Below are positions 1-52,941 of a DNA stretch of 52,941 nucleotides, one piece after another (within the stretch, counting starts at the first letter, position 1; every line of letters begins with the position of its first letter). The DNA is from an uncultured Bacillales bacterium (GTDB lineage: Bacteria; Bacillota_I; Bacilli_A; RFN20; CAG-826). The notes under the pieces were generated by a model. That model was not told the origin of the DNA and ran no database searches. It saw nothing but the letters and a program-made list of their open reading frames with translations. The DNA is taken from assembly GCA_947306345.1 (NCBI GenBank), contig CAMZGG010000001.1, positions 1 to 52,941 on the forward strand. Direction: 5' to 3'. A program made the translations under genes and the position numbers.

Positions 1-599
1 TTTGTTATATCAAAAGTGTAATTACTAGACCAAATATTATAGTTGGTGATTATTCTTACTATGATGATAGTGATGATGGCCCAGAATCGTTTGAAAAACA
101 TGTTACCCATCATTATGACTTTATGGGCGATAAGCTCATCATTGGTAAGTTTGTTGCCATAGCAAGAGGTGTAGAATTTGTGATGAATGGCGCTAACCAT
201 ATGCTAGATTGCTTAACCACATATCCTTTTGAAATTATTGATGAATTCAAAGGCCTTTCTAGACCATTCGGAGATAGAGGAAATCGTGGTGATACAGTCG
301 TGGGTAATGATGTTTGGATTGGACAAAAAGCCACAATATTGCCAGGTGTCCATATTGGTGATGGTGCGATTATCGGCGCTAATGCAGTAGTGGCAAAAGA
401 TGTCCCTCCTTACGCAGTTGTAGTGGGTAACCCAGCTGTTATTAAGAAATTTAGGTTCGACCAAGAAACAATTGATCTTCTTTTAAAACTAAAGTGGTGG
501 GACAAAGATATCGAAGAGATTAAGAGATTAATCCCATTACTAACTGGCGATTTATCAAAGAGCATGGAAGAACTAAAAAAGATGATTAAACAGGATTGA
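1..599 (+). CDS. Xenobiotic acetyltransferase (Vat/CatB-class hexapeptide-repeat O-acetyltransferase); 5' end cut by window edge
   Basis: ORF 123..599 stays open in frame to the window edge (codons from nt 3: [35 protein letters not shown]). It carries the XAT signature [16 protein letters not shown], hexapeptide repeats ([31 protein letters not shown]) and a KWWD C-terminal helix. Confidence 0.85.
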
Positions 600-638
600 T
601 ACAAAACATCAGTCCTTTTTATTTAAAATATTAAGAGA

Positions 639-666
639 TTGTCTATATATTTTAATAATGTATAAT
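639..666 (+). promoter_or_regulatory. Putative sigma70-type promoter (TTGTCT-16 nt-TATAAT)
   Basis: -35 at 639..644 and -10 at 661..666. The ATG at 658 lies inside the promoter, which favours the ATG at 682 as the start. Confidence 0.45.
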
Positions 667-681
667 AATTGTGAACTCAAA

Positions 682-1149
682 ATGAAAAAAGTAACTCGTA
701 TCGGATTTATTATATTGGCTTGTTTGTTGACACTACTTGTTGCTTTAACAGTTGTGACGGCAATTAGTGAAAACTTAACCAGTGGTGGAGGTTTGGCTTT
801 CATCCAAGCCTTAGTTTCGTGTGGAGTAGCCACTTTAGCAATCGCCATCGCTTTCGTTTTGTTAATCTTGTTTAATAAGACATACAAACGTTATCTTGCG
901 TATATCGCAATAGGAATGGCTGCAGTAGCATTTCTTTATTTCGTTATCTTCTTCTGTGCAATCACTTCTCAGAACATAGCCGCTATAGCTAGTAGAATGA
1001 GTGGCACTGCTACCACACCTGCAACCAGCGAAGATTATTTCTATCTCATTTCATATACTTCATACTTTGTTATTTTAGCAATTGCGGCTCCCGCGGTTCT
1101 CGCTTTATTCAAAATTGCAAGAACAAGAGAAGGACTCCTTTATTACTAA
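682..1149 (+). CDS. Hypothetical polytopic membrane protein
   Basis: ORF 658..1149. It has four or five hydrophobic segments (GFIILACLLTLLVALTVV, VATLAIAIAFVLLILF, etc). I place the start at MKKVTRIG because of the upstream -10 box. No recognisable family. Confidence 0.5.
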   Translation: MKKVTRIGFIILACLLTLLVALTVVTAISENLTSGGGLAFIQALVSCGVATLAIAIAFVLLILFNKTYKRYLAYIAIGMAAVAFLYFVIFFCAITSQNIAAIASRMSGTATTPATSEDYFYLISYTSYFVILAIAAPAVLALFKIARTREGLLYY

Positions 1150-1168
1150 ATAGAAAAGAAAAGAAGAC

Positions 1169-1786
1169 TTACCAAAGTTCTTTCTTCAAGAAAATGGAGT
1201 CTTCTTTTTTAATTTCTTTAATTTTCTTTGCCGGGTTACCAGCGTAGACCCAGCCACTTTCTAAGTCGTGGGTAACTACCGATCCAGCGCCTACCACAAC
1301 GTTATCGTGAATAGTGACACCAGGTAAGATGGTAACATTACCACCAAACCAGCAATCATTACCGATATTGATAGGCTTCCCATATTCTCTATCTGTGACG
1401 TAGCCTTTTTCTTCATCGAAGTATTGCTCTCTTTCAGAGGCCACTAAGGAGTGGAGTGCGGTTAATATTGAAATATTAGGACCAAAGAAGCAGTTATTAC
1501 CAATATGAACAGGACAGACATCTAGGATAACCAAGTTAAAGTTAAAATAGACAGTCTTACCAAAATAAACATTTTCACCATAGTCAACGAAGACTGGACC
1601 TCTCACAAAGAGTGATTCATCACTATGTGGGAATATCTCTTTGAGAAGCTTAGCGCGTTCAGGATGGGCTTCAGGCAGATTGTTATATTTGATACACAAG
1701 TCGCTCATTAAAACACGACGACTATATAGTGGTTCTTCAAGGGAATCATAGATTTTGCCTTGGAGCATCTTTTCTTTTTCGTTCAT
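1169..1786 (-). CDS. maa: Maltose/galactoside O-acetyltransferase family (hexapeptide repeat)
   Basis: The N-terminal Maa-type segment (EKEKMLQGKIYD) is followed by left-handed beta-helix repeats (IGNNCFFGPNISI; IGNDCWFGGNVTILPGVTIHDNVVVGAGSVV). Confidence 0.85.
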   Translation of the reverse strand: MNEKEKMLQGKIYDSLEEPLYSRRVLMSDLCIKYNNLPEAHPERAKLLKEIFPHSDESLFVRGPVFVDYGENVYFGKTVYFNFNLVILDVCPVHIGNNCFFGPNISILTALHSLVASEREQYFDEEKGYVTDREYGKPINIGNDCWFGGNVTILPGVTIHDNVVVGAGSVVTHDLESGWVYAGNPAKKIKEIKKEDSIFLKKELW

Positions 1787-1915
1787 GTAATCATTATAAA
1801 TAAGAGAGATATCAACACAAATAAAATTCTGCTTATTTTGTCTTTCACTTACTTTGTGTGGTGCTACAATAGTAGCGAAGACATAAAGTATTAAAGATGA
1901 GAAAGGATTATTTTT

Positions 1916-3586
1916 ATGTTGAACAATATTAAGAAGTTTTTTCGTTTGCCATTATTAGTTTTGGCGAGTGTTTGCTTAATAGCAACAGGCTGTAATAAAC
2001 AACCACAACCAAGCAGTAGTAAAGAACCAGAATATAACATTGTTAGACCAGAATATACTCCTGATTACGATAACTTCGGTGTTAACGAAAAACCATCTGG
2101 CGTTAATATGACTTATTACACAGATGTATATTCCCGTGGTTTCTCCTGGTTAACTGATGAAAACACTGAAGGCACAGAATTATATCTCGTTCAAAGTGAT
2201 AAAGGTGAACAAGCTGATTTCAGTGGTGCGCAAGTGGTTAATGGCGCAAGCATGCTATGCACATATGATAAATCAGGTAATATCACCGCTGAAGGTTTAG
2301 CAGCTGCCAAAGGCAGTGGCAACACCGGTGAAGTTAAAGTCATGTCACATAAAGTGCATGTTGAAAACTTAGAAAAAGGCAGAGCCTATAGTTATAAGAT
2401 TGGTTCAGAATCTGGCTATTACTATGGTGCTTTCGTCGTTGAACAAGAAAAGGCTAAATCCATTACCGCCATCCATATGAGTGATGCACAAACAAAAGAT
2501 TTGAGTCTTCAATATGTCTGGCGTAATACCGCTGCTAAAGCTGTAGAAACTGCTGGCAAAGGCTTAGACTTCATTATTCATAATGGTGACCAATTTGACC
2601 AAAACAATAGCAGTGGTAACGATAAAGAACCATTTAGATTATTTAGATATTCTAAAGCCATTGATGATATCCAGGATTATAAGTTCAATGTTTCTTATAT
2701 GACTTCATCTGGTAACCATGAACCATCATCTCCATATTCTCATTATTTAATGAGCGATATTAATTATGCTGGCTATGACTATAAGGGTGCATACTACTCA
2801 TACGATTACGACTACGCACATTTTGTTGTTCTCAACACCAACACAATTAACGACGAACAAATCAATTGGTTAAAGAGCGATTTAGATAAAGCCGCTAATG
2901 CGAAGTGGAAAGTAGTGACTATGCACATCTCTCCATATTCAACAGGCGACCATAGCAATAAAGATGAAAACCAAAAGATTGTTGAAAAGTTAACACCTGT
3001 TTTCTCCGAAAAGCATGTTGATCTTGTTCTACAAGCACACGATCACACATACAATAAAACACTCCCATACAAGTGGGATGCCGCTGGTTATTACACTGAA
3101 GATGAAAAGATCAGTGAAGCCGTTAATGTGAATCCAGAAAAAGAAACGGTGGAAAACGTCCAATATGACAAGAATCCTAATGGTACTTACTATGTAACTA
3201 CAGGTGCTGCTGGCCATAGATGTGGTTCTGTTGAAAGCGATGGTATTTGGGCGGAAGTTGTTAAAGACGGTGATCAAATTAAGGGCTTAAACCCAAGCAA
3301 AACATTCACCACAAATAAGTACAAGAATGCTGTTGGTACATTAACTCAAGCCAACCAATACGAATCATACAAGATTTCTTCTTATACATCCGCGCAAGAT
3401 TATAAGGTGGGCGACCCAGCCACAGGTAACGTAAACGCCTGTATGTTTGGTATCCTTAATATCACAGAAAGCACACTTTCCTATCACGTCTATACCACTA
3501 ACGAAAAGAAAACAGTGGATAGCAAAGTCAATTATGACTTAGAGAGCGTGAAATTATTTGATACTCTTGATATACTAAAAGCCTAA
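1916..3586 (+). CDS. Lipoprotein, purple-acid-phosphatase-like metallophosphoesterase
   Basis: Signal peptide with lipobox LIATGC. Metallophosphoesterase motifs are present (MSDAQ, HNGDQFD, SGNHE, MHISPY, QAHDHTYNK). AAAGGA RBS upstream. Confidence 0.8.
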   Translation: MLNNIKKFFRLPLLVLASVCLIATGCNKQPQPSSSKEPEYNIVRPEYTPDYDNFGVNEKPSGVNMTYYTDVYSRGFSWLTDENTEGTELYLVQSDKGEQADFSGAQVVNGASMLCTYDKSGNITAEGLAAAKGSGNTGEVKVMSHKVHVENLEKGRAYSYKIGSESGYYYGAFVVEQEKAKSITAIHMSDAQTKDLSLQYVWRNTAAKAVETAGKGLDFIIHNGDQFDQNNSSGNDKEPFRLFRYSKAIDDIQDYKFNVSYMTSSGNHEPSSPYSHYLMSDINYAGYDYKGAYYSYDYDYAHFVVLNTNTINDEQINWLKSDLDKAANAKWKVVTMHISPYSTGDHSNKDENQKIVEKLTPVFSEKHVDLVLQAHDHTYNKTLPYKWDAAGYYTEDEKISEAVNVNPEKETVENVQYDKNPNGTYYVTTGAAGHRCGSVESDGIWAEVVKDGDQIKGLNPSKTFTTNKYKNAVGTLTQANQYESYKISSYTSAQDYKVGDPATGNVNACMFGILNITESTLSYHVYTTNEKKTVDSKVNYDLESVKLFDTLDILKA

Positions 3587-4515
3587 TGGGATTTATTGTT
3601 AATCATTACATCAAATTCTTCGTTCACCGTTACGATAAAGAAGTCGGAGTGCCTTATTATTCTCACAAGGATTTTAAGGGCTTTAAGTGTGAGGATTATT
3701 CTTTTACTAATTCCAATGGAATTAATATTAGATATTTCTTCTATTATTACGATAATTACAAAACCGATAAAATCATTTTATTCTGCCATGGTATGGGTCC
3801 AGGACATACTGCCTATATCGCTGAGATAGAAGCTTTAGCGAGACGTGGTTATAAAGTCTTAACTTTGGACTACGCTGGATGTGGCGAATCAGGTGGAAAA
3901 TACCTTGGTTCACTTAATAAACCTACGAGAGACGTAATTGATTTACTTAACCATCTAAAGTTAGATAAACCAATTGTTTTAATTGGTCATTCGATGGGTG
4001 GTTATACTGCTTTAAACACTTTGTGCTTGCGTAAAGAAATCACCAAAGTGATAGCAATATCTCCAATCGTGAGAATTGAGCCATTATTACAACTCAATAC
4101 CAAATCAAAATTCATTACTAGACATCTCATGAGATATGAGAGAAAAGTCGATAGAGAAGTATTCGATATTGATATCCCAGAATATCTAAAGACCACAACT
4201 GATGACGTCTTTGTTATCCAATCAAGCGATGATCAAATGGTGCCTTATAACATGTCACTTAAAGTGATCGAACAAATTGATAATCCACATATCAAAACAA
4301 AACGATATGAAGGCAGAAAACATAATCCAAATTATACGGATGCAGCGGTAGCGTATATGAACGATGTGTTCGGCAAATATTACGCGCTTATCAACGAGAA
4401 AAAGATTACAACCGATGAAGATAAAATCGCCTATTTTAAAGATGTGTCTTTAGCAAAACTAACGGAACAAGATGAACAATTGTTCGATGAAATGGTGGAT
4501 TTTATTGAGAAATAA
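3586..4515 (+). CDS. Alpha/beta hydrolase
   Basis: Nucleophile elbow GHSMGG. Its start overlaps the upstream stop (TAATG). Confidence 0.8.
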   Translation: MGFIVNHYIKFFVHRYDKEVGVPYYSHKDFKGFKCEDYSFTNSNGINIRYFFYYYDNYKTDKIILFCHGMGPGHTAYIAEIEALARRGYKVLTLDYAGCGESGGKYLGSLNKPTRDVIDLLNHLKLDKPIVLIGHSMGGYTALNTLCLRKEITKVIAISPIVRIEPLLQLNTKSKFITRHLMRYERKVDREVFDIDIPEYLKTTTDDVFVIQSSDDQMVPYNMSLKVIEQIDNPHIKTKRYEGRKHNPNYTDAAVAYMNDVFGKYYALINEKKITTDEDKIAYFKDVSLAKLTEQDEQLFDEMVDFIEK

Positions 4516-4664
4516 ATAAATTATCAAAATCGCAAATCTGTAACATCAACAATCAAAAAAAGTAGAATTGTCGTACTAAAAATCGCAATTTGGCGCCATT
4601 TTTCTTTTTTGTTGTGAATTTCCGCTTGCGCCCATTGTCGCCACGCGTATGATTATATGCATAT

Positions 4665-5792
4665 ATGAACTACGTATTTGATTACATCGTTAGATATTTC
4701 ATCCTACTCTGTGCGGCAAGTGTCATCTATGTCATTTCCATACAACGTTTTAAAGCGAATAAGAAAATGAGTATCTGCATGATTCTCATTGTTTCTGCGA
4801 CGTTATTCCTTTCTGCAGTGAACATTATTGAAGACTTTAGTAAAGATAATTGTTTACCAGTTTTAGCGACTATCACTTCTTGGATTGGTTATGTTATTCG
4901 TCCAGCGTTGGTATTTTTATTTATCATTTTGTGTGGCACAAAACTCACCAAGAAACAAACTATATTAACTGCTATACCATTAGTAATCAATTTAATCATT
5001 TTGTCTGGTGCTTTTATTCCAGGCATTAAAACCTATGTATATCGCTTTGTTAATAGTGAAGATTCAACACACCTCAATTTTTTAGGCGGTCCACTTAGAT
5101 ATTCTTCTCATGTTACCGCATTCCTTTACTTAGTCTGGATTATCTATTTATCAATCGCTAAGTTAAGAGCAAAACATTTCTATCACGCTATTGGTTCCTT
5201 AGTGTGTGCATTATTTATTATTCTTGCCGTTGTTATTGAAACATTCATTAACAATGGTGCGGAAATCTATTTACTTAATTCCACAGTCGCAGTTACTGCG
5301 CTTGAATATTACATTTTCCTCTATACCGAGCAAACTCAAGTTGATAGCTTAACAGGTTTATTCAACCGTGAAACTTTATTCTTAGATATCGAAAGAATGG
5401 GTCGTTCCATTACTGGCATTATTGAATTCGATATGAATGGCCTTAAATATTTAAACGATAACTTCGGCCACACCGAAGGTGATAAAGGCATTAAGACCAT
5501 TGCTGGAATTATTAAAGAAGTTGCTAAGAAAGACATGTACATATATCGCGTTGGTGGTGATGAATTCGCTATCTTAGCCATTAACTCTAGCGAAGAAGAC
5601 CTTAAAGAAACAATTGCAAAGTTCATTGAAGAACTAAGCAAGACATCATATTACTGCTCCGTTGGTTATTCTTATCGCGGACATGAAAATATGTCGTTCA
5701 ATGAGATGAACAAAGAAGCAGAAAAGAGAATGTATAAAGCGAAAGATGAATTCTATAAGAACTCACCTTTTGAAAGAAGAATCATCAAATAA
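4665..5792 (+). CDS. Membrane-anchored diguanylate cyclase (GGDEF domain)
   Basis: About 220 aa of polytopic N-terminal domain followed by a GGDEF domain (DSLTGLFNR; RVGGDEF at 5553..5567). Confidence 0.85.
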   Translation: MNYVFDYIVRYFILLCAASVIYVISIQRFKANKKMSICMILIVSATLFLSAVNIIEDFSKDNCLPVLATITSWIGYVIRPALVFLFIILCGTKLTKKQTILTAIPLVINLIILSGAFIPGIKTYVYRFVNSEDSTHLNFLGGPLRYSSHVTAFLYLVWIIYLSIAKLRAKHFYHAIGSLVCALFIILAVVIETFINNGAEIYLLNSTVAVTALEYYIFLYTEQTQVDSLTGLFNRETLFLDIERMGRSITGIIEFDMNGLKYLNDNFGHTEGDKGIKTIAGIIKEVAKKDMYIYRVGGDEFAILAINSSEEDLKETIAKFIEELSKTSYYCSVGYSYRGHENMSFNEMNKEAEKRMYKAKDEFYKNSPFERRIIK

Positions 5793-5809
5793 CCTCGGAG
5801 GCAAACATC

Positions 5810-8806
5810 ATGATTAACAAATTCAGAAGAAAAATTGTATTAGGCGCTGTAATCGTCAGCGCAGCCATGGCTCTAGCAGCTTGTGATTTAAGTGGCTTTG
5901 GTACTAACACTCAAACAAGCACAGATACAGGCAAGACAACCTATACCTCTAGCGCAATTGATGATAGTGGTTTATTCGGTAAAGGTTCAGATAACCGTGT
6001 CGTTATGACAACTCTTACCGCAGTAAGTAATAAAGAAAGCTATGAAATCGGTGATGAATTAGACTTAACAGTCACCGCCACATATTCAAACGGTGATGTC
6101 GTCGCCGTCAGTGGTTATGAAGTATCTGGCTACAACAGTAGAACCGCTGGTACACAAGTCGTGACCATCTCCTATGGTGATAAATCTACAACCGTGACAA
6201 TTACAGTCAATCCTGCCACAGTTGTTAGCATCTCCGTTACAAACAATCAAGAAAACTACGAAGTTGGTGATCCATTAGACTTAACAGTCGTGGCGACATA
6301 TTCTGACGATACCACTAAGGAAGTCACTGATTACGATGTGACTGGCTATGATACAGAAAATCCAGGCACACAAACAGTCGTGATTACATACGAAGGTCAA
6401 TCAGACACAGTGGAAATCGTTGTTAACGTTCCAGTTATCGTTGACCTCACTGTTATCGATAACAAAGCTTCTACTGGTTATGAAGTCGGTGAAGAATTAG
6501 ATATCACAGTTAAAGCTAATTACTCCAACCATGTTTCCTACGCCGTTGAAGATTATGAAGTCACTGGCTTTGATAACTATGGTATTGGTAAACAAACAAT
6601 TTCCGTCACATACGAAGATAAAGCTGCTTCATTAGAAGTCTTAGTCAATGAACCAGAAAACCTCTTCCCAGGTGACAATCTTAGTGCTTTCTTGCAAGAA
6701 GAAAACATTCAAACAAACATCCCAACACCAGTTGGCTATAAAACATGGTCCAAGAGTGTTGAAACATATGAAGATGGCACAAAATACTTCAGTGCCACAA
6801 CAGACAATGCTGTTTTAGATGGCAGAACCACAGTGGTGGAATCCTACTCCGCTTTACTTGCTAACGAAGGCTGGGAAGTTACTACCTCTGGTGGCACATA
6901 TTATGCCTCTAAAGAAAACGCTGATGCGCAAATCGAATTTGCCAACTTCAATGGTCAATTCGAATTAAGCATTTATGCTTATGAAAAATATCCAGCCAGA
7001 AAAACAACAGGTAAACCTGTTACCAGTTCCTCTTCCTTAAGAGATGGCAACACACTCGTCTTCGGTAACGTCGAATTTGGTATCGTGGCCACTGGTTTAG
7101 ACAATGGTTCCTTCGAAGTTAGAGGCTGCCAATACAATAACGGCAACATGGTAACCGTTGCTAAAAACGCTTTGCGTTTAAAATTAGGTAAATTACAAAA
7201 TGGTCGTTGGTCTTTAACCGATTCAAAAGGTAGAAAACTTGGCCAAAAAGATCTCGGTCAATTAGCGTGGGATGAAGGTACAACAGAATGGATTATTTCC
7301 ATCTCTACTTCTCAAACATTAATTGTTAACAATGGTTCCACAACTGGTTACTTATGCTATAACCCAGCTAAGGGCAATGTCACAACATTCTCTCCAAGTG
7401 CGAGAAAGACCATGAAGACTTTACAATTCTTCACAATCGATGTTGTTGATGTTGTTTATCCAAACGCTATCAATATCAGCGGTAACACTGAAGTCTCCTT
7501 AGGTAGAAGAACAAAGTTAAATGTTACTTTCGATCCAATTAGCACAAACGAAAAAGCCTTAACTTGGGCTTCATCAAACGAAGAAATCGTTACAGTTGAT
7601 AATAGTGGTGTTGTGACTGGTGTGGCATTAGGTACTGCAACGATTACCGCTACAGCGTTCAATAAAGACACTCCAATCGAAGCAACGTTTGAAATCACAG
7701 TTGTTGAACAACTCTTAGATAAATGGACAATCCTCTTCTATATTTGTGGTGCAGACCTTGAAAGTAGAAGTGGCTTAGCCTCTGGCGATATTACTGAAAT
7801 GCTTTCAGTCAATGGCCAACCAGAAGATATCAATATCGTTATTCAAACAGGTGGTTCTCATAGCTGGTCCAAATACGGTATTTCCGGTAATAAGATTGGT
7901 AGATACCACATTGAGAATAAATCCTTAAAGCAAGACGCTTCTTTAGCGAATGCTAGCATGGGTTCACAAACCACACTTCAATCATTCGTCAACTGGGGCA
8001 TGGAAGAATATCCAGCAGAAAAGACCGGTCTTGTCTTATGGAACCACGGTGGTGCTTTCGAAGGTTGCTGCTATGATGAAAACTATAGTGATGATGCATT
8101 AGAAGCACAAGAAATCACTGCGGCTATGGAAAATGTGTTTACAACACAAGGTCTCAATAACAAGTTAGAATTCATCGGTTATGACTGCTGCTTAATGCAA
8201 CTTCAAGACCTTGCCGAATTCAACTCCAAATACTTCAACTACATGGTTGGTAGTGAAGAAACTGAAGCTGGTGATGGTTGGGACTATGACAACTGGTTAG
8301 ATGATCTCTATGCTTATAAAGACACTGAAGCAGTTTTAGCCGCTATCTGTGATACATTCATTGCTGACAATGATACCGGTAGTAGCTGGTGGGGTGGTGG
8401 CAATGACCAAACACTTGCTGTCTTAGATTTGAATAAGATGGAAAATTACTTCAACAAGTTTGAAGCAATGTCAGCCGCTATTAAGAACACTGTTTCAAGC
8501 AACAAGAGCACATTCAATAGTGTCATCAATAGTTGTAAGAAATACGAATCATTTGATAGATTTGGCTTATTCGATGGTAAAGACTTCTTGAACAAGTTAG
8601 CTAGTAACTCTAAATTCACATCATTCGCCACTCAAATCAATGATGCGAAGACTGCCTTAAGTGAAATGATTATCCATAACGCTAAAGGTAATGCGGCTGG
8701 TAACTCCAATGGTTTAGCCTTCTTCGCGCCACTCGGCACATATGGCACAGCCACTAGCTATCCATCACAACAAACTCACTTCAATAGTTGGAAAGCTTTG
8801 TTCTAA
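5810..8806 (+). CDS. Surface lipoprotein: 3 tandem Ig-like repeats + Big_2-like domain + C-terminal clostripain-like (C11) cysteine peptidase
   Basis: Lipobox LAACD. Three ~70-aa repeats at about 6000..6650 (YE[IV]GDxLDLTVxATYS...GTQxVxI[ST]Y). A Big_2-like segment at about 7450..7700. C11-like His/Cys dyad context (LVLWNHGGA about 8033..8059; IGYDCCLMQ about 8171..8200). GGAGG RBS. Confidence 0.8.
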   Translation: MINKFRRKIVLGAVIVSAAMALAACDLSGFGTNTQTSTDTGKTTYTSSAIDDSGLFGKGSDNRVVMTTLTAVSNKESYEIGDELDLTVTATYSNGDVVAVSGYEVSGYNSRTAGTQVVTISYGDKSTTVTITVNPATVVSISVTNNQENYEVGDPLDLTVVATYSDDTTKEVTDYDVTGYDTENPGTQTVVITYEGQSDTVEIVVNVPVIVDLTVIDNKASTGYEVGEELDITVKANYSNHVSYAVEDYEVTGFDNYGIGKQTISVTYEDKAASLEVLVNEPENLFPGDNLSAFLQEENIQTNIPTPVGYKTWSKSVETYEDGTKYFSATTDNAVLDGRTTVVESYSALLANEGWEVTTSGGTYYASKENADAQIEFANFNGQFELSIYAYEKYPARKTTGKPVTSSSSLRDGNTLVFGNVEFGIVATGLDNGSFEVRGCQYNNGNMVTVAKNALRLKLGKLQNGRWSLTDSKGRKLGQKDLGQLAWDEGTTEWIISISTSQTLIVNNGSTTGYLCYNPAKGNVTTFSPSARKTMKTLQFFTIDVVDVVYPNAINISGNTEVSLGRRTKLNVTFDPISTNEKALTWASSNEEIVTVDNSGVVTGVALGTATITATAFNKDTPIEATFEITVVEQLLDKWTILFYICGADLESRSGLASGDITEMLSVNGQPEDINIVIQTGGSHSWSKYGISGNKIGRYHIENKSLKQDASLANASMGSQTTLQSFVNWGMEEYPAEKTGLVLWNHGGAFEGCCYDENYSDDALEAQEITAAMENVFTTQGLNNKLEFIGYDCCLMQLQDLAEFNSKYFNYMVGSEETEAGDGWDYDNWLDDLYAYKDTEAVLAAICDTFIADNDTGSSWWGGGNDQTLAVLDLNKMENYFNKFEAMSAAIKNTVSSNKSTFNSVINSCKKYESFDRFGLFDGKDFLNKLASNSKFTSFATQINDAKTALSEMIIHNAKGNAAGNSNGLAFFAPLGTYGTATSYPSQQTHFNSWKALF

Positions 8807-8832
8807 TCTATAATCCTTTATAAAATAAGAAC

Positions 8833-8865
8833 ACTCCGTAGTAGTGATATTACGGAGTTTTTTTA
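8833..8865 (+). terminator. Rho-independent terminator
   Basis: ACTCCGTA (8833..8840) pairs with TACGGAGT (8851..8858), followed by a T7 run. Confidence 0.8.
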
Positions 8866-8925
8866 TTGCCTCCACAAAAATTAGTTCTTTTATCTATTCT
8901 TATTGATGCTACAATATCTAGCGGT

Positions 8926-9762
8926 ATGAATTTTTATAAATGGTTCTTCTTGGAGGAGGGCAGAACTCCTGCTGGTTTATTTTCCCTCTCTCACTTATTA
9001 ACAGTTACGTTAACCCTTGCTGTATTTTTAACTTTAGCGATCTTTTTGGGCAAAAAGTTTAAAGGCGATCCTAAGAAGCAAAACTTAGTTTTGTTAATTG
9101 CTGGTATCGCTATTGTAGCGGTCCAACTATCTAAGAATATTTGGCTACTTTGCGAAACAGATAATGTCTTGGACTGCATAGTGGGTAACTGGCCACTTTA
9201 TTTCTGCGATATTCCAATTTATATCATTCCACTCGCGGCACTAACCAAAGGTCGATTCAAACAGTGGTGCATTGATTTCATGGCCATATGTGGCTTATTA
9301 ATGGGCTTCATGGGCAATTATTTCGCCGGAAACTTATATCCAAGTCACGCCATCATCTCATTCTCCGTTTTTAATGCTTTATTAAATCACTCAATTTCTG
9401 CTTTCGTAGCGTTATTCATTTGGGTGTCTAAGTTAAACAAAATGGAAAAAAGAGATATCCCATTTGTTATCGGTATCCTCTTTACATTTATGACCATTGC
9501 CTTAATCGTTGATTACCTCAACATTCCAATCAACGGTTCCCCACGTAACTTCATGTTCTTCTTTAATGGTGATGGCACTCCGTTCACCTTGTTCCTTAAT
9601 CTCTACGGTGGAACACTCATCCCATATCAAATCACCATTTATGTTTTACAGTGTGGCTACATTGGTTTATTCTACGCTGTTTATTACTGGATTATGGGCT
9701 TACTCAAGAAAAGAGAAGAACACAAAAAACTAAACGCACAAGACTCTACTTTCTCTAACTAA
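8926..9762 (+). CDS. Integral membrane protein, tentatively YwaF/TIGR02206-like
   Basis: The ORF track gives a TTG start at 8866, which overlaps the terminator T-run. The in-frame ATG at 8926 (MNFYKWFF..GLFSLSHLL) matches the usual N-terminus of this family. Seven or eight TM segments. Confidence 0.55.
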   Translation: MNFYKWFFLEEGRTPAGLFSLSHLLTVTLTLAVFLTLAIFLGKKFKGDPKKQNLVLLIAGIAIVAVQLSKNIWLLCETDNVLDCIVGNWPLYFCDIPIYIIPLAALTKGRFKQWCIDFMAICGLLMGFMGNYFAGNLYPSHAIISFSVFNALLNHSISAFVALFIWVSKLNKMEKRDIPFVIGILFTFMTIALIVDYLNIPINGSPRNFMFFFNGDGTPFTLFLNLYGGTLIPYQITIYVLQCGYIGLFYAVYYWIMGLLKKREEHKKLNAQDSTFSN

Positions 9763-9779
9763 GTAGAGTTTTCTTTTTA
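9743..9779 (+). terminator. Probable terminator overlapping the CDS end
   Basis: ACTCTAC (9743..9749) pairs with GTAGAGT (9763..9769), followed by TTTCTTTTT. Confidence 0.5.
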
Positions 9780-9836
9780 AGCATGCTAATATATTCGTAG
9801 AATACATTATAGGTAATCTATTAAGGAGAAAAAACC

Positions 9837-10736
9837 ATGGAAGTTTTTGAAATTGTTTTAAGTACTGGAGAAGTAGTGAAAGGCGCGAAGTGGCTAGTTA
9901 AAAACGGCAAAGCCAATTTTGTCTTTATTACTGGTATGCAAGAATATGCGACAAGATATGAACGTTTAGCCAATTATCTTAATGAAAAAGGCGTTAATGT
10001 TTGGATCTTAGACCATTTTGGTCAAGGCTTAAACGCTCCAACAGAAGATGATTTACAAAAATGGCCAAAGGATGCTTTCGACAAAATCGTTGATGCTTTA
10101 TATCTTACAATCCAAGAAGCAAAGAAAAACGGTTTACCAACCATCCAAGGCGGTCACTCCATGGGTTCATTTACCACCCAAGCAAGATTAGAGAAATATC
10201 CTTTAGCCACAGATAAGACGCTCATCATCGGTAGTAATGGTGGTCAAGGCGCTTTAATGTCTATTGCCGCTTTCTTAGCAAAACTACTCATCCATAAATC
10301 TAACTGGGATAAACCAAATAAGTTCTTCACAGATTTAGGTTTAGGTGGCTATAACAAACAAATCAAGAATCCTAGAACAGGTGTCGACTGGCTTTCATAC
10401 AATGAAAAGAACGTTGATGCCTATGTTGCTGATCCATATTTAGGCCACATGAACACTGGTGGCTTCTGGAGAGAATTCCTTAAAGGAATGGCGACTATCT
10501 GGAAGAAAAAGAATATGAAGAAAGTCTCTAAAGATGAAATCATATTCATCACCTCTGGTGAAGAAGACCCGGTTGGTCAAAATGGTAAAGGTGTGAAATG
10601 GTTAGAAAAAGCCTATAAAGACTTAGGTGTTAATAACGTTACCTTAAAGCTCTATCCACATATGCGTCATGAGATACACAACGAAGACGAATATCTCACA
10701 GTTTATGAGGACTGGGCGAACTTTATTCTCGATTAG
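9837..10736 (+). CDS. Alpha/beta hydrolase (lysophospholipase/monoacylglycerol-lipase-like)
   Basis: GGHSMGS nucleophile elbow and a C-terminal HMRHEIHNE histidine motif. AAGGAG RBS. Confidence 0.8.
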   Translation: MEVFEIVLSTGEVVKGAKWLVKNGKANFVFITGMQEYATRYERLANYLNEKGVNVWILDHFGQGLNAPTEDDLQKWPKDAFDKIVDALYLTIQEAKKNGLPTIQGGHSMGSFTTQARLEKYPLATDKTLIIGSNGGQGALMSIAAFLAKLLIHKSNWDKPNKFFTDLGLGGYNKQIKNPRTGVDWLSYNEKNVDAYVADPYLGHMNTGGFWREFLKGMATIWKKKNMKKVSKDEIIFITSGEEDPVGQNGKGVKWLEKAYKDLGVNNVTLKLYPHMRHEIHNEDEYLTVYEDWANFILD

Positions 10737-10797
10737 TTCTATATAAAAATAAAAATAAATCTTTTTAGTATGCCAAAAGTGGTATACTAACACTGCT

Positions 10798-11643
10798 ATG
10801 CCAGAAGAAGAAGCAATTTTAAGAACACCGTTTGAAAGAAGAATTCACGAAATAGATTTCATCCGTGGTATTTTAATTATCCTTGTAGTTATTGACCACA
10901 TCTTTAACTTCACCATGTCCTTTAACAATGGTTGGGCCGGGGCAGAGCATCTTGAACCATTCTATACAATATTCAAAGTGGCACAGTTCTATTGGGATCA
11001 CCCAGTGAGAATGGTGATACGTTGGATTTGTTTAATTAGTTTCTGCTTTATCAGTGGTATTTCCTGTGCCTTCTCTAGAAGTAATAGTAAAAGAGCACTT
11101 CAAATGGTGGGCATTTGGGCTCTTATCTTTATTGTATCTAATATTATTAGAGGTATGATGTTGACCTTTAAGTGGGGCGATGGCATTACCTGCTTTAGAA
11201 TTGACTTTAACGTGATTGGTGTTTTAGCCTGGTCAACATTATTATATTGTTTCTTTGAAAACAAGAAATGGTACTGGCTATTAGTGGTGGGCCTTATCGG
11301 TTTAGCACTTCATCCATTATGCGTAGAGCTTTCTCGTACTGATTTTGGCCATCAAACATACGTCCCATTCTTATGGAGACCATATGTTAATGAAACATAC
11401 TATCCAGGATCTAGTACAGTCTTACAAGCTGACCATATGCCATTATTCCCATACCTTGGTTTCTTCTTCTTAGGAGCGATGTTATCAAAACTTACTTACG
11501 CGAAAGACAAGAAGTCTTACTTCAAAAGATATAACTGGGAAAGACCAATCTGCTTTGTTGGTCGTCATACCTTAATTATTTATGGTACCCATTTCATCGT
11601 CATTATCGGTATCTTCTTACTCATAGGAGCCTTTGTCGGATGA
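10798..11643 (+). CDS. DUF1624-type membrane acyltransferase-like protein
   Basis: N-terminal EIDFIRGILIILVVIDH motif and multiple TM segments. An extended -10 (TGGTATACT, 10780..10788) sits only 9 nt before the ATG. Confidence 0.6.
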   Translation: MPEEEAILRTPFERRIHEIDFIRGILIILVVIDHIFNFTMSFNNGWAGAEHLEPFYTIFKVAQFYWDHPVRMVIRWICLISFCFISGISCAFSRSNSKRALQMVGIWALIFIVSNIIRGMMLTFKWGDGITCFRIDFNVIGVLAWSTLLYCFFENKKWYWLLVVGLIGLALHPLCVELSRTDFGHQTYVPFLWRPYVNETYYPGSSTVLQADHMPLFPYLGFFFLGAMLSKLTYAKDKKSYFKRYNWERPICFVGRHTLIIYGTHFIVIIGIFLLIGAFVG

Positions 11644-13295
11644 TGACGGAATTAACCATGTATGAGGCCTTTAAAGAGGCCGCGAATAAAGCTCCTCGTG
11701 ATTTAGCCCTTTATTATGAAGGTAAGAGGATTAACTTTAAAACGCTTTTAAAACGCGTCGATATGACCGCGGATATTTTATATAACAGATTAGGAGTGAG
11801 AGAAAACGACGTTGTCGTTATCGCTCAACCAAATATTCCTGAAACAATTGTCCTTTTCTATGCGATTAATAAAATCGGTGCGACCTCTAACTTAATCCAT
11901 CCATTCACGCCATTTAACCAAGTGAAACAAATCATGGACAAGACTAACACTAAAGTGGCGTTTCTTTTCGAACAAAGAATCGCTAAAGAAGTGAAACAAT
12001 ACCGTGAAATTGCTGACCGTATCTATGTCACTCGTATTGAAGATGACTTACCTTTAGTTTCTAAATTCATCTATCACAACTTCATGAACTTTAGAATTAG
12101 AAGAAAATTAGGTAAGATGCCAGCGAGATTCAAATTTGATGGTTTCAAATACACTTATCAATTAAAGCCAACAGGAAAAGAAGTACCTACCGCTAAAATG
12201 GATAAAAATAGATGTTCTGTGTTATTACACAGTGGTTCCACAACTGGTAAACCAAAAACCATCTGTTTAAGTGACTACGCTTTTAACTTTATCTCACAAT
12301 ATGCCTATTCCTTCTTAGCGGTTGATAAAGACAAAATGAAAGGCCATAAGATGCTTAGTGTTTTACCAAGCTTCCACGGCTTTGGTTTATGCATGACGAT
12401 GCACGCTCCATTAGTGAACTCCTTCTCATCCATTCTTTTGCCAAAATTTAAAGCCACAAAAGTGGTGAAGGCGATGAATGACACTAAACTCACATGTATG
12501 TGTGGTGTTCCAACCATTTATGAGAAATTACTTCAAGAACCAACATTCGTTAATAATAAAAACTTAAAGTATTTACATTGTTGCTTCTGTGGTGGTGACT
12601 CCATGCCCGCTGACTTAGAAGAACGCTTTAATAAAGCCATGGAACAAGCAGGTTCTAAATGCCGCTTATTCCAAGGATATGGCTTAACTGAAGCTATTGC
12701 TGTTAACTGCGTTAACACCTTTAACGCTAATCGTTCAGGATCTTTAGGCAAGGCCATGCCAGAAGCTACCTTCAAAGTAGTGGATGAACAAGGCAATGAA
12801 GTTCCTCGTGGTGAATTAGGTGAAATCATCTTCAAGAGTGGCGCGATTATGCTTGGCTACTATCAAGATGAAGAAAGCACAAAGAATTGCATTAAAGATG
12901 GTTACCTCTATACTGGTGACCTTGGCTATATGGATGAAGATGATTTTATCTTCTTCAAGCAACGTAAAAAGAGAGTGGTGAAAGTTTCTGGTGTTGCCGT
13001 CTTCCCAAGTGAAGTCGAACAATTAATCGAATCAATGCCAGAAGTTTCCGCTTGTGCGGCCATCCGTATTCCTGACGCTAAATTACAGAATTCCTTAAAG
13101 GTTTTTGTAGTGGCTAAAGTCGTGGATGAAACCGCGATGAAAGAAAAAATACTTGAGACGTGTCGTAAATATCTCATTAGATGGTCCGTTCCAACTGAAA
13201 TCGAATTCAGAAAAGAATTACCTTTAACAATGCTCGGAAAAGTTAATTTCCGTGAGCTTCAAGAAGAAGAAGACAAAAAACGCGGACTGCTGTGA
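11640..13295 (+). CDS. AMP-dependent synthetase/ligase (acyl-CoA ligase family)
   Basis: AMP-binding motifs LLHSGSTTGKPK, GYGLTE, YTGDLG. Its start overlaps the upstream stop (ATGATGA). Confidence 0.85.
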   Translation: MMTELTMYEAFKEAANKAPRDLALYYEGKRINFKTLLKRVDMTADILYNRLGVRENDVVVIAQPNIPETIVLFYAINKIGATSNLIHPFTPFNQVKQIMDKTNTKVAFLFEQRIAKEVKQYREIADRIYVTRIEDDLPLVSKFIYHNFMNFRIRRKLGKMPARFKFDGFKYTYQLKPTGKEVPTAKMDKNRCSVLLHSGSTTGKPKTICLSDYAFNFISQYAYSFLAVDKDKMKGHKMLSVLPSFHGFGLCMTMHAPLVNSFSSILLPKFKATKVVKAMNDTKLTCMCGVPTIYEKLLQEPTFVNNKNLKYLHCCFCGGDSMPADLEERFNKAMEQAGSKCRLFQGYGLTEAIAVNCVNTFNANRSGSLGKAMPEATFKVVDEQGNEVPRGELGEIIFKSGAIMLGYYQDEESTKNCIKDGYLYTGDLGYMDEDDFIFFKQRKKRVVKVSGVAVFPSEVEQLIESMPEVSACAAIRIPDAKLQNSLKVFVVAKVVDETAMKEKILETCRKYLIRWSVPTEIEFRKELPLTMLGKVNFRELQEEEDKKRGLL

Positions 13296-13301
13296 TATAA
13301 T
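13293..13301 (+). promoter_or_regulatory. Extended -10 element (TGATATAAT) in front of tRNA-Leu
   Basis: TGaTATAAT overlaps the ligase TGA stop, 11 nt upstream of the mature tRNA 5' end. Confidence 0.45.
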
Positions 13302-13312
13302 CATTTTCACAT

Positions 13313-13397
13313 GTGGTCATGGCGGAATTGGTAGACGCGCTGGTCTCAGAAGCCAGTGAGGAAACTCATGGAAGTTCGAGTCTTCTTGGCCACACCA
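13313..13397 (+). tRNA. tRNA-Leu (anticodon CAG)
   Basis: Hand-folded cloverleaf. Acceptor GTGGTCA/TGGCCAC, D arm GCG..CGC, anticodon arm CTGGT-CTCAGAA-GCCAG, long variable arm TGAG-GAAA-CTCA, T arm GGAAG-TTCGAGT-CTTCT, encoded CCA. Confidence 0.9.
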
Positions 13398-13402
13398 ATT
13401 TT

Positions 13403-13861
13403 ATGAATCCCAATCGTTATTCAACTTGTTGTTATTTAAAGAAAGACGAGCAATATTTGCTCCTTTTTCGCAACAAGAAGAAAGTCGATGTGAATAAAGG
13501 CAAATGGATCGGTGTCGGTGGTGGTCTTGAAGGAAAAGAAACACCAAATGAATGCGCTATCCGTGAAGTTAAAGAAGAAACAGGCTTAGATGTTCATAGT
13601 TTGGAATGCGCTGGTGAAGTGGACTTCATCTATGATGGTTACTATGAAAAGATGTATATCTATGAGATCACTGACTTTTCAGGAGAAATCATTGATTGTA
13701 ATGAAGGTGAACTAAGATGGATTCCTATTAAAGACATCTTCAACTACCCAATGTGGGAAGGCGATAAAGTATTCCTACCTTTATTAATAAAACATGAGCC
13801 ATATTTCAGAATTAGACTGACTTATGAAAACGATATTTTAATAAACGCGCAAAAATATTAA
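13403..13861 (+). CDS. NUDIX hydrolase (MutT-like)
   Basis: Nudix box GGGLEGKETPNECAIREVKEETGL. The first 30 codons of ORF 13313..13861 are the tRNA-Leu, so I take the first ATG after it. Confidence 0.8.
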   Translation: MNPNRYSTCCYLKKDEQYLLLFRNKKKVDVNKGKWIGVGGGLEGKETPNECAIREVKEETGLDVHSLECAGEVDFIYDGYYEKMYIYEITDFSGEIIDCNEGELRWIPIKDIFNYPMWEGDKVFLPLLIKHEPYFRIRLTYENDILINAQKY

Positions 13862-13912
13862 TAAAAAAAGATGATTATTTAAATTATTTATGTAATAATA
13901 ACAAAGCGCGCT

Positions 13913-13986
13913 AGGGGTATCGTACAAAGGCAGTACTCCGGTCTCCAAAACCGTCAATGTGGGTTCGATTCCTACTACCCCTGCCA
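13913..13986 (+). tRNA. tRNA-Trp (anticodon CCA)
   Basis: Acceptor AGGGGTA/TACCCCT, anticodon loop CTCCAAA, T arm GTGGG-TTCGATT-CCTAC, encoded CCA. Close to Bacillus-type tRNA-Trp. Confidence 0.9.
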
Positions 13987-14002
13987 TCCAAGGTACTTAA
14001 TT

Positions 14003-14032
14003 CTGATACAAACGTGTCAGATTTTTTGTTTT
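14003..14032 (+). terminator. Rho-independent terminator after tRNA-Trp
   Basis: CTGATAC pairs with GTGTCAG (7 bp including one G-U) around a 4-nt loop, followed by ATTTTTTGTTTT. Confidence 0.7.
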
Positions 14033-14058
14033 ATATGGCAGCAATTTTATTAGATTAT

Positions 14059-14112
14059 GTATACAACAAACGATTAAAAAATATTGAAATGTTGTATACT
14101 TTTATATATAAT
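14059..14112 (+). promoter_or_regulatory. Near-consensus promoter (TTGAAA-17 nt-TATAAT); a perfect 10-bp inverted repeat flanks the -35 box, and its downstream arm lies in the spacer
   Basis: GTATACAACA (14059..14068) and TGTTGTATAC (14090..14099) are exact reverse complements. -35 at 14084..14089 and -10 at 14107..14112. The ATG at 14119 follows 6 nt later. Confidence 0.6.
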
Positions 14113-14118
14113 ATAGAT

Positions 14119-14433
14119 ATGAATAGTGTATTAAAAGGTGTGCTTGAAGAAGAATTAGAAAGAAATCTCCAAAAACAGAGAGTGTTTTCTAATGAATTAG
14201 CAAAGTATCCAAAAGGATCTTTAGTCGTAGTAAAGGTTCACGGAGATCAATATCTTTACCGCAAGTATCGTGATGGTGACAAAGTAGCTTCTATTTACGT
14301 CGGGCCAGTCAAGAGCGATGAAGCAAAGAAAGCTTATGAAGATAGGGATAAATACATCAAACTTAAACAGGATATTAAAGATCTAAAAGAAGAAGAAAAG
14401 AAATTAAGAAAGGCGGTAGAAATATATGGTTAA
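14119..14433 (+). CDS. Small (104 aa) charged protein with C-terminal coiled-coil; candidate antitoxin/regulator partner of the downstream nucleotidyltransferase
   Basis: ORF 13957..14433 starts inside tRNA-Trp, so I use the internal ATG at 14119, which lies at the predicted +1 of the promoter. It overlaps the next gene by 8 nt (ATGGTTAA). Confidence 0.55.
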   Translation: MNSVLKGVLEEELERNLQKQRVFSNELAKYPKGSLVVVKVHGDQYLYRKYRDGDKVASIYVGPVKSDEAKKAYEDRDKYIKLKQDIKDLKEEEKKLRKAVEIYG

Positions 14434-15091
14434 ATTCGAAAGCAAAATGCTAGACATTATTGAAGCGTTACACAAAAGTGGCTTGTTAAAAAACTGTATC
14501 ATTTCTGGCAGTTGGGCCATGTTCTTTTATAAAGAAATATTTGAAGGGTTTATTCCTCCTATCGCAACAACAGACTTCGACATCTTTCTTCCAAACGTCT
14601 CTAGAATCAAGGAAGGAAATATTAACAAGTTATTGATAGATTTAGATTATTTGCGAGATGATGATAGCCTCACTGGCAAAACAAAATACTATTCAAAAGA
14701 TGGATTTGAAATTGAATTTTTAACCGTGCCAGATAGAACCATGAATAATGTGATAAAAATCCATTCTATTGGTATTGGTGCAGAAGCATTGCCTAAAATG
14801 AAAGTGGCGGAGTGGAATTATATAACCGTTAAGTACAATGGATATGAAGTAAATGTTCCTTCGCCAGCGAGTTACTGTTTGCAAAAATTGTTGATTAACA
14901 AAGAAAGAGAAGAAGTCAAGAAAGCTAAGGATATCGATGCGGTAAAATACATCTTAAAATACGTACTTGCTTCGAAGAAATATAAAGAAGAGTTTATAGA
15001 ATCTTTTAACAGTGCTCCTAAAAAATGGAAAAAAGCTATTAAGGAAACAATTGAAGCGAATGAGCTTAATACATTAATAGAGTTACAATAA
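14426..15091 (+). CDS. Minimal nucleotidyltransferase-fold protein (Pol-beta superfamily; AbiEii/MenT/GSU2403-like, tentative)
   Basis: hG[GS]...DxD pattern: IISGSW, then 20 residues, then TTDFDIF (14507..14581). The 221-aa size and an overlapping small upstream partner also fit. Confidence 0.55.
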   Translation: MVKFESKMLDIIEALHKSGLLKNCIISGSWAMFFYKEIFEGFIPPIATTDFDIFLPNVSRIKEGNINKLLIDLDYLRDDDSLTGKTKYYSKDGFEIEFLTVPDRTMNNVIKIHSIGIGAEALPKMKVAEWNYITVKYNGYEVNVPSPASYCLQKLLINKEREEVKKAKDIDAVKYILKYVLASKKYKEEFIESFNSAPKKWKKAIKETIEANELNTLIELQ

Positions 15092-15111
15092 GCAGTTGGT
15101 AGTAATCGATT

Positions 15112-15921
15112 ATGGAATACAAAACAAAGCATATGCACGCCAATTCATCTTGCTCATACTGCGCTATTAGTTACATGGTGCAAACTTTTGGTATTGATGT
15201 AATGGATGTAGATATTGCTAAAGAAATCAATCTCCATCTAATGTTTGAGAAGAACAATGGCCAATATAATTCCGGTTTTATGTTACAAAATAAAAAGTGG
15301 TTCGACTTGTTTCTAAATCCCAAAGGCTTAGAACTAGTAGAAACAGAGTTAGATAAGAAGTCCATTATTGATTTTCTCAAAGAAAACAAAAACGTTATGC
15401 TTGGACTTAAAACTTCTCAAGGCAAGCACGCTGTTGTTTTAACCGAATATAAAAACGATCGTTTCAAATTCTTTAACCCGAGACACGAAGGCAGTGGTGA
15501 TGAAGAATATATTGTTTTAACCGAAGATAAGCTTGCCGATTTATTGGACGATAGAATATCTATTGCAAGAATAATTCTATGCGAAAACAAAAGCGTTGAT
15601 TTAAAAGACGGTCTTATCAACTCCCTTTCTGCTCTTGAGTCATATAATCGAGATTTGAAATCATTTATTGAAAGCAATGCAAACAGAAAAGCATATCGTG
15701 ATAATTTGGATTTGTTCAGGCCACTTTTATTGGATGGGTTAACTATGATGGAAGTAGTTAACGAAAGCAATCTAGCGTCTTTAATGAAACAATCGCAAAA
15801 ACAATTGTTGTCTTTTATTAGAGGGACAGAAAATGCTTTAAATCAAAAAGCTTTTTTGATAGCCGTTAATGAAATAATAGCTTATTGGGAGAACATGGTA
15901 AAAAATGCTTTGAAAATGTAA
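15112..15921 (+). CDS. Papain-fold (C39-like/BtrH_N-like) cysteine peptidase domain protein with helical C-terminal half (tentative)
   Basis: Ordered Cys..His..Asn triad candidates with C39-like spacing: NSSCSYCAISYMVQTFG (C14/C17), GKHAVVL (H106), FKFFNP (N122). Confidence 0.45.
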   Translation: MEYKTKHMHANSSCSYCAISYMVQTFGIDVMDVDIAKEINLHLMFEKNNGQYNSGFMLQNKKWFDLFLNPKGLELVETELDKKSIIDFLKENKNVMLGLKTSQGKHAVVLTEYKNDRFKFFNPRHEGSGDEEYIVLTEDKLADLLDDRISIARIILCENKSVDLKDGLINSLSALESYNRDLKSFIESNANRKAYRDNLDLFRPLLLDGLTMMEVVNESNLASLMKQSQKQLLSFIRGTENALNQKAFLIAVNEIIAYWENMVKNALKM

Positions 15922-16010
15922 AAAGTTCTTTTTGTCTCAAAAAAGTTCTTTGTATTATTCTCGTAGTAGTAAGACACAACCGTATGTAAATGTCGATACA
16001 ATTCGGCATT

Positions 16011-16481
16011 TTATTTTGATTTTTCGAAGTATTCTTTGATATAAAAATCAGCGAGTTCGTCGGCTTCTTTGTTCAATTGTTTTTCTGAAAGCTTTTCATC
16101 TTGTTTGAAAAACCACTGGTAATACATCGAAATTCCTAAACAAACATAATATTCAATTTCTATTAAGAAATTGTTATCAGATTCAAGTGCGGGAACATAT
16201 AATTTAGGATACATTTTCTTTTTTGCTTCTTGATTTCCGTAGAAAGCGCAATACCCTTTTTCACCATTTTCTGAATTAATAAACACTTCTTCGTTTGTAA
16301 AACAAACATTAAAACGAATAGGAAAATAAAACTTTTTCCTTAAATAGCTTATAAGTTTTGATAATTCGTTTTTTGTTTTTTCATCAATCCCACTTTCAAA
16401 AGAAAAACGAACGCCGTTATATTTGCAAATATTCAAATAGTTTTTCTTATCTTTTTTATTAATCCAGTCAAATTTTGCCAT
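16011..16481 (-). CDS. Hypothetical protein (156 aa), orphan
   Basis: Long ORF convergent with the cassette. No motif I recognise. It could be an immunity-like protein, but that is speculation. Confidence 0.5.
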   Translation of the reverse strand: MAKFDWINKKDKKNYLNICKYNGVRFSFESGIDEKTKNELSKLISYLRKKFYFPIRFNVCFTNEEVFINSENGEKGYCAFYGNQEAKKKMYPKLYVPALESDNNFLIEIEYYVCLGISMYYQWFFKQDEKLSEKQLNKEADELADFYIKEYFEKSK

Positions 16482-16687
16482 CTTTAAAAACCAACATTAT
16501 TATACAAAATAGCAATAGACATCTCCACTTAGTTGTTTCTACACAAGAATAACACCACAGCATAATATAGAGGGGCATGAAGCAAAGCCCCAGGGTATGA
16601 AGCTGCAGGTTTTGTATTAAAATAGTTCTACAATACCAAAATAGAACATAACATTCTGGTAACACAGGATGTTTTTTCTTTATACTC

Positions 16688-16730
16688 TTGACACAATGGC
16701 TATCTATTAGTAATATACCTATTAGTAATA
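16688..16730 (+). promoter_or_regulatory. PadR-gene promoter (TTGACA-17 nt-TAATAT) overlapped by a 12-nt direct repeat (CTATTAGTAATA x2)
   Basis: -35 at 16688..16693 and -10 at 16711..16716. Exact repeats at 16704..16715 and 16719..16730. Confidence 0.6.
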
Positions 16731-16746
16731 CGAGAAGGAGGAGAAT

Positions 16747-17367
16747 ATGGAATATATCATCCTAAGTATGCTTCTATGTAAAGCAATGACTGTTTATGAA
16801 ATAAGAAACTACATTATCAAGAACTTAACAACTGTCTGTAGCAATAGTTTAGGCAGTATCCAAACCGCAATTAAAAAGATGTTATCCAAAGGATATATCG
16901 AAGTTAATGAATATGTAGAAAATGGTTTAAACAAAAAGAAATATAGCATCACTGATAAAGGTTTAGCGGAATATAAGAAATGGGTAGGAACTCCTATTAA
17001 CTTATCAAAGATGACCAATATGGAAGAAAGCAAATTATTCTTCTTAGGTGTCGCTCCTAAAGAAAAACGTATCGCATTCCTAGTGGCCCTAAATAAAGAT
17101 CTAGAAGAACAATTAAAGGCGTTAACCGCGATTCAAGAGTTCGCTTTGACCGCTAAAGATGCCGTTATCAAAGATAACGTTTCAAACATTTCTAAGGAAA
17201 GCAAATACGTTAATAATCTTTTATCCGTCTCTAAAGAAAAAGATTTAAGTGCTGTTTTACTTAATACATATGACTATCAAATGTCATTACTTAAATACGG
17301 TATCGAAAGAACTAAATTCGATTTAGCTTTTTATAAAAACCTTCTTAAGGAAGAAAGGAATAGATAA
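16747..17367 (+). CDS. PadR-family transcriptional regulator (long form)
   Basis: N-terminal winged-helix pattern ILSMLLCKAMTVYEIRNYI and a helical C-terminal extension. GAAGGAGGAG RBS. Confidence 0.75.
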   Translation: MEYIILSMLLCKAMTVYEIRNYIIKNLTTVCSNSLGSIQTAIKKMLSKGYIEVNEYVENGLNKKKYSITDKGLAEYKKWVGTPINLSKMTNMEESKLFFLGVAPKEKRIAFLVALNKDLEEQLKALTAIQEFALTAKDAVIKDNVSNISKESKYVNNLLSVSKEKDLSAVLLNTYDYQMSLLKYGIERTKFDLAFYKNLLKEERNR

Positions 17368-17369
17368 AT

Positions 17370-17753
17370 ATGCAAGCTTTAGCGTTTATTGGAGCAGCGT
17401 TGCTCGCTGTTGTTATTGTTATGTCAATTTTATTAATATGTGGACTCCCTTTGGGAGAATTCTCTATGGGTGGAAGATTTGGCAAAATCTGGCCTCCTAA
17501 GATTAGACTTCTTGGCGTTACACAGTTATTATCCCAAATTTTTGCCTTATATATCATCCTTGCAGCGGGTACAGGCATTCCTTATTTTGTTAATTACACA
17601 GTCACAAGAGTGATTTGCTTTGTGTTCGCGGTTTTCTTCTTCGGTAATACATTCTTAAATATCATTTCTCCAAGTAAGAAAGAAAAGTTTGTGATGACAC
17701 CAATGTCACTCATCTCCGCTGTTTGTTTCTTAGTTGTGGGAATCTTAATGTAA
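17370..17753 (+). CDS. Small membrane protein (4 TM), co-transcribed with PadR
   Basis: Starts 2 nt after the PadR stop. Four hydrophobic segments. Confidence 0.6.
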   Translation: MQALAFIGAALLAVVIVMSILLICGLPLGEFSMGGRFGKIWPPKIRLLGVTQLLSQIFALYIILAAGTGIPYFVNYTVTRVICFVFAVFFFGNTFLNIISPSKKEKFVMTPMSLISAVCFLVVGILM

Positions 17754-17755
17754 CT

Positions 17756-18340
17756 ATGAATAACATTTTAGAATTTGGTGAATTATCACTCACTCAAAAA
17801 GAAGAAGCAGTGGAACTATTCATGGATGGCTTTGGTCAATTCATGACTTTCTCAAAAGACAAGGAACTTAAAAAGAAACTTTTTATCCAGATTTTTGATT
17901 CTAAATTATTCCTCTGTTATCTAGAAGATAATAAGGTTCTTGGTCTTATGGGATTAGGCACTAATAAAGTTAGACCAATCAACTTTAAAAAAGAGGTCTG
18001 CCAAGAACTCTTTGGCAAATGTAAAGGCGCAATTATTAGTAAGCAAATGAATGCTACTTTCCAGAAAATCGTGGTTAAGGGTGATAAAGAATTATACCTA
18101 GACACTTTAGTCACGCATCCTTCCTATAGAAGCAAAGGCATAGGTTCAATCCTTGTTAATAAAGCATGCTCTTTAAAAGAGTATAATTCAATCATCGTGG
18201 AAGTGTTTTCTAAGAATACCAAAGCTATTAGTTTTTATGAAAAGAATGGTTTTGTTATTACTAAGGAACATAAGTTCTCAATGATGAGATTATTAGGTTC
18301 TGGTTATCCTATCACGATGACAAAGCATATAAAGGACTGA
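17756..18340 (+). CDS. GNAT-family N-acetyltransferase
   Basis: Motif A region THPSYRSKGIGSILVNKA. I take the ATG at 17756, just after the upstream TAA, rather than the overlapping ORF-track start at 17723. Confidence 0.75.
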   Translation: MNNILEFGELSLTQKEEAVELFMDGFGQFMTFSKDKELKKKLFIQIFDSKLFLCYLEDNKVLGLMGLGTNKVRPINFKKEVCQELFGKCKGAIISKQMNATFQKIVVKGDKELYLDTLVTHPSYRSKGIGSILVNKACSLKEYNSIIVEVFSKNTKAISFYEKNGFVITKEHKFSMMRLLGSGYPITMTKHIKD

Positions 18341-18393
18341 ATATAGACTATTAACTCTGATTTTTGCTATATTATTTGAGAGCAAGTAGATTT

Positions 18394-19056
18394 ATGGCGG
18401 ATATCATCATCGTTGAAGATAATGTAGAAATCGGTAATCTCTTATGTGATTTTTTACGCAAAGAGAAATATTCAGTTTGTTTAGCCACAAGTGGTGAAAA
18501 GGCATTAGAACTTTTCGAAAAATATGGGGCTAAGATTTTTGTTTTAGATATTATGCTTCCTGGTATTGATGGTTTAGCGGTCACTTCTAAAATCCGTGAA
18601 ACCTCAAACGCTTATATCATTATCGCCAGCGCTAAATCCGAAAAAGAAGATAAACTCGCTGGTCTTAATCTAGGCGCAGATGACTATGTTGAAAAGCCAT
18701 ATGATGTTGATATCTTATTAGCAAAAATCAAAGGCGTCTTTAAAAGAAAATACGCCATTGAAGAGATACACGAAGGTAATCTCACCCTTAACACTGTTAA
18801 TAATGTTTTAAAAGTAAATAACAAACCAGTTACTGTGACTGATAAGGAATTCGAGTTATTAAAACTCTTAATTGAAAACAAAGGTACAACCTTAAAGAAA
18901 GAATATATCTTCAATACCATCTGGGGTAGTGATAGTGAATCAGAGCCTCAAACATTAACTGTTCATATCAAATGGTTAAGAGAAAAGATTGAAGAAGATC
19001 CAAAGAACCCTAAACACATCATCACCGTTTGGGGAAACGGCTACCGCTATGAGTAA
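18394..19056 (+). CDS. OmpR-family response regulator
   Basis: Receiver domain (IIIVEDN, VLDIMLPGIDG) plus winged-helix output (TVWGNGYRY). ATG at 18394 preferred over the TTG at 18364. Confidence 0.9.
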   Translation: MADIIIVEDNVEIGNLLCDFLRKEKYSVCLATSGEKALELFEKYGAKIFVLDIMLPGIDGLAVTSKIRETSNAYIIIASAKSEKEDKLAGLNLGADDYVEKPYDVDILLAKIKGVFKRKYAIEEIHEGNLTLNTVNNVLKVNNKPVTVTDKEFELLKLLIENKGTTLKKEYIFNTIWGSDSESEPQTLTVHIKWLREKIEEDPKNPKHIITVWGNGYRYE

Positions 19057-20266
19057 ATTTAGAAGGAATTCGATTATTGTTTTAATCGTGCAGCTATTGC
19101 TCATCGCTGTTTTTAATGTTGTTATATTCCTTAATCAACCAAAGAGTGAAGATAGACAGCACCGTGTTGATATTAACCGTATCCAATTAGCGATGTCTGA
19201 AGGCAAAGATGTGAACGCTGATGACTATGAAACAGTTATTAGAATCGTTCATTACGATAACAACTATCAAACCAATAATGACTATACAGTCATCAATGTA
19301 AATGGCGAATTATATTCTATTGAATATAAAATCAAAGACATTGATAACACACCAGTAATCTATATGAATATTGGATTAGGCGTAATGTTCTTATTAACCG
19401 CCGGTGTATTAATCTATATCGATTTACGAGTGCTCAAGCCATTCCATACATTAAGTAACTACTCCACAGAACTTGCTAAAGGTAATCTTTCTAAGCCGAT
19501 GAAAGAAGAAAAGAATAAGAACTTTGGTAAGTTTGTCTGGGGCATGGATATGCTTAGAGAAACTTTAGAAACAAATAAGAAGAACGAATTAAAGTTACAA
19601 AAGGATAAGAAGACTTTAATCCTTTCTATTTCTCATGATATTAAAACACCTTTATCAGCGATCAAACTTTATTCTAAAGCCTTAAAAGAAGGCATCTATG
19701 ATACAGAAGAAAAGAGAATTGAAGCGCTTAATGGCATTGATAAAAACGCGCAAGAAATCGAAAAGCACGTTTCCGATATCGTCACTGCTTCTAGAGAAGA
19801 TTTCTTAAATCTTACTGTGCATATGGGTGAGTTATATCTCAAAGATTTAATTAATAAAATTAATATTCTTTATAAGGAGAAGTTCTCTGTTCTTCATGTT
19901 GATTTCAAGATTGAAGAATTTGATAACTGCTTAATTAAAGGTGATGCCGATCGTTTAGAAGAAGTCTTACAAAACATTTTAGAGAACGCGATTAAATATG
20001 GTGATGGTCGTTACGTTAATATCAAAATTGATGAAGAAGAGAACTATAAACTAATTCAAATCACTAACTCAGGCTCTTCTTTAAAGGAAGAAGAACTACC
20101 ACATCTATTTGATTCTTTCTATCGCGGTAGTAACGCTGAAAAGAAAGATGGTAGTGGTCTTGGCTTATACATTGCTAAAAACCTCATGAAAATGATGGGT
20201 GGAGACGTTTTTGCTAAAATTAATAACGACGAATTCATCGCAGTTACTGTAGTAAAGAAATGCTAA
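19049..20266 (+). CDS. Sensor histidine kinase (2 TM, about 85-aa external loop)
   Basis: H-box SISHDIKTPLSAI, N-box ENAIKYG, G-box GSGLGLYIA. The start overlaps the RR stop (ATGAGTAA). Confidence 0.9.
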   Translation: MSKFRRNSIIVLIVQLLLIAVFNVVIFLNQPKSEDRQHRVDINRIQLAMSEGKDVNADDYETVIRIVHYDNNYQTNNDYTVINVNGELYSIEYKIKDIDNTPVIYMNIGLGVMFLLTAGVLIYIDLRVLKPFHTLSNYSTELAKGNLSKPMKEEKNKNFGKFVWGMDMLRETLETNKKNELKLQKDKKTLILSISHDIKTPLSAIKLYSKALKEGIYDTEEKRIEALNGIDKNAQEIEKHVSDIVTASREDFLNLTVHMGELYLKDLINKINILYKEKFSVLHVDFKIEEFDNCLIKGDADRLEEVLQNILENAIKYGDGRYVNIKIDEEENYKLIQITNSGSSLKEEELPHLFDSFYRGSNAEKKDGSGLGLYIAKNLMKMMGGDVFAKINNDEFIAVTVVKKC

Positions 20267-20353
20267 AACAATAAATTTTTTGCATTTAATGATTATTTAA
20301 TAATTTGTTTTTTATAATTGAGCCATCCTACTGAAAAGGAGGGCTTATTATTT

Positions 20354-22726
20354 ATGTTTCTAAGGATATTAAAAAAAGATATCAAGCGTAAGAAAACCAT
20401 GAATATCATCATGTTGGTATTCATCATCTTAGCGTCAATGTTTGTCGCTAGTGGTCTTAATAACGTTATTACTATTGCTAATGGCACCAATTATTTCTTT
20501 GACCAAGCTGGTCTTGGTGATTATATTGCTGCAAGAAAAGGTTCAGGTAGTTCAACTGAGACATTTGATGATATCTTACCAACCATTGGTGAAATCAAAT
20601 CATATCGTGTTGATGAAGTCATCTTTGCCACTAAAGAAACAGTGGAAACAGAAAAAGGTGAACAAGCAAAATTCGACAACACTATGCTTATTCAAAGCTT
20701 AGAAGATAGTGGTCTTAATTATTTCGATATTAATGATAAAGTGGCCACAATCGTTCCTGAAGGTCATTTCTATTCATCTTATAGATTTGCTAAAGATAAC
20801 AATTTAAAGTCTGGCGATAAGATGATTGTTAAGAGTAATGACGTCCGTCTTAACTTAACATTTGATGGCACTCTTAAAGATGCCTTATTCGGTTCCGATA
20901 TGCTTAATAACGTCAGATTGTTCTTAAGTAGAGCGGACTATACCAACTTAAGAGACAATGGTGTCTCTGAACCAGGGATGATTGGTGAATTTGCTTATAT
21001 TGACACTGACGATGTGGCAGCGGTTGATGTTGCTTTGACAAAGAAGTGCCCAACCTTAATGTTAAATAGACCAAGAGCGACTATTGAATCAGCTTACTTC
21101 ATGAACATGGTTTTAGCGTTCGTGACCTTGATCTTAAGTGTCTGCTTAATTATTGTTTCGTTCGTTATCTTAAGATTTACCATCACCTTTACCATCACTG
21201 AAGAATACCGTGAAATCGGTGTTATGAAAGCTATTGGTATTAGAGATATCAAGATTAAGAGCTTATATTTAACTAAATATTTAGTTATCGCTGTCTTAGG
21301 CTCACTAATAGGCTTTGGTGTTAGCTTCCCATTCTCTAAGTTGCTATTAGGTAGTGTTACCAAAATGATGGTCCTTGGTAATGGCTTAGGTATCATTCCA
21401 AATATCATTGGTTCATTATTGGTCGTCTTATCTATCTTGGGCTTTGCCTACTTAGCCACAGGTGTAGTTAAAAAAGCCACTCCAGTTGACGCTATTAGAA
21501 AAGGTCAAACTGGTGAAAGATTCAAAAAGAAATCAAAACTCAAATTATCTAAGAGCAGAACAAATTCCATTACCTTTATGGCGTGCAATGATGTTCTTAG
21601 TAATAAAAAGAAATATATCGCAGTGGCGTCCGTCTTCGCCCTTTGTACAGCCTTTGTCCTTGTCATGACAAACACTGTTAACACAATGAAGGGTGATGGC
21701 TTAATCGATTCATTCTCCGCTCGTAGTGATCTCTACTACACAGATCAAGACAAACAGATGTCCTTCATGCACGAAGGTGGTAATGAAGAGATTAAAGAAT
21801 ACATGACAAAGGTTGAAAATGATTTAACCGATATGGGTATGCCAGGCCATATCTTCGTCGATGCCCAATACATCTTCAAAATCACAAGTAATGACAATGA
21901 ATATTCCATCTCTTGCCAACAAGGCATTGGTTCCACAATCGATATGTACACATTCACGCAAGGTACAGCACCTCGAAATATGTACGAGATTGCCATTACA
22001 CCAACAATCTCTAGTAAGATTAACGCCCATATTGGTGACACCGTGACAGTTGACTATGGTACAGGTCCTGTTCAAACAACAGTTACAGCGTACTATCAAA
22101 CCATGAACTGGATGGGTGAAGTCATTAGAATCCATGAAAGCGCTCCAACAAACTTAAAGAATTGTACTTCTTGGATGGCTTTCCAAATCAATTTCACTGA
22201 TCATCCATCAGCTAATACCATCAAAGAACGCAAACAAAAACTTATTGAATATCTAGGTGGTAAAGAAGTGCAACTTCCTAACGAATATCAAGCGGATTGT
22301 ATCGGTGTTGTCCCAACGATGGAAACAGTGCAAATATCACTTCTCGCTATTACCTTAGTGGTGGTCACACTCGTGGTTGTCTTAATGGAACGTTCATTCA
22401 TCAGCGATGAAAAGAACGAAATAGCGATTCTAAAAGCCGTTGGCTTCAAGGACCGAAGAATTATTCTCTACCACATGATAAGGTTTGGCATTGCCACTTT
22501 AGTGGCGGTCATCTTCGCTGGAGCGATATCCATTCCATTAACATATGCGACTATTGGACCAATCTTCTTATCAATGGGTATGTCCACGATGAAGTTTATC
22601 ATTGACCCACTCAGTGTCTTCGTGATGTATCCACTCATCATCTTAGCCGCTGCGTTATTAATCGCATTTATCACATCGCTTATCACAAAAACAATTAAGA
22701 GTTCTGATACTGCAAGTATCGAATAA
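20354..22726 (+). CDS. ABC transporter permease, FtsX/MacB-type with large extracytoplasmic domains
   Basis: Two FtsX-like modules (EIGVMKAIGIRD; EIAILKAVGFKD). AAGGAGG RBS before the ATG at 20354. Confidence 0.85.
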   Translation: MFLRILKKDIKRKKTMNIIMLVFIILASMFVASGLNNVITIANGTNYFFDQAGLGDYIAARKGSGSSTETFDDILPTIGEIKSYRVDEVIFATKETVETEKGEQAKFDNTMLIQSLEDSGLNYFDINDKVATIVPEGHFYSSYRFAKDNNLKSGDKMIVKSNDVRLNLTFDGTLKDALFGSDMLNNVRLFLSRADYTNLRDNGVSEPGMIGEFAYIDTDDVAAVDVALTKKCPTLMLNRPRATIESAYFMNMVLAFVTLILSVCLIIVSFVILRFTITFTITEEYREIGVMKAIGIRDIKIKSLYLTKYLVIAVLGSLIGFGVSFPFSKLLLGSVTKMMVLGNGLGIIPNIIGSLLVVLSILGFAYLATGVVKKATPVDAIRKGQTGERFKKKSKLKLSKSRTNSITFMACNDVLSNKKKYIAVASVFALCTAFVLVMTNTVNTMKGDGLIDSFSARSDLYYTDQDKQMSFMHEGGNEEIKEYMTKVENDLTDMGMPGHIFVDAQYIFKITSNDNEYSISCQQGIGSTIDMYTFTQGTAPRNMYEIAITPTISSKINAHIGDTVTVDYGTGPVQTTVTAYYQTMNWMGEVIRIHESAPTNLKNCTSWMAFQINFTDHPSANTIKERKQKLIEYLGGKEVQLPNEYQADCIGVVPTMETVQISLLAITLVVVTLVVVLMERSFISDEKNEIAILKAVGFKDRRIILYHMIRFGIATLVAVIFAGAISIPLTYATIGPIFLSMGMSTMKFIIDPLSVFVMYPLIILAAALLIAFITSLITKTIKSSDTASIE

Positions 22727-22741
22727 TAGGAGGAAACAATC

Positions 22742-23500
22742 ATGAATATTATTGAAGCAAAGAATTTATGTAAAACATACATTGTCGATAAAAGACAAAA
22801 CAATGTTTTAAAGAATGTTAACTTAAGAGTCGAAAAAGGAGAAATGGTGGGCATTATGGGTCCATCCGGTAGTGGTAAATCCACACTCCTATACTGTATC
22901 TCTGGTATGGACAAGATTACTTCCGGGGAAGTCATCTTTGACCACAAAGATATCTCTCAACTTAGTAAAAACGAGTTATCCGAATTAAGACTTAATAAGA
23001 TGGGTTTCATCTTCCAACAAATGTTTATGATGAAGAACTTATCTATTTTAGACAACATCCTTCTTCCTTCTATTGAAAGTAAAAAAGAAACCATTTCTAG
23101 AAAAGAAAAACTCGCTAAAGCGGAAGCCTTAATGAGAAAGTTAGGTATCATCGAAATCGCTGACAACGATATTAACGAAGTATCTGGTGGTCAACTCCAA
23201 AGAGCGTGTATTGCTAGAAGCATGATTAATAATCCAGATATCTTATTCGCTGATGAACCAACTGGTGCTTTAAATAGACAATCTTCTAAAGAAGTTATGG
23301 ATGAGTTATGTAAACTAAATGAAGAAGGTACCACAATTATGATGGTTACTCACGATAGCAAAGTGGCCGCTAGATGCTCCCGAATCCTCTATATTGTCGA
23401 CGGTCAAATTGCGGGTGAGTTCAAAAACACCGATCCTTCCCTTGACCAAAAGGAAAGAGAAAGAGCACTCAATACCTGGCTCATGGATATGGGTTGGTAA
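22742..23500 (+). CDS. ABC transporter ATP-binding protein
   Basis: Walker A GPSGSGKST, signature SGGQLQR, Walker B ILFADEPT. Confidence 0.9.
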   Translation: MNIIEAKNLCKTYIVDKRQNNVLKNVNLRVEKGEMVGIMGPSGSGKSTLLYCISGMDKITSGEVIFDHKDISQLSKNELSELRLNKMGFIFQQMFMMKNLSILDNILLPSIESKKETISRKEKLAKAEALMRKLGIIEIADNDINEVSGGQLQRACIARSMINNPDILFADEPTGALNRQSSKEVMDELCKLNEEGTTIMMVTHDSKVAARCSRILYIVDGQIAGEFKNTDPSLDQKERERALNTWLMDMGW

Positions 23501-23507
23501 AAAAGTT

Positions 23508-23534
23508 AACAGCCTAGTGCTGTTTTCTTTTTTC
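23508..23534 (+). terminator. Rho-independent terminator
   Basis: AACAGC-ctagt-GCTGTT followed by TTCTTTTTTC. Confidence 0.7.
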
Positions 23535-23576
23535 TTAATATAGCGTTAATTTTAAAAACTCTTTATCATATATATT

Positions 23577-24587
23577 GTGAAAAGATTTAATAACATTTCT
23601 ATATATAGAATTATCGCGACGATTTGTGTTCTACAATTCCATATTTTCTATATTCTTTATGACCGCGCTATTCCTTGGGAAATGCTTTTAAGTAAAGGCG
23701 TACAAGGTTTAACTGCCTTATCAGGTTTCTTATATTCACAAAAACTCATTACTGATAATAAGAAGTTCTATCTTGGTAATTTAGTTAAACTAATGATTCC
23801 TGCTTTGATTGTCGTGGGCTTTATTGTGACATGGGATGTTATTTATATGGCTATCAATAACAGTTGGGATTGGATGATGTTTGCCACTCATAGAGCCTAT
23901 GGTGGTCGTATCATTACTCAAGTCGATAACTATTATTACCTAGCCTATATTATCGTCTGCTATTTAATCACACCAGTCTTACAACGTAATGATAAGTGGA
24001 GTGTTGTAGCGGTCGTTTCTGTTATCGCTACTGAAGTAGCAGTGGGCTTCTTCTTTGGTCCAGCCATGATTGCGGTTACCTATGTTGCGGGTTACTACAT
24101 CGGTAAGAAATACTTTAAGATCTACACTAATCCAGAAGAGAAATATAGCTTTAAGTCATTAATTCAATGGAGTCTAATCCTATTAGTCTCAATTGGTTGT
24201 TATTACTTAATCAAAACATATAACTTTGGTGATAGTTACTTCTTAAGTAACCTCCATAACTTAACAAACAATATCATTGCTACCGTCTTTGGTGTAGCGA
24301 CATTGTTCTTTGGCTTGATGATGTTCAAACCTCTCAACAAGTTCAAAGGCTTACCATTATTCAAATACACGGACAAACTAGCGTTGATCATTTATTTGAT
24401 GAACCAAGCCTTTATGTGTGGAGCAATGAGTATCACTAGATGGGTGGAACCAATGTGGTTAGTAACCATCCTTATCTATGTCTTTACAATTGCTTCCTCC
24501 GTCTTATTACTATTCATTAGTGAACTAGTGCTTAAGAGTATTTACAACCGTCCAAAAAAGGTCGAACAAAATGTCCAAGAAAGCTAA
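23577..24587 (+). CDS. Acyltransferase-3 family membrane protein (O-acyltransferase)
   Basis: GTG start. N-terminal SIYRIIATICVLQFH motif and about 10 TM segments. Confidence 0.65.
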   Translation: MKRFNNISIYRIIATICVLQFHIFYILYDRAIPWEMLLSKGVQGLTALSGFLYSQKLITDNKKFYLGNLVKLMIPALIVVGFIVTWDVIYMAINNSWDWMMFATHRAYGGRIITQVDNYYYLAYIIVCYLITPVLQRNDKWSVVAVVSVIATEVAVGFFFGPAMIAVTYVAGYYIGKKYFKIYTNPEEKYSFKSLIQWSLILLVSIGCYYLIKTYNFGDSYFLSNLHNLTNNIIATVFGVATLFFGLMMFKPLNKFKGLPLFKYTDKLALIIYLMNQAFMCGAMSITRWVEPMWLVTILIYVFTIASSVLLLFISELVLKSIYNRPKKVEQNVQES

Positions 24588-25644
24588 AAAGATTATTATT
24601 GGTTCTCTTCTCGGAGCGGTAACCCTTTATTTTGGTTTAGGCATCGTTGGTGTCCTTGTCGCTACTGAAGGCTATATCAATATCAGAAACTGTGATCTAG
24701 ATTTATTAGATGAAGACTTTTATCGTGTGCAAAAGTGTCGTGATGATTATGACTCTTTAAAAGAAAGAGAAATAGTGACATTCTCCTGTGGCAAGGAAAC
24801 CTTAACAGGATACTTATATGAAAACCCATCCCCTAAAGGTGTGATAGTGTTCTCTCACGGCGTTAAAAACCTCGCTGATGCGAATATGTCACAAATGCAA
24901 GATTACTATGTCACACATGGTTATACCGTCTTCTCTTTTGATATGACAGGCTGCGGACGTAGTACTGGTAAAGGTATTAGAACCCTTTATGAATCCACAA
25001 ACTGCGTCGTAAATGCGGTAAACAAGGTCAAGGAGCTCGATAAAACCAAAGACTTACCAATCTTCCTCATCGGTCATAGTTGGGGCGCCTATGGGGCTGT
25101 TACGGCCACTGATAAGGTGGACGACGTTAAAGCAGTTGCTTCATTCTCCGCTTATAACACTCCTAGTGAAATGATGTATGGTTCTATGGAAGCTAATACA
25201 TCTAAAGCTGTAGTCCTTATGAAACCATCTATTCAATTAGGATTATTCTTACACTGGGGCACATATATCAACTATTCCGCTGAAGGTTCTATCAAGAACC
25301 ACCCAGATATCCCTTACGTAGTGGTGCATGGAACTGAAGACACAACTGTGCCATGTAAGACATATTCTCTCTATGACAATATCGTTAATGATCATTATGA
25401 AAACGTCACTGCGATTAAGTTAGAAGGCCTACATCATGGAACGCCATGGAAGACCTTAGAAGCTGAAACATTAACTGGGGAATATGAAAAAGGACTAACA
25501 GAATTAAGAAAGCAATATAAAGACAAACTCCCTGATGAAGTAAGGGAAGAATATATTGCTTCAATTGACAAAGACAAAAGTAGTGCGGTTAATACCGAAC
25601 TATTAAATCAGATAGATGAGATATTCACTTCTAGAATATCGTGA
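24571..25644 (+). CDS. Membrane-anchored alpha/beta hydrolase
   Basis: N-terminal TM segment, GHSWGAYG nucleophile elbow, C-terminal VHGTEDTTV / LHHG motifs. Confidence 0.8.
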   Translation: MSKKAKKIIIGSLLGAVTLYFGLGIVGVLVATEGYINIRNCDLDLLDEDFYRVQKCRDDYDSLKEREIVTFSCGKETLTGYLYENPSPKGVIVFSHGVKNLADANMSQMQDYYVTHGYTVFSFDMTGCGRSTGKGIRTLYESTNCVVNAVNKVKELDKTKDLPIFLIGHSWGAYGAVTATDKVDDVKAVASFSAYNTPSEMMYGSMEANTSKAVVLMKPSIQLGLFLHWGTYINYSAEGSIKNHPDIPYVVVHGTEDTTVPCKTYSLYDNIVNDHYENVTAIKLEGLHHGTPWKTLEAETLTGEYEKGLTELRKQYKDKLPDEVREEYIASIDKDKSSAVNTELLNQIDEIFTSRIS

Positions 25645-25650
25645 TATAAT
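25642..25650 (+). promoter_or_regulatory. Extended -10 element (TGATATAAT) overlapping the hydrolase stop codon
   Basis: This is the same GTGATATAAT arrangement seen at 13292..13301. It lies upstream of the 84-aa ORF. Confidence 0.4.
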
Positions 25651-25682
25651 TTTATTAGAGATAATCAAAGGAATTTACAACA

Positions 25683-25937
25683 ATGAAACATTTTTTAAAG
25701 AATCGTTTGAACTTATTAGCCTTCATCCTTCTCGTAGGGTCTCCACTTCTTCCGTTGACCGCTTATGGTGGCGATATCTTGGCTTATTGTATGGGCTACC
25801 ATCATGGCTTTACACAACCATGGCCAACAATTCAAACAGTTTTATATATCTCCTTCTTTGTGATATTCTTTGCCACTCTTATTTTCTTACTTGTCCGTTT
25901 AGTTTTAGCGGACAAAAAGATTGATAAAGTCCAATAA
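25683..25937 (+). CDS. Small membrane/secreted protein (84 aa)
   Basis: AAAGGAA RBS. Signal-like N-terminus and a C-terminal TM segment. Preferred over the overlapping frame 25616..25924. Confidence 0.45.
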   Translation: MKHFLKNRLNLLAFILLVGSPLLPLTAYGGDILAYCMGYHHGFTQPWPTIQTVLYISFFVIFFATLIFLLVRLVLADKKIDKVQ

Positions 25938-25978
25938 CAATAGTGGTCTTAAAACCCTTTAAAAAAGTGAAATAACTC

Positions 25979-26006
25979 TTGAATTTACTATAAAAAAACA
26001 TATAAT
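25979..26006 (+). promoter_or_regulatory. Near-consensus promoter (TTGAAT-16 nt-TATAAT)
   Basis: -35 at 25979..25984 and -10 at 26001..26006, within an AT-rich 268-nt intergenic region. Confidence 0.55.
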
Positions 26007-26205
26007 TATAAACTCTAATATATAGACGACAATAAAGTATGACTAAATCTATACTTTTTTGTGTTTTTGTCACATATAGGTTAATTAATATTACATTTTT
26101 AAAAACTTGTAATGAAAAATGAAAAAAAGCACGATGATACGTGACTTTTTTTAATTAAACAATAATAAAATGAAATTAAGTAAAAAATAGAAAGGATTTA
26201 TAATT

Positions 26206-27183
26206 ATGATTTTTACTACATTCGCTGCGGCCGCTTTAGCCGCAATTACAGGCGTGGCAACTGTTCGTGCTCCTGGTGGCAATCAACAACAAGTTGAAGT
26301 CAACCCAGAATATGCTTATGAAGTTTCGGTTGCTGAAATTGCCAATCCTAAAGCTTTCTTAGAAAACCTTGGTTCAGTTGTCCAAGATCTCGATAGTTTC
26401 AATCCAAGAGAGGGCTTGAGTCAAATTCAAAACAGAAACAAGAAAGCTGCAAAATCAATTTTCAGTACTTTCAGAGATGGTTTACTTTCTTCTGGTATAG
26501 AGGCTCCAGAAACAATTACATATTTCAACATGTACCACGTTGAAGAAAGAACAGGACCAAGACCACGAGTCAAATTCAAAGTTGATGTTTATGACTACTC
26601 AATTATTACAATTGCTGATGGCGATGAAAACGTCGCGACATTTATTGATGCTCCAAAAGGTCTTTTAACGCAAAACGGCGTTCCTGCAAACTACGAGTTT
26701 GATGATTTTTATATCATTCCTTCAGGCGCAGTTAAGGCTGCTAGCCAAGAGGTCTTTAGAATTGTTTGGGAAAAAGTTGCTGAACTTGGTATCGATGAAG
26801 TTAACCATGCCAAGGAATATGTGAATTACATTTTCCCTGATCCAGACGACAACACTCTCCCACCTCCTATTGACTGGAGAGATTGGATTAGTGAAACCTT
26901 TGGCGCAGGCCAAATTGGTATCGCCGATTTAATGATACACTTAATGGCTTCTGGTTCATTGCTCGAAAAAATCAATGCAATGAGTGGCAAATATTCTGTA
27001 TTAGAGAATTACGAATACAGCATCCTCGCTGGAACACATCTAAGCATGGCTCTTGAACAAGCAGACTATAATATTGGTCAATATGCTCTTAACACATCTG
27101 TTTTTAGCAGCGCTATGCAAACAGTGTTAACTACAGGTTACGATAATGTTCTTGCAAACAACGGTTTATACATCGTTCAATAA
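26206..27183 (+). CDS. Hypothetical protein (325 aa), probable secreted orphan
   Basis: AGAAAGGA RBS. Hydrophobic N-terminus ending TVRA/PGG. No recognisable domain. Confidence 0.6.
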   Translation: MIFTTFAAAALAAITGVATVRAPGGNQQQVEVNPEYAYEVSVAEIANPKAFLENLGSVVQDLDSFNPREGLSQIQNRNKKAAKSIFSTFRDGLLSSGIEAPETITYFNMYHVEERTGPRPRVKFKVDVYDYSIITIADGDENVATFIDAPKGLLTQNGVPANYEFDDFYIIPSGAVKAASQEVFRIVWEKVAELGIDEVNHAKEYVNYIFPDPDDNTLPPPIDWRDWISETFGAGQIGIADLMIHLMASGSLLEKINAMSGKYSVLENYEYSILAGTHLSMALEQADYNIGQYALNTSVFSSAMQTVLTTGYDNVLANNGLYIVQ

Positions 27184-27196
27184 GAATAACGTTTAA

Positions 27197-27231
27197 ATAA
27201 AAACACCTGACATTTTGCCAGGTGTTTTTTT
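27197..27231. terminator. Bidirectional rho-independent terminator between convergent genes
   Basis: CACCTG (27204..27209) pairs with CAGGTG (27219..27224), flanked by an A-run and a T-run. Confidence 0.8.
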
Positions 27232-28366
27232 ATTCATCCATTATTTGCTTTAATGGAATCTTTTTCATGAGATAGCCGTATATGAACATTACGCCTTCGT
27301 AGATAACAATGAATGCTACAAGGGTGATGAAGAACATTGGCCAGTCAAAGTGATAATCAGGAACGCCTTCTACATTAGCGAACACAACGGCAACCATAAG
27401 TTTCAATAGGCCATATTGATAAGCAGTGCCGATGGCGAAGCCGATATAAGCAGCGGGGCGGTAGCAATCTAATACCGATCTTTTGCATTCCATCGCGCTG
27501 TAGCCAAAGACACGCATCATGGCGATGTTCTTTTGATTAGAACGGATAACTGTGGTTAAAGCAATATATAGAGTGGTGAATGCTAAGACGATACCAATGA
27601 TTAAAATCATTAACTCCATCATTAAGCTTGCTAGTTCTTCCATGCTTGTACTCATTTGAATCATTGAGGCAAAGCAGAATGATGATAAGCCAATAAAGAA
27701 CACAAGTGTCTTACGACTTCTAAGAATTGAACTCTTCATTTCGCTAACAAAGTTCTTCTTATCTTTACCATCAGAGTATTTAGCTTTTTGTTTGGTGATA
27801 CCTTTAAGCAAGTTAATAGTGGGCTGGTTAAGTTTGAGAACACTATAGCCAATAGCGATACCCGCAAAAACGATAGTGGGCACAACAACTAACAAGACAA
27901 ACATAATCCAGTGGATCTTCATTGGAATATTTGGTAACACATCGTTATCATTCTGCAAATGATAGAATATTGGGAATAGGGTGAATGACAATAGATAGCC
28001 AGCGAAGCAGCCAGCGAAGATGCTTAAGCCAAAGACTGCAAAGCCTCTAGAGATTCTAAAGTCAGAATAACCATGAGCTTTTAAGATACCAATCTCACGA
28101 GAATGGCTATCAATATAGTGCTTAATATAGAAGAAGAGCATCACCACGGAAGTGATAAGCATACATCCTCCACAGCACGCACAGACGACGTATGAAGTAT
28201 TTAAGAAAGCATCATACATCGCTTGAGCGCCTGGTCCTTCGACTTGATCTGCAATGCTCTTTAAATCAATTTGGTAATTTAAAAATAGATTACAAACGCA
28301 AACAGCGCAGCACGCGATGATGGAGATGCCAATTAATTTAAAACCATCTTTTAAACTGACAATCAT
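27230..28366 (-). CDS. ABC transporter permease (FtsX-like)
   Basis: FtsX-type motifs (EIGILKAHGYSD; NIAMMRVFGYS) and multiple TM segments. Confidence 0.85.
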   Translation of the reverse strand: MIVSLKDGFKLIGISIIACCAVCVCNLFLNYQIDLKSIADQVEGPGAQAMYDAFLNTSYVVCACCGGCMLITSVVMLFFYIKHYIDSHSREIGILKAHGYSDFRISRGFAVFGLSIFAGCFAGYLLSFTLFPIFYHLQNDNDVLPNIPMKIHWIMFVLLVVVPTIVFAGIAIGYSVLKLNQPTINLLKGITKQKAKYSDGKDKKNFVSEMKSSILRSRKTLVFFIGLSSFCFASMIQMSTSMEELASLMMELMILIIGIVLAFTTLYIALTTVIRSNQKNIAMMRVFGYSAMECKRSVLDCYRPAAYIGFAIGTAYQYGLLKLMVAVVFANVEGVPDYHFDWPMFFITLVAFIVIYEGVMFIYGYLMKKIPLKQIMDE

Positions 28367-28369
28367 AAA

Positions 28370-29059
28370 TTACCATCCAATCTCATAAGCGGATTTCTTG
28401 TTAAGATTGTCACAAACGTCAACAATCTTGCCGCTGTTCATCTTAATCGTACGGTCTGCTGTTTCAGCGATATTCGCGTTATGTGTAACCATAATCATTG
28501 TGAACTTTTGTTCTTCTTGTAATTTAATGATGTAATCAAGGACTAAACGACCAGTCTTTTCATCTAACGCACCAGTTGGTTCGTCTAAGAATAAGACTTT
28601 AGGGCTCTTTGATAATGCTCTTGCGATAGCGACTCTTTGTTGTTCGCCGCCACTTAATTCCGCGGGATGTTTTTTGCGTTTATCAAGCAAACCAACAGCC
28701 TCAATGTATTTGAGATATTCCTTGCCGCCTAAGTCCGCGCCCATCTTGACATTCTTTTCAACGTTAAGGTGTGGAAGTAAGTAATATTGTTGAAAGATAA
28801 AAGCAACATTATCTCGACGGAATTTGGTTAATTCCTTTTCGTTCATCTTTTCAAGATGACTATCATTATAAATAACTTCTCCATCATCAAGAGTTTCTAA
28901 TCCAGAAATAACGTTTAAGAAAGTGGACTTACCACTTCCTGAAGCACCGAGAATGACAACAAATTCGCCTTCTCTAATGTTCATGGACACAGAGTCTAAT
29001 GCTTTAAAACGGCTCTCGCCTTTGCCATAGTATTTAGTAATATTTTTAATCTCAATCAT
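28370..29059 (-). CDS. ABC transporter ATP-binding protein
   Basis: Walker A GASGSGKST, signature SGGEQQR, Walker B VLFLDEPT. Confidence 0.9.
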   Translation of the reverse strand: MIEIKNITKYYGKGESRFKALDSVSMNIREGEFVVILGASGSGKSTFLNVISGLETLDDGEVIYNDSHLEKMNEKELTKFRRDNVAFIFQQYYLLPHLNVEKNVKMGADLGGKEYLKYIEAVGLLDKRKKHPAELSGGEQQRVAIARALSKSPKVLFLDEPTGALDEKTGRLVLDYIIKLQEEQKFTMIMVTHNANIAETADRTIKMNSGKIVDVCDNLNKKSAYEIGW

Positions 29060-29060
29060 C

Positions 29061-29633
29061 TTACTTACCCATTAATCTTTCTTTTAATAATGACTTGAAG
29101 ACTTCGGTTAACATGTTACCGATTTCTTCGCCTGTGAATCTGCACATAGATGTTGCACATAATGTAGCAATGCCATGTGAGTAGATCCATAAATGACGGT
29201 ATAAAATAACCGCATCATCTTGACTAACAGGGTAGTGACTAGTGATGGAATCTAATATCGCTTGATAGTTATCATCGATTTCAGGAAGGATTTTATTAAC
29301 ACCGATATCTTGGTCAAGTTTTCTCATGAAAAGAAGTTGAAATAATTTAGGTTCTTTAACTGCGAAAAGGATATAGGCTTGGCCCACACCTTTAAACGCT
29401 AAGTCTTGTTTCAATCCATCTTGGACATAGCCATCATAAATATCTCTAGCTTTTTCTTTAATACCTTCAACAACTTCACTCATATTAGAGAAAGTAGTGA
29501 AGATTGGTCTCGCGGAACTCCTTAAATACTTACCAATCTCACGCGCAGTAACGTGTGACAAATCAGATGTTCTTAATATTTCTAATCCTGCATTAATAAT
29601 TTCATCTTTTGTAAATTTAGCTCTTGGTGGCAT
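29061..29633 (-). CDS. TetR/AcrR-family transcriptional regulator
   Basis: N-terminal HTH (FTKDEIINAGLEILRTSDLSHVTAREIGKYLRSSARPIFTTF). First gene of the minus-strand ABC operon. Confidence 0.85.
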   Translation of the reverse strand: MPPRAKFTKDEIINAGLEILRTSDLSHVTAREIGKYLRSSARPIFTTFSNMSEVVEGIKEKARDIYDGYVQDGLKQDLAFKGVGQAYILFAVKEPKLFQLLFMRKLDQDIGVNKILPEIDDNYQAILDSITSHYPVSQDDAVILYRHLWIYSHGIATLCATSMCRFTGEEIGNMLTEVFKSLLKERLMGK

Positions 29634-29783
29634 TTTAGTCTCCTTTCTAAAACGCTTGTTTTAATACACATGTTTTATTTAACGATAATTACCTGATATT
29701 GTCAACACAAAATCGCAATCTTGTGCATGCACGTAGGGGTGCGCAAATGTTACTATAGTAAGCAACTGTTAACATGTAGACCT

Positions 29784-29812
29784 TTGACTAAAATTGCTGA
29801 CTATACTATAGT
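29784..29812 (+). promoter_or_regulatory. Putative promoter (TTGACT-17 nt-TATAGT) of the GT8 fusion gene
   Basis: -35 at 29784..29789 and -10 at 29807..29812. Confidence 0.55.
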
Positions 29813-29816
29813 TTTT

Positions 29817-29910
29817 GGGCAGTTCTACTTTTTAGACCACGTAAAGTAGAGGCTGCTTCGGACAAATAGAATCAATTCTATATGGTCGTTTGTTATTATT
29901 GTAACTGCCC
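29817..29910 (+). ncRNA. Structured 5' leader (three nested/adjacent helices), unassigned cis-regulatory candidate
   Basis: GGGCAGTT (29817..29824) pairs with AACTGCCC (29903..29910). CTACTTT (29825..29831) pairs with AAAGTAG (29843..29849). ATAGAAT pairs with ATTCTAT (29866..29881). The SD AAGGAGG follows immediately. Confidence 0.35.
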
Positions 29911-29927
29911 CAAGGAGGCTTTTATTT

Positions 29928-31748
29928 ATGGCAAAACGAAAAGTTGTACGTCTCTTCTTCACAGTGGATGATAACTATATTCCATATCTTTCGGTTACTA
30001 TCGCTAGTATCGCGAGACACGCTAGCAAGAAATATACATATCACTTAACCGTTCTTCATGATGGCTTATCTTGTAAGAGCAAGAAGATACTACGCAAATA
30101 TCAAAACAATAAAAATATATTCATTTGGTTCATGGATGTGACCGCTAAGGTGCATTCCATCTCTGTTAAGTTAGACGTTCGTGACTACTATACAATTACT
30201 ACTTATTACCGTTTATTCCTACCTAACTTATTCCCATTGTTCAATAAGGGTCTTTATCTCGATAGTGATATCGTCGTTAGGGAAGACATTGCTAAATTAT
30301 ATTTCACCGATTTAGGCAACAACCTAGTGGGTGCTATTCCAGATGCATCTGTTCAACTCTATGATGAGTTTGGTAACTACGTTGATAAGGTCATTGAGAT
30401 GGATCACCGCAAATACTTCAACGCTGGTATCTTATTAATGAACTTTAAGAAATTAAGAGAATTTGGTCTAGAAAGAAGATTTATTGATTTACTAAAGAAA
30501 GTCACTTTCAAAGTGGCCCAAGACCAAGACGTCTTTAACTATTTATGTAAAGACCAAGCCCTTCTTTTAGATCCAAAGTGGAACGTGATGCCATTAGGGG
30601 AAAGAATGGAAAACCCATCCATCATTCACTATAACTTAATGTTCAAGCCTTGGAACTTAAAGAACATCATGTATGAAGAAGAATTCTTCAAATATGCCGA
30701 ACTTGCGGGTGTTAAAGAAACAATTCTCAAAAATAGAGAAGCTATTCCTCAAGAAGTCACTGATAAGATTCTTCAAGGTGTCGATGGTGTTAAAGCCTTC
30801 TGTAACTTAGAAGCTTCTAAAGCTCAAGAATATCACGATAAGATTAATGGAGTACCTGAAAAAGTTCGTGAACCTTCTATCGATCAAAGAATTAGAAGTG
30901 ATGAACCAATCGCTCCTAAACTCAGCGATGAAAGACAAGCTATCGTTGATAAAATCAACGCTCTTGAAAGAAGTAGACGTTTTGATGTGGACGTGGAAAA
31001 CGATCCTCCATTCAATCACTTAATGCCAGGAGATGTTGACTACTTACGAAAGAAATGGACTAGTAAGATCAAGACCATGTGGGCTAATTACTATTCCAAT
31101 AGATATTTCAAACACATGATTAAAAAGGGTCATATCGTTATTGATGGCTATGAAGGTGTTGAAAACCTCAAGAGTGTCAAGGGTGGTGCAATTATCACCG
31201 CGAATCACTTCTCACCATTTGATAGTATCCCTCTTCATTTAGCGATGAAGAAATTCGCTAAAACAAAGAAGCTCTATAAGATTATTAGAGAAGGTAACTA
31301 CACAATGCCTGGTTTATACGGTTTCTTTTTAAGAAACTGCTATACTCTTCCATTAGCTACTAACCCAACAGTCTTAAGAGACTTATACTCTTCCATAACA
31401 ACAATTCTTAAAAAAGGTAACTATATCCTTATCTATCCAGAACAATCCATGTGGTGGAACTATCGTAAGCCAAAGCCATTAAAACAAGGTGCTTTCATTT
31501 TTGCTAGCAAAAATAATGTGCCAGTTATCCCAACATTCATTACTATGCGTGATACCGATAAACTTGATAAAGATGGCTCATACGTCCAAGCTTATACTCT
31601 TCACTTCTTAAAACCAATTTATCCAGATGAAGATTTAAGCCAACAAGAAAACGTTAACTACATGAAAGAGTTAAATGAACAACGCTGTAAAGAAATCTAC
31701 GAACAAGTTTATGGCGTGGAACTCTCTTATTTACCTGAGGACAAATAA
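29928..31748 (+). CDS. Fusion protein: N-terminal family-8 glycosyltransferase + C-terminal lysophospholipid acyltransferase (PlsC-like)
   Basis: GT8 features (FFTVDDNYIPYLSVTIASI; LYLDSDIVV DxD; YFNAGILLMN; QDQDVFN). C-terminal LPLAT HX4D (ANHFSPFDS) and an IYPEQS block. AAGGAGG RBS. Confidence 0.85.
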   Translation: MAKRKVVRLFFTVDDNYIPYLSVTIASIARHASKKYTYHLTVLHDGLSCKSKKILRKYQNNKNIFIWFMDVTAKVHSISVKLDVRDYYTITTYYRLFLPNLFPLFNKGLYLDSDIVVREDIAKLYFTDLGNNLVGAIPDASVQLYDEFGNYVDKVIEMDHRKYFNAGILLMNFKKLREFGLERRFIDLLKKVTFKVAQDQDVFNYLCKDQALLLDPKWNVMPLGERMENPSIIHYNLMFKPWNLKNIMYEEEFFKYAELAGVKETILKNREAIPQEVTDKILQGVDGVKAFCNLEASKAQEYHDKINGVPEKVREPSIDQRIRSDEPIAPKLSDERQAIVDKINALERSRRFDVDVENDPPFNHLMPGDVDYLRKKWTSKIKTMWANYYSNRYFKHMIKKGHIVIDGYEGVENLKSVKGGAIITANHFSPFDSIPLHLAMKKFAKTKKLYKIIREGNYTMPGLYGFFLRNCYTLPLATNPTVLRDLYSSITTILKKGNYILIYPEQSMWWNYRKPKPLKQGAFIFASKNNVPVIPTFITMRDTDKLDKDGSYVQAYTLHFLKPIYPDEDLSQQENVNYMKELNEQRCKEIYEQVYGVELSYLPEDK

Positions 31749-32359
31749 TGCTTCTTTATTCAATTATTATTCTCGTCGCAATGGCTATAACCATTACTCT
31801 AAACTGTTTCTTTAATCCTTTATACCAGGATAAGTTTTGGTTATATATTATTTTCACTGTGGCGTTAACAATCATTGCGATATTAATTGATGGCCTAGTG
31901 GCCTTCATCATCCGTAGGATGCCTGAGAAATGGTTCCAAAAAGATAAAGGTATATTTAAAACAGGTCCAAGAGAATTTAAATTCTATAAGTTTTTGAGAG
32001 TAAATAAATGGAAAGAACATGTTCCTGAATTAGGTAGTTTTACTGGTTTCCATAAAAACCAATTCGCTAATCCATTTGATAACGAATATGTTTCTAGATT
32101 CATTTTAGAAGCAAGATATGGCGTTGCTATTCACTTATATAGTGTGCCAGCCTCATTCTTAATCCTTTTGTTGGACTGGAAAATGTACACTGGTCAGTCT
32201 AATATCTGGCTAACAATCGGTTTACCAGTCGCAATAGTGAACGCAATACTAATCGTTCTTCCAGCGTTTATATTAAAATATAATCTCCCTACATTAGTGA
32301 GAATCTATAATAACAATCTAGAAAAAGAACAACGTAAATTAAATAAAGAACAACGCTAA
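31748..32359 (+). CDS. CrtO-like membrane acyltransferase (glycosyl-4,4'-diaponeurosporenoate acyltransferase family, tentative)
   Basis: Pattern match to S. aureus CrtO as I recall it: LRVNKWKEHVPE vs VRKWKHKILDG; ILEARYGVAIH vs IIETKRAELIH; LKYNLPTLVR vs VQRYNRPRL. The start overlaps the upstream stop (TAATG). Confidence 0.5.
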   Translation: MLLYSIIILVAMAITITLNCFFNPLYQDKFWLYIIFTVALTIIAILIDGLVAFIIRRMPEKWFQKDKGIFKTGPREFKFYKFLRVNKWKEHVPELGSFTGFHKNQFANPFDNEYVSRFILEARYGVAIHLYSVPASFLILLLDWKMYTGQSNIWLTIGLPVAIVNAILIVLPAFILKYNLPTLVRIYNNNLEKEQRKLNKEQR

Positions 32360-33058
32360 AGCGATAACAAATTGAGCGGCGTAATAAGTGACCGTGTTGG
32401 TGATGATATCAACCGGTCTTTCTTTACCTTGACCAAAATATGTACCACTTAAGATTAAATCAGAGATCGTGAATAATAAGCCGCCTGAGAACATCATGAT
32501 TAAAGTGGTGCTGTTAAAGCTCATCATAATGGAAAGACTTAACGCTGTTAAAGTCATGCCAAATAAGAAGAAGCCATAGATAAAGCTAATAAGCTTATAG
32601 CCACTATAATCTAACTTCATTGGTTTAGCGATAAAGAGATTGAGTACACTAATCAATAAGCCACCCACAAGTGGAAGAATAATGTATAAAGGACTTTGTC
32701 CATTAAAGAACTCTAAGAACATACCGGTGATATAGCAAGCGTGTCCTAAAGCGAAGGCAATAAAACCGGCGTATGTAAAGACAACTTCGTGTTCCTTGAA
32801 AACATATTTGAAATCAAGCCAAATGTCGCCCAAAACGCCTGAAAATAGACCTAAAGTCACAAATATTGCTAGAGCATGATGTCCTTTAACATATAAGGAA
32901 ACCGCAGCAACCGCAACAAAGAATAAAGAAGCAATGGCTTTGAACATTACTGCCTTAACGGAATAGTTCTTAACTTTCTCACGTAAGAAGAAAACTAAGT
33001 TTACTGCCCCTAAACAAATAAAGATAATGATAAGAATTAATGGAAGCATACGATTCAC
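32339..33058 (-). CDS. YhhN-family membrane protein (lysoplasmalogenase-like)
   Basis: Eight TM segments with the paired motifs LFSGVLGDIWL and LLFTISDLILS. Confidence 0.7.
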   Translation of the reverse strand: MNRMLPLILIIIFICLGAVNLVFFLREKVKNYSVKAVMFKAIASLFFVAVAAVSLYVKGHHALAIFVTLGLFSGVLGDIWLDFKYVFKEHEVVFTYAGFIAFALGHACYITGMFLEFFNGQSPLYIILPLVGGLLISVLNLFIAKPMKLDYSGYKLISFIYGFFLFGMTLTALSLSIMMSFNSTTLIMMFSGGLLFTISDLILSGTYFGQGKERPVDIITNTVTYYAAQFVIALALFFI

Positions 33059-33498
33059 CTACTTAAGAAATATGGGTTAACTGATATCGCAAAAACATGC
33101 CTATGTCTTGAGCCTTCAAAAAGAGTCTCTTTCCGTTGACGTTTCTTACGTCTTTTAACCCAATCAATTGCTTCTTTCTAAACAAAATATCAAGAGCTTG
33201 ATTAGATAAGAAAAACTCTCTTTGTGTCTCCACAATTTAGTGGATGTCTCCTTTTGTGTAACCCATATATGTGTTCCATTTGTAGAACCGTTACATAATT
33301 CTACTTCTGTTACTTTAAGTATACACCTTTTTACGATGATATCTAACAAAAATGTGTGTTTGTAAAAGATAAGAGAAATCGCAAGATTGTCTATAAAGTT
33401 TTAACAGGACTATAAAATGATTTTTTCAAAGTAAAAATCAAAAATATATACATTTTTTATGCTAAGTGCTAAAATACCACTAACTTTTACTACAGCAT

Positions 33499-34638
33499 AT
33501 GGATATACCAAGTTATCTAGTTTCAAACATTCCATTATTTTCTATTTCTGCGGTCATGATCTTTTTGGCCTTTAGAAATATTCGTGTCAGAAGAAAAGAA
33601 AGCCTTTACTTCCTTGCTTTTACTACGATTGTCTTGCTCTTATCCGTTGTCTGTGCGCTTGAAAAGTATTCCCAAAGAGCAGGTCTTCCTGTCGTGGGAA
33701 CTATCTTCACATCTTTAGGTTATATCTTAAGACCAGTTTTGCTATTCATATTCGTGTTACTTGCTAACATGGACTTTAAGCGTGAACGCTGGTTCTTTAA
33801 TATGATTGCCATTCCATTATTAGTGAACCTGGTTGTTTATATCATCCCATTGTTCATGGGTGTGGAACCTTTAAGAAATCTTGTCTTCTATTACCAAATG
33901 AAGCCAGATGGTATTGAAGCTGAGTTCGTTAGAGGCACATTCTTGAACTTTGTTTCTCACGCCATTTGTTTGTTCTATTTAGGCGTTGTGGTGTATGTTT
34001 CCACTGTGAGATTCCACGGCAAACATCGTCGTGACGGTGTTGTTTTACTTTTATGTGTCGCAGTTGTCCTTGCTACAGTCGCCGCAGAAATGGTGACTAC
34101 AAGAAACGACTTACTCAATATCGCTTGTGAAATATGCGCCATGATTAATTACATCTTCATCATGACTGTTAATTCTTCTAGAGACCCATTAACAAATCTC
34201 TACGATAGAAGAACATATCTTGAGGATGTATCTCGTTATAAAGAACTTATCAATGGTCTTGTTGTCATTGATATGAACGAATTAAAATTCGTTAACGACA
34301 ATTATGGCCATAAGATTGGTGATGAAGCGCTTAATGAATTAGCAAATATTTTTGATAACAGTGTTGAGCCATCAGTGATGTGTACATATCGTGTCAGTGG
34401 TGATGAATTTGTCATCTTAATGTTCCAAGGTAAGATTGAACAATTAGATCACACAGTAAGCACAATTAGAAAACGCATGGATGAATGTGCCTATAGTGCG
34501 GCTATCGGTTGCTGCTATCTCGACAAAAAAGCGGGCAATATCACTTTTGAAGAAGCCATTCAAAAAGCTGAAGAATTAATGTATCAAGACAAAAACAAAC
34601 ACTATAACAATACTGGTCACGTCCGTCGTGAACGCTAG
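33499..34638 (+). CDS. Membrane-anchored GGDEF-domain protein (SGDEF variant), paralog of 4665..5792
   Basis: Same architecture as 4665..5792. DPLTNLYDR; RVSGDEF at 34396..34410. An extended -10 (TGCTAAAAT) lies about 20 nt upstream of the ATG. Confidence 0.85.
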   Translation: MDIPSYLVSNIPLFSISAVMIFLAFRNIRVRRKESLYFLAFTTIVLLLSVVCALEKYSQRAGLPVVGTIFTSLGYILRPVLLFIFVLLANMDFKRERWFFNMIAIPLLVNLVVYIIPLFMGVEPLRNLVFYYQMKPDGIEAEFVRGTFLNFVSHAICLFYLGVVVYVSTVRFHGKHRRDGVVLLLCVAVVLATVAAEMVTTRNDLLNIACEICAMINYIFIMTVNSSRDPLTNLYDRRTYLEDVSRYKELINGLVVIDMNELKFVNDNYGHKIGDEALNELANIFDNSVEPSVMCTYRVSGDEFVILMFQGKIEQLDHTVSTIRKRMDECAYSAAIGCCYLDKKAGNITFEEAIQKAEELMYQDKNKHYNNTGHVRRER

Positions 34639-34674
34639 AAATAGTGTGTTATTATCTCAATAAAATGCATAATT

Positions 34675-34705
34675 AACCATTGAAAAAATGGTTATTTTAT
34701 TATTT
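34675..34705 (+). terminator. Weak terminator after the GGDEF gene
   Basis: AACCAT-tgaaaaa-ATGGTT followed by a T-rich tract. It contains the ORF-track ATG at 34688, arguing against that start. Confidence 0.45.
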
Positions 34706-34726
34706 AATAATTGGGAAAGGTTTTTT

Positions 34727-36799
34727 ATGAAAAAGAAAAGTTTATTGTTAGGCGCTTTAATGCTCATTGCAATGTGCGCTTCAGCTTGTACTCCAACTAG
34801 CTCTAATGGAAACAGCTCATCCAGTAGTGTTTCCTCACATACTTCCACAACATCAAGTACCACTAGTTCTTCAAAATCCAGTAGTAGTTCTTCTTCATCT
34901 AGCAAGTCCAGTTCTTCTACCTCTAGCAGCACTTCATCAAACAGTTCTAGTTCTTCTTTGAGTTCTAGTTCTAACTCATCAAGTTCTTCGAGCACTTCTT
35001 CAAGTGTTTCATCCTCATCTTCAAGTAGCTCATCCAGCTCTCAAAGACCACAAAATGTGCCTTTAGATATCTTTGCCTTTAACGATACACATGGTAATGT
35101 CAAAGATACCGAAGGTAAGGGTATTGGCATTGCTAAAACCACAACATTGTTAAAGGAAATCTCTTCTGCTGATAATTCCATCTTCATCTCTCAAGGTGAT
35201 ATGTGGCAAGGCTCAGTTGAAAGTAACTATACAAGAGGTAACTTAGTCACTGAATGGATGAATTCCATGAACTTTGTTTCCATGACTGTCGGTAACCACG
35301 AATTTGACTGGGGCACAGATGTCATTAAACAAAACTCAGAATTAGCTAGCTTCCCAACTTTAGGCATTAACGTTTTAAATAGAAGCAATAACCAAATCGC
35401 TGATTTCGTTTCACCTTCTACAACATTTATAAGAAGTGGTGCAAAGATCGGCGTTATCGGTGCAATTGGTGATTGTTATGGTTCTATCTCTGGCAGCAGA
35501 GTAAAAGATGTTTACTTCGCACAAGGTGATACTTTAACCAATATGGTTAAACAAGAATCTACCAGATTAAGAAATGAAGAAAAATGCGACTTCATTATCT
35601 ATTCCATCCATGGTGCTGGTGATAGAGATGAAGACGATAGATATGATATTAGCCTAAGCAGTGGCCATTACGTTGACTTAGTCTTAGAAGGCCATACCCA
35701 TGCGGATTATTGTTATCAAGATTCCTATAACATCTATCACATTCAAAGTTATGCCTATAATCAAGAATTCTATAAAATCGCTGTGAACCTCGATCTTACA
35801 AATTCATCTTTCACAGTCACTGATACTGTTAGCTATGACACCCGTTACAGTGGTCCGTATCGTGACTATGCAGAAGATGCTGCTGTTAATGCTTTGTTCA
35901 CAAAGTATTATGATAAGTATGCTTTCGCCTATGAACCAATCGGTAATGTCAGTACTAGAAAGTACCCAACAGAATTAAAGAGCAAGATTGCGGACCTCTA
36001 CTTAGAAGCTGGTTTAAAGAAGTGGAACAACCAATATGATGTTCTTCTCGGTGGTGGTTATATCTCTTGCCGTGGCAGTTATCTAGAAGCTGGTCAAGTT
36101 CTCTATACCCAACTAAACGACTTATTCCCATTTGATAACGATATCGTTTTATGTTCCATCAGTGGTTATTACTTAAAGAACACATCATTCTATACACTTG
36201 AAAATAGTAACTACTATGTCACATGGTCAAGCTATGGTAATAGTGTTAAAGATAGTATTAATGATTATTCAACATACTATGTTGTGACTGACCAATATAG
36301 CTTAGACTTCACTCAAAACCATTTAACATATGTCGATACCTATGATTTTGGTATCTACGCTAGAGACTTATTAAAAGATTACATCGCCGCTGGTAACTGG
36401 TATGATGCTCCATCTGGTCATGAAGGAACAGCTGATGATCCAAGAACAGTTGCCGAAGCCTTAGAGTATGCCTATACACATCCAGGTTCAAGTGCTTATA
36501 ATGCTGGATCTTTAGCATTGTATTACAAAGGTGTTGTTAGTAGACAAGCGGCTTATGTTTCTGGTCAAGGTGATATGAGCAAGGTCTATATTAAAGACGA
36601 AGGCACCGATAATGAAATCATGATTTATTATCTTAAGAAAACTCAGAATAACTCTGGCTCAACTTGGACAGATGTTAACGAATTACAACTTGGTGATGAA
36701 TTAATCGTCTGTGGTAAAGCGTTTTACTATAACAGCACTACACCTGAGCTTGATAATTCCACTTGGGTCTATTCCATTAACGGAGTTAGAACAGCATAA
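34727..36799 (+). CDS. Lipoprotein, 5'-nucleotidase/cyclic-phosphodiesterase-like metallophosphoesterase with Ser-rich linker
   Basis: MKKKSLLLGALMLIAMCASAC lipobox. Ser-rich tract at about 34800..35045. Motifs FNDTHGN, QGDMWQGS, GNHEFDWG, GHTH. Confidence 0.8.
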   Translation: MKKKSLLLGALMLIAMCASACTPTSSNGNSSSSSVSSHTSTTSSTTSSSKSSSSSSSSSKSSSSTSSSTSSNSSSSSLSSSSNSSSSSSTSSSVSSSSSSSSSSSQRPQNVPLDIFAFNDTHGNVKDTEGKGIGIAKTTTLLKEISSADNSIFISQGDMWQGSVESNYTRGNLVTEWMNSMNFVSMTVGNHEFDWGTDVIKQNSELASFPTLGINVLNRSNNQIADFVSPSTTFIRSGAKIGVIGAIGDCYGSISGSRVKDVYFAQGDTLTNMVKQESTRLRNEEKCDFIIYSIHGAGDRDEDDRYDISLSSGHYVDLVLEGHTHADYCYQDSYNIYHIQSYAYNQEFYKIAVNLDLTNSSFTVTDTVSYDTRYSGPYRDYAEDAAVNALFTKYYDKYAFAYEPIGNVSTRKYPTELKSKIADLYLEAGLKKWNNQYDVLLGGGYISCRGSYLEAGQVLYTQLNDLFPFDNDIVLCSISGYYLKNTSFYTLENSNYYVTWSSYGNSVKDSINDYSTYYVVTDQYSLDFTQNHLTYVDTYDFGIYARDLLKDYIAAGNWYDAPSGHEGTADDPRTVAEALEYAYTHPGSSAYNAGSLALYYKGVVSRQAAYVSGQGDMSKVYIKDEGTDNEIMIYYLKKTQNNSGSTWTDVNELQLGDELIVCGKAFYYNSTTPELDNSTWVYSINGVRTA

Positions 36800-36827
36800 A
36801 AATAGGGGAATCTAATTCCCCTTTTTA
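36796..36827. terminator. Bidirectional terminator overlapping the 3' end of the SDR gene
   Basis: AGGGGAAT (36804..36811) pairs with ATTCCCCT (36815..36822), flanked by an A-run and a T-run. Confidence 0.75.
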
Positions 36828-37687
36828 ATTGTCTCTTCGACAAGATTGTATAAATAAGGCCTATTTCTCTTTTTAGGAAATGGCTTGATTTTTGGATAGC
36901 CTCTCCATGTAAAAGGACTATGCGGCACGATATAACATGGATGAATGTTTTCTTGTAAAGCAAGCAAAGCGGTTAAGCTGGCTTTTCTAACGGAGTGAGA
37001 TGCAGCCTTGAGGAATAAACTTCCTAACTGCTTTATTGGAAACGGGAAGTCTCTTAAGATATCTGTGCTTGTTAAACCTGGTTCCACTAAATAGAAAGAT
37101 AAGTTTTCTAAATCTAATGAGCGGTAGTGGTTGTAGATTTCTTCAACACCCGCTTTTGACATACAGTATTGTTGGAAACTGCTTGCTTTATATTTATATA
37201 AATCATAAGGCTTCTTGAAGTAATAGCCTGCCGCTAAAGAACCTTGGAAGATAATGCGATGTTTATTATTTAATTTAGGAATTAATATATCAAGAAAATA
37301 AGCAAGTCCAACAAAGTTGGTCTTGATAGTTAAAGACATATCATCATCAACTTTTTGTGTTTTATATGTTGTAAAGCATCCAGCATTTAGTATCAAAGCA
37401 TAGAAGTCATTATGCTCTTTTAAAATCACGTCAATAGCGGTTTCAATACTCTTAAAATCACTTTGGTCATAACTAATAAAATCTAGGTGACAATCAGGAT
37501 ACTTTTCTAGCATCCTATATTTAACCTCTTTTGACTTATCAGGGTTTCTCGCTAAAACGACGACATCAGCTCCCTTGTATAGGAGTTGATCAACGATACT
37601 TAAACCGATACCAGAAGTACCACCTGTGATTAAAACTTTCTTGCCTGATAAACTCTCTAGATTATTGAGATATTTTTGTAATGACAT
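36812..37687 (-). CDS. Short-chain dehydrogenase/reductase (SDR)
   Basis: Cofactor motif ITGGTSGIG and a catalytic YxxxK (YCMSK). Confidence 0.85.
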   Translation of the reverse strand: MSLQKYLNNLESLSGKKVLITGGTSGIGLSIVDQLLYKGADVVVLARNPDKSKEVKYRMLEKYPDCHLDFISYDQSDFKSIETAIDVILKEHNDFYALILNAGCFTTYKTQKVDDDMSLTIKTNFVGLAYFLDILIPKLNNKHRIIFQGSLAAGYYFKKPYDLYKYKASSFQQYCMSKAGVEEIYNHYRSLDLENLSFYLVEPGLTSTDILRDFPFPIKQLGSLFLKAASHSVRKASLTALLALQENIHPCYIVPHSPFTWRGYPKIKPFPKKRNRPYLYNLVEETIKKGN

Positions 37688-37809
37688 ACTCTTAATATTT
37701 TAGAGCATTGTTTTATAAATTAAATGATTTTCATTTATTTTAAGGTTCAATGTGCTATAATAGTCCCCCGGTGCAAGACATTACTCCGGAGAAAAAGGGA
37801 CTCTATTAA

Positions 37810-39768
37810 ATGAATAAAAAGAAGTTATTTGTATTTGGTATCGCTCTATTAGCGGTTACCGCGATTAGTGGCTGTCAATCGTGGTCTTTTACCTTTGGTG
37901 GTGATGGAAATACCAATCGTACAAGCACATCAAGTGATTCTATAGAATCGTCCACAAAGGATGAACCAAGCGACGATACATCCACAAATACTTCTTCTAG
38001 TAATGATTCCTCTACAAGTTCTTCTTCTAGTTCCTCTAGTTCATCAAGCAGTTCTAGCTCATCTAGTAGCTCATCAAGCTCAAGCTCTAGCAGTAGCTCC
38101 AGTAGCAGTTCATCTTCTAGCAGTTCAAGTTCAAGTAGTAGCTCTTCCTCTAGTAGTTCTAGTTCGAGCTCAAGTAGCTCCAGCTCTTCGAGTTCCAGTA
38201 GCTCATCCAGTTCTTCTAGTAGCAGTTCATCCTCCTCTAGCAGTTCTTCATCAAGCTCATCATCTAGTTCTAAACCAAGCACTACATCAAGCTCTTCATC
38301 CTCTTCATCATCATCCTCTTCTACTCCAGAACCAGGTACATTAGAGGTGAAGAAGGCTTCATATACATATAAAGACTATACGAAGTATGCCGGTGGCATT
38401 TCATCTGCGCCATGTGTGGGTGCAGCCAATATCTTAGTCATTCCAGTATGGTTTACTGATTCCGGCAATTACATCTCCACAGGTAAGAAAGATGCTATCA
38501 AAGCGGATATTGAAACAGCTTATTTTGGCACCAACGAAGAAACAGGTTGGAGAAGTGTTAAAACTTTCTATGAAGAAGAAAGTCATGGTGCTTTAACATT
38601 AACCGGTACAGTATCAGACTGGTATAGCGCTGATAATAACTCTAGTTACTATGGTCAGGATGATGGTTATGTTACTAGAACAACAACCTTGGTTAGAAAC
38701 GCTACCGACTGGTATTTCAATACTTATAACACAAGCGATAAAAGAAAGAATTACGATAAAGATGGTGATGGTTTTATCGATAGTGTCATGCTTATCTATG
38801 CCGCACCTGATCACCAAGCATTAGGAAATAGAAATCTAGACAACTTATGGGCCTATTGCTATTGGCTTGGTGGCACATCTAGCACCAGAAATCCAAATCC
38901 AAACGTTTTCTTCTGGGCTAGTTATGACTTCATGTACAGTTCCAACAAGGCGACCGAGCGCACAGGCAAGACCAACTATGCTAATGGCGATACAACACAT
39001 TGCAATATTGATGCACATACATATACTCATGAAATGGGTCACGTCTTTGGTTTAGAAGACTATTATGACTATTCTGGCAAATATAGTCCTGCCGCTGGTT
39101 TCTCCATGCAAGACAATAACGTCGGGGGTCATGATCCATTTAGTTCATATGCTTTAGGTTGGGGTAGTGCGTATATTCCTACAGAAACAACTACAATTGA
39201 CTTAAAGCCATTCGCTGAAACTGGTGAAATGATTCTTCTTTCACCAAATCCAAATGCTTACAATTCACCATTTGATGAATATCTTCTTTTAGAATATTAC
39301 ACACCAACTGGCTTAAATAAGATGGACTGTGATTATCAATATGGTGGTCGTTATCCACAAGGACCAAAAGAACGTGGAATTAGATTATGGCACGTGGATG
39401 CGCGTTTAGCAGTTAACAAGCAAATCATCTCTAATCCACCAGATGGTTCAAATTACAACATCCAAATGGCTATGTCCAATACATATTATAGTGACGATGT
39501 TTCTTCTGGATACTTGTCTCCATTAGGAAATGGTAACTATGATTACAACATTTTACAGTTGATTAGAAACGATCGTTATACAGATTACAAACCGAATACA
39601 GATTTAACCTCTTCTAACTTGTATAAATCTGGTTCTTTCAACCTTGATAAAGTTAAAAAACAATTTGTCGAGCCAGGTAAATTTAACAACGGTAATGATA
39701 TCGGTTTCACATTTACTATCAACGCTTTAGACGAATATCGCGCTTCAATTACAGTTACTAAATTATAA
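37810..39768 (+). CDS. Lipoprotein, M6 (immune-inhibitor-A-like) zinc metalloprotease with giant poly-Ser linker
   Basis: Lipobox ISGCQ. HEMGHVFGLEDYYD (HEMGH at 39028..39042). An extended -10 (TGCTATAAT) lies upstream. Confidence 0.8.
   Translation: MNKKKLFVFGIALLAVTAISGCQSWSFTFGGDGNTNRTSTSSDSIESSTKDEPSDDTSTNTSSSNDSSTSSSSSSSSSSSSSSSSSSSSSSSSSSSSSSSSSSSSSSSSSSSSSSSSSSSSSSSSSSSSSSSSSSSSSSSSSSSSSSSSSSSSSKPSTTSSSSSSSSSSSSTPEPGTLEVKKASYTYKDYTKYAGGISSAPCVGAANILVIPVWFTDSGNYISTGKKDAIKADIETAYFGTNEETGWRSVKTFYEEESHGALTLTGTVSDWYSADNNSSYYGQDDGYVTRTTTLVRNATDWYFNTYNTSDKRKNYDKDGDGFIDSVMLIYAAPDHQALGNRNLDNLWAYCYWLGGTSSTRNPNPNVFFWASYDFMYSSNKATERTGKTNYANGDTTHCNIDAHTYTHEMGHVFGLEDYYDYSGKYSPAAGFSMQDNNVGGHDPFSSYALGWGSAYIPTETTTIDLKPFAETGEMILLSPNPNAYNSPFDEYLLLEYYTPTGLNKMDCDYQYGGRYPQGPKERGIRLWHVDARLAVNKQIISNPPDGSNYNIQMAMSNTYYSDDVSSGYLSPLGNGNYDYNILQLIRNDRYTDYKPNTDLTSSNLYKSGSFNLDKVKKQFVEPGKFNNGNDIGFTFTINALDEYRASITVTKL
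38017..38271 (+). repeat. 85 consecutive Ser codons (protein-level homopolymer, codon-scrambled)
   Basis: Codons 70-154 of the M6 lipoprotein are all Ser. All six Ser codons (AGC, AGT, TCA, TCT, TCC, TCG) are mixed without a strict DNA period. Confidence 0.95.
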
Positions 39769-39825
39769 TTTACTTGATAAGTGGCAATAAAATTGCTAAT
39801 GTATTTAATGCTGTTTAACAGCGCT

Positions 39826-39901
39826 GGGTCCGTAGCTCACCTGGGAGAGCGCCTGATTTGCATTCAGGAGGTAGCGAGTTCGATTCTCGTCGGATCCACC
39901 A
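39826..39901 (+). tRNA. tRNA-Ala (anticodon UGC)
   Basis: Acceptor GGGTCCG/CGGATCC with the G3:U70 identity pair, anticodon arm CCTGA-TTTGCAT-TCAGG, encoded CCA. Confidence 0.9.
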
Positions 39902-39952
39902 ATTTGTTTATAATCACTATGTGATTAAATATATACATAGGGGGTAAAACTC

Positions 39953-40204
39953 ATGTTACAATACCGTTATGACACTCAATTATTAATTGAAGGTAAAGGC
40001 CTTGATGAAGATGAAATCACTGATTGGATTTTAGAAAACATGAAAGGCGATTCCCTTATCTGTGTTGGCGATGATGAAATGATTAAGATTCATTTCCACA
40101 CAAACGAACCATGGGATTTACTCTCACATTGTGCCACTCTCGGCGAAATCTTCGATATCGTCGTTGAGGACATGGATCGTCAATCAAGGGGTTTAAAGGG
40201 CTAA
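39953..40204 (+). pseudogene. Stand-alone C-terminal fragment of a YloV/DAK2-fusion-type protein (83 aa)
   Basis: KGDSLICVGDDEMIKIHFHTNEPWDLL...IVVEDMDRQ matches the extreme C-terminus of the ~550-aa YloV proteins as I recall them. No N-terminal part lies upstream (tRNA-Ala is there). It has its own GGGGGT RBS, so it could be expressed. Confidence 0.5.
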
Positions 40205-40228
40205 TCCCCAATAAACTTCGACGCACAT

Positions 40229-40305
40229 GGACCATTAACTCAATCGGTTAGAGTGGACGGCCCATAACCGTTATGTTCCGGGTTCAAGTCCTGGATGGTC
40301 CACCA
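40229..40305 (+). tRNA. tRNA with CAU anticodon, probably tRNA-Ile2 (lysidine-modified)
   Basis: Acceptor GGACCAT/ATGGTCC, anticodon arm GACGG-CCCATAA-CCGTT, T arm CCGGG-TTCAAGT-CCTGG, encoded CCA. The GGACC start and GACGGC..CATAACCGT stem resemble Bacillus tRNA-Ile(CAU). Confidence 0.8.
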
Positions 40306-40308
40306 TAT

Positions 40309-40399
40309 GGAGAATTACCCAAGCGGTTGAAGGGGTCGGTCTTGAAAACCGATAGAGGATGCAAGTCCTGCTAGGGTTCGAATCCCTAATTCTCCGCCA
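40309..40399 (+). tRNA. tRNA-Ser (anticodon UGA)
   Basis: Acceptor GGAGAAT/ATTCTCC, anticodon arm TCGGT-CTTGAAA-ACCGA, long variable arm, T arm TAGGG-TTCGAAT-CCCTA, encoded CCA. Confidence 0.9.
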
Positions 40400-40402
40400 C
40401 GT

Positions 40403-40445
40403 AAAAAAATACGGCATTGAATACTCAGTGCCGTTTTTATTTTTC
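40403..40445. terminator. Bidirectional terminator after the tRNA cluster
   Basis: ACGGCA (40411..40416) pairs with TGCCGT (40429..40434), flanked by an A7 run and a T-run. Confidence 0.75.
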
Positions 40446-40449
40446 TAAA

Positions 40450-41397
40450 TTACTGAACTGTGAATATGACAGCCTCAGAATATCCTAACATCGTGAATAT
40501 TAACTCAGTGGTGCCAGTTTTACTAAAAGTAATCGCGTAAGTTGTGTAAACGGAATTACCACCGCGTTCAATAGCCTCTAACTGACTATAAAAATCTGCT
40601 TTATAAGATAGAGTGTAGAAATTCGCATCACGGTATTCATCGAATCTCTCATTAAAGTCTCCAACGAGGTCGGCATAGACCATAAGATTGTATGAAGTAT
40701 CTCTAGATACTGTGAAAGCCCATTTGCCGTTGACACGTGTTCTTGTTTTTTGGGTCGCAGAGTCTGTCATATCTGGTTCGATGTTATAGACTTTTAAATC
40801 ATAGTTTGCCCATTCAAGAGACATTTCTTGATTATAGTTATTTAAGAAACGGCCATACTTCAAAGGATAAATGGAAACATTTTTCTTTTTATTATATTGT
40901 TCAACAATTAATTCTTTTTCTTCGTTAACTTTGAGCTCGTAAGAATCAAACGATGCTTCACTATAATTCTCATTAGCTTCGTAAATAACATTTTTCTTTT
41001 TAAGACTATAAATAACGACACGTTTTTTAATACCACTAGAACCACTCTGTTGTAGATTGACACAGACATCAAGTGAACTGTCACAGTCAATGTCACTGAC
41101 AAAAGCGTTAATTAGTGCAAATTTATTGAGATTCATTTCATAATCATCAAACTTTAAATAACGGTCGTTATTCTCGCGATCGATTTTATAGATGAGTTTG
41201 TGATCTTTTAATTGTTCTACTGTGATTTCAATTTCTTCGTTTTCATGTGAAGCAGGAGTCTTTTGTTCGAATGTATAAATCAACTCTCCTTTTGCATATT
41301 TGCCATCAAATCCAGTAGACGAAGTATTTGATGATGGATTACTTGCACATGCTGTTAAAAGCAAGGCAGCGAGTGATAAAAAATATGATTTCTTCAT
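40450..41397 (-). CDS. Hypothetical lipoprotein (315 aa)
   Basis: Signal peptide with lipobox LLTACA. No recognisable catalytic motif. Confidence 0.7.
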   Translation of the reverse strand: MKKSYFLSLAALLLTACASNPSSNTSSTGFDGKYAKGELIYTFEQKTPASHENEEIEITVEQLKDHKLIYKIDRENNDRYLKFDDYEMNLNKFALINAFVSDIDCDSSLDVCVNLQQSGSSGIKKRVVIYSLKKKNVIYEANENYSEASFDSYELKVNEEKELIVEQYNKKKNVSIYPLKYGRFLNNYNQEMSLEWANYDLKVYNIEPDMTDSATQKTRTRVNGKWAFTVSRDTSYNLMVYADLVGDFNERFDEYRDANFYTLSYKADFYSQLEAIERGGNSVYTTYAITFSKTGTTELIFTMLGYSEAVIFTVQ

Positions 41398-41514
41398 ACT
41401 TTAATTATATCCCATATATATAGTTTTGATAAGTCAATAATATTGCCCACTCGTGAGATATGTTCGCTTGTTTTTCTTTTCTTTAGAAAATAAAGTGCTA
41501 TGATAATGGCTATT

Positions 41515-42039
41515 ATGAAAGTCAAATTAATCAAACTCACAAAAGAATACGAGAAACAACTAGGGGAAATGATTGATGAATGGAAACTAGACCAAGAAGT
41601 CAATCATACTGATACATCTCCTTATGTTATTTTTAAGAATGACTATCATAACTTTGACTATTATTTAGATAACTTAGAAACTAAAGAACCAACAAATGGT
41701 TTTGTTCCTGATTCAGTGTTCTTCCTTTTAGATGAAGAAAGAAATAGATTATTAGGCGCTGTTAATATTCGTCATTACTTAAACGAACACTTACTTAACT
41801 ATGGCGGTCATATTGGGGATGGAGTTAGACCTAGCGAAAGAAGAAAAGGCTACGCCACCGAAATGATCAGATTAGCGCTAATCGAATGCAAGAAACTAGG
41901 CATTGATAGAGCTTTAATATGTTGCAACTCTGATAACATTGGTTCAAAGAAATCCATCCTCAATAATGGTGGTGTCTTAGAAAACATCGTCATGGAAGAT
42001 GGTAAACCATTAGAAAGATATTGGATTGATATAAAGTAA
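41515..42039 (+). CDS. GNAT-family acetyltransferase
   Basis: Motif A region VRPSERRKGYATEMIRLAL. An extended -10 (TGCTATGAT, 41496..41504) contains the ORF-track ATG at 41500, so the ATG at 41515 is favoured. Confidence 0.7.
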   Translation: MKVKLIKLTKEYEKQLGEMIDEWKLDQEVNHTDTSPYVIFKNDYHNFDYYLDNLETKEPTNGFVPDSVFFLLDEERNRLLGAVNIRHYLNEHLLNYGGHIGDGVRPSERRKGYATEMIRLALIECKKLGIDRALICCNSDNIGSKKSILNNGGVLENIVMEDGKPLERYWIDIK

Positions 42040-42040
42040 T

Positions 42041-42661
42041 ATGACTTGGCAAATATTATTAGCAATCTTCTTTTTAGGCTTAGGTTTAGCAATGGATGCT
42101 TTTTCTGTGGCCTTAACTGATGGCTTAACATATACCGATATTAATAAAAAGAAATCATTCTTTATCGCCGGAACCTTTGGTTTCATGCAAGCTTTAATGC
42201 CTTTAATCGGCTTCTGGCTTGTTGAAATCATTGAAAGAATAGCAGGAGACCTTGTGGGTGAACAAGCGGGCCAAATCGCCTCAATCGTCGTGAAATGGGT
42301 CGCCTTTGGCTTATTACTCCTCATTGGTATTAAAATGCTCGTCGAATCCATTATTGAATTAAGAAAACAACCAGAAGAAAAAACTTCTAAGAAGTTCTCC
42401 TTTAAAGAAGTCATCTTCTATGGCTTTGTGACAGCGATAGACGCTTTAGCCGCTGGTGTGACATTACACGCAGGATTATCAAATGTCACGACAGTCTGGT
42501 TGCATGTCTCTATTATCCTAATAGTGACATTTATTATGTCTTTAATCGGTTTGTTCTTAGGCAAACAAATCTTAAAATTATTAAAAGGCCGATACGAAAT
42601 ATCGGGCATTATTGGTGGTGTAATTTTGATTATTCTTGCGGTTGTGGTGGTTCTCTTCTAA
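42041..42661 (+). CDS. mntP: Manganese efflux pump MntP
   Basis: Characteristic N-terminus LGLGLAMDAFSVALTDG, an internal repeat (AIDALAAGVTL) and six TM segments. Confidence 0.85.
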   Translation: MTWQILLAIFFLGLGLAMDAFSVALTDGLTYTDINKKKSFFIAGTFGFMQALMPLIGFWLVEIIERIAGDLVGEQAGQIASIVVKWVAFGLLLLIGIKMLVESIIELRKQPEEKTSKKFSFKEVIFYGFVTAIDALAAGVTLHAGLSNVTTVWLHVSIILIVTFIMSLIGLFLGKQILKLLKGRYEISGIIGGVILIILAVVVVLF

Positions 42662-44051
42662 TAGAATCATCTAGCTTCTTTAAATCTTTAGGAAGAGTAA
42701 CTGCGATTGCTATGACGTTACATGTCGTAGCGATAACCCAAGTAATTGGGAATAAAGCATAGAGCCAGAAGACTGTATGGAACATTTCAACGTTGTTGAA
42801 AACTGTTAAAATCAAAAGAATTCTTAAGCCAGTACAGCACACTAAGGTAGTGACCATTGGGAACGTGGATCTTTTCATACCACGTAATACCGCGGCGGTA
42901 AAAGCCATTGTAAAGTCAAAGAAATATAAATAGCCCATCAAGCTAAGTCTCGTATAACCAGCGTCAATAGATTCTTGATTATCAACGAACAACGATAGAA
43001 GTGGCTTATGCAATAACAAGGTCACAATAGCGATAATCAAACAAAATATTGCGCCCCAAGTTAAACCAAAGAGAATGCTCTTCTTGATATTCTCTTTTTT
43101 CTTTGCCCCGATATTCGCCGCGATATAAGTCATCGTTGAGACCGCAATCGCGTCACAAACCGCAAAGAAGTAGCCTTCAATATTACCAGAAGCAGTTGCC
43201 CCGTTTTCTAAATTAACGTTACCTGGGTCAATCGTATATAACGATGATTGAATAAAGACGTTTGGTAAAGAGAAGAAGAAACCTTGTAGACCCGCTGGTA
43301 AACCAATCTTAAGTACTTCTAGAAGTACTGGTCCATCAATTCTAAACTGTTTGATCTTCAAACTAACATAGTTACGTTTGCCTTTGATTAAAACAAAGAC
43401 ACAAATAATCGCAGAAACTGCTTCCGCAATAATAGTGGCTAAAGCGACACCTGCAACACCCATATGCATTGGGAAAACAAACAAGCAGTCAAAACCAACA
43501 TTAATAATTCCCGCTATTAATAACGCTAAGAATGGTGAGAGTGAATCACCTTGCGCTCTTAATAATTGAGCAGCATAGTTATAAACCATTAAGAATGGTA
43601 GACCACAGAAATATATCTTTAAATATAACGCCGCTTTAGCAAAATAGTGGGCTTCTGTACCCATTAATTCTAGTAAGTTATCACTAATAAAGAAGCCTAA
43701 AACACCGACAAAAAAACCGGATATTAAAGCAAAAACAAGCGAGGTGTGTAGTACTTTGCTCGCTTTTTCTTGATTGCCAGCGCCCTTAGCTTCAGATAAA
43801 ACAACGTTCGCACCAAGAGAGACACCAGTGAACACCACAATAATTAAATTGATAAGCGCGGTGTTAGAAGCAATTGCACCCATCGATTCAGCGGAATCAC
43901 CATAATGGACAGTGGTTAAGTCAATCGTGGTGTACAACAACTGCATCATCGTTGTGAGCATCGCTGGTATAGCAAAAAGGATTATCTTGAGAAAGATATT
44001 TCCAGTTGTCATATCGCGTGGCTTAAAGATGTGAGCAATTCTTTTTATCAT
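42630..44051 (-). CDS. MATE-family efflux transporter
   Basis: Twelve-TM MATE pattern (TTGNIFLKIILFAIPAMLTTMMQLLYTTIDL). I set the start at MIKRIAH (44051). The longer ORF would run through the upstream terminator and the neighbouring gene end. Confidence 0.85.
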   Translation of the reverse strand: MIKRIAHIFKPRDMTTGNIFLKIILFAIPAMLTTMMQLLYTTIDLTTVHYGDSAESMGAIASNTALINLIIVVFTGVSLGANVVLSEAKGAGNQEKASKVLHTSLVFALISGFFVGVLGFFISDNLLELMGTEAHYFAKAALYLKIYFCGLPFLMVYNYAAQLLRAQGDSLSPFLALLIAGIINVGFDCLFVFPMHMGVAGVALATIIAEAVSAIICVFVLIKGKRNYVSLKIKQFRIDGPVLLEVLKIGLPAGLQGFFFSLPNVFIQSSLYTIDPGNVNLENGATASGNIEGYFFAVCDAIAVSTMTYIAANIGAKKKENIKKSILFGLTWGAIFCLIIAIVTLLLHKPLLSLFVDNQESIDAGYTRLSLMGYLYFFDFTMAFTAAVLRGMKRSTFPMVTTLVCCTGLRILLILTVFNNVEMFHTVFWLYALFPITWVIATTCNVIAIAVTLPKDLKKLDDSIRREPPQPQE

Positions 44052-44058
44052 GGCAAAA

Positions 44059-44086
44059 ATTATATGCTTTATATTTATTAAAGCAA
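44059..44086 (-). promoter_or_regulatory. Promoter (TTGCTT-16 nt-TATAAT on the minus strand) placing the MATE ATG at about +1
   Basis: On the minus strand the -35 equals forward 44081..44086 and the -10 equals forward 44059..44064. Seven nt separate the -10 from the ATG, and there is no SD. Confidence 0.5.
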
Positions 44087-44100
44087 GCGATTTGCTTTTA

Positions 44101-44126
44101 AAAGAAAAAGGGAACTTTAAGTTCCC
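44101..44126 (-). terminator. Rho-independent terminator after the CotH operon
   Basis: The minus strand reads GGGAAC-ttaaa-GTTCCC followed by TTTTTCTTT. Confidence 0.8.
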
Positions 44127-44130
44127 TTGT

Positions 44131-45957
44131 CTATTTGAATATTTGATCAAGTGATTTCTTTCTATCACTTAACCATTTAGTTAAATAATCAACCGCATCT
44201 TGATGGCTCTTAAATGTTCTAGCGATATCAGGAGTGTATTTAGGAGTAATCTTTCCTAAGTTATCCCATTTTTGATAATTCTTAACGTAGTCATTTTTAA
44301 ATGCTGCGGCAAAGTAATTAGCCTGAGCAATCGCTCCTTCTAGGATTTGTGAGTTCTTAAAGACACTATAGTATTTCTTAATCGTGCTTCTAAAGAAGTC
44401 CGCTCTAGAAAGCATAAAGAACCATGGGTTGAAATTGCCTTGACTCTTAGAGCAGTATTCACCAGAACTACCATAACATTCGCTAGTGTTCACGTTACCG
44501 CTGCTCCAGTCAAAATCCCAAGGTGCACCAAAGGTGAGACGTTTATATTTGCTAGTGGTGGAGAAGTCCACAAACATATAGAAACTACCAAATCCCACAT
44601 CGACATCTTTCATATATTCATGTAAGAGATACATCTTAAAAACTGACTCTAAATCGATAATAGAATTAAGTGTTTCAAATTGTGTGGTGTATGGACTGGC
44701 CACTAATTCGTTATTATCGTCTAACACGAATAAGCCATCGCCATGGACTGCTTTATAAAAAGCATAGTACACATTAGTGAGATATTTTTTAATATAGTTA
44801 ACTTGGTCTTGCGAATAGACATCAGTTTTAACTGCATAGTCTTTACGGTAGAGGGAAGCACCATCTAGTTTATCAGGCTGTTCACCGTCACCTCCCCAGC
44901 CTCCAGGCATACCAGGGAACATGCTCCAGTCAGTACCTTTACCAACGGAGAAGTAGTAGTCTTCTTCACTTGCGCGGCTATCTAGTTCAATTAAATAACC
45001 AACATCTGTGGATGTGTCATTCTTTTCGGCTTCGTTAATCTTAATACGATTGGAATTAGCTTGTTGTTGTTCCGCTAAAACGTAGACGCCATTGTATTTA
45101 CCATTAAGGTAAACCTGAACAGGCATATAATCAGAACAATAATTATCCGAATAGTTAAATAATGAGTTACCTAAATAGAACGCAGTGGCGTTTCTCACCA
45201 TTGATTGGTCAGCGTATTCCGCAAGTAAAACCCAGCTCTTTGCCTTTGCTCCGTGATTTAAACCAAGCATATTAGTTTTACTAGTAAACTTAATACGATA
45301 TGGCTTCTTATCATAAGTCATCGTGCCATTACCACGGCATCTGATTTCACCAGGAGCGTCGTTGAGTTTATATTTATCGTTACAGTTATCCGTTGATAAC
45401 GTCATCGGAACATATGTTTCTTTAGATTCGACTGGTTTGTTATCAGTGTCGATTCTGATATTAGGCATTCCAGTGTTTTCAATAATATGAATCTTGGCTT
45501 TTTTAACATCAATCAATTGATGCTTTTCATCATACACTCTAGCGGTGGCTTCTTTTTCACCAATTTCCTTAAGGGAATTGTTTTCATATTCCACGGTGCA
45601 GCCATAAGGAATCATACCCCTGATGGTTAATTGATGTTCGTTGCCATCATACATATATGATTGATCAACGAATTCGTATTCATTTAAATCATAACTAGCG
45701 TTTTCGTATTTTTCAGCGCCACATTTATTACAAACATATTTAGCGCCTTGGCTTTGAATAATTGTTGGTATCTCGTTCTCATCGTTTGAGAAAACGAAAT
45801 CGTGTTCACAAATAGAACTGCTACTAGCGGATGAGCTACTTTCAGTTGAAGAGCCATTGTTAAAAGATGAACTACCAGAAATAGTGGTATTAACTACGTT
45901 ACATCCAGTAATCGCTAAGGCAAGAACGAAAAGAAATGAGAGTTTTTGGTTTTTCAT
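44131..45957 (-). CDS. CotH-like kinase-fold lipoprotein (paralog 1)
   Basis: Lipobox ITGCN, Ser-rich linker, 4-Cys segment (CEHDF..CNKCG), YDG-type Ig-like module (YMYDGNEHQLTI). CotH-like blocks are PYRIKF, SWVLLAEYADQSMVRN, VYLNGKYNGVYVLAEQ, APWDFDWS. Confidence 0.75.
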   Translation of the reverse strand: MKNQKLSFLFVLALAITGCNVVNTTISGSSSFNNGSSTESSSSASSSSICEHDFVFSNDENEIPTIIQSQGAKYVCNKCGAEKYENASYDLNEYEFVDQSYMYDGNEHQLTIRGMIPYGCTVEYENNSLKEIGEKEATARVYDEKHQLIDVKKAKIHIIENTGMPNIRIDTDNKPVESKETYVPMTLSTDNCNDKYKLNDAPGEIRCRGNGTMTYDKKPYRIKFTSKTNMLGLNHGAKAKSWVLLAEYADQSMVRNATAFYLGNSLFNYSDNYCSDYMPVQVYLNGKYNGVYVLAEQQQANSNRIKINEAEKNDTSTDVGYLIELDSRASEEDYYFSVGKGTDWSMFPGMPGGWGGDGEQPDKLDGASLYRKDYAVKTDVYSQDQVNYIKKYLTNVYYAFYKAVHGDGLFVLDDNNELVASPYTTQFETLNSIIDLESVFKMYLLHEYMKDVDVGFGSFYMFVDFSTTSKYKRLTFGAPWDFDWSSGNVNTSECYGSSGEYCSKSQGNFNPWFFMLSRADFFRSTIKKYYSVFKNSQILEGAIAQANYFAAAFKNDYVKNYQKWDNLGKITPKYTPDIARTFKSHQDAVDYLTKWLSDRKKSLDQIFK

Positions 45958-47969
45958 TATTTGAGGTAAACGCTATCCAAATAAGCCTTTCTTTCAGTTA
46001 ACCAACTAACAAGATATGTCGTGGCCTCAGTAAAACTATCATATTGTCTAGTTTGCATTAAGGTTGCACCTGATGCACCTTTACCATATCTAGTGTGGTT
46101 ATCATCAAAGACATCTTTAAACGCAACGCGTTCATATTCGATGTTACTAATCATTTTATCAAAGATACCTGATTTATCAAAAATGGAATAATACTTTTTA
46201 AACATGTCCTTAAAGAAGTCTGTTTGGCTAAGCATATATAACCATGGATTGGCGGTGGTCATGCCAGTTGCATATTCACTATTATTCAAGAAGTTATCAT
46301 TGGTAGAAGAGATACCTGAGGTTGGGATGTCTTTATCGCTAGAGGAACCACCTTGGCCTCCCCAGCCTCCCCAGCCACCAGAGCTGCCTTGCTTATTGCC
46401 TTCGCCCAAATCAAAGTCCCAAGGAGCAGACATGGTCAAACGTTTAACTGTACTCTTCGAAGAGAAGTCGACATACATATAGAAACTGCCCCAACCGACA
46501 TCATAGTCTTTCATAAATTCTTGAAGGACATACATTCTCATGAATGAGTCGACATCGATATAAGCATTTAATGTGTCATATTGAGTGGTGTATGGACTAT
46601 CAACGAGTTCAGCGTTTTCATTGACTATTTGTTTAGCGCCGTCTTTAAATAAGCCCTTAAAAGCCTTTAAGACATTATTCATATAGTCTCTAATAAATGG
46701 GACTTGGTCATCACCATAGGTGTCAGTCTTAACAGCATAGCCTTTATCAGAAATAGAAACACCATTGATGGAATCGCCACCTTGGCCACCCCAACCCCAG
46801 CCACTAGAACTGCCTGTGCCAGTAGTGAAGCAAGGATCACCTTCTAAAGTGCCGATATGAGTGGTGCTATCAACATGGCCTTGTTGAGTGACAAGTCCAT
46901 CGATTTCGATTAAATAACCAACATCAGTGCCGGTATAGTTTTCCGCTGCTTCGTTAATTGGAATACGACCTTTCTTAGCTTGTTGTTGTTCTGCTAAAAG
47001 ATAGACGCCACGGTTTTCACCATTCATGTATAAGTTGACGTGTTTATAATCGCTGGAATAATAACCAGAATAGTTAAATAAGGAATTGCCCATCGCAAAA
47101 GCGGTTTCGTTTCTAAACCTAGATTGGTCAAAGAAGTCGGCGAGTAAGACCCAGCTCTTTTCTTTTAAGCCATCGTTAAGACCTAGTAAGTTAGTTTTAC
47201 CACCGAGTTTAAGACGGAAAGCACGTTTCGCCACTGATTCTTGGTTAGTACTGTTACCTCTGACCTTAATTTGACCCGCTAAGTTAGAGAATTCATAACT
47301 AGCTTGACCAGCATTATCGATGGTGAGTTTCATATCTTTATATTCTCTTTCCCCGTTATGACTATGCCAGTCAGGATCTTCACCATCTACGGTTTCCACT
47401 CTAACGTTTGGTAAACCGATATTTTCAGTAATATTAATCTTGGCTTTCTTTTCCATGATGAGAACATTGTTATCACCATAGAATTTAGCGGTGGCTTCTT
47501 GTGTGCCTAATTCTTTACGTTCGTTATTTTCATATTGCACAGTGACACCATAAGGTAAAACACCTTCAATCATTACTTTATGGCTATTGCCATCATACAT
47601 ATAAGACATATCGTCAAAGACGAATTCATCCATCTTATAACAATCACCGTCAGCATCAAAATCACAGTTTGGGCAATGATAATGAACAGTGCCTTTTTCT
47701 AAAAGTGTAGCTTCTTCAATAATGGTTTCTGTAAGTTGGTGGTTAGTGCAATCATCTGGATTGAGGTTTGTGCTAGATGTCATAAAAGAAGAACTAGATG
47801 ATTCACTAGTGGTGTTAGAACTGCTGTTTTCGCTCTCGCTAACGGATGAGGAAATAGAAGCAGTGGAACTATTATTTGAGTTTTCGCTTGTGGATGCCTG
47901 AACAGCGCAGCCACTAACGAGACCTGATAAAGCCAAAAGCATGACTAATTTTTTAACTGATTGTTTCAT
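45957..47969 (-). CDS. CotH-like kinase-fold lipoprotein (paralog 2) with Gly/Trp-rich insertions
   Basis: Start at MKQSVKKL (47969) with a GAGAGGA RBS. Lipobox VSGCA. Same domain order as paralog 1 (CPNCDF; YMYDGNSHKVMI; AFRLKL; SWVLLADFFDQSRFRN; APWDFDLG). Its stop overlaps the paralog 1 start (TAATG). Confidence 0.75.
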   Translation of the reverse strand: MKQSVKKLVMLLALSGLVSGCAVQASTSENSNNSSTASISSSVSESENSSSNTTSESSSSSFMTSSTNLNPDDCTNHQLTETIIEEATLLEKGTVHYHCPNCDFDADGDCYKMDEFVFDDMSYMYDGNSHKVMIEGVLPYGVTVQYENNERKELGTQEATAKFYGDNNVLIMEKKAKINITENIGLPNVRVETVDGEDPDWHSHNGEREYKDMKLTIDNAGQASYEFSNLAGQIKVRGNSTNQESVAKRAFRLKLGGKTNLLGLNDGLKEKSWVLLADFFDQSRFRNETAFAMGNSLFNYSGYYSSDYKHVNLYMNGENRGVYLLAEQQQAKKGRIPINEAAENYTGTDVGYLIEIDGLVTQQGHVDSTTHIGTLEGDPCFTTGTGSSSGWGWGGQGGDSINGVSISDKGYAVKTDTYGDDQVPFIRDYMNNVLKAFKGLFKDGAKQIVNENAELVDSPYTTQYDTLNAYIDVDSFMRMYVLQEFMKDYDVGWGSFYMYVDFSSKSTVKRLTMSAPWDFDLGEGNKQGSSGGWGGWGGQGGSSSDKDIPTSGISSTNDNFLNNSEYATGMTTANPWLYMLSQTDFFKDMFKKYYSIFDKSGIFDKMISNIEYERVAFKDVFDDNHTRYGKGASGATLMQTRQYDSFTEATTYLVSWLTERKAYLDSVYLK

Positions 47970-48031
47970 ATATAAATCCTCTCTCAAAGGTATTCACAAT
48001 ATGAATATAAGTATATAACCTTAAATGAAAC

Positions 48032-48057
48032 AAAAAAGAGGTTCATACCTGAACCCC
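48032..48057 (-). terminator. Terminator downstream of the minus-strand tRNA-Met
   Basis: The minus strand reads GGGGTTCA-ggta-TGAACCTC followed by TTTTTT. Confidence 0.6.
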
Positions 48058-48070
48058 TTAGAAAACAATT

Positions 48071-48147
48071 TGGTAGCTGGAGGCGGATTCGAACCGTCGA
48101 CCGACCGGGTATGAACCGATTGCTCTAGCCAGCTGAGCTATCCAGCC
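48071..48147 (-). tRNA. tRNA-Met, elongator type (anticodon CAU)
   Basis: Reverse complement GGCTGGATAGCTCAGCTGGCTAGAGCAATCGGTTCATACCCGGT...TCCAGCTACCA. Anticodon arm ATCGG-TTCATAC-CCGGT. The G1-U72 pair and GGTTCATACC resemble Bacillus elongator tRNA-Met. Confidence 0.85.
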
Positions 48148-48343
48148 AAATCGCTTACAAATGTAAGCAAGAAGTAATTATATAGAAAAGATATTCACAT
48201 AGCAAGTTAAGTTTTTAAAATTTTTAGAATGTTGTTGAGTTAAAGCACACCTAACCAGTAAAATATAATTCCAAGCACACAAATATCTAGTTATTCGTGC
48301 TTTTTATTTAAATAAAGAATAGAATGTAGAAAGAGTTAAATTT

Positions 48344-48784
48344 ATGCCAAATTGTCGTAACTGTGGGGCACGTTTATCAAAGTTTGACACAGATCTCTGC
48401 CCCGTCTGTGGAATCAAAGATCCTTTACAAGGCACTAGCAGTGAAACTGTTGAAATCACTTCTCAAATAGATTTAAGCCAAATGCAAGAAGGTCAAAAAG
48501 TGGTGAGACGTCGTAAAAAGATGATTGCCTATTTCTTTGCGCTTGGTTTTACAGGTTTACCATTCTTCTACATTAAAAAATATGTTTTAGGTTTAATTTG
48601 GCTCGTCGCAAACCTCGCTGTTTTAGGTGGTTTATTCGCAGTCTTCTATTTCGCTATGCACGCTCATATCGCTGTGGCAATTATCGTTCCATTATTAATC
48701 GTTTATGTGGTCAACGCTATTGTCGCTGCTATTTATAATTTCTTACCAGACATCAAAGATGGTGAAGGAGAATTCATTGTTTAA
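48344..48784 (+). CDS. Zinc-ribbon plus TM2-domain membrane protein
   Basis: N-terminal CxxC..CxxC (CRNCGARLSKFDTDLCPVCG) and a TM2-like hairpin (FFALGFTGLPFFYIKKYVLGLIWLV). Confidence 0.7.
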   Translation: MPNCRNCGARLSKFDTDLCPVCGIKDPLQGTSSETVEITSQIDLSQMQEGQKVVRRRKKMIAYFFALGFTGLPFFYIKKYVLGLIWLVANLAVLGGLFAVFYFAMHAHIAVAIIVPLLIVYVVNAIVAAIYNFLPDIKDGEGEFIV

Positions 48785-49497
48785 TGCAACGTTACTTTGC
48801 CTCTTTATTAGATGCTGAACACGTTCAATTAACTAAAGATGACGAACATCACCTTTTACATGTTATGCGCATGAAAAAGGATGATGAAATCGAAGTCGTC
48901 GCTGATGACAAACTATATCTATGCAAAATCAAGAGTGCTAACCCTCTTGATATTTATATTGTTAACGAAATTAAAAGTGATGTTGAACTACCAGTGAATG
49001 TCACTTTATTATTTGCTCTCACCAAAGGTGATAAAATCGATTTAGTGGTGCAAAAAGCCACTGAATTAGGCGTTAAAAATATTGCCTTAATCCAAAGTGA
49101 AAGAACTGTCGTGAAATACGATAACAAGGATATCGATAAGAAGATTCAACGCTTCCAAAAGATTATGAAAGAAGCTAGTGAACAATCTCATCGTCTTGTG
49201 GTTCCAACCTTACTTGGCATCTATAGCCTAAAGCAATTACCAAAAGAAGCTTTTAGCGACCTTAACTATATCGCATATGAAAAAGAAGCGGGGGACACAA
49301 AAGCAGCGTTCGCTGATGTCGATAAGAATAAATCAGTTTCTATCCTTGTTGGTCCAGAAGGTGGTTTTTCAGAAGAAGAAGTTAATAACCTTGTAAAACA
49401 AGGTTTCATAAGAACATCCTTAGGCAAGCGTATCTTACGCGCGGAAACCGCCGCAATATATGCCTTAAGTGTGTTAGGATATCTATTAGAGAAATGA
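48784..49497 (+). CDS. rsmE: 16S rRNA (uracil1498-N3)-methyltransferase RsmE
   Basis: MQRYF N-terminus, PUA-like region, and the C-terminal SPOUT motifs LVGPEGGFSEEE and LGKRILRAETA. Confidence 0.85.
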   Translation: MQRYFASLLDAEHVQLTKDDEHHLLHVMRMKKDDEIEVVADDKLYLCKIKSANPLDIYIVNEIKSDVELPVNVTLLFALTKGDKIDLVVQKATELGVKNIALIQSERTVVKYDNKDIDKKIQRFQKIMKEASEQSHRLVVPTLLGIYSLKQLPKEAFSDLNYIAYEKEAGDTKAAFADVDKNKSVSILVGPEGGFSEEEVNNLVKQGFIRTSLGKRILRAETAAIYALSVLGYLLEK

Positions 49498-50276
49498 AAA
49501 AGTTATTAAAGTACATCGCTAGCAAAGCTAAGAAAAGAACGGACTTCGAACAAAGCGAAGAATATCGCTTCTTTTTAGAGAACCGTCATTACTTAACTAA
49601 AATCCCACGCTTTGTCAGTTTCTATGAACCAGGTGATGAACCATTTAACGTCATCAGAGCAAATGTCATTTTATATGGCTATCTTAATAAAATGGCGATG
49701 GAAGATGAGACTGAAAACCTTAAAGGTTATATCAACACTAATAACAAGAATAACCACGCTAACTTTGTTAAATCATTCCATGAAATTATTTCTGAACAAC
49801 CATATTATCAAGAAGGCCAAAAGAAGATTTATATCCCATTCTTTACTCGCTCACTTAATCAAATCTATTTTGATGAACCAGAGAAGTTATTAACTTCACC
49901 ATATGCTGGTTTAAAAGATAAGTTCCAAGATACAGTCGTGGATCCTTTTGATACATATGGTAGTGAATTATATAACTCCCATTTCTCTAGACTTGTTAAA
50001 GTCAAACAAGAAGACAAAGAAACTGCCTTCTTCCATTACGACACCAACACTATTTATTTTGTAAATGAACAAGGTAGACTTGATGGAACGGTAGTGTTGT
50101 TTGACCGTTATTTACGTCGTCCTTCCTATTCGCATATGCTAGAAAGAATTAGACCAGTCGTGGACGCTTATTTCAATTTTGATAGAGAAGGCTTTATTAA
50201 CGCTTTATTTGATAATGGCTTTGTGTCATCTCACTTAATCCACTTAATTAGATTCCACGATTGGGCCAAACTATGA
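49494..50276 (+). CDS. Hypothetical protein (260 aa), translationally coupled between rsmE and mtaB
   Basis: ATGA overlaps at both ends. No motif I recognise. Confidence 0.6.
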   Translation: MKKLLKYIASKAKKRTDFEQSEEYRFFLENRHYLTKIPRFVSFYEPGDEPFNVIRANVILYGYLNKMAMEDETENLKGYINTNNKNNHANFVKSFHEIISEQPYYQEGQKKIYIPFFTRSLNQIYFDEPEKLLTSPYAGLKDKFQDTVVDPFDTYGSELYNSHFSRLVKVKQEDKETAFFHYDTNTIYFVNEQGRLDGTVVLFDRYLRRPSYSHMLERIRPVVDAYFNFDREGFINALFDNGFVSSHLIHLIRFHDWAKL

Positions 50277-51535
50277 AAACATTCTCGACATACAATTTAG
50301 GCTGCAAAGTTAACGCTTATGAATTAAGCGCTATTTCGTCATTGCTCATTAAAGAAGGCTTCGTAGAAGATAATCAAAATCCTGATGTCGTTATCATCAA
50401 TACTTGTTCAGTAACTGCAACCGCGGATCAAAAGAGCCGTCAGCATATCCGTAAGATGCAAAAGCTCTATCCTAATGCGATTATCGCGGTGATGGGTTGT
50501 TACGCTCAAGGAAACTATAAGTTTATTGAAGAAGAGATTAAACCAACTATCCTTCTAGGTACTTCTCACCGTAAAGACGTCGTGGAACTTATTAAGCAAG
50601 CCTTAAATGACCATCAATATAAAACTCTTGTCAAAGAAAACACCAGACAGTTTGAATACGAAGAACTTGGTATCACTTCTTATAGTGAAAATGTCAGAGC
50701 ATTCCTTAAAATTCAAGATGGTTGTAATAACTTCTGCACATACTGCATCGTGCCATTTAGACGCGGCAAAATGCGCTCCAGAGAAAAGGGAAACGTCATT
50801 AAAGAAGCGGAATACCTTGTACAACAAGGTTATCAAGAAATCGTCCTTTCTGGTATCCATGTCGGTGGCTATGGTCAAGACTTAGAAAATTGCTCCTTCT
50901 CTGACCTCGTGGAAGAACTTAGTAATATCCCAAATCTTAAGAGTTTAAGAATATCCTCAATCGAGGAAAGTGAGATTGATGATAAGTTAATCAAACTCAT
51001 CCAAACTAAAGATAATCTCGCAAAACATTTACATATTCCATTACAAGCGGGTTCTAATCACGTTCTTAAAATGATGAACCGCAAATACACAAGAGAACAA
51101 TTCATTGAACGTATTAAGCAAATCAAAAAACTTGTGCCAGATGTGATGATCTCTGGTGACGTCATTGTGGGTTTCCCACAAGAAACTGAAGAAGATTTTA
51201 TGGATACATATAATCTCTGCAAAGAGTGTTTCGATATGCTCCATGTCTTCCCATATAGTCAACGCCCAGGCACATATGCAGCGAAGATGGATGGACAAAT
51301 CCCTCCAGAAGTGAAGAAGGAAAGAAGCAAACGTTTATTAGAACTCTCCAATGAGTTATATAAGAAATACGCAAGTAAGTTTATTGGCCAAGAAGTCACT
51401 GTCTTAATTGAAAAATATGATGAAAAACAACAAGCATATGTTGGTCATACAAGCAATTATTTAGAGGTGAAGATTCCTATGGAATCTAAAGTCGGTGAAT
51501 ATAAGACAGTAAAACTACAAAAAGATATGATATAA
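50273..51535 (+). CDS. mtaB: tRNA (t6A37) methylthiotransferase MtaB (radical SAM, MiaB-like)
   Basis: N-terminal TYNLGCKVNAYE, radical-SAM CNNFCTYC, C-terminal TRAM-like domain. ATG at 50273 preferred over the TTG at 50261. Confidence 0.85.
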   Translation: MKTFSTYNLGCKVNAYELSAISSLLIKEGFVEDNQNPDVVIINTCSVTATADQKSRQHIRKMQKLYPNAIIAVMGCYAQGNYKFIEEEIKPTILLGTSHRKDVVELIKQALNDHQYKTLVKENTRQFEYEELGITSYSENVRAFLKIQDGCNNFCTYCIVPFRRGKMRSREKGNVIKEAEYLVQQGYQEIVLSGIHVGGYGQDLENCSFSDLVEELSNIPNLKSLRISSIEESEIDDKLIKLIQTKDNLAKHLHIPLQAGSNHVLKMMNRKYTREQFIERIKQIKKLVPDVMISGDVIVGFPQETEEDFMDTYNLCKECFDMLHVFPYSQRPGTYAAKMDGQIPPEVKKERSKRLLELSNELYKKYASKFIGQEVTVLIEKYDEKQQAYVGHTSNYLEVKIPMESKVGEYKTVKLQKDMI

Positions 51536-51577
51536 TCTAAATAAAATACAATAGTTTAGAAGATGTCTAAAAACGTA

Positions 51578-51606
51578 TTGACTAAATAGTACTATTTATA
51601 TATACT
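51578..51606 (+). promoter_or_regulatory. Promoter (TTGACT-17 nt-TATACT) of rpmF
   Basis: -35 at 51578..51583 and -10 at 51601..51606. AAGGAGGA RBS downstream. Confidence 0.6.
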
Positions 51607-51634
51607 AATTCCCGTTGCTAAGGAGGAAGACACT

Positions 51635-51883
51635 ATGGCCGTCCCACAAAGAAGAATTAGTAAAACAAGAAAAAGATTAAGAAGAACACATTTCAAGTTA
51701 AACGTTACAGGTTTAGTTACATGCCCACAATGTGGTGCGATGATCAAAGCTCACCATGTTTGCCCAAAATGTGGTTACTATGCCGGTAAAGCAGTTATCT
51801 TAAACGGTAAACTCGTTAAAGAAGAAAAACCAACTGCTGCTAAGAAACCAGCTAAAAAAGCCGCTAAGAAAGCTGAAAAGTAA
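51635..51883 (+). CDS. rpmF: 50S ribosomal protein L32 with Lys/Ala-rich C-terminal extension
   Basis: [20 protein letters not shown]-terminus and a CxxC..CxxC zinc knuckle. An additional ~25-aa [18 protein letters not shown] tail. Confidence 0.9.
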
Positions 51884-51906
51884 TTATTCTTAACATTTTA
51901 GAAGAT

Positions 51907-51934
51907 AAGTCCTTAACTGGACTTTTTCTTTTTG
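51907..51934 (+). terminator. Rho-independent terminator after rpmF
   Basis: AAGTCC-ttaact-GGACTT followed by TTTCTTTTT. Confidence 0.7.
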
Positions 51935-51971
51935 TGTTATAATAAAATGCTTGCAAAGGAGCAAATAGACA

Positions 51972-52610
51972 ATGCAATACAATAAACTTATTGATCATAC
52001 TTTATTAAAGCAAGACGCCCAACCAGAACAAATCGTTAAACTCTGTGAAGAAGCAAAGCAATTTGATTTCATGTCAGTTTGTGTTAATCCTGCTTATGTC
52101 CCATTAGCCGCGAAATGTTTAGAAGATAGCGATGTTAAAGTCTGTACCGTTATTGGCTTCCCTCTTGGCATGAATTTAACCAAGACCAAAGTCGAAGAAG
52201 CCGTTTTAGCAGTCAAAGAAGGCGCTGATGAAGTTGATATGGTTATCAATGTTGGTATGTTAAAAGCCGGTCATGATGATTATGTCAGAGAAGAAATCAG
52301 AGAAATCAAACAAGCTGTTGGTCACAATATCATCTTAAAAGTCATTATTGAAACATGCTTATTAAATAACGATGAAATCGTTCGTGCTTGTAAAGCCGCT
52401 AAAGAAGCTGGTGCTGACTTCGTTAAAACAAGTACAGGCTTCTCAACTGGCGGTGCCACTGTTGAAGCAGTTAAACTCATGAGAGAAACTGTTGGTCCAG
52501 AAATGGGTGTTAAAGCCAGTGGTGGTGTTCGTACACACGAAGACTTAATTGCCATGGTTGAAGCGGGTGCTAACCGCATCGGCACATCCAGTGGTGCGAA
52601 AATTATTTAA
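51972..52610 (+). CDS. deoC: Deoxyribose-phosphate aldolase
   Basis: IDHTLLK N-terminus, [21 protein letters not shown], and the Schiff-base region [10 protein letters not shown]. Confidence 0.9.
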
Positions 52611-52685
52611 TAATAATACTTGCATTAATTAGACTACTTTGTAATAATAGACACGTTGCGAAAAGCTTCAAGGAGGTGAATAGAC

Positions 52686-52862
52686 ATGCCAAAGACTTCA
52701 GTTCGTGAAAACGAAACATTAGATGATGCTCTTCGTAGATTCAAAAGACAAGTTAATAAAGCTGGCACTATCCAAGAAGCCCGTAAGAGAGAATTTTTCT
52801 TAAAGAAATCTCTTAAGAGAAAAGTAAAAAGCGAAAACGCTCGTCGTAAAAATCGCAAGTAA
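52686..52862 (+). CDS. rpsU: 30S ribosomal protein S21
   Basis: Not in the ORF track (58 aa). Hand translation gives [70 protein letters not shown] at 52670..52678. Confidence 0.9.
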
Positions 52863-52893
52863 TCAATTGCCTGGACTAAACTCCGGGCGAGAT

Positions 52894-52941
52894 CGCGGAG
52901 TAGAGCAGTGGTAGCTCGTCAGGCCCATAACCTGGAGGTCG
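52894..52941 (+). tRNA. tRNA-Met (CAU), probable initiator; 3' part beyond the window
   Basis: CGCGGAGTAGAGCAGTGGTAGCTCGTCAGGCCCATAACCTGGAGGTCG. The C1 start and the GCTCGT-CAGGC-CCATAA-CCTG context resemble bacterial tRNA-fMet. The acceptor 3' strand cannot be seen. Confidence 0.7.

Follow-up and report, generated by a model that had tools for sequence, protein, structure and literature searches.

The 2.65-kb segment that follows the tRNA-Trp gene in the stretch of uncultured Bacillales DNA analysed here (the window; 52,941 nt) is a strain-specific insertion; at its core lies a toxin-antitoxin-like pair not described before, in which a small, repressor-like protein (P1) is encoded upstream of, and overlapping, a minimal nucleotidyltransferase (NTase; P2) that would be the toxin. 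We explain the segment as a mobile insertion of two gene cassettes, the first carrying a variant of the MenAT/AbiE type together with a co-transcribed enzyme (P3) and the second carrying P4. For this explanation taken as a whole, we see a somewhat better than even chance.

Table 1. Features in and around the insertion at tRNA-Trp (positions in the window)
Feature	Position	Strand	Evidence
tRNA-Trp (CCA)	13913..13986	+	ARAGORN; Rfam tRNA 55.8 bits
Strain-specific insertion, 2,652 bp, two putative cassettes	13987..16638	.	empty-site contigs, GC
Putative cassette 1, single operon P1-P2-P3	13987-15976		
Hairpin B, TCTGATACAAACGTGTCAGA + T-run, predicted terminator	14002..14031 (hairpin 14002-14021)	+	terminator scan
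Candidate operator, perfect 10-bp inverted repeat GTATACAACA-N21-TGTTGTATAC	14059..14099	+	read from sequence
Predicted sigma-70-type promoter TTGAAA-17-TATAAT	14084..14112	+	promoter scan
P1, 104 aa, borderline DUF6788	14119..14433	+	161 homologous clusters
P2, 221 aa, minimal nucleotidyltransferase, NTP_transf_8	14426..15091	+	PF12281
P3, 269 aa, predicted two-domain papain-fold enzyme, cytoplasmic	15112..15921	+	alignment, AlphaFold, Foldseek
3' end of cassette 1: direct repeats AAAAGTTCTTT x2, then motif A	15922..15976	+	
Motif A, 27 nt, TTGTATTATTCTCGTAGTAGTAAGACA	15950-15976		
Putative cassette 2, carries P4	15977-16638		
Predicted hairpin terminator opening cassette 2	15988..16011	+	terminator scan
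P4, 156 aa, unnamed HExxH-type family	16011..16481	-	64 representative clusters
Motif A' TTGTATTAAAATAGTTCTACAATACCA, right end of insertion	16612..16638	+	
Native tRNA-Trp terminator, pushed 2.65 kb away by the insertion	16650..16683	+	terminator scan

Insertion at the tRNA-Trp gene

P1 to P4 lie within one strain-specific indel, which abuts the CCA end of tRNA-Trp to the nucleotide. Six conspecific, near-identical contigs (L104-L109) lack the segment; their PadR protein is identical to that of the window and their flanks are 98.4-99.3% identical. In this empty site the tRNA-Trp end CTGCCA runs directly into AAATAGAAC and on to PadR, with no sequence between and with the native terminator 11 nt past the tRNA. 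Homology of the window to these contigs stops at 13986. The left junction is the terminal CCA of the tRNA (13984-13986), and since these three nucleotides are common to both junctions, the limits 13984-16635 are equally valid. An earlier note on this DNA, made from the window alone, had seen no link between three of the genes and the flanking metabolism; the empty site supports their foreignness and, because it shows one indel, links P1 to P4 more strongly than that note could see. Windowed GC bears out the AT-richness that had been judged by eye (0.316 in the insert against a window mean of 0.364, within the lowest 0.6% of equal-sized segments), and the right flank is also fairly AT-rich (0.328). 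In agreement with the same note, a search for a long att repeat found none, and none of P1-P4 matched an integrase family when compared with Pfam, NCBIfam and PHROGs.

The terminator reported behind the tRNA is indeed there (hairpin B). It is missing from the empty site, and the same hairpin stands upstream of the operator in L012, L020, L100 and L110/111. Hairpin B came with the cassette and is now a terminator behind tRNA-Trp, whose transcript it would end.

Cassette boundaries and P4

When the window is compared with L020, L100, L008, L102 and L103, the sequences are homologous before motif A and unrelated past its last base. Motif A' is of the type that L100 and L008 have as motif A, and its last base falls on the indel junction against L104-L109. 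The cassette ends are marked by the 27-nt motif, with synteny breaking there to the base, and the cassette arrays begin at tRNA CCA ends. This organization recalls the tRNA-seeded islands that arise by serial integration, such as the tycheposons of Prochlorococcus (bioRxiv 10.1101/2020.12.28.424599), as well as integron cassette arrays: variable genes start from a tRNA 3' end, units follow one another in tandem with a short recurring element between them, and close strains differ in which single units they carry. However, the boundary element here, motif A, is no partial copy of a tRNA (shuffled sequence aligns with tRNA-Trp or tRNA-Thr at least as well), only CA/CCA is common to the junctions, and there is no tyrosine recombinase in the insertion, nor was one noticed in an unsystematic look among the called genes of the array flanks. 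The units also differ, at 0.6-2 kb. The likeness to integron cassette arrays is conceptual, and it does not extend to an attC-like hairpin, for which no consistent prediction was obtained.

Four open reading frames with an 8-nt overlap between P1 and P2 had been described, and all are present. They had been proposed as a candidate single defence module with P4 as a functional member, and all four do share one indel. Nevertheless, motif A and a terminator stand between P3 and P4, the terminator marking the end of the P1-P2-P3 operon and adjoining the stop codon of P4; P4 is never found with the others elsewhere, with no homologue in a scan of 100 sequences (99 other loci and the window); the HExxH of the family consensus (HELTHYFQW) is replaced by GISMY in the aligned window copy; and the PADLOC check proposed for a defence system came back empty. 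We give the four-gene module only the slightest chance. P4 is not the orphan it was thought to be, as its family comprises 64 representative homologous clusters (25 at E<=1e-10) without a Pfam match; judging from the alignment, it is probably an inactive HExxH-family protein unrelated to cassette 1.

The P1-P2 pair

P2 matches NTP_transf_8 (PF12281; E 1.6e-19; score 71 bits, cut-off 26), as had been predicted, whereas the other family suggested, AbiEii/DUF1814 (PF08843), gave no match. The hGS/DxD signature read from the window is real: G28, S29, D50, D52 and E97 are invariant across 30 homologues, and so are K154..R161 and K168 D169. The AlphaFold model (pLDDT 92.6) retrieves 5uvd, ANT(2'')-Ia, LnuA and MenT1 with Foldseek (TM 0.45-0.56). 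The assignment of P1 to DUF6788 is less firm, with precomputed PF20586 matches in many of its clusters and a single member out of 23 reaching E 0.037 with current Pfam. No DNA-binding domain is detectable in P1 (Arm-DNA-bind_3 is weak, E 0.095), and its dN/dS is 0.05-0.16. A longer P1 reading frame, starting at 13957, would overlap the tRNA.

P1 lies upstream of and overlaps the NTase (8 nt in the window, ATGGTTAA) in 19 of 19 locus records with a recovered NTase, which represent about 10 distinct contexts, L001-3 and L005-7 being near-identical copies. The pairing persists to 36% NTase identity and spans Bacilli, Erysipelotrichaceae, Izemoplasmatales and Bacillota MAGs; the stop/start overlap is kept in every lineage and the genomic context differs from genome to genome. 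P1-P2 is an old, self-contained unit. On three occasions the NTase disappeared or was disrupted while P1 remained intact: through a deletion between AAAACAAAAT repeats (L008/L100/L101), through a second deletion, in L102, by which P1 became fused to P3, and through a nonsense mutation plus frameshift in L019; all comparators are metagenome contigs, in which single lesions could be assembly errors.

In the control region, the inverted repeat is found 5' of P1 in every locus whose upstream region is covered, its arms differ by clade (TTAAACAACA/TGTTGTTTAA, TTGTACAAC/GTTGTACAA, TGTGCTACA/TGTAGCACA), and this candidate operator co-varies with P1 across four clades. Its right arm falls in the spacer of the promoter, which with 11/12 matches is the best of the region. 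With just 6 nt between the -10 box and the P1 ATG, the operon transcript is probably leaderless. The toxin-antitoxin architecture proposed in the earlier note for P1 and the NTase is thus upheld by conserved coupling, a co-evolving palindromic operator, shifting context and repeated NTase decay. We infer that P1, as a small dimer-forming protein, binds the inverted repeat, autorepresses the operon and neutralises P2; on depletion of P1, P2 would add nucleotides to RNA 3' ends, most likely tRNA acceptor ends, and arrest growth. PADLOC, NCBIfam and PHROGs models match none of P1 to P4, and any defence or toxin role of the cassette is a putative one.

Two described systems invite comparison. MenAT systems (PMC10435456, PMC11375011), such as MenA1-MenT1 of M. 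tuberculosis, also couple a minimal NTase to a small protein encoded ahead of it. MenA1, of 7.4 kDa, is again a very small antitoxin in which no DNA-binding domain is known, and MenT1 (8an4/8an5) is among the best structural matches of P2, modest as these are. On the other hand, P2 belongs to NTP_transf_8 and not to DUF1814, its G[GS]-to-DxD spacer has 20 residues against 15 in MenAT, P1 is unrelated to the MenA families, and MenAT1 has no transcriptional autoregulation, unlike what the co-varying operator would imply here. AbiE, a type IV toxin-antitoxin and abortive-infection system (PMC3985639), is likewise bicistronic and carried on mobile DNA. AbiEi has been shown to repress its promoter through inverted repeats (PMC3985639), as may be the case for P1, and AbiEii is likewise an NTase encoded by the second gene, with motifs I-II, K-x6-R and an acidic +DxD-type motif; the spacing of K154-x6-R161 in P2 is that of AbiEii K173/R180, followed by KD(I)D (PMC3985639). 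However, AbiEi has about 200 aa with a wHTH and a C-terminal domain (COG5340), whereas the 104-aa P1 matches no HTH-family model; P2 has no sequence-level match to AbiEii; and PADLOC detects no defence system here. The motif layout of P2 as a whole parallels that of the AbiEii and MenT toxins.

Among the structural matches of P2, ANT(2'')-Ia (E 1.2e-4) and LnuA (E 3.4e-4) score equal to or better than MenT1, and P2 might instead be a small-molecule NTase of a resistance or detoxification cassette, with P1 merely its repressor. ANT(2'')-Ia and some lnu genes travel as integron cassettes, and P2 likewise belongs to a cassette that is mobile and brings a promoter of its own. Yet the gene of P2 overlaps that of its co-evolving 104-aa partner, strictly so over deep divergence, and such coupling is to our knowledge not usual among resistance genes. 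The repeated loss of the NTase with P1 kept, the agreement of the K-x6-R and KDxD motifs past the active site with AbiEii, and the lack of P2 relatives among 72,556 plasmids make such an enzyme improbable. No P2 relatives were found in phage or IMG/VR collections either.

Minimal NTases such as P2 also serve as antitoxins in HEPN/MNT modules (PMC7641770), and P2 would then be the antitoxin, like MntA in HepT-MntA, with P1 or P3 as the toxin. P1, P3 and P4 have no HEPN-family match, a small upstream gene beside an operator is the antitoxin-first order, and the NTase decays while P1 is kept, the opposite of what would be expected were P1 toxic; this assignment of roles is highly improbable, and we retain P2 as the presumed toxin.

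P3 and its association with the pair

The Cys/His/Asn set that had been picked out in P3 is real, with C14, H106 and N122 invariant or nearly so in 37 homologues. The C39/BtrH-type fold and helical C-terminal half proposed for it are backed by AlphaFold (pLDDT 95.2), which predicts a C39-like N-domain and a C-domain of five helices with an LFRPLLLDG motif, and by Foldseek, where the best full-length match is CtaG (9qvl; TMq 0.63, E 4.6e-7) and C39 domains of PCAT1, ComA and LahT are also retrieved. Pfam Peptidase_C39_2 is matched below its cut-off (E 0.0021, 19.1 bits against 24), and by only 1 of the 37 family members. These models predict with high confidence that P3 is a two-domain enzyme of the papain fold, nearest to the CtaG/BtrH ligases and the C39 peptidases. 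As had been said, no papain-fold peptidase figures in the AbiE or MenAT descriptions consulted here.

CtaG, of the CtaG/BtrH/AsbE ligases and transacylases (PMC12865890; PDB 9qvl), differs from P3 in sequence (11% identity), length (312 against 269 aa) and third triad residue (Asp, Asn in P3), and the surroundings of P3 and of its 80 relatives revealed no carrier protein, adenylating enzyme or biosynthetic cluster. The C39 domains of the bacteriocin ABC exporters superpose on the N-terminal 150 residues (TMt 0.64-0.74), with the order and spacing Cys...His-x15-Asn/Asp in agreement; unlike them, P3 is not fused to an ABC transporter, lacks a hydrophobic stretch at the N-terminus and has an extra helical domain, and its relatives have no conserved transporter or peptide-precursor gene beside them. 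Built like the CtaG/BtrH/AsbE transacylases, P3 would probably form an acyl-thioester intermediate and hydrolyse or transfer an acyl or peptidyl group.

Does P3 belong to the pair? Co-occurrence of the genes holds throughout for P1 and P2, in one lineage only for P3, and not for P4. On the one hand, the trio reappears as one block, with at least three downstream contexts (three different neighbours) and at two different tRNAs; the gap between P2 and P3 is about 20 nt, with no terminator before the end of motif A; the 8-nt coupled arrangement persists between P1 and P3 after NTase loss, P1 still being under purifying selection (dN/dS 0.16 at dS 0.39, L008 vs L100); P0124 is an in-frame P1-P3 fusion; and the papain-fold toxins 9l5u and CdiA-CT 8ssk are among the PDB matches of P3. 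Such data would suit a three-component system, in which P1 is the shared repressor and neutraliser of two effectors, the NTase and P3, or in which P3 processes P1, P2 or the NTase substrate, for example by deacylating aminoacyl-tRNA and letting the NTase extend the 3' end. On the other hand, the P3 family is solitary at 79 of 80 metagenome loci, so P3 can do without a partner and on its own is probably not toxic. Homologues at <=47% identity all lack P1, P2 and any conserved neighbour, linkage to P1 and P2 is limited to the closest sub-clade of P3 (>=65% identity), and most P1-P2 modules have no P3. The fusion in L102 may simply have arisen from the deletion, P3 retaining an internal Met, and retention of P1 could reflect operon repression or protection from NTase copies elsewhere in the genome. 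We therefore hold a three-component system to be possible but rather unlikely.

In the preferred explanation, of a pair with a co-transcribed enzyme, P3 joined P1-P2 in one lineage, since then travels with the pair and depends on the promoter of P1. No P3 relatives were found in phage or IMG/VR collections. The retention of P1 under selection where the NTase is gone is nevertheless unexpected of a mere antitoxin, and suggests that P1 has some role with respect to P3, which treating P3 as cargo leaves unexplained.

The insertion at tRNA-Trp

The four genes that follow tRNA-Trp in the window, which encode a small DUF6788-like protein (P1), an NTP_transf_8 nucleotidyltransferase (NTase; P2), a papain-fold enzyme (P3) and a minus-strand protein of an HExxH family (P4), are one insertion that is joined base-exactly to the CCA end of the tRNA. 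Six contigs (L104-L109) lack all four genes; this empty site was reached by look-up of the downstream PadR protein, the exact NUDIX product not being on record. In the flanks they share 98.4-99.3% identity with window positions 8092-13986 and 16636-23367, and their gene order is AMP-ligase, NUDIX, tRNA-Trp, PadR, GNAT and two-component system. The empty site reads ...CCCCTGCCA/AAATAGAACATAAC..., the window reads ...CCCCTGCCA/TCCAAGGTAC... at the left junction and ...CTACAATACCA/AAATAGAAC... at the right one, the indel measures 2,652 bp, and CCA alone is common to both junctions.

The ORF coordinates, and the four genes as placed by the earlier note, are borne out. The AT-richness judged there by eye is also found in windowed GC, which is 0.316 for the insert versus 0.364 for the entire window and lies in the lowest 0.6% among windows of equal size. 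The search for other RNA families found none within the insertion, and two tRNAs only. The insertion splits tRNA-Trp from its native terminator and supplies a new hairpin at its own 5' end; as a design principle, it gives the tRNA a new terminator and reuses the one that belonged to the tRNA.

Positions of the features in the window and in the comparator loci
Feature	Sequence	Position	Strand	Length	Remark
tRNA-Trp(cca)	window	13913-13986
Hairpin terminator at the 5' end of the insertion	window	14002-14031			hairpin terminator 14002-14021; terminator scan; now serves tRNA-Trp
Inverted repeat (candidate operator)	window	arms 14059-14068 and 14090-14099			upstream of P1
Promoter TTGAAA-17-TATAAT	window	14084-14112			best in the region (promoter scan); right repeat arm fills the spacer
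P1	window	14119-14433		104 aa
P2	window	14426-15091		221 aa	8-nt overlap with P1 (ATGGTTAA)
P3	window	15112-15921		269 aa
Motif A, first copy	window	15950-15976			after P3
P4	window	16011-16481	-	156 aa
Motif A, second copy	window	16612-16638			last base is the right indel junction
Native tRNA-Trp terminator	window	16650-16683			now 3' of the insertion; terminator 16650-16673, displaced 2.65 kb
Motif A, starts	comparator loci	L008 6861, 7845; L012 5541; L020 1964; L100 5858; L101 3045, 4009; L102 4366; L103 883, 2932; L110 2287, 3252
tRNA-Thr(ggt), 3' ends	comparator loci	L008 3872; L012 2515; L100 4158; L102 2059; L110 324
P0124 (P1-P3 fusion)	L102	3228-4352		374 aa	...AIYRVNEYKTKYMH...

Swappable cassettes closed by motif A

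Judged from the compared loci, the genes appear to be arranged as swappable units, each consisting of a 5' terminator hairpin, genes and a closing motif (motif A) and stacked from tRNA CCA ends, and the window insertion appears to be two such units (P1-P2-P3 and P4). Motif A is 27 nt long, TTGTATYA-N16-(A/C)CA, always lies on the strand of the module and always precedes a T-run hairpin, and it is found after P3 as well as after unrelated genes (L008, L012, L020, L100-L103, L110-L113). Blastn homology between syntenic loci ends at its last base (L100 5884, L008 6887, L101 3071), with different genes beyond; 3' of P3, six loci are homologous up to this base and unrelated past it. In L110 and L111 the left end of a P1-P2-P3 unit abuts the CCA of tRNA-Thr(ggt), ...GGGGGCACCA/TCTAAGTATTAAT...hairpin, the counterpart of the window join ...CTGCCA/TCCAAGGTACTTAAT...hairpin at tRNA-Trp. 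Five related genomes that have this tRNA-Thr and its upstream synteny in common diverge right after CCA; at least four of them continue with a short stretch that leads to a terminator hairpin. The tRNA-Thr end appears to be the seed of a hypervariable array, as at the tRNA-Trp site of the window, and P1-P2 modules lie in the same layout directly after tRNA-His (L001) and tRNA-Ile (L004).

Several known ways of inserting DNA next to tRNAs were considered. An integrase island targeting the tRNA was rejected: no direct repeat of the tRNA-Trp 3' end at up to three mismatches and no long direct repeat was detected, motif A is not tRNA-like (its alignment scores to tRNA-Trp and tRNA-Thr are no higher than those of shuffles, which also discards it as a partial tRNA copy), and P1-P4 do not match integrase families in Pfam, NCBIfam or PHROGs. 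This agrees with the earlier note, which saw neither att repeat nor integrase. Motif A together with the following terminator hairpin was also dismissed as an attC-like site, as only the terminator stem folds (z-scores -0.9 to -2.8) and there is no common larger structure. An integron cassette would have attC, an imperfect palindrome, at its 3' end and an IntI nearby; motif A gave no consistent large hairpin, and IntI was not seen in the available, incomplete genomes. The closest known concept is that of tycheposons, tRNA-seeded islands with serial integration (bioRxiv 10.1101/2020.12.28.424599); however, tycheposons use integrases and partial-tRNA att repeats, neither of which was seen for the insertion. 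Motif A and the operator are absent from IMG/VR. Little is known of the mobile elements of uncultured Bacilli from gut and rumen, and joining to the base at tRNA CCA ends and at a 27-nt motif could be how small accessory genes are shuffled in them.

Some minor features of these arrays are recorded here. Short direct repeats occur just upstream of motif A, namely AAAAGTTCTTT twice in the window (15922-15953) and three times in L100 (5810-5860), and AAACGGTTCC occurs twice at the second motif A copy of L103 (2895-2935). Other cassettes bounded by motif A encode a 446-aa protein with a SWIM zinc-finger protein (L103 1067-2880) and a 514-aa protein with a zinc-ribbon protein (L012 3523-5521). A DUF1016/YhcG nuclease gene is located upstream of P1 in L008, and in L102 an inverted GNAT gene (4448-4877, minus strand) directly follows the P1-P3 cassette, with 72% nucleotide identity to the window GNAT gene (17890-18319, plus strand), which belongs to the conserved right flank. 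In L004 (5511-7055) P1-P2 stands between tRNAs, with tRNA-Ile about 107 nt upstream and tRNA-Val, tRNA-Thr and tRNA-Leu from about 106 nt downstream.

The P1-P2 operon

The conserved unit of the insertion is P1-P2. NTase loci were collected from metagenomes and GTDB genomes (Bacilli, Erysipelotrichaceae, Izemoplasmatales and other Bacillota MAGs), and linkage was scored by running profiles on all six-frame ORFs of the fetched loci. A P1 homologue lies directly upstream of the NTase gene and overlaps it in 19 of 19 NTase-recovered locus records, which represent about ten distinct contexts with NTase identity as low as 36%. The stop/start overlap (TATGAxTAA type) is conserved across every lineage, and the flanks vary by genome (peptidase M18/QueT, rpsI/LRR protein, Opp/ABC transporters and others).

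The inverted repeat upstream of P1 is present in every locus that retains this region and changes with the P1 clade: its arms are TGTATACAACA/TGTTGTATACA in the window group, TTAAACAACA/TGTTGTTTAA in L005, TTGTACAAC/GTTGTACAA in L014 and L015, and TGTGCTACA/TGTAGCACA in L016, L018 and L019. From this co-variation we infer that P1 is the DNA-binding partner. No DNA-binding domain was recognised in P1, which gave only a match to Arm-DNA-bind_3 at E 0.095 and a borderline one to DUF6788. The current DUF6788 model (PF20586) does not match the window P1 and matches one of 23 aligned members at E 0.037; about one third of the P1-homologous clusters have a precomputed PF20586.4 match, marked weak where shown. 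A longer P1 ORF from 13957 would enter the tRNA, so that 14119 is the likely start. With the -10 box (TATAAT) ending 6 nt short of the ATG of P1 and no Shine-Dalgarno sequence in between (14107-14121), the P1 mRNA is probably leaderless. In the distant clades L014-L019 a spacer is present, carrying GAGGA or GGGTGA.

Gene overlap, a small upstream protein, a palindromic promoter operator and variable context, which make up the generic architecture of type II-like toxin-antitoxin (TA) systems, are all found here, and the P1-P2 operon has the anatomy of an autoregulated TA operon. The Pol-beta NTase signature reported for P2 by the earlier note is well supported by these comparisons. P2 matches NTP_transf_8 (PF12281) with 71.2 bits (cut-off 26.3, E 1.6e-19, profile positions 4-215 of 218), the same domain is carried by 120 of 120 P2 homologues among the matches listed, and G28, S29, D50, D52, E97, Q153, K154, R161, K168 and D169 are invariant in 30 homologues of 50-90% identity. 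The AlphaFold model (pLDDT 92.6) has structural matches to the NTases 5uvd, 5kqj, 4fo1, 8an4 and 2ewr; the minimal NTases matched include a fungal NTase-like protein (5uvd, E 7e-6, TM 0.56), ANT(2'')-Ia, LnuA and the toxin MenT1 (8an4/8an5, E 3e-4, TM 0.45-0.56). By its catalytic motif, third carboxylate and model, P2 is predicted to have a Pol-beta-type nucleotidyltransferase fold.

The relationship to known NTase toxins is one of analogy. AbiEii (DUF1814, PF08843), which had been raised as a candidate family, has no match in P2 at E<=1, which places P2 outside that family; the PDB sequence search with the family profile gave neither MenT nor AbiEii. Toxins of the AbiEii/MenT type are marked by growth arrest when expressed and by nucleotide transfer to the acceptor ends of tRNA. 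AbiEii proteins have four motifs, I-II hG[GS]x15DhD, III K-x6-R and IV +DxxD (PMC3985639). In P2 the corresponding G[GS]...DxD is GS-x20-DFD, with a spacer of 20 residues versus 15 in AbiEii, whereas the invariant K154-x6-R161 is spaced like K173/R180 of AbiEii (PMC3985639), with K168-D169-x-D next; aligned by eye and not by profile, the layouts are analogous but not identical. An AbiE-type antitoxin was rejected for P1, which at 104 aa matches no AbiEi or HTH family (Pfam, NCBIfam, PADLOC), compared with the COG5340 winged HTH and C-terminal domain of that antitoxin. Similarly, a HEPN-MNT (HepT-MntA) type VII system was set aside, as no HEPN-family model matches P1, P3 or P4 in the same three collections.

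Scans of P1-P4 against NCBIfam, PADLOC (PADLOC-DB 2.0, where no component model matches) and PHROGs gave no match, PDB sequence searches gave nothing for P2 and P3 singly or for family profiles of all four proteins, and a literature search by family name yielded nothing on NTP_transf_8 or DUF6788. Phage or plasmid origin was rejected for P2, which has no relatives among 50,697 phage and 72,556 plasmid records, and viral origin for both P2 and P3, which have none in IMG/VR. If P1-P2 is a TA pair, this would be the first functional assignment for the uncharacterised NTP_transf_8 and DUF6788-like families, and NTase toxins of the MenT/AbiEii type would come to include a family unrelated to them in sequence, whose DNA-binding partner is new and very small.

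P3 and the retention of P1 without the NTase

The earlier note proposed a papain fold of the C39/BtrH type for P3, and this holds at the level of fold and fails for membership in the Pfam C39 families (PF03412, PF13529): P3 scores 19.1 bits against Peptidase_C39_2 (cut-off 24), and one of 37 family members matches. No Pfam domain is present in any of the 75 clusters homologous to P3; N11, S12, S13, C14, H106, N122 and the C-terminal LFRPLLLDG are invariant or nearly so, and the ordered Cys, His and Asn (C14, H106, N122) on a papain-like fold resemble Peptidase C39. The model (pLDDT 95.2) consists of an N-domain (residues 1-156) and a C-domain of five helices (165-268). Its best full-length Foldseek match is CtaG (9qvl, TMq 0.63), followed by the C39 peptidase domains of PCAT1, ComA and LahT, which match the N-terminal 150 residues (TMt 0.64-0.74, probability 1.0). 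CtaG is a papain-like ligase of closthioamide biosynthesis, and CtaG, BtrH and AsbE combine a papain-like N-domain bearing a Cys-His-Asp triad with a helical C-domain (PMC12865890). According to the predicted model P3 has the same two-domain build; however, CtaG, BtrH and AsbE act with carrier-protein acyl donors in biosynthetic clusters, and no carrier protein or biosynthetic gene was seen close to P3 or recurred in the neighbourhoods of 80 relatives. Foldseek against viral models gave generic papain-fold lysins and peptidases only (TM<=0.41), and viral relatives of the P3 model were rejected.

The association of P3 with P1-P2 is confined to close relatives. P1-P2 lies upstream in one of 80 metagenome loci from the P3 profile search (L020, 67% identity), and P3 homologues at 47% identity or less are all solitary with heterogeneous neighbours. 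A conserved partner of the whole family was rejected, as neighbour clustering over 82 loci gave no family in more than 15; the recurrent neighbours are housekeeping or mixed (ABC/FtsX, kinase, response regulator, Ogt, macro domain, GyrA). In the closest sub-clade (at least 65% identity) P1 is upstream in every recovered context, either as P1-P2-P3 (window, L020 and L110/L111/L113, the most abundant cluster) or as P1-P3 (L008/L009/L100/L101/L102). Since the trio is found at two different tRNAs and with three kinds of downstream neighbours (P4; a unit beginning with the terminator hairpin; an abhydrolase followed by a serpin), P1-P2-P3 moves as a unit. Some P3-family proteins are extended N-terminally by a region with two predicted membrane helices (P0137, P0139) or carry a C-terminal SAM-methyltransferase domain (P0195); that the added regions of these three are hidden P1 fusions was rejected, as they are not P1-like.

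In metagenome assemblies, where single lesions need caution, the NTase was lost or broken three times with P1 intact each time. In L008, L100 and L101 the deletion ran between two AAAACAAAAT repeats, one at the start of the NTase gene and the other at the start of P3, which leaves MV(I)RF(K)-KTKYMH and retains the 8-nt overlap; in L102 a separate deletion joins P1 to P3 in frame; in L019 (3741-4399) the NTase gene has an early nonsense codon and a frameshift. Three independent losses with P1 retained may be taken as an indirect hint of P2 toxicity. On the other hand, a mere antitoxin should decay after loss of the NTase, and P1 is under purifying selection between L008 and L100, which share the same deletion (dN/dS 0.16 at dS 0.39), which argues for a function of P1 independent of the NTase. 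At the least, P1 would repress the promoter from which P3 is expressed, and possibly it acts directly towards P3. This selection on P1 favours the main rival explanation, in which P1, P2 and P3 form a three-component system; the solitary state of the more distant P3 homologues speaks against it. The occurrence of P1-P2-P3, P1-P2 and P1-P3 at the same chromosomal site is a rare natural experiment that tells what P1 serves once the NTase is gone.

Considered together, the most likely account is that P1-P2 is a MenAT/AbiE-like TA variant, with P1 as putative DNA-binding repressor/neutraliser and the NTP_transf_8 protein as putative toxin, that P3, a co-transcribed enzyme of CtaG/C39 fold, was acquired in one lineage, and that both this cassette and an unrelated second one were inserted at the CCA end of tRNA-Trp. 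Of the earlier proposal, the observation stands, and its interpretation stands in part, as a TA-like P1-P2 pair plus papain-fold P3. A more ambitious reading combines a two-effector module with an undescribed cassette system of uncultured gut Bacilli, and we regard the combination, to which alone this judgement applies, as rather unlikely. Its module part would have P1 as a small repressor/neutraliser governing a MenT-like NTase and a CtaG-like acyl-transfer enzyme, each of which could be kept alone with P1. Its cassette part would have units of 0.6-2 kb, with their own terminator hairpin first and the 27-nt motif last, inserted base-exactly after a tRNA CCA or the previous motif into swappable arrays that have no recombinase in cis.

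The second cassette

P4 had been counted as an orphan and as part of a single four-gene module, and neither view survives. An exhaustive search found 64 representative homologous clusters (25 at E<=1e-10) of an unnamed family of about 150 aa. P4 lies behind the cassette boundary and is thus a passenger, and no homologue of it occurs in the 100 sequences scanned, which are the window and 99 loci. It has no Pfam or PDB match. The family consensus contains HExxH (HELTHYFQW), where the window copy has GISMY, and several other members also lack the motif. The family also has tandem and fused members, including one fused to HEAT repeats.
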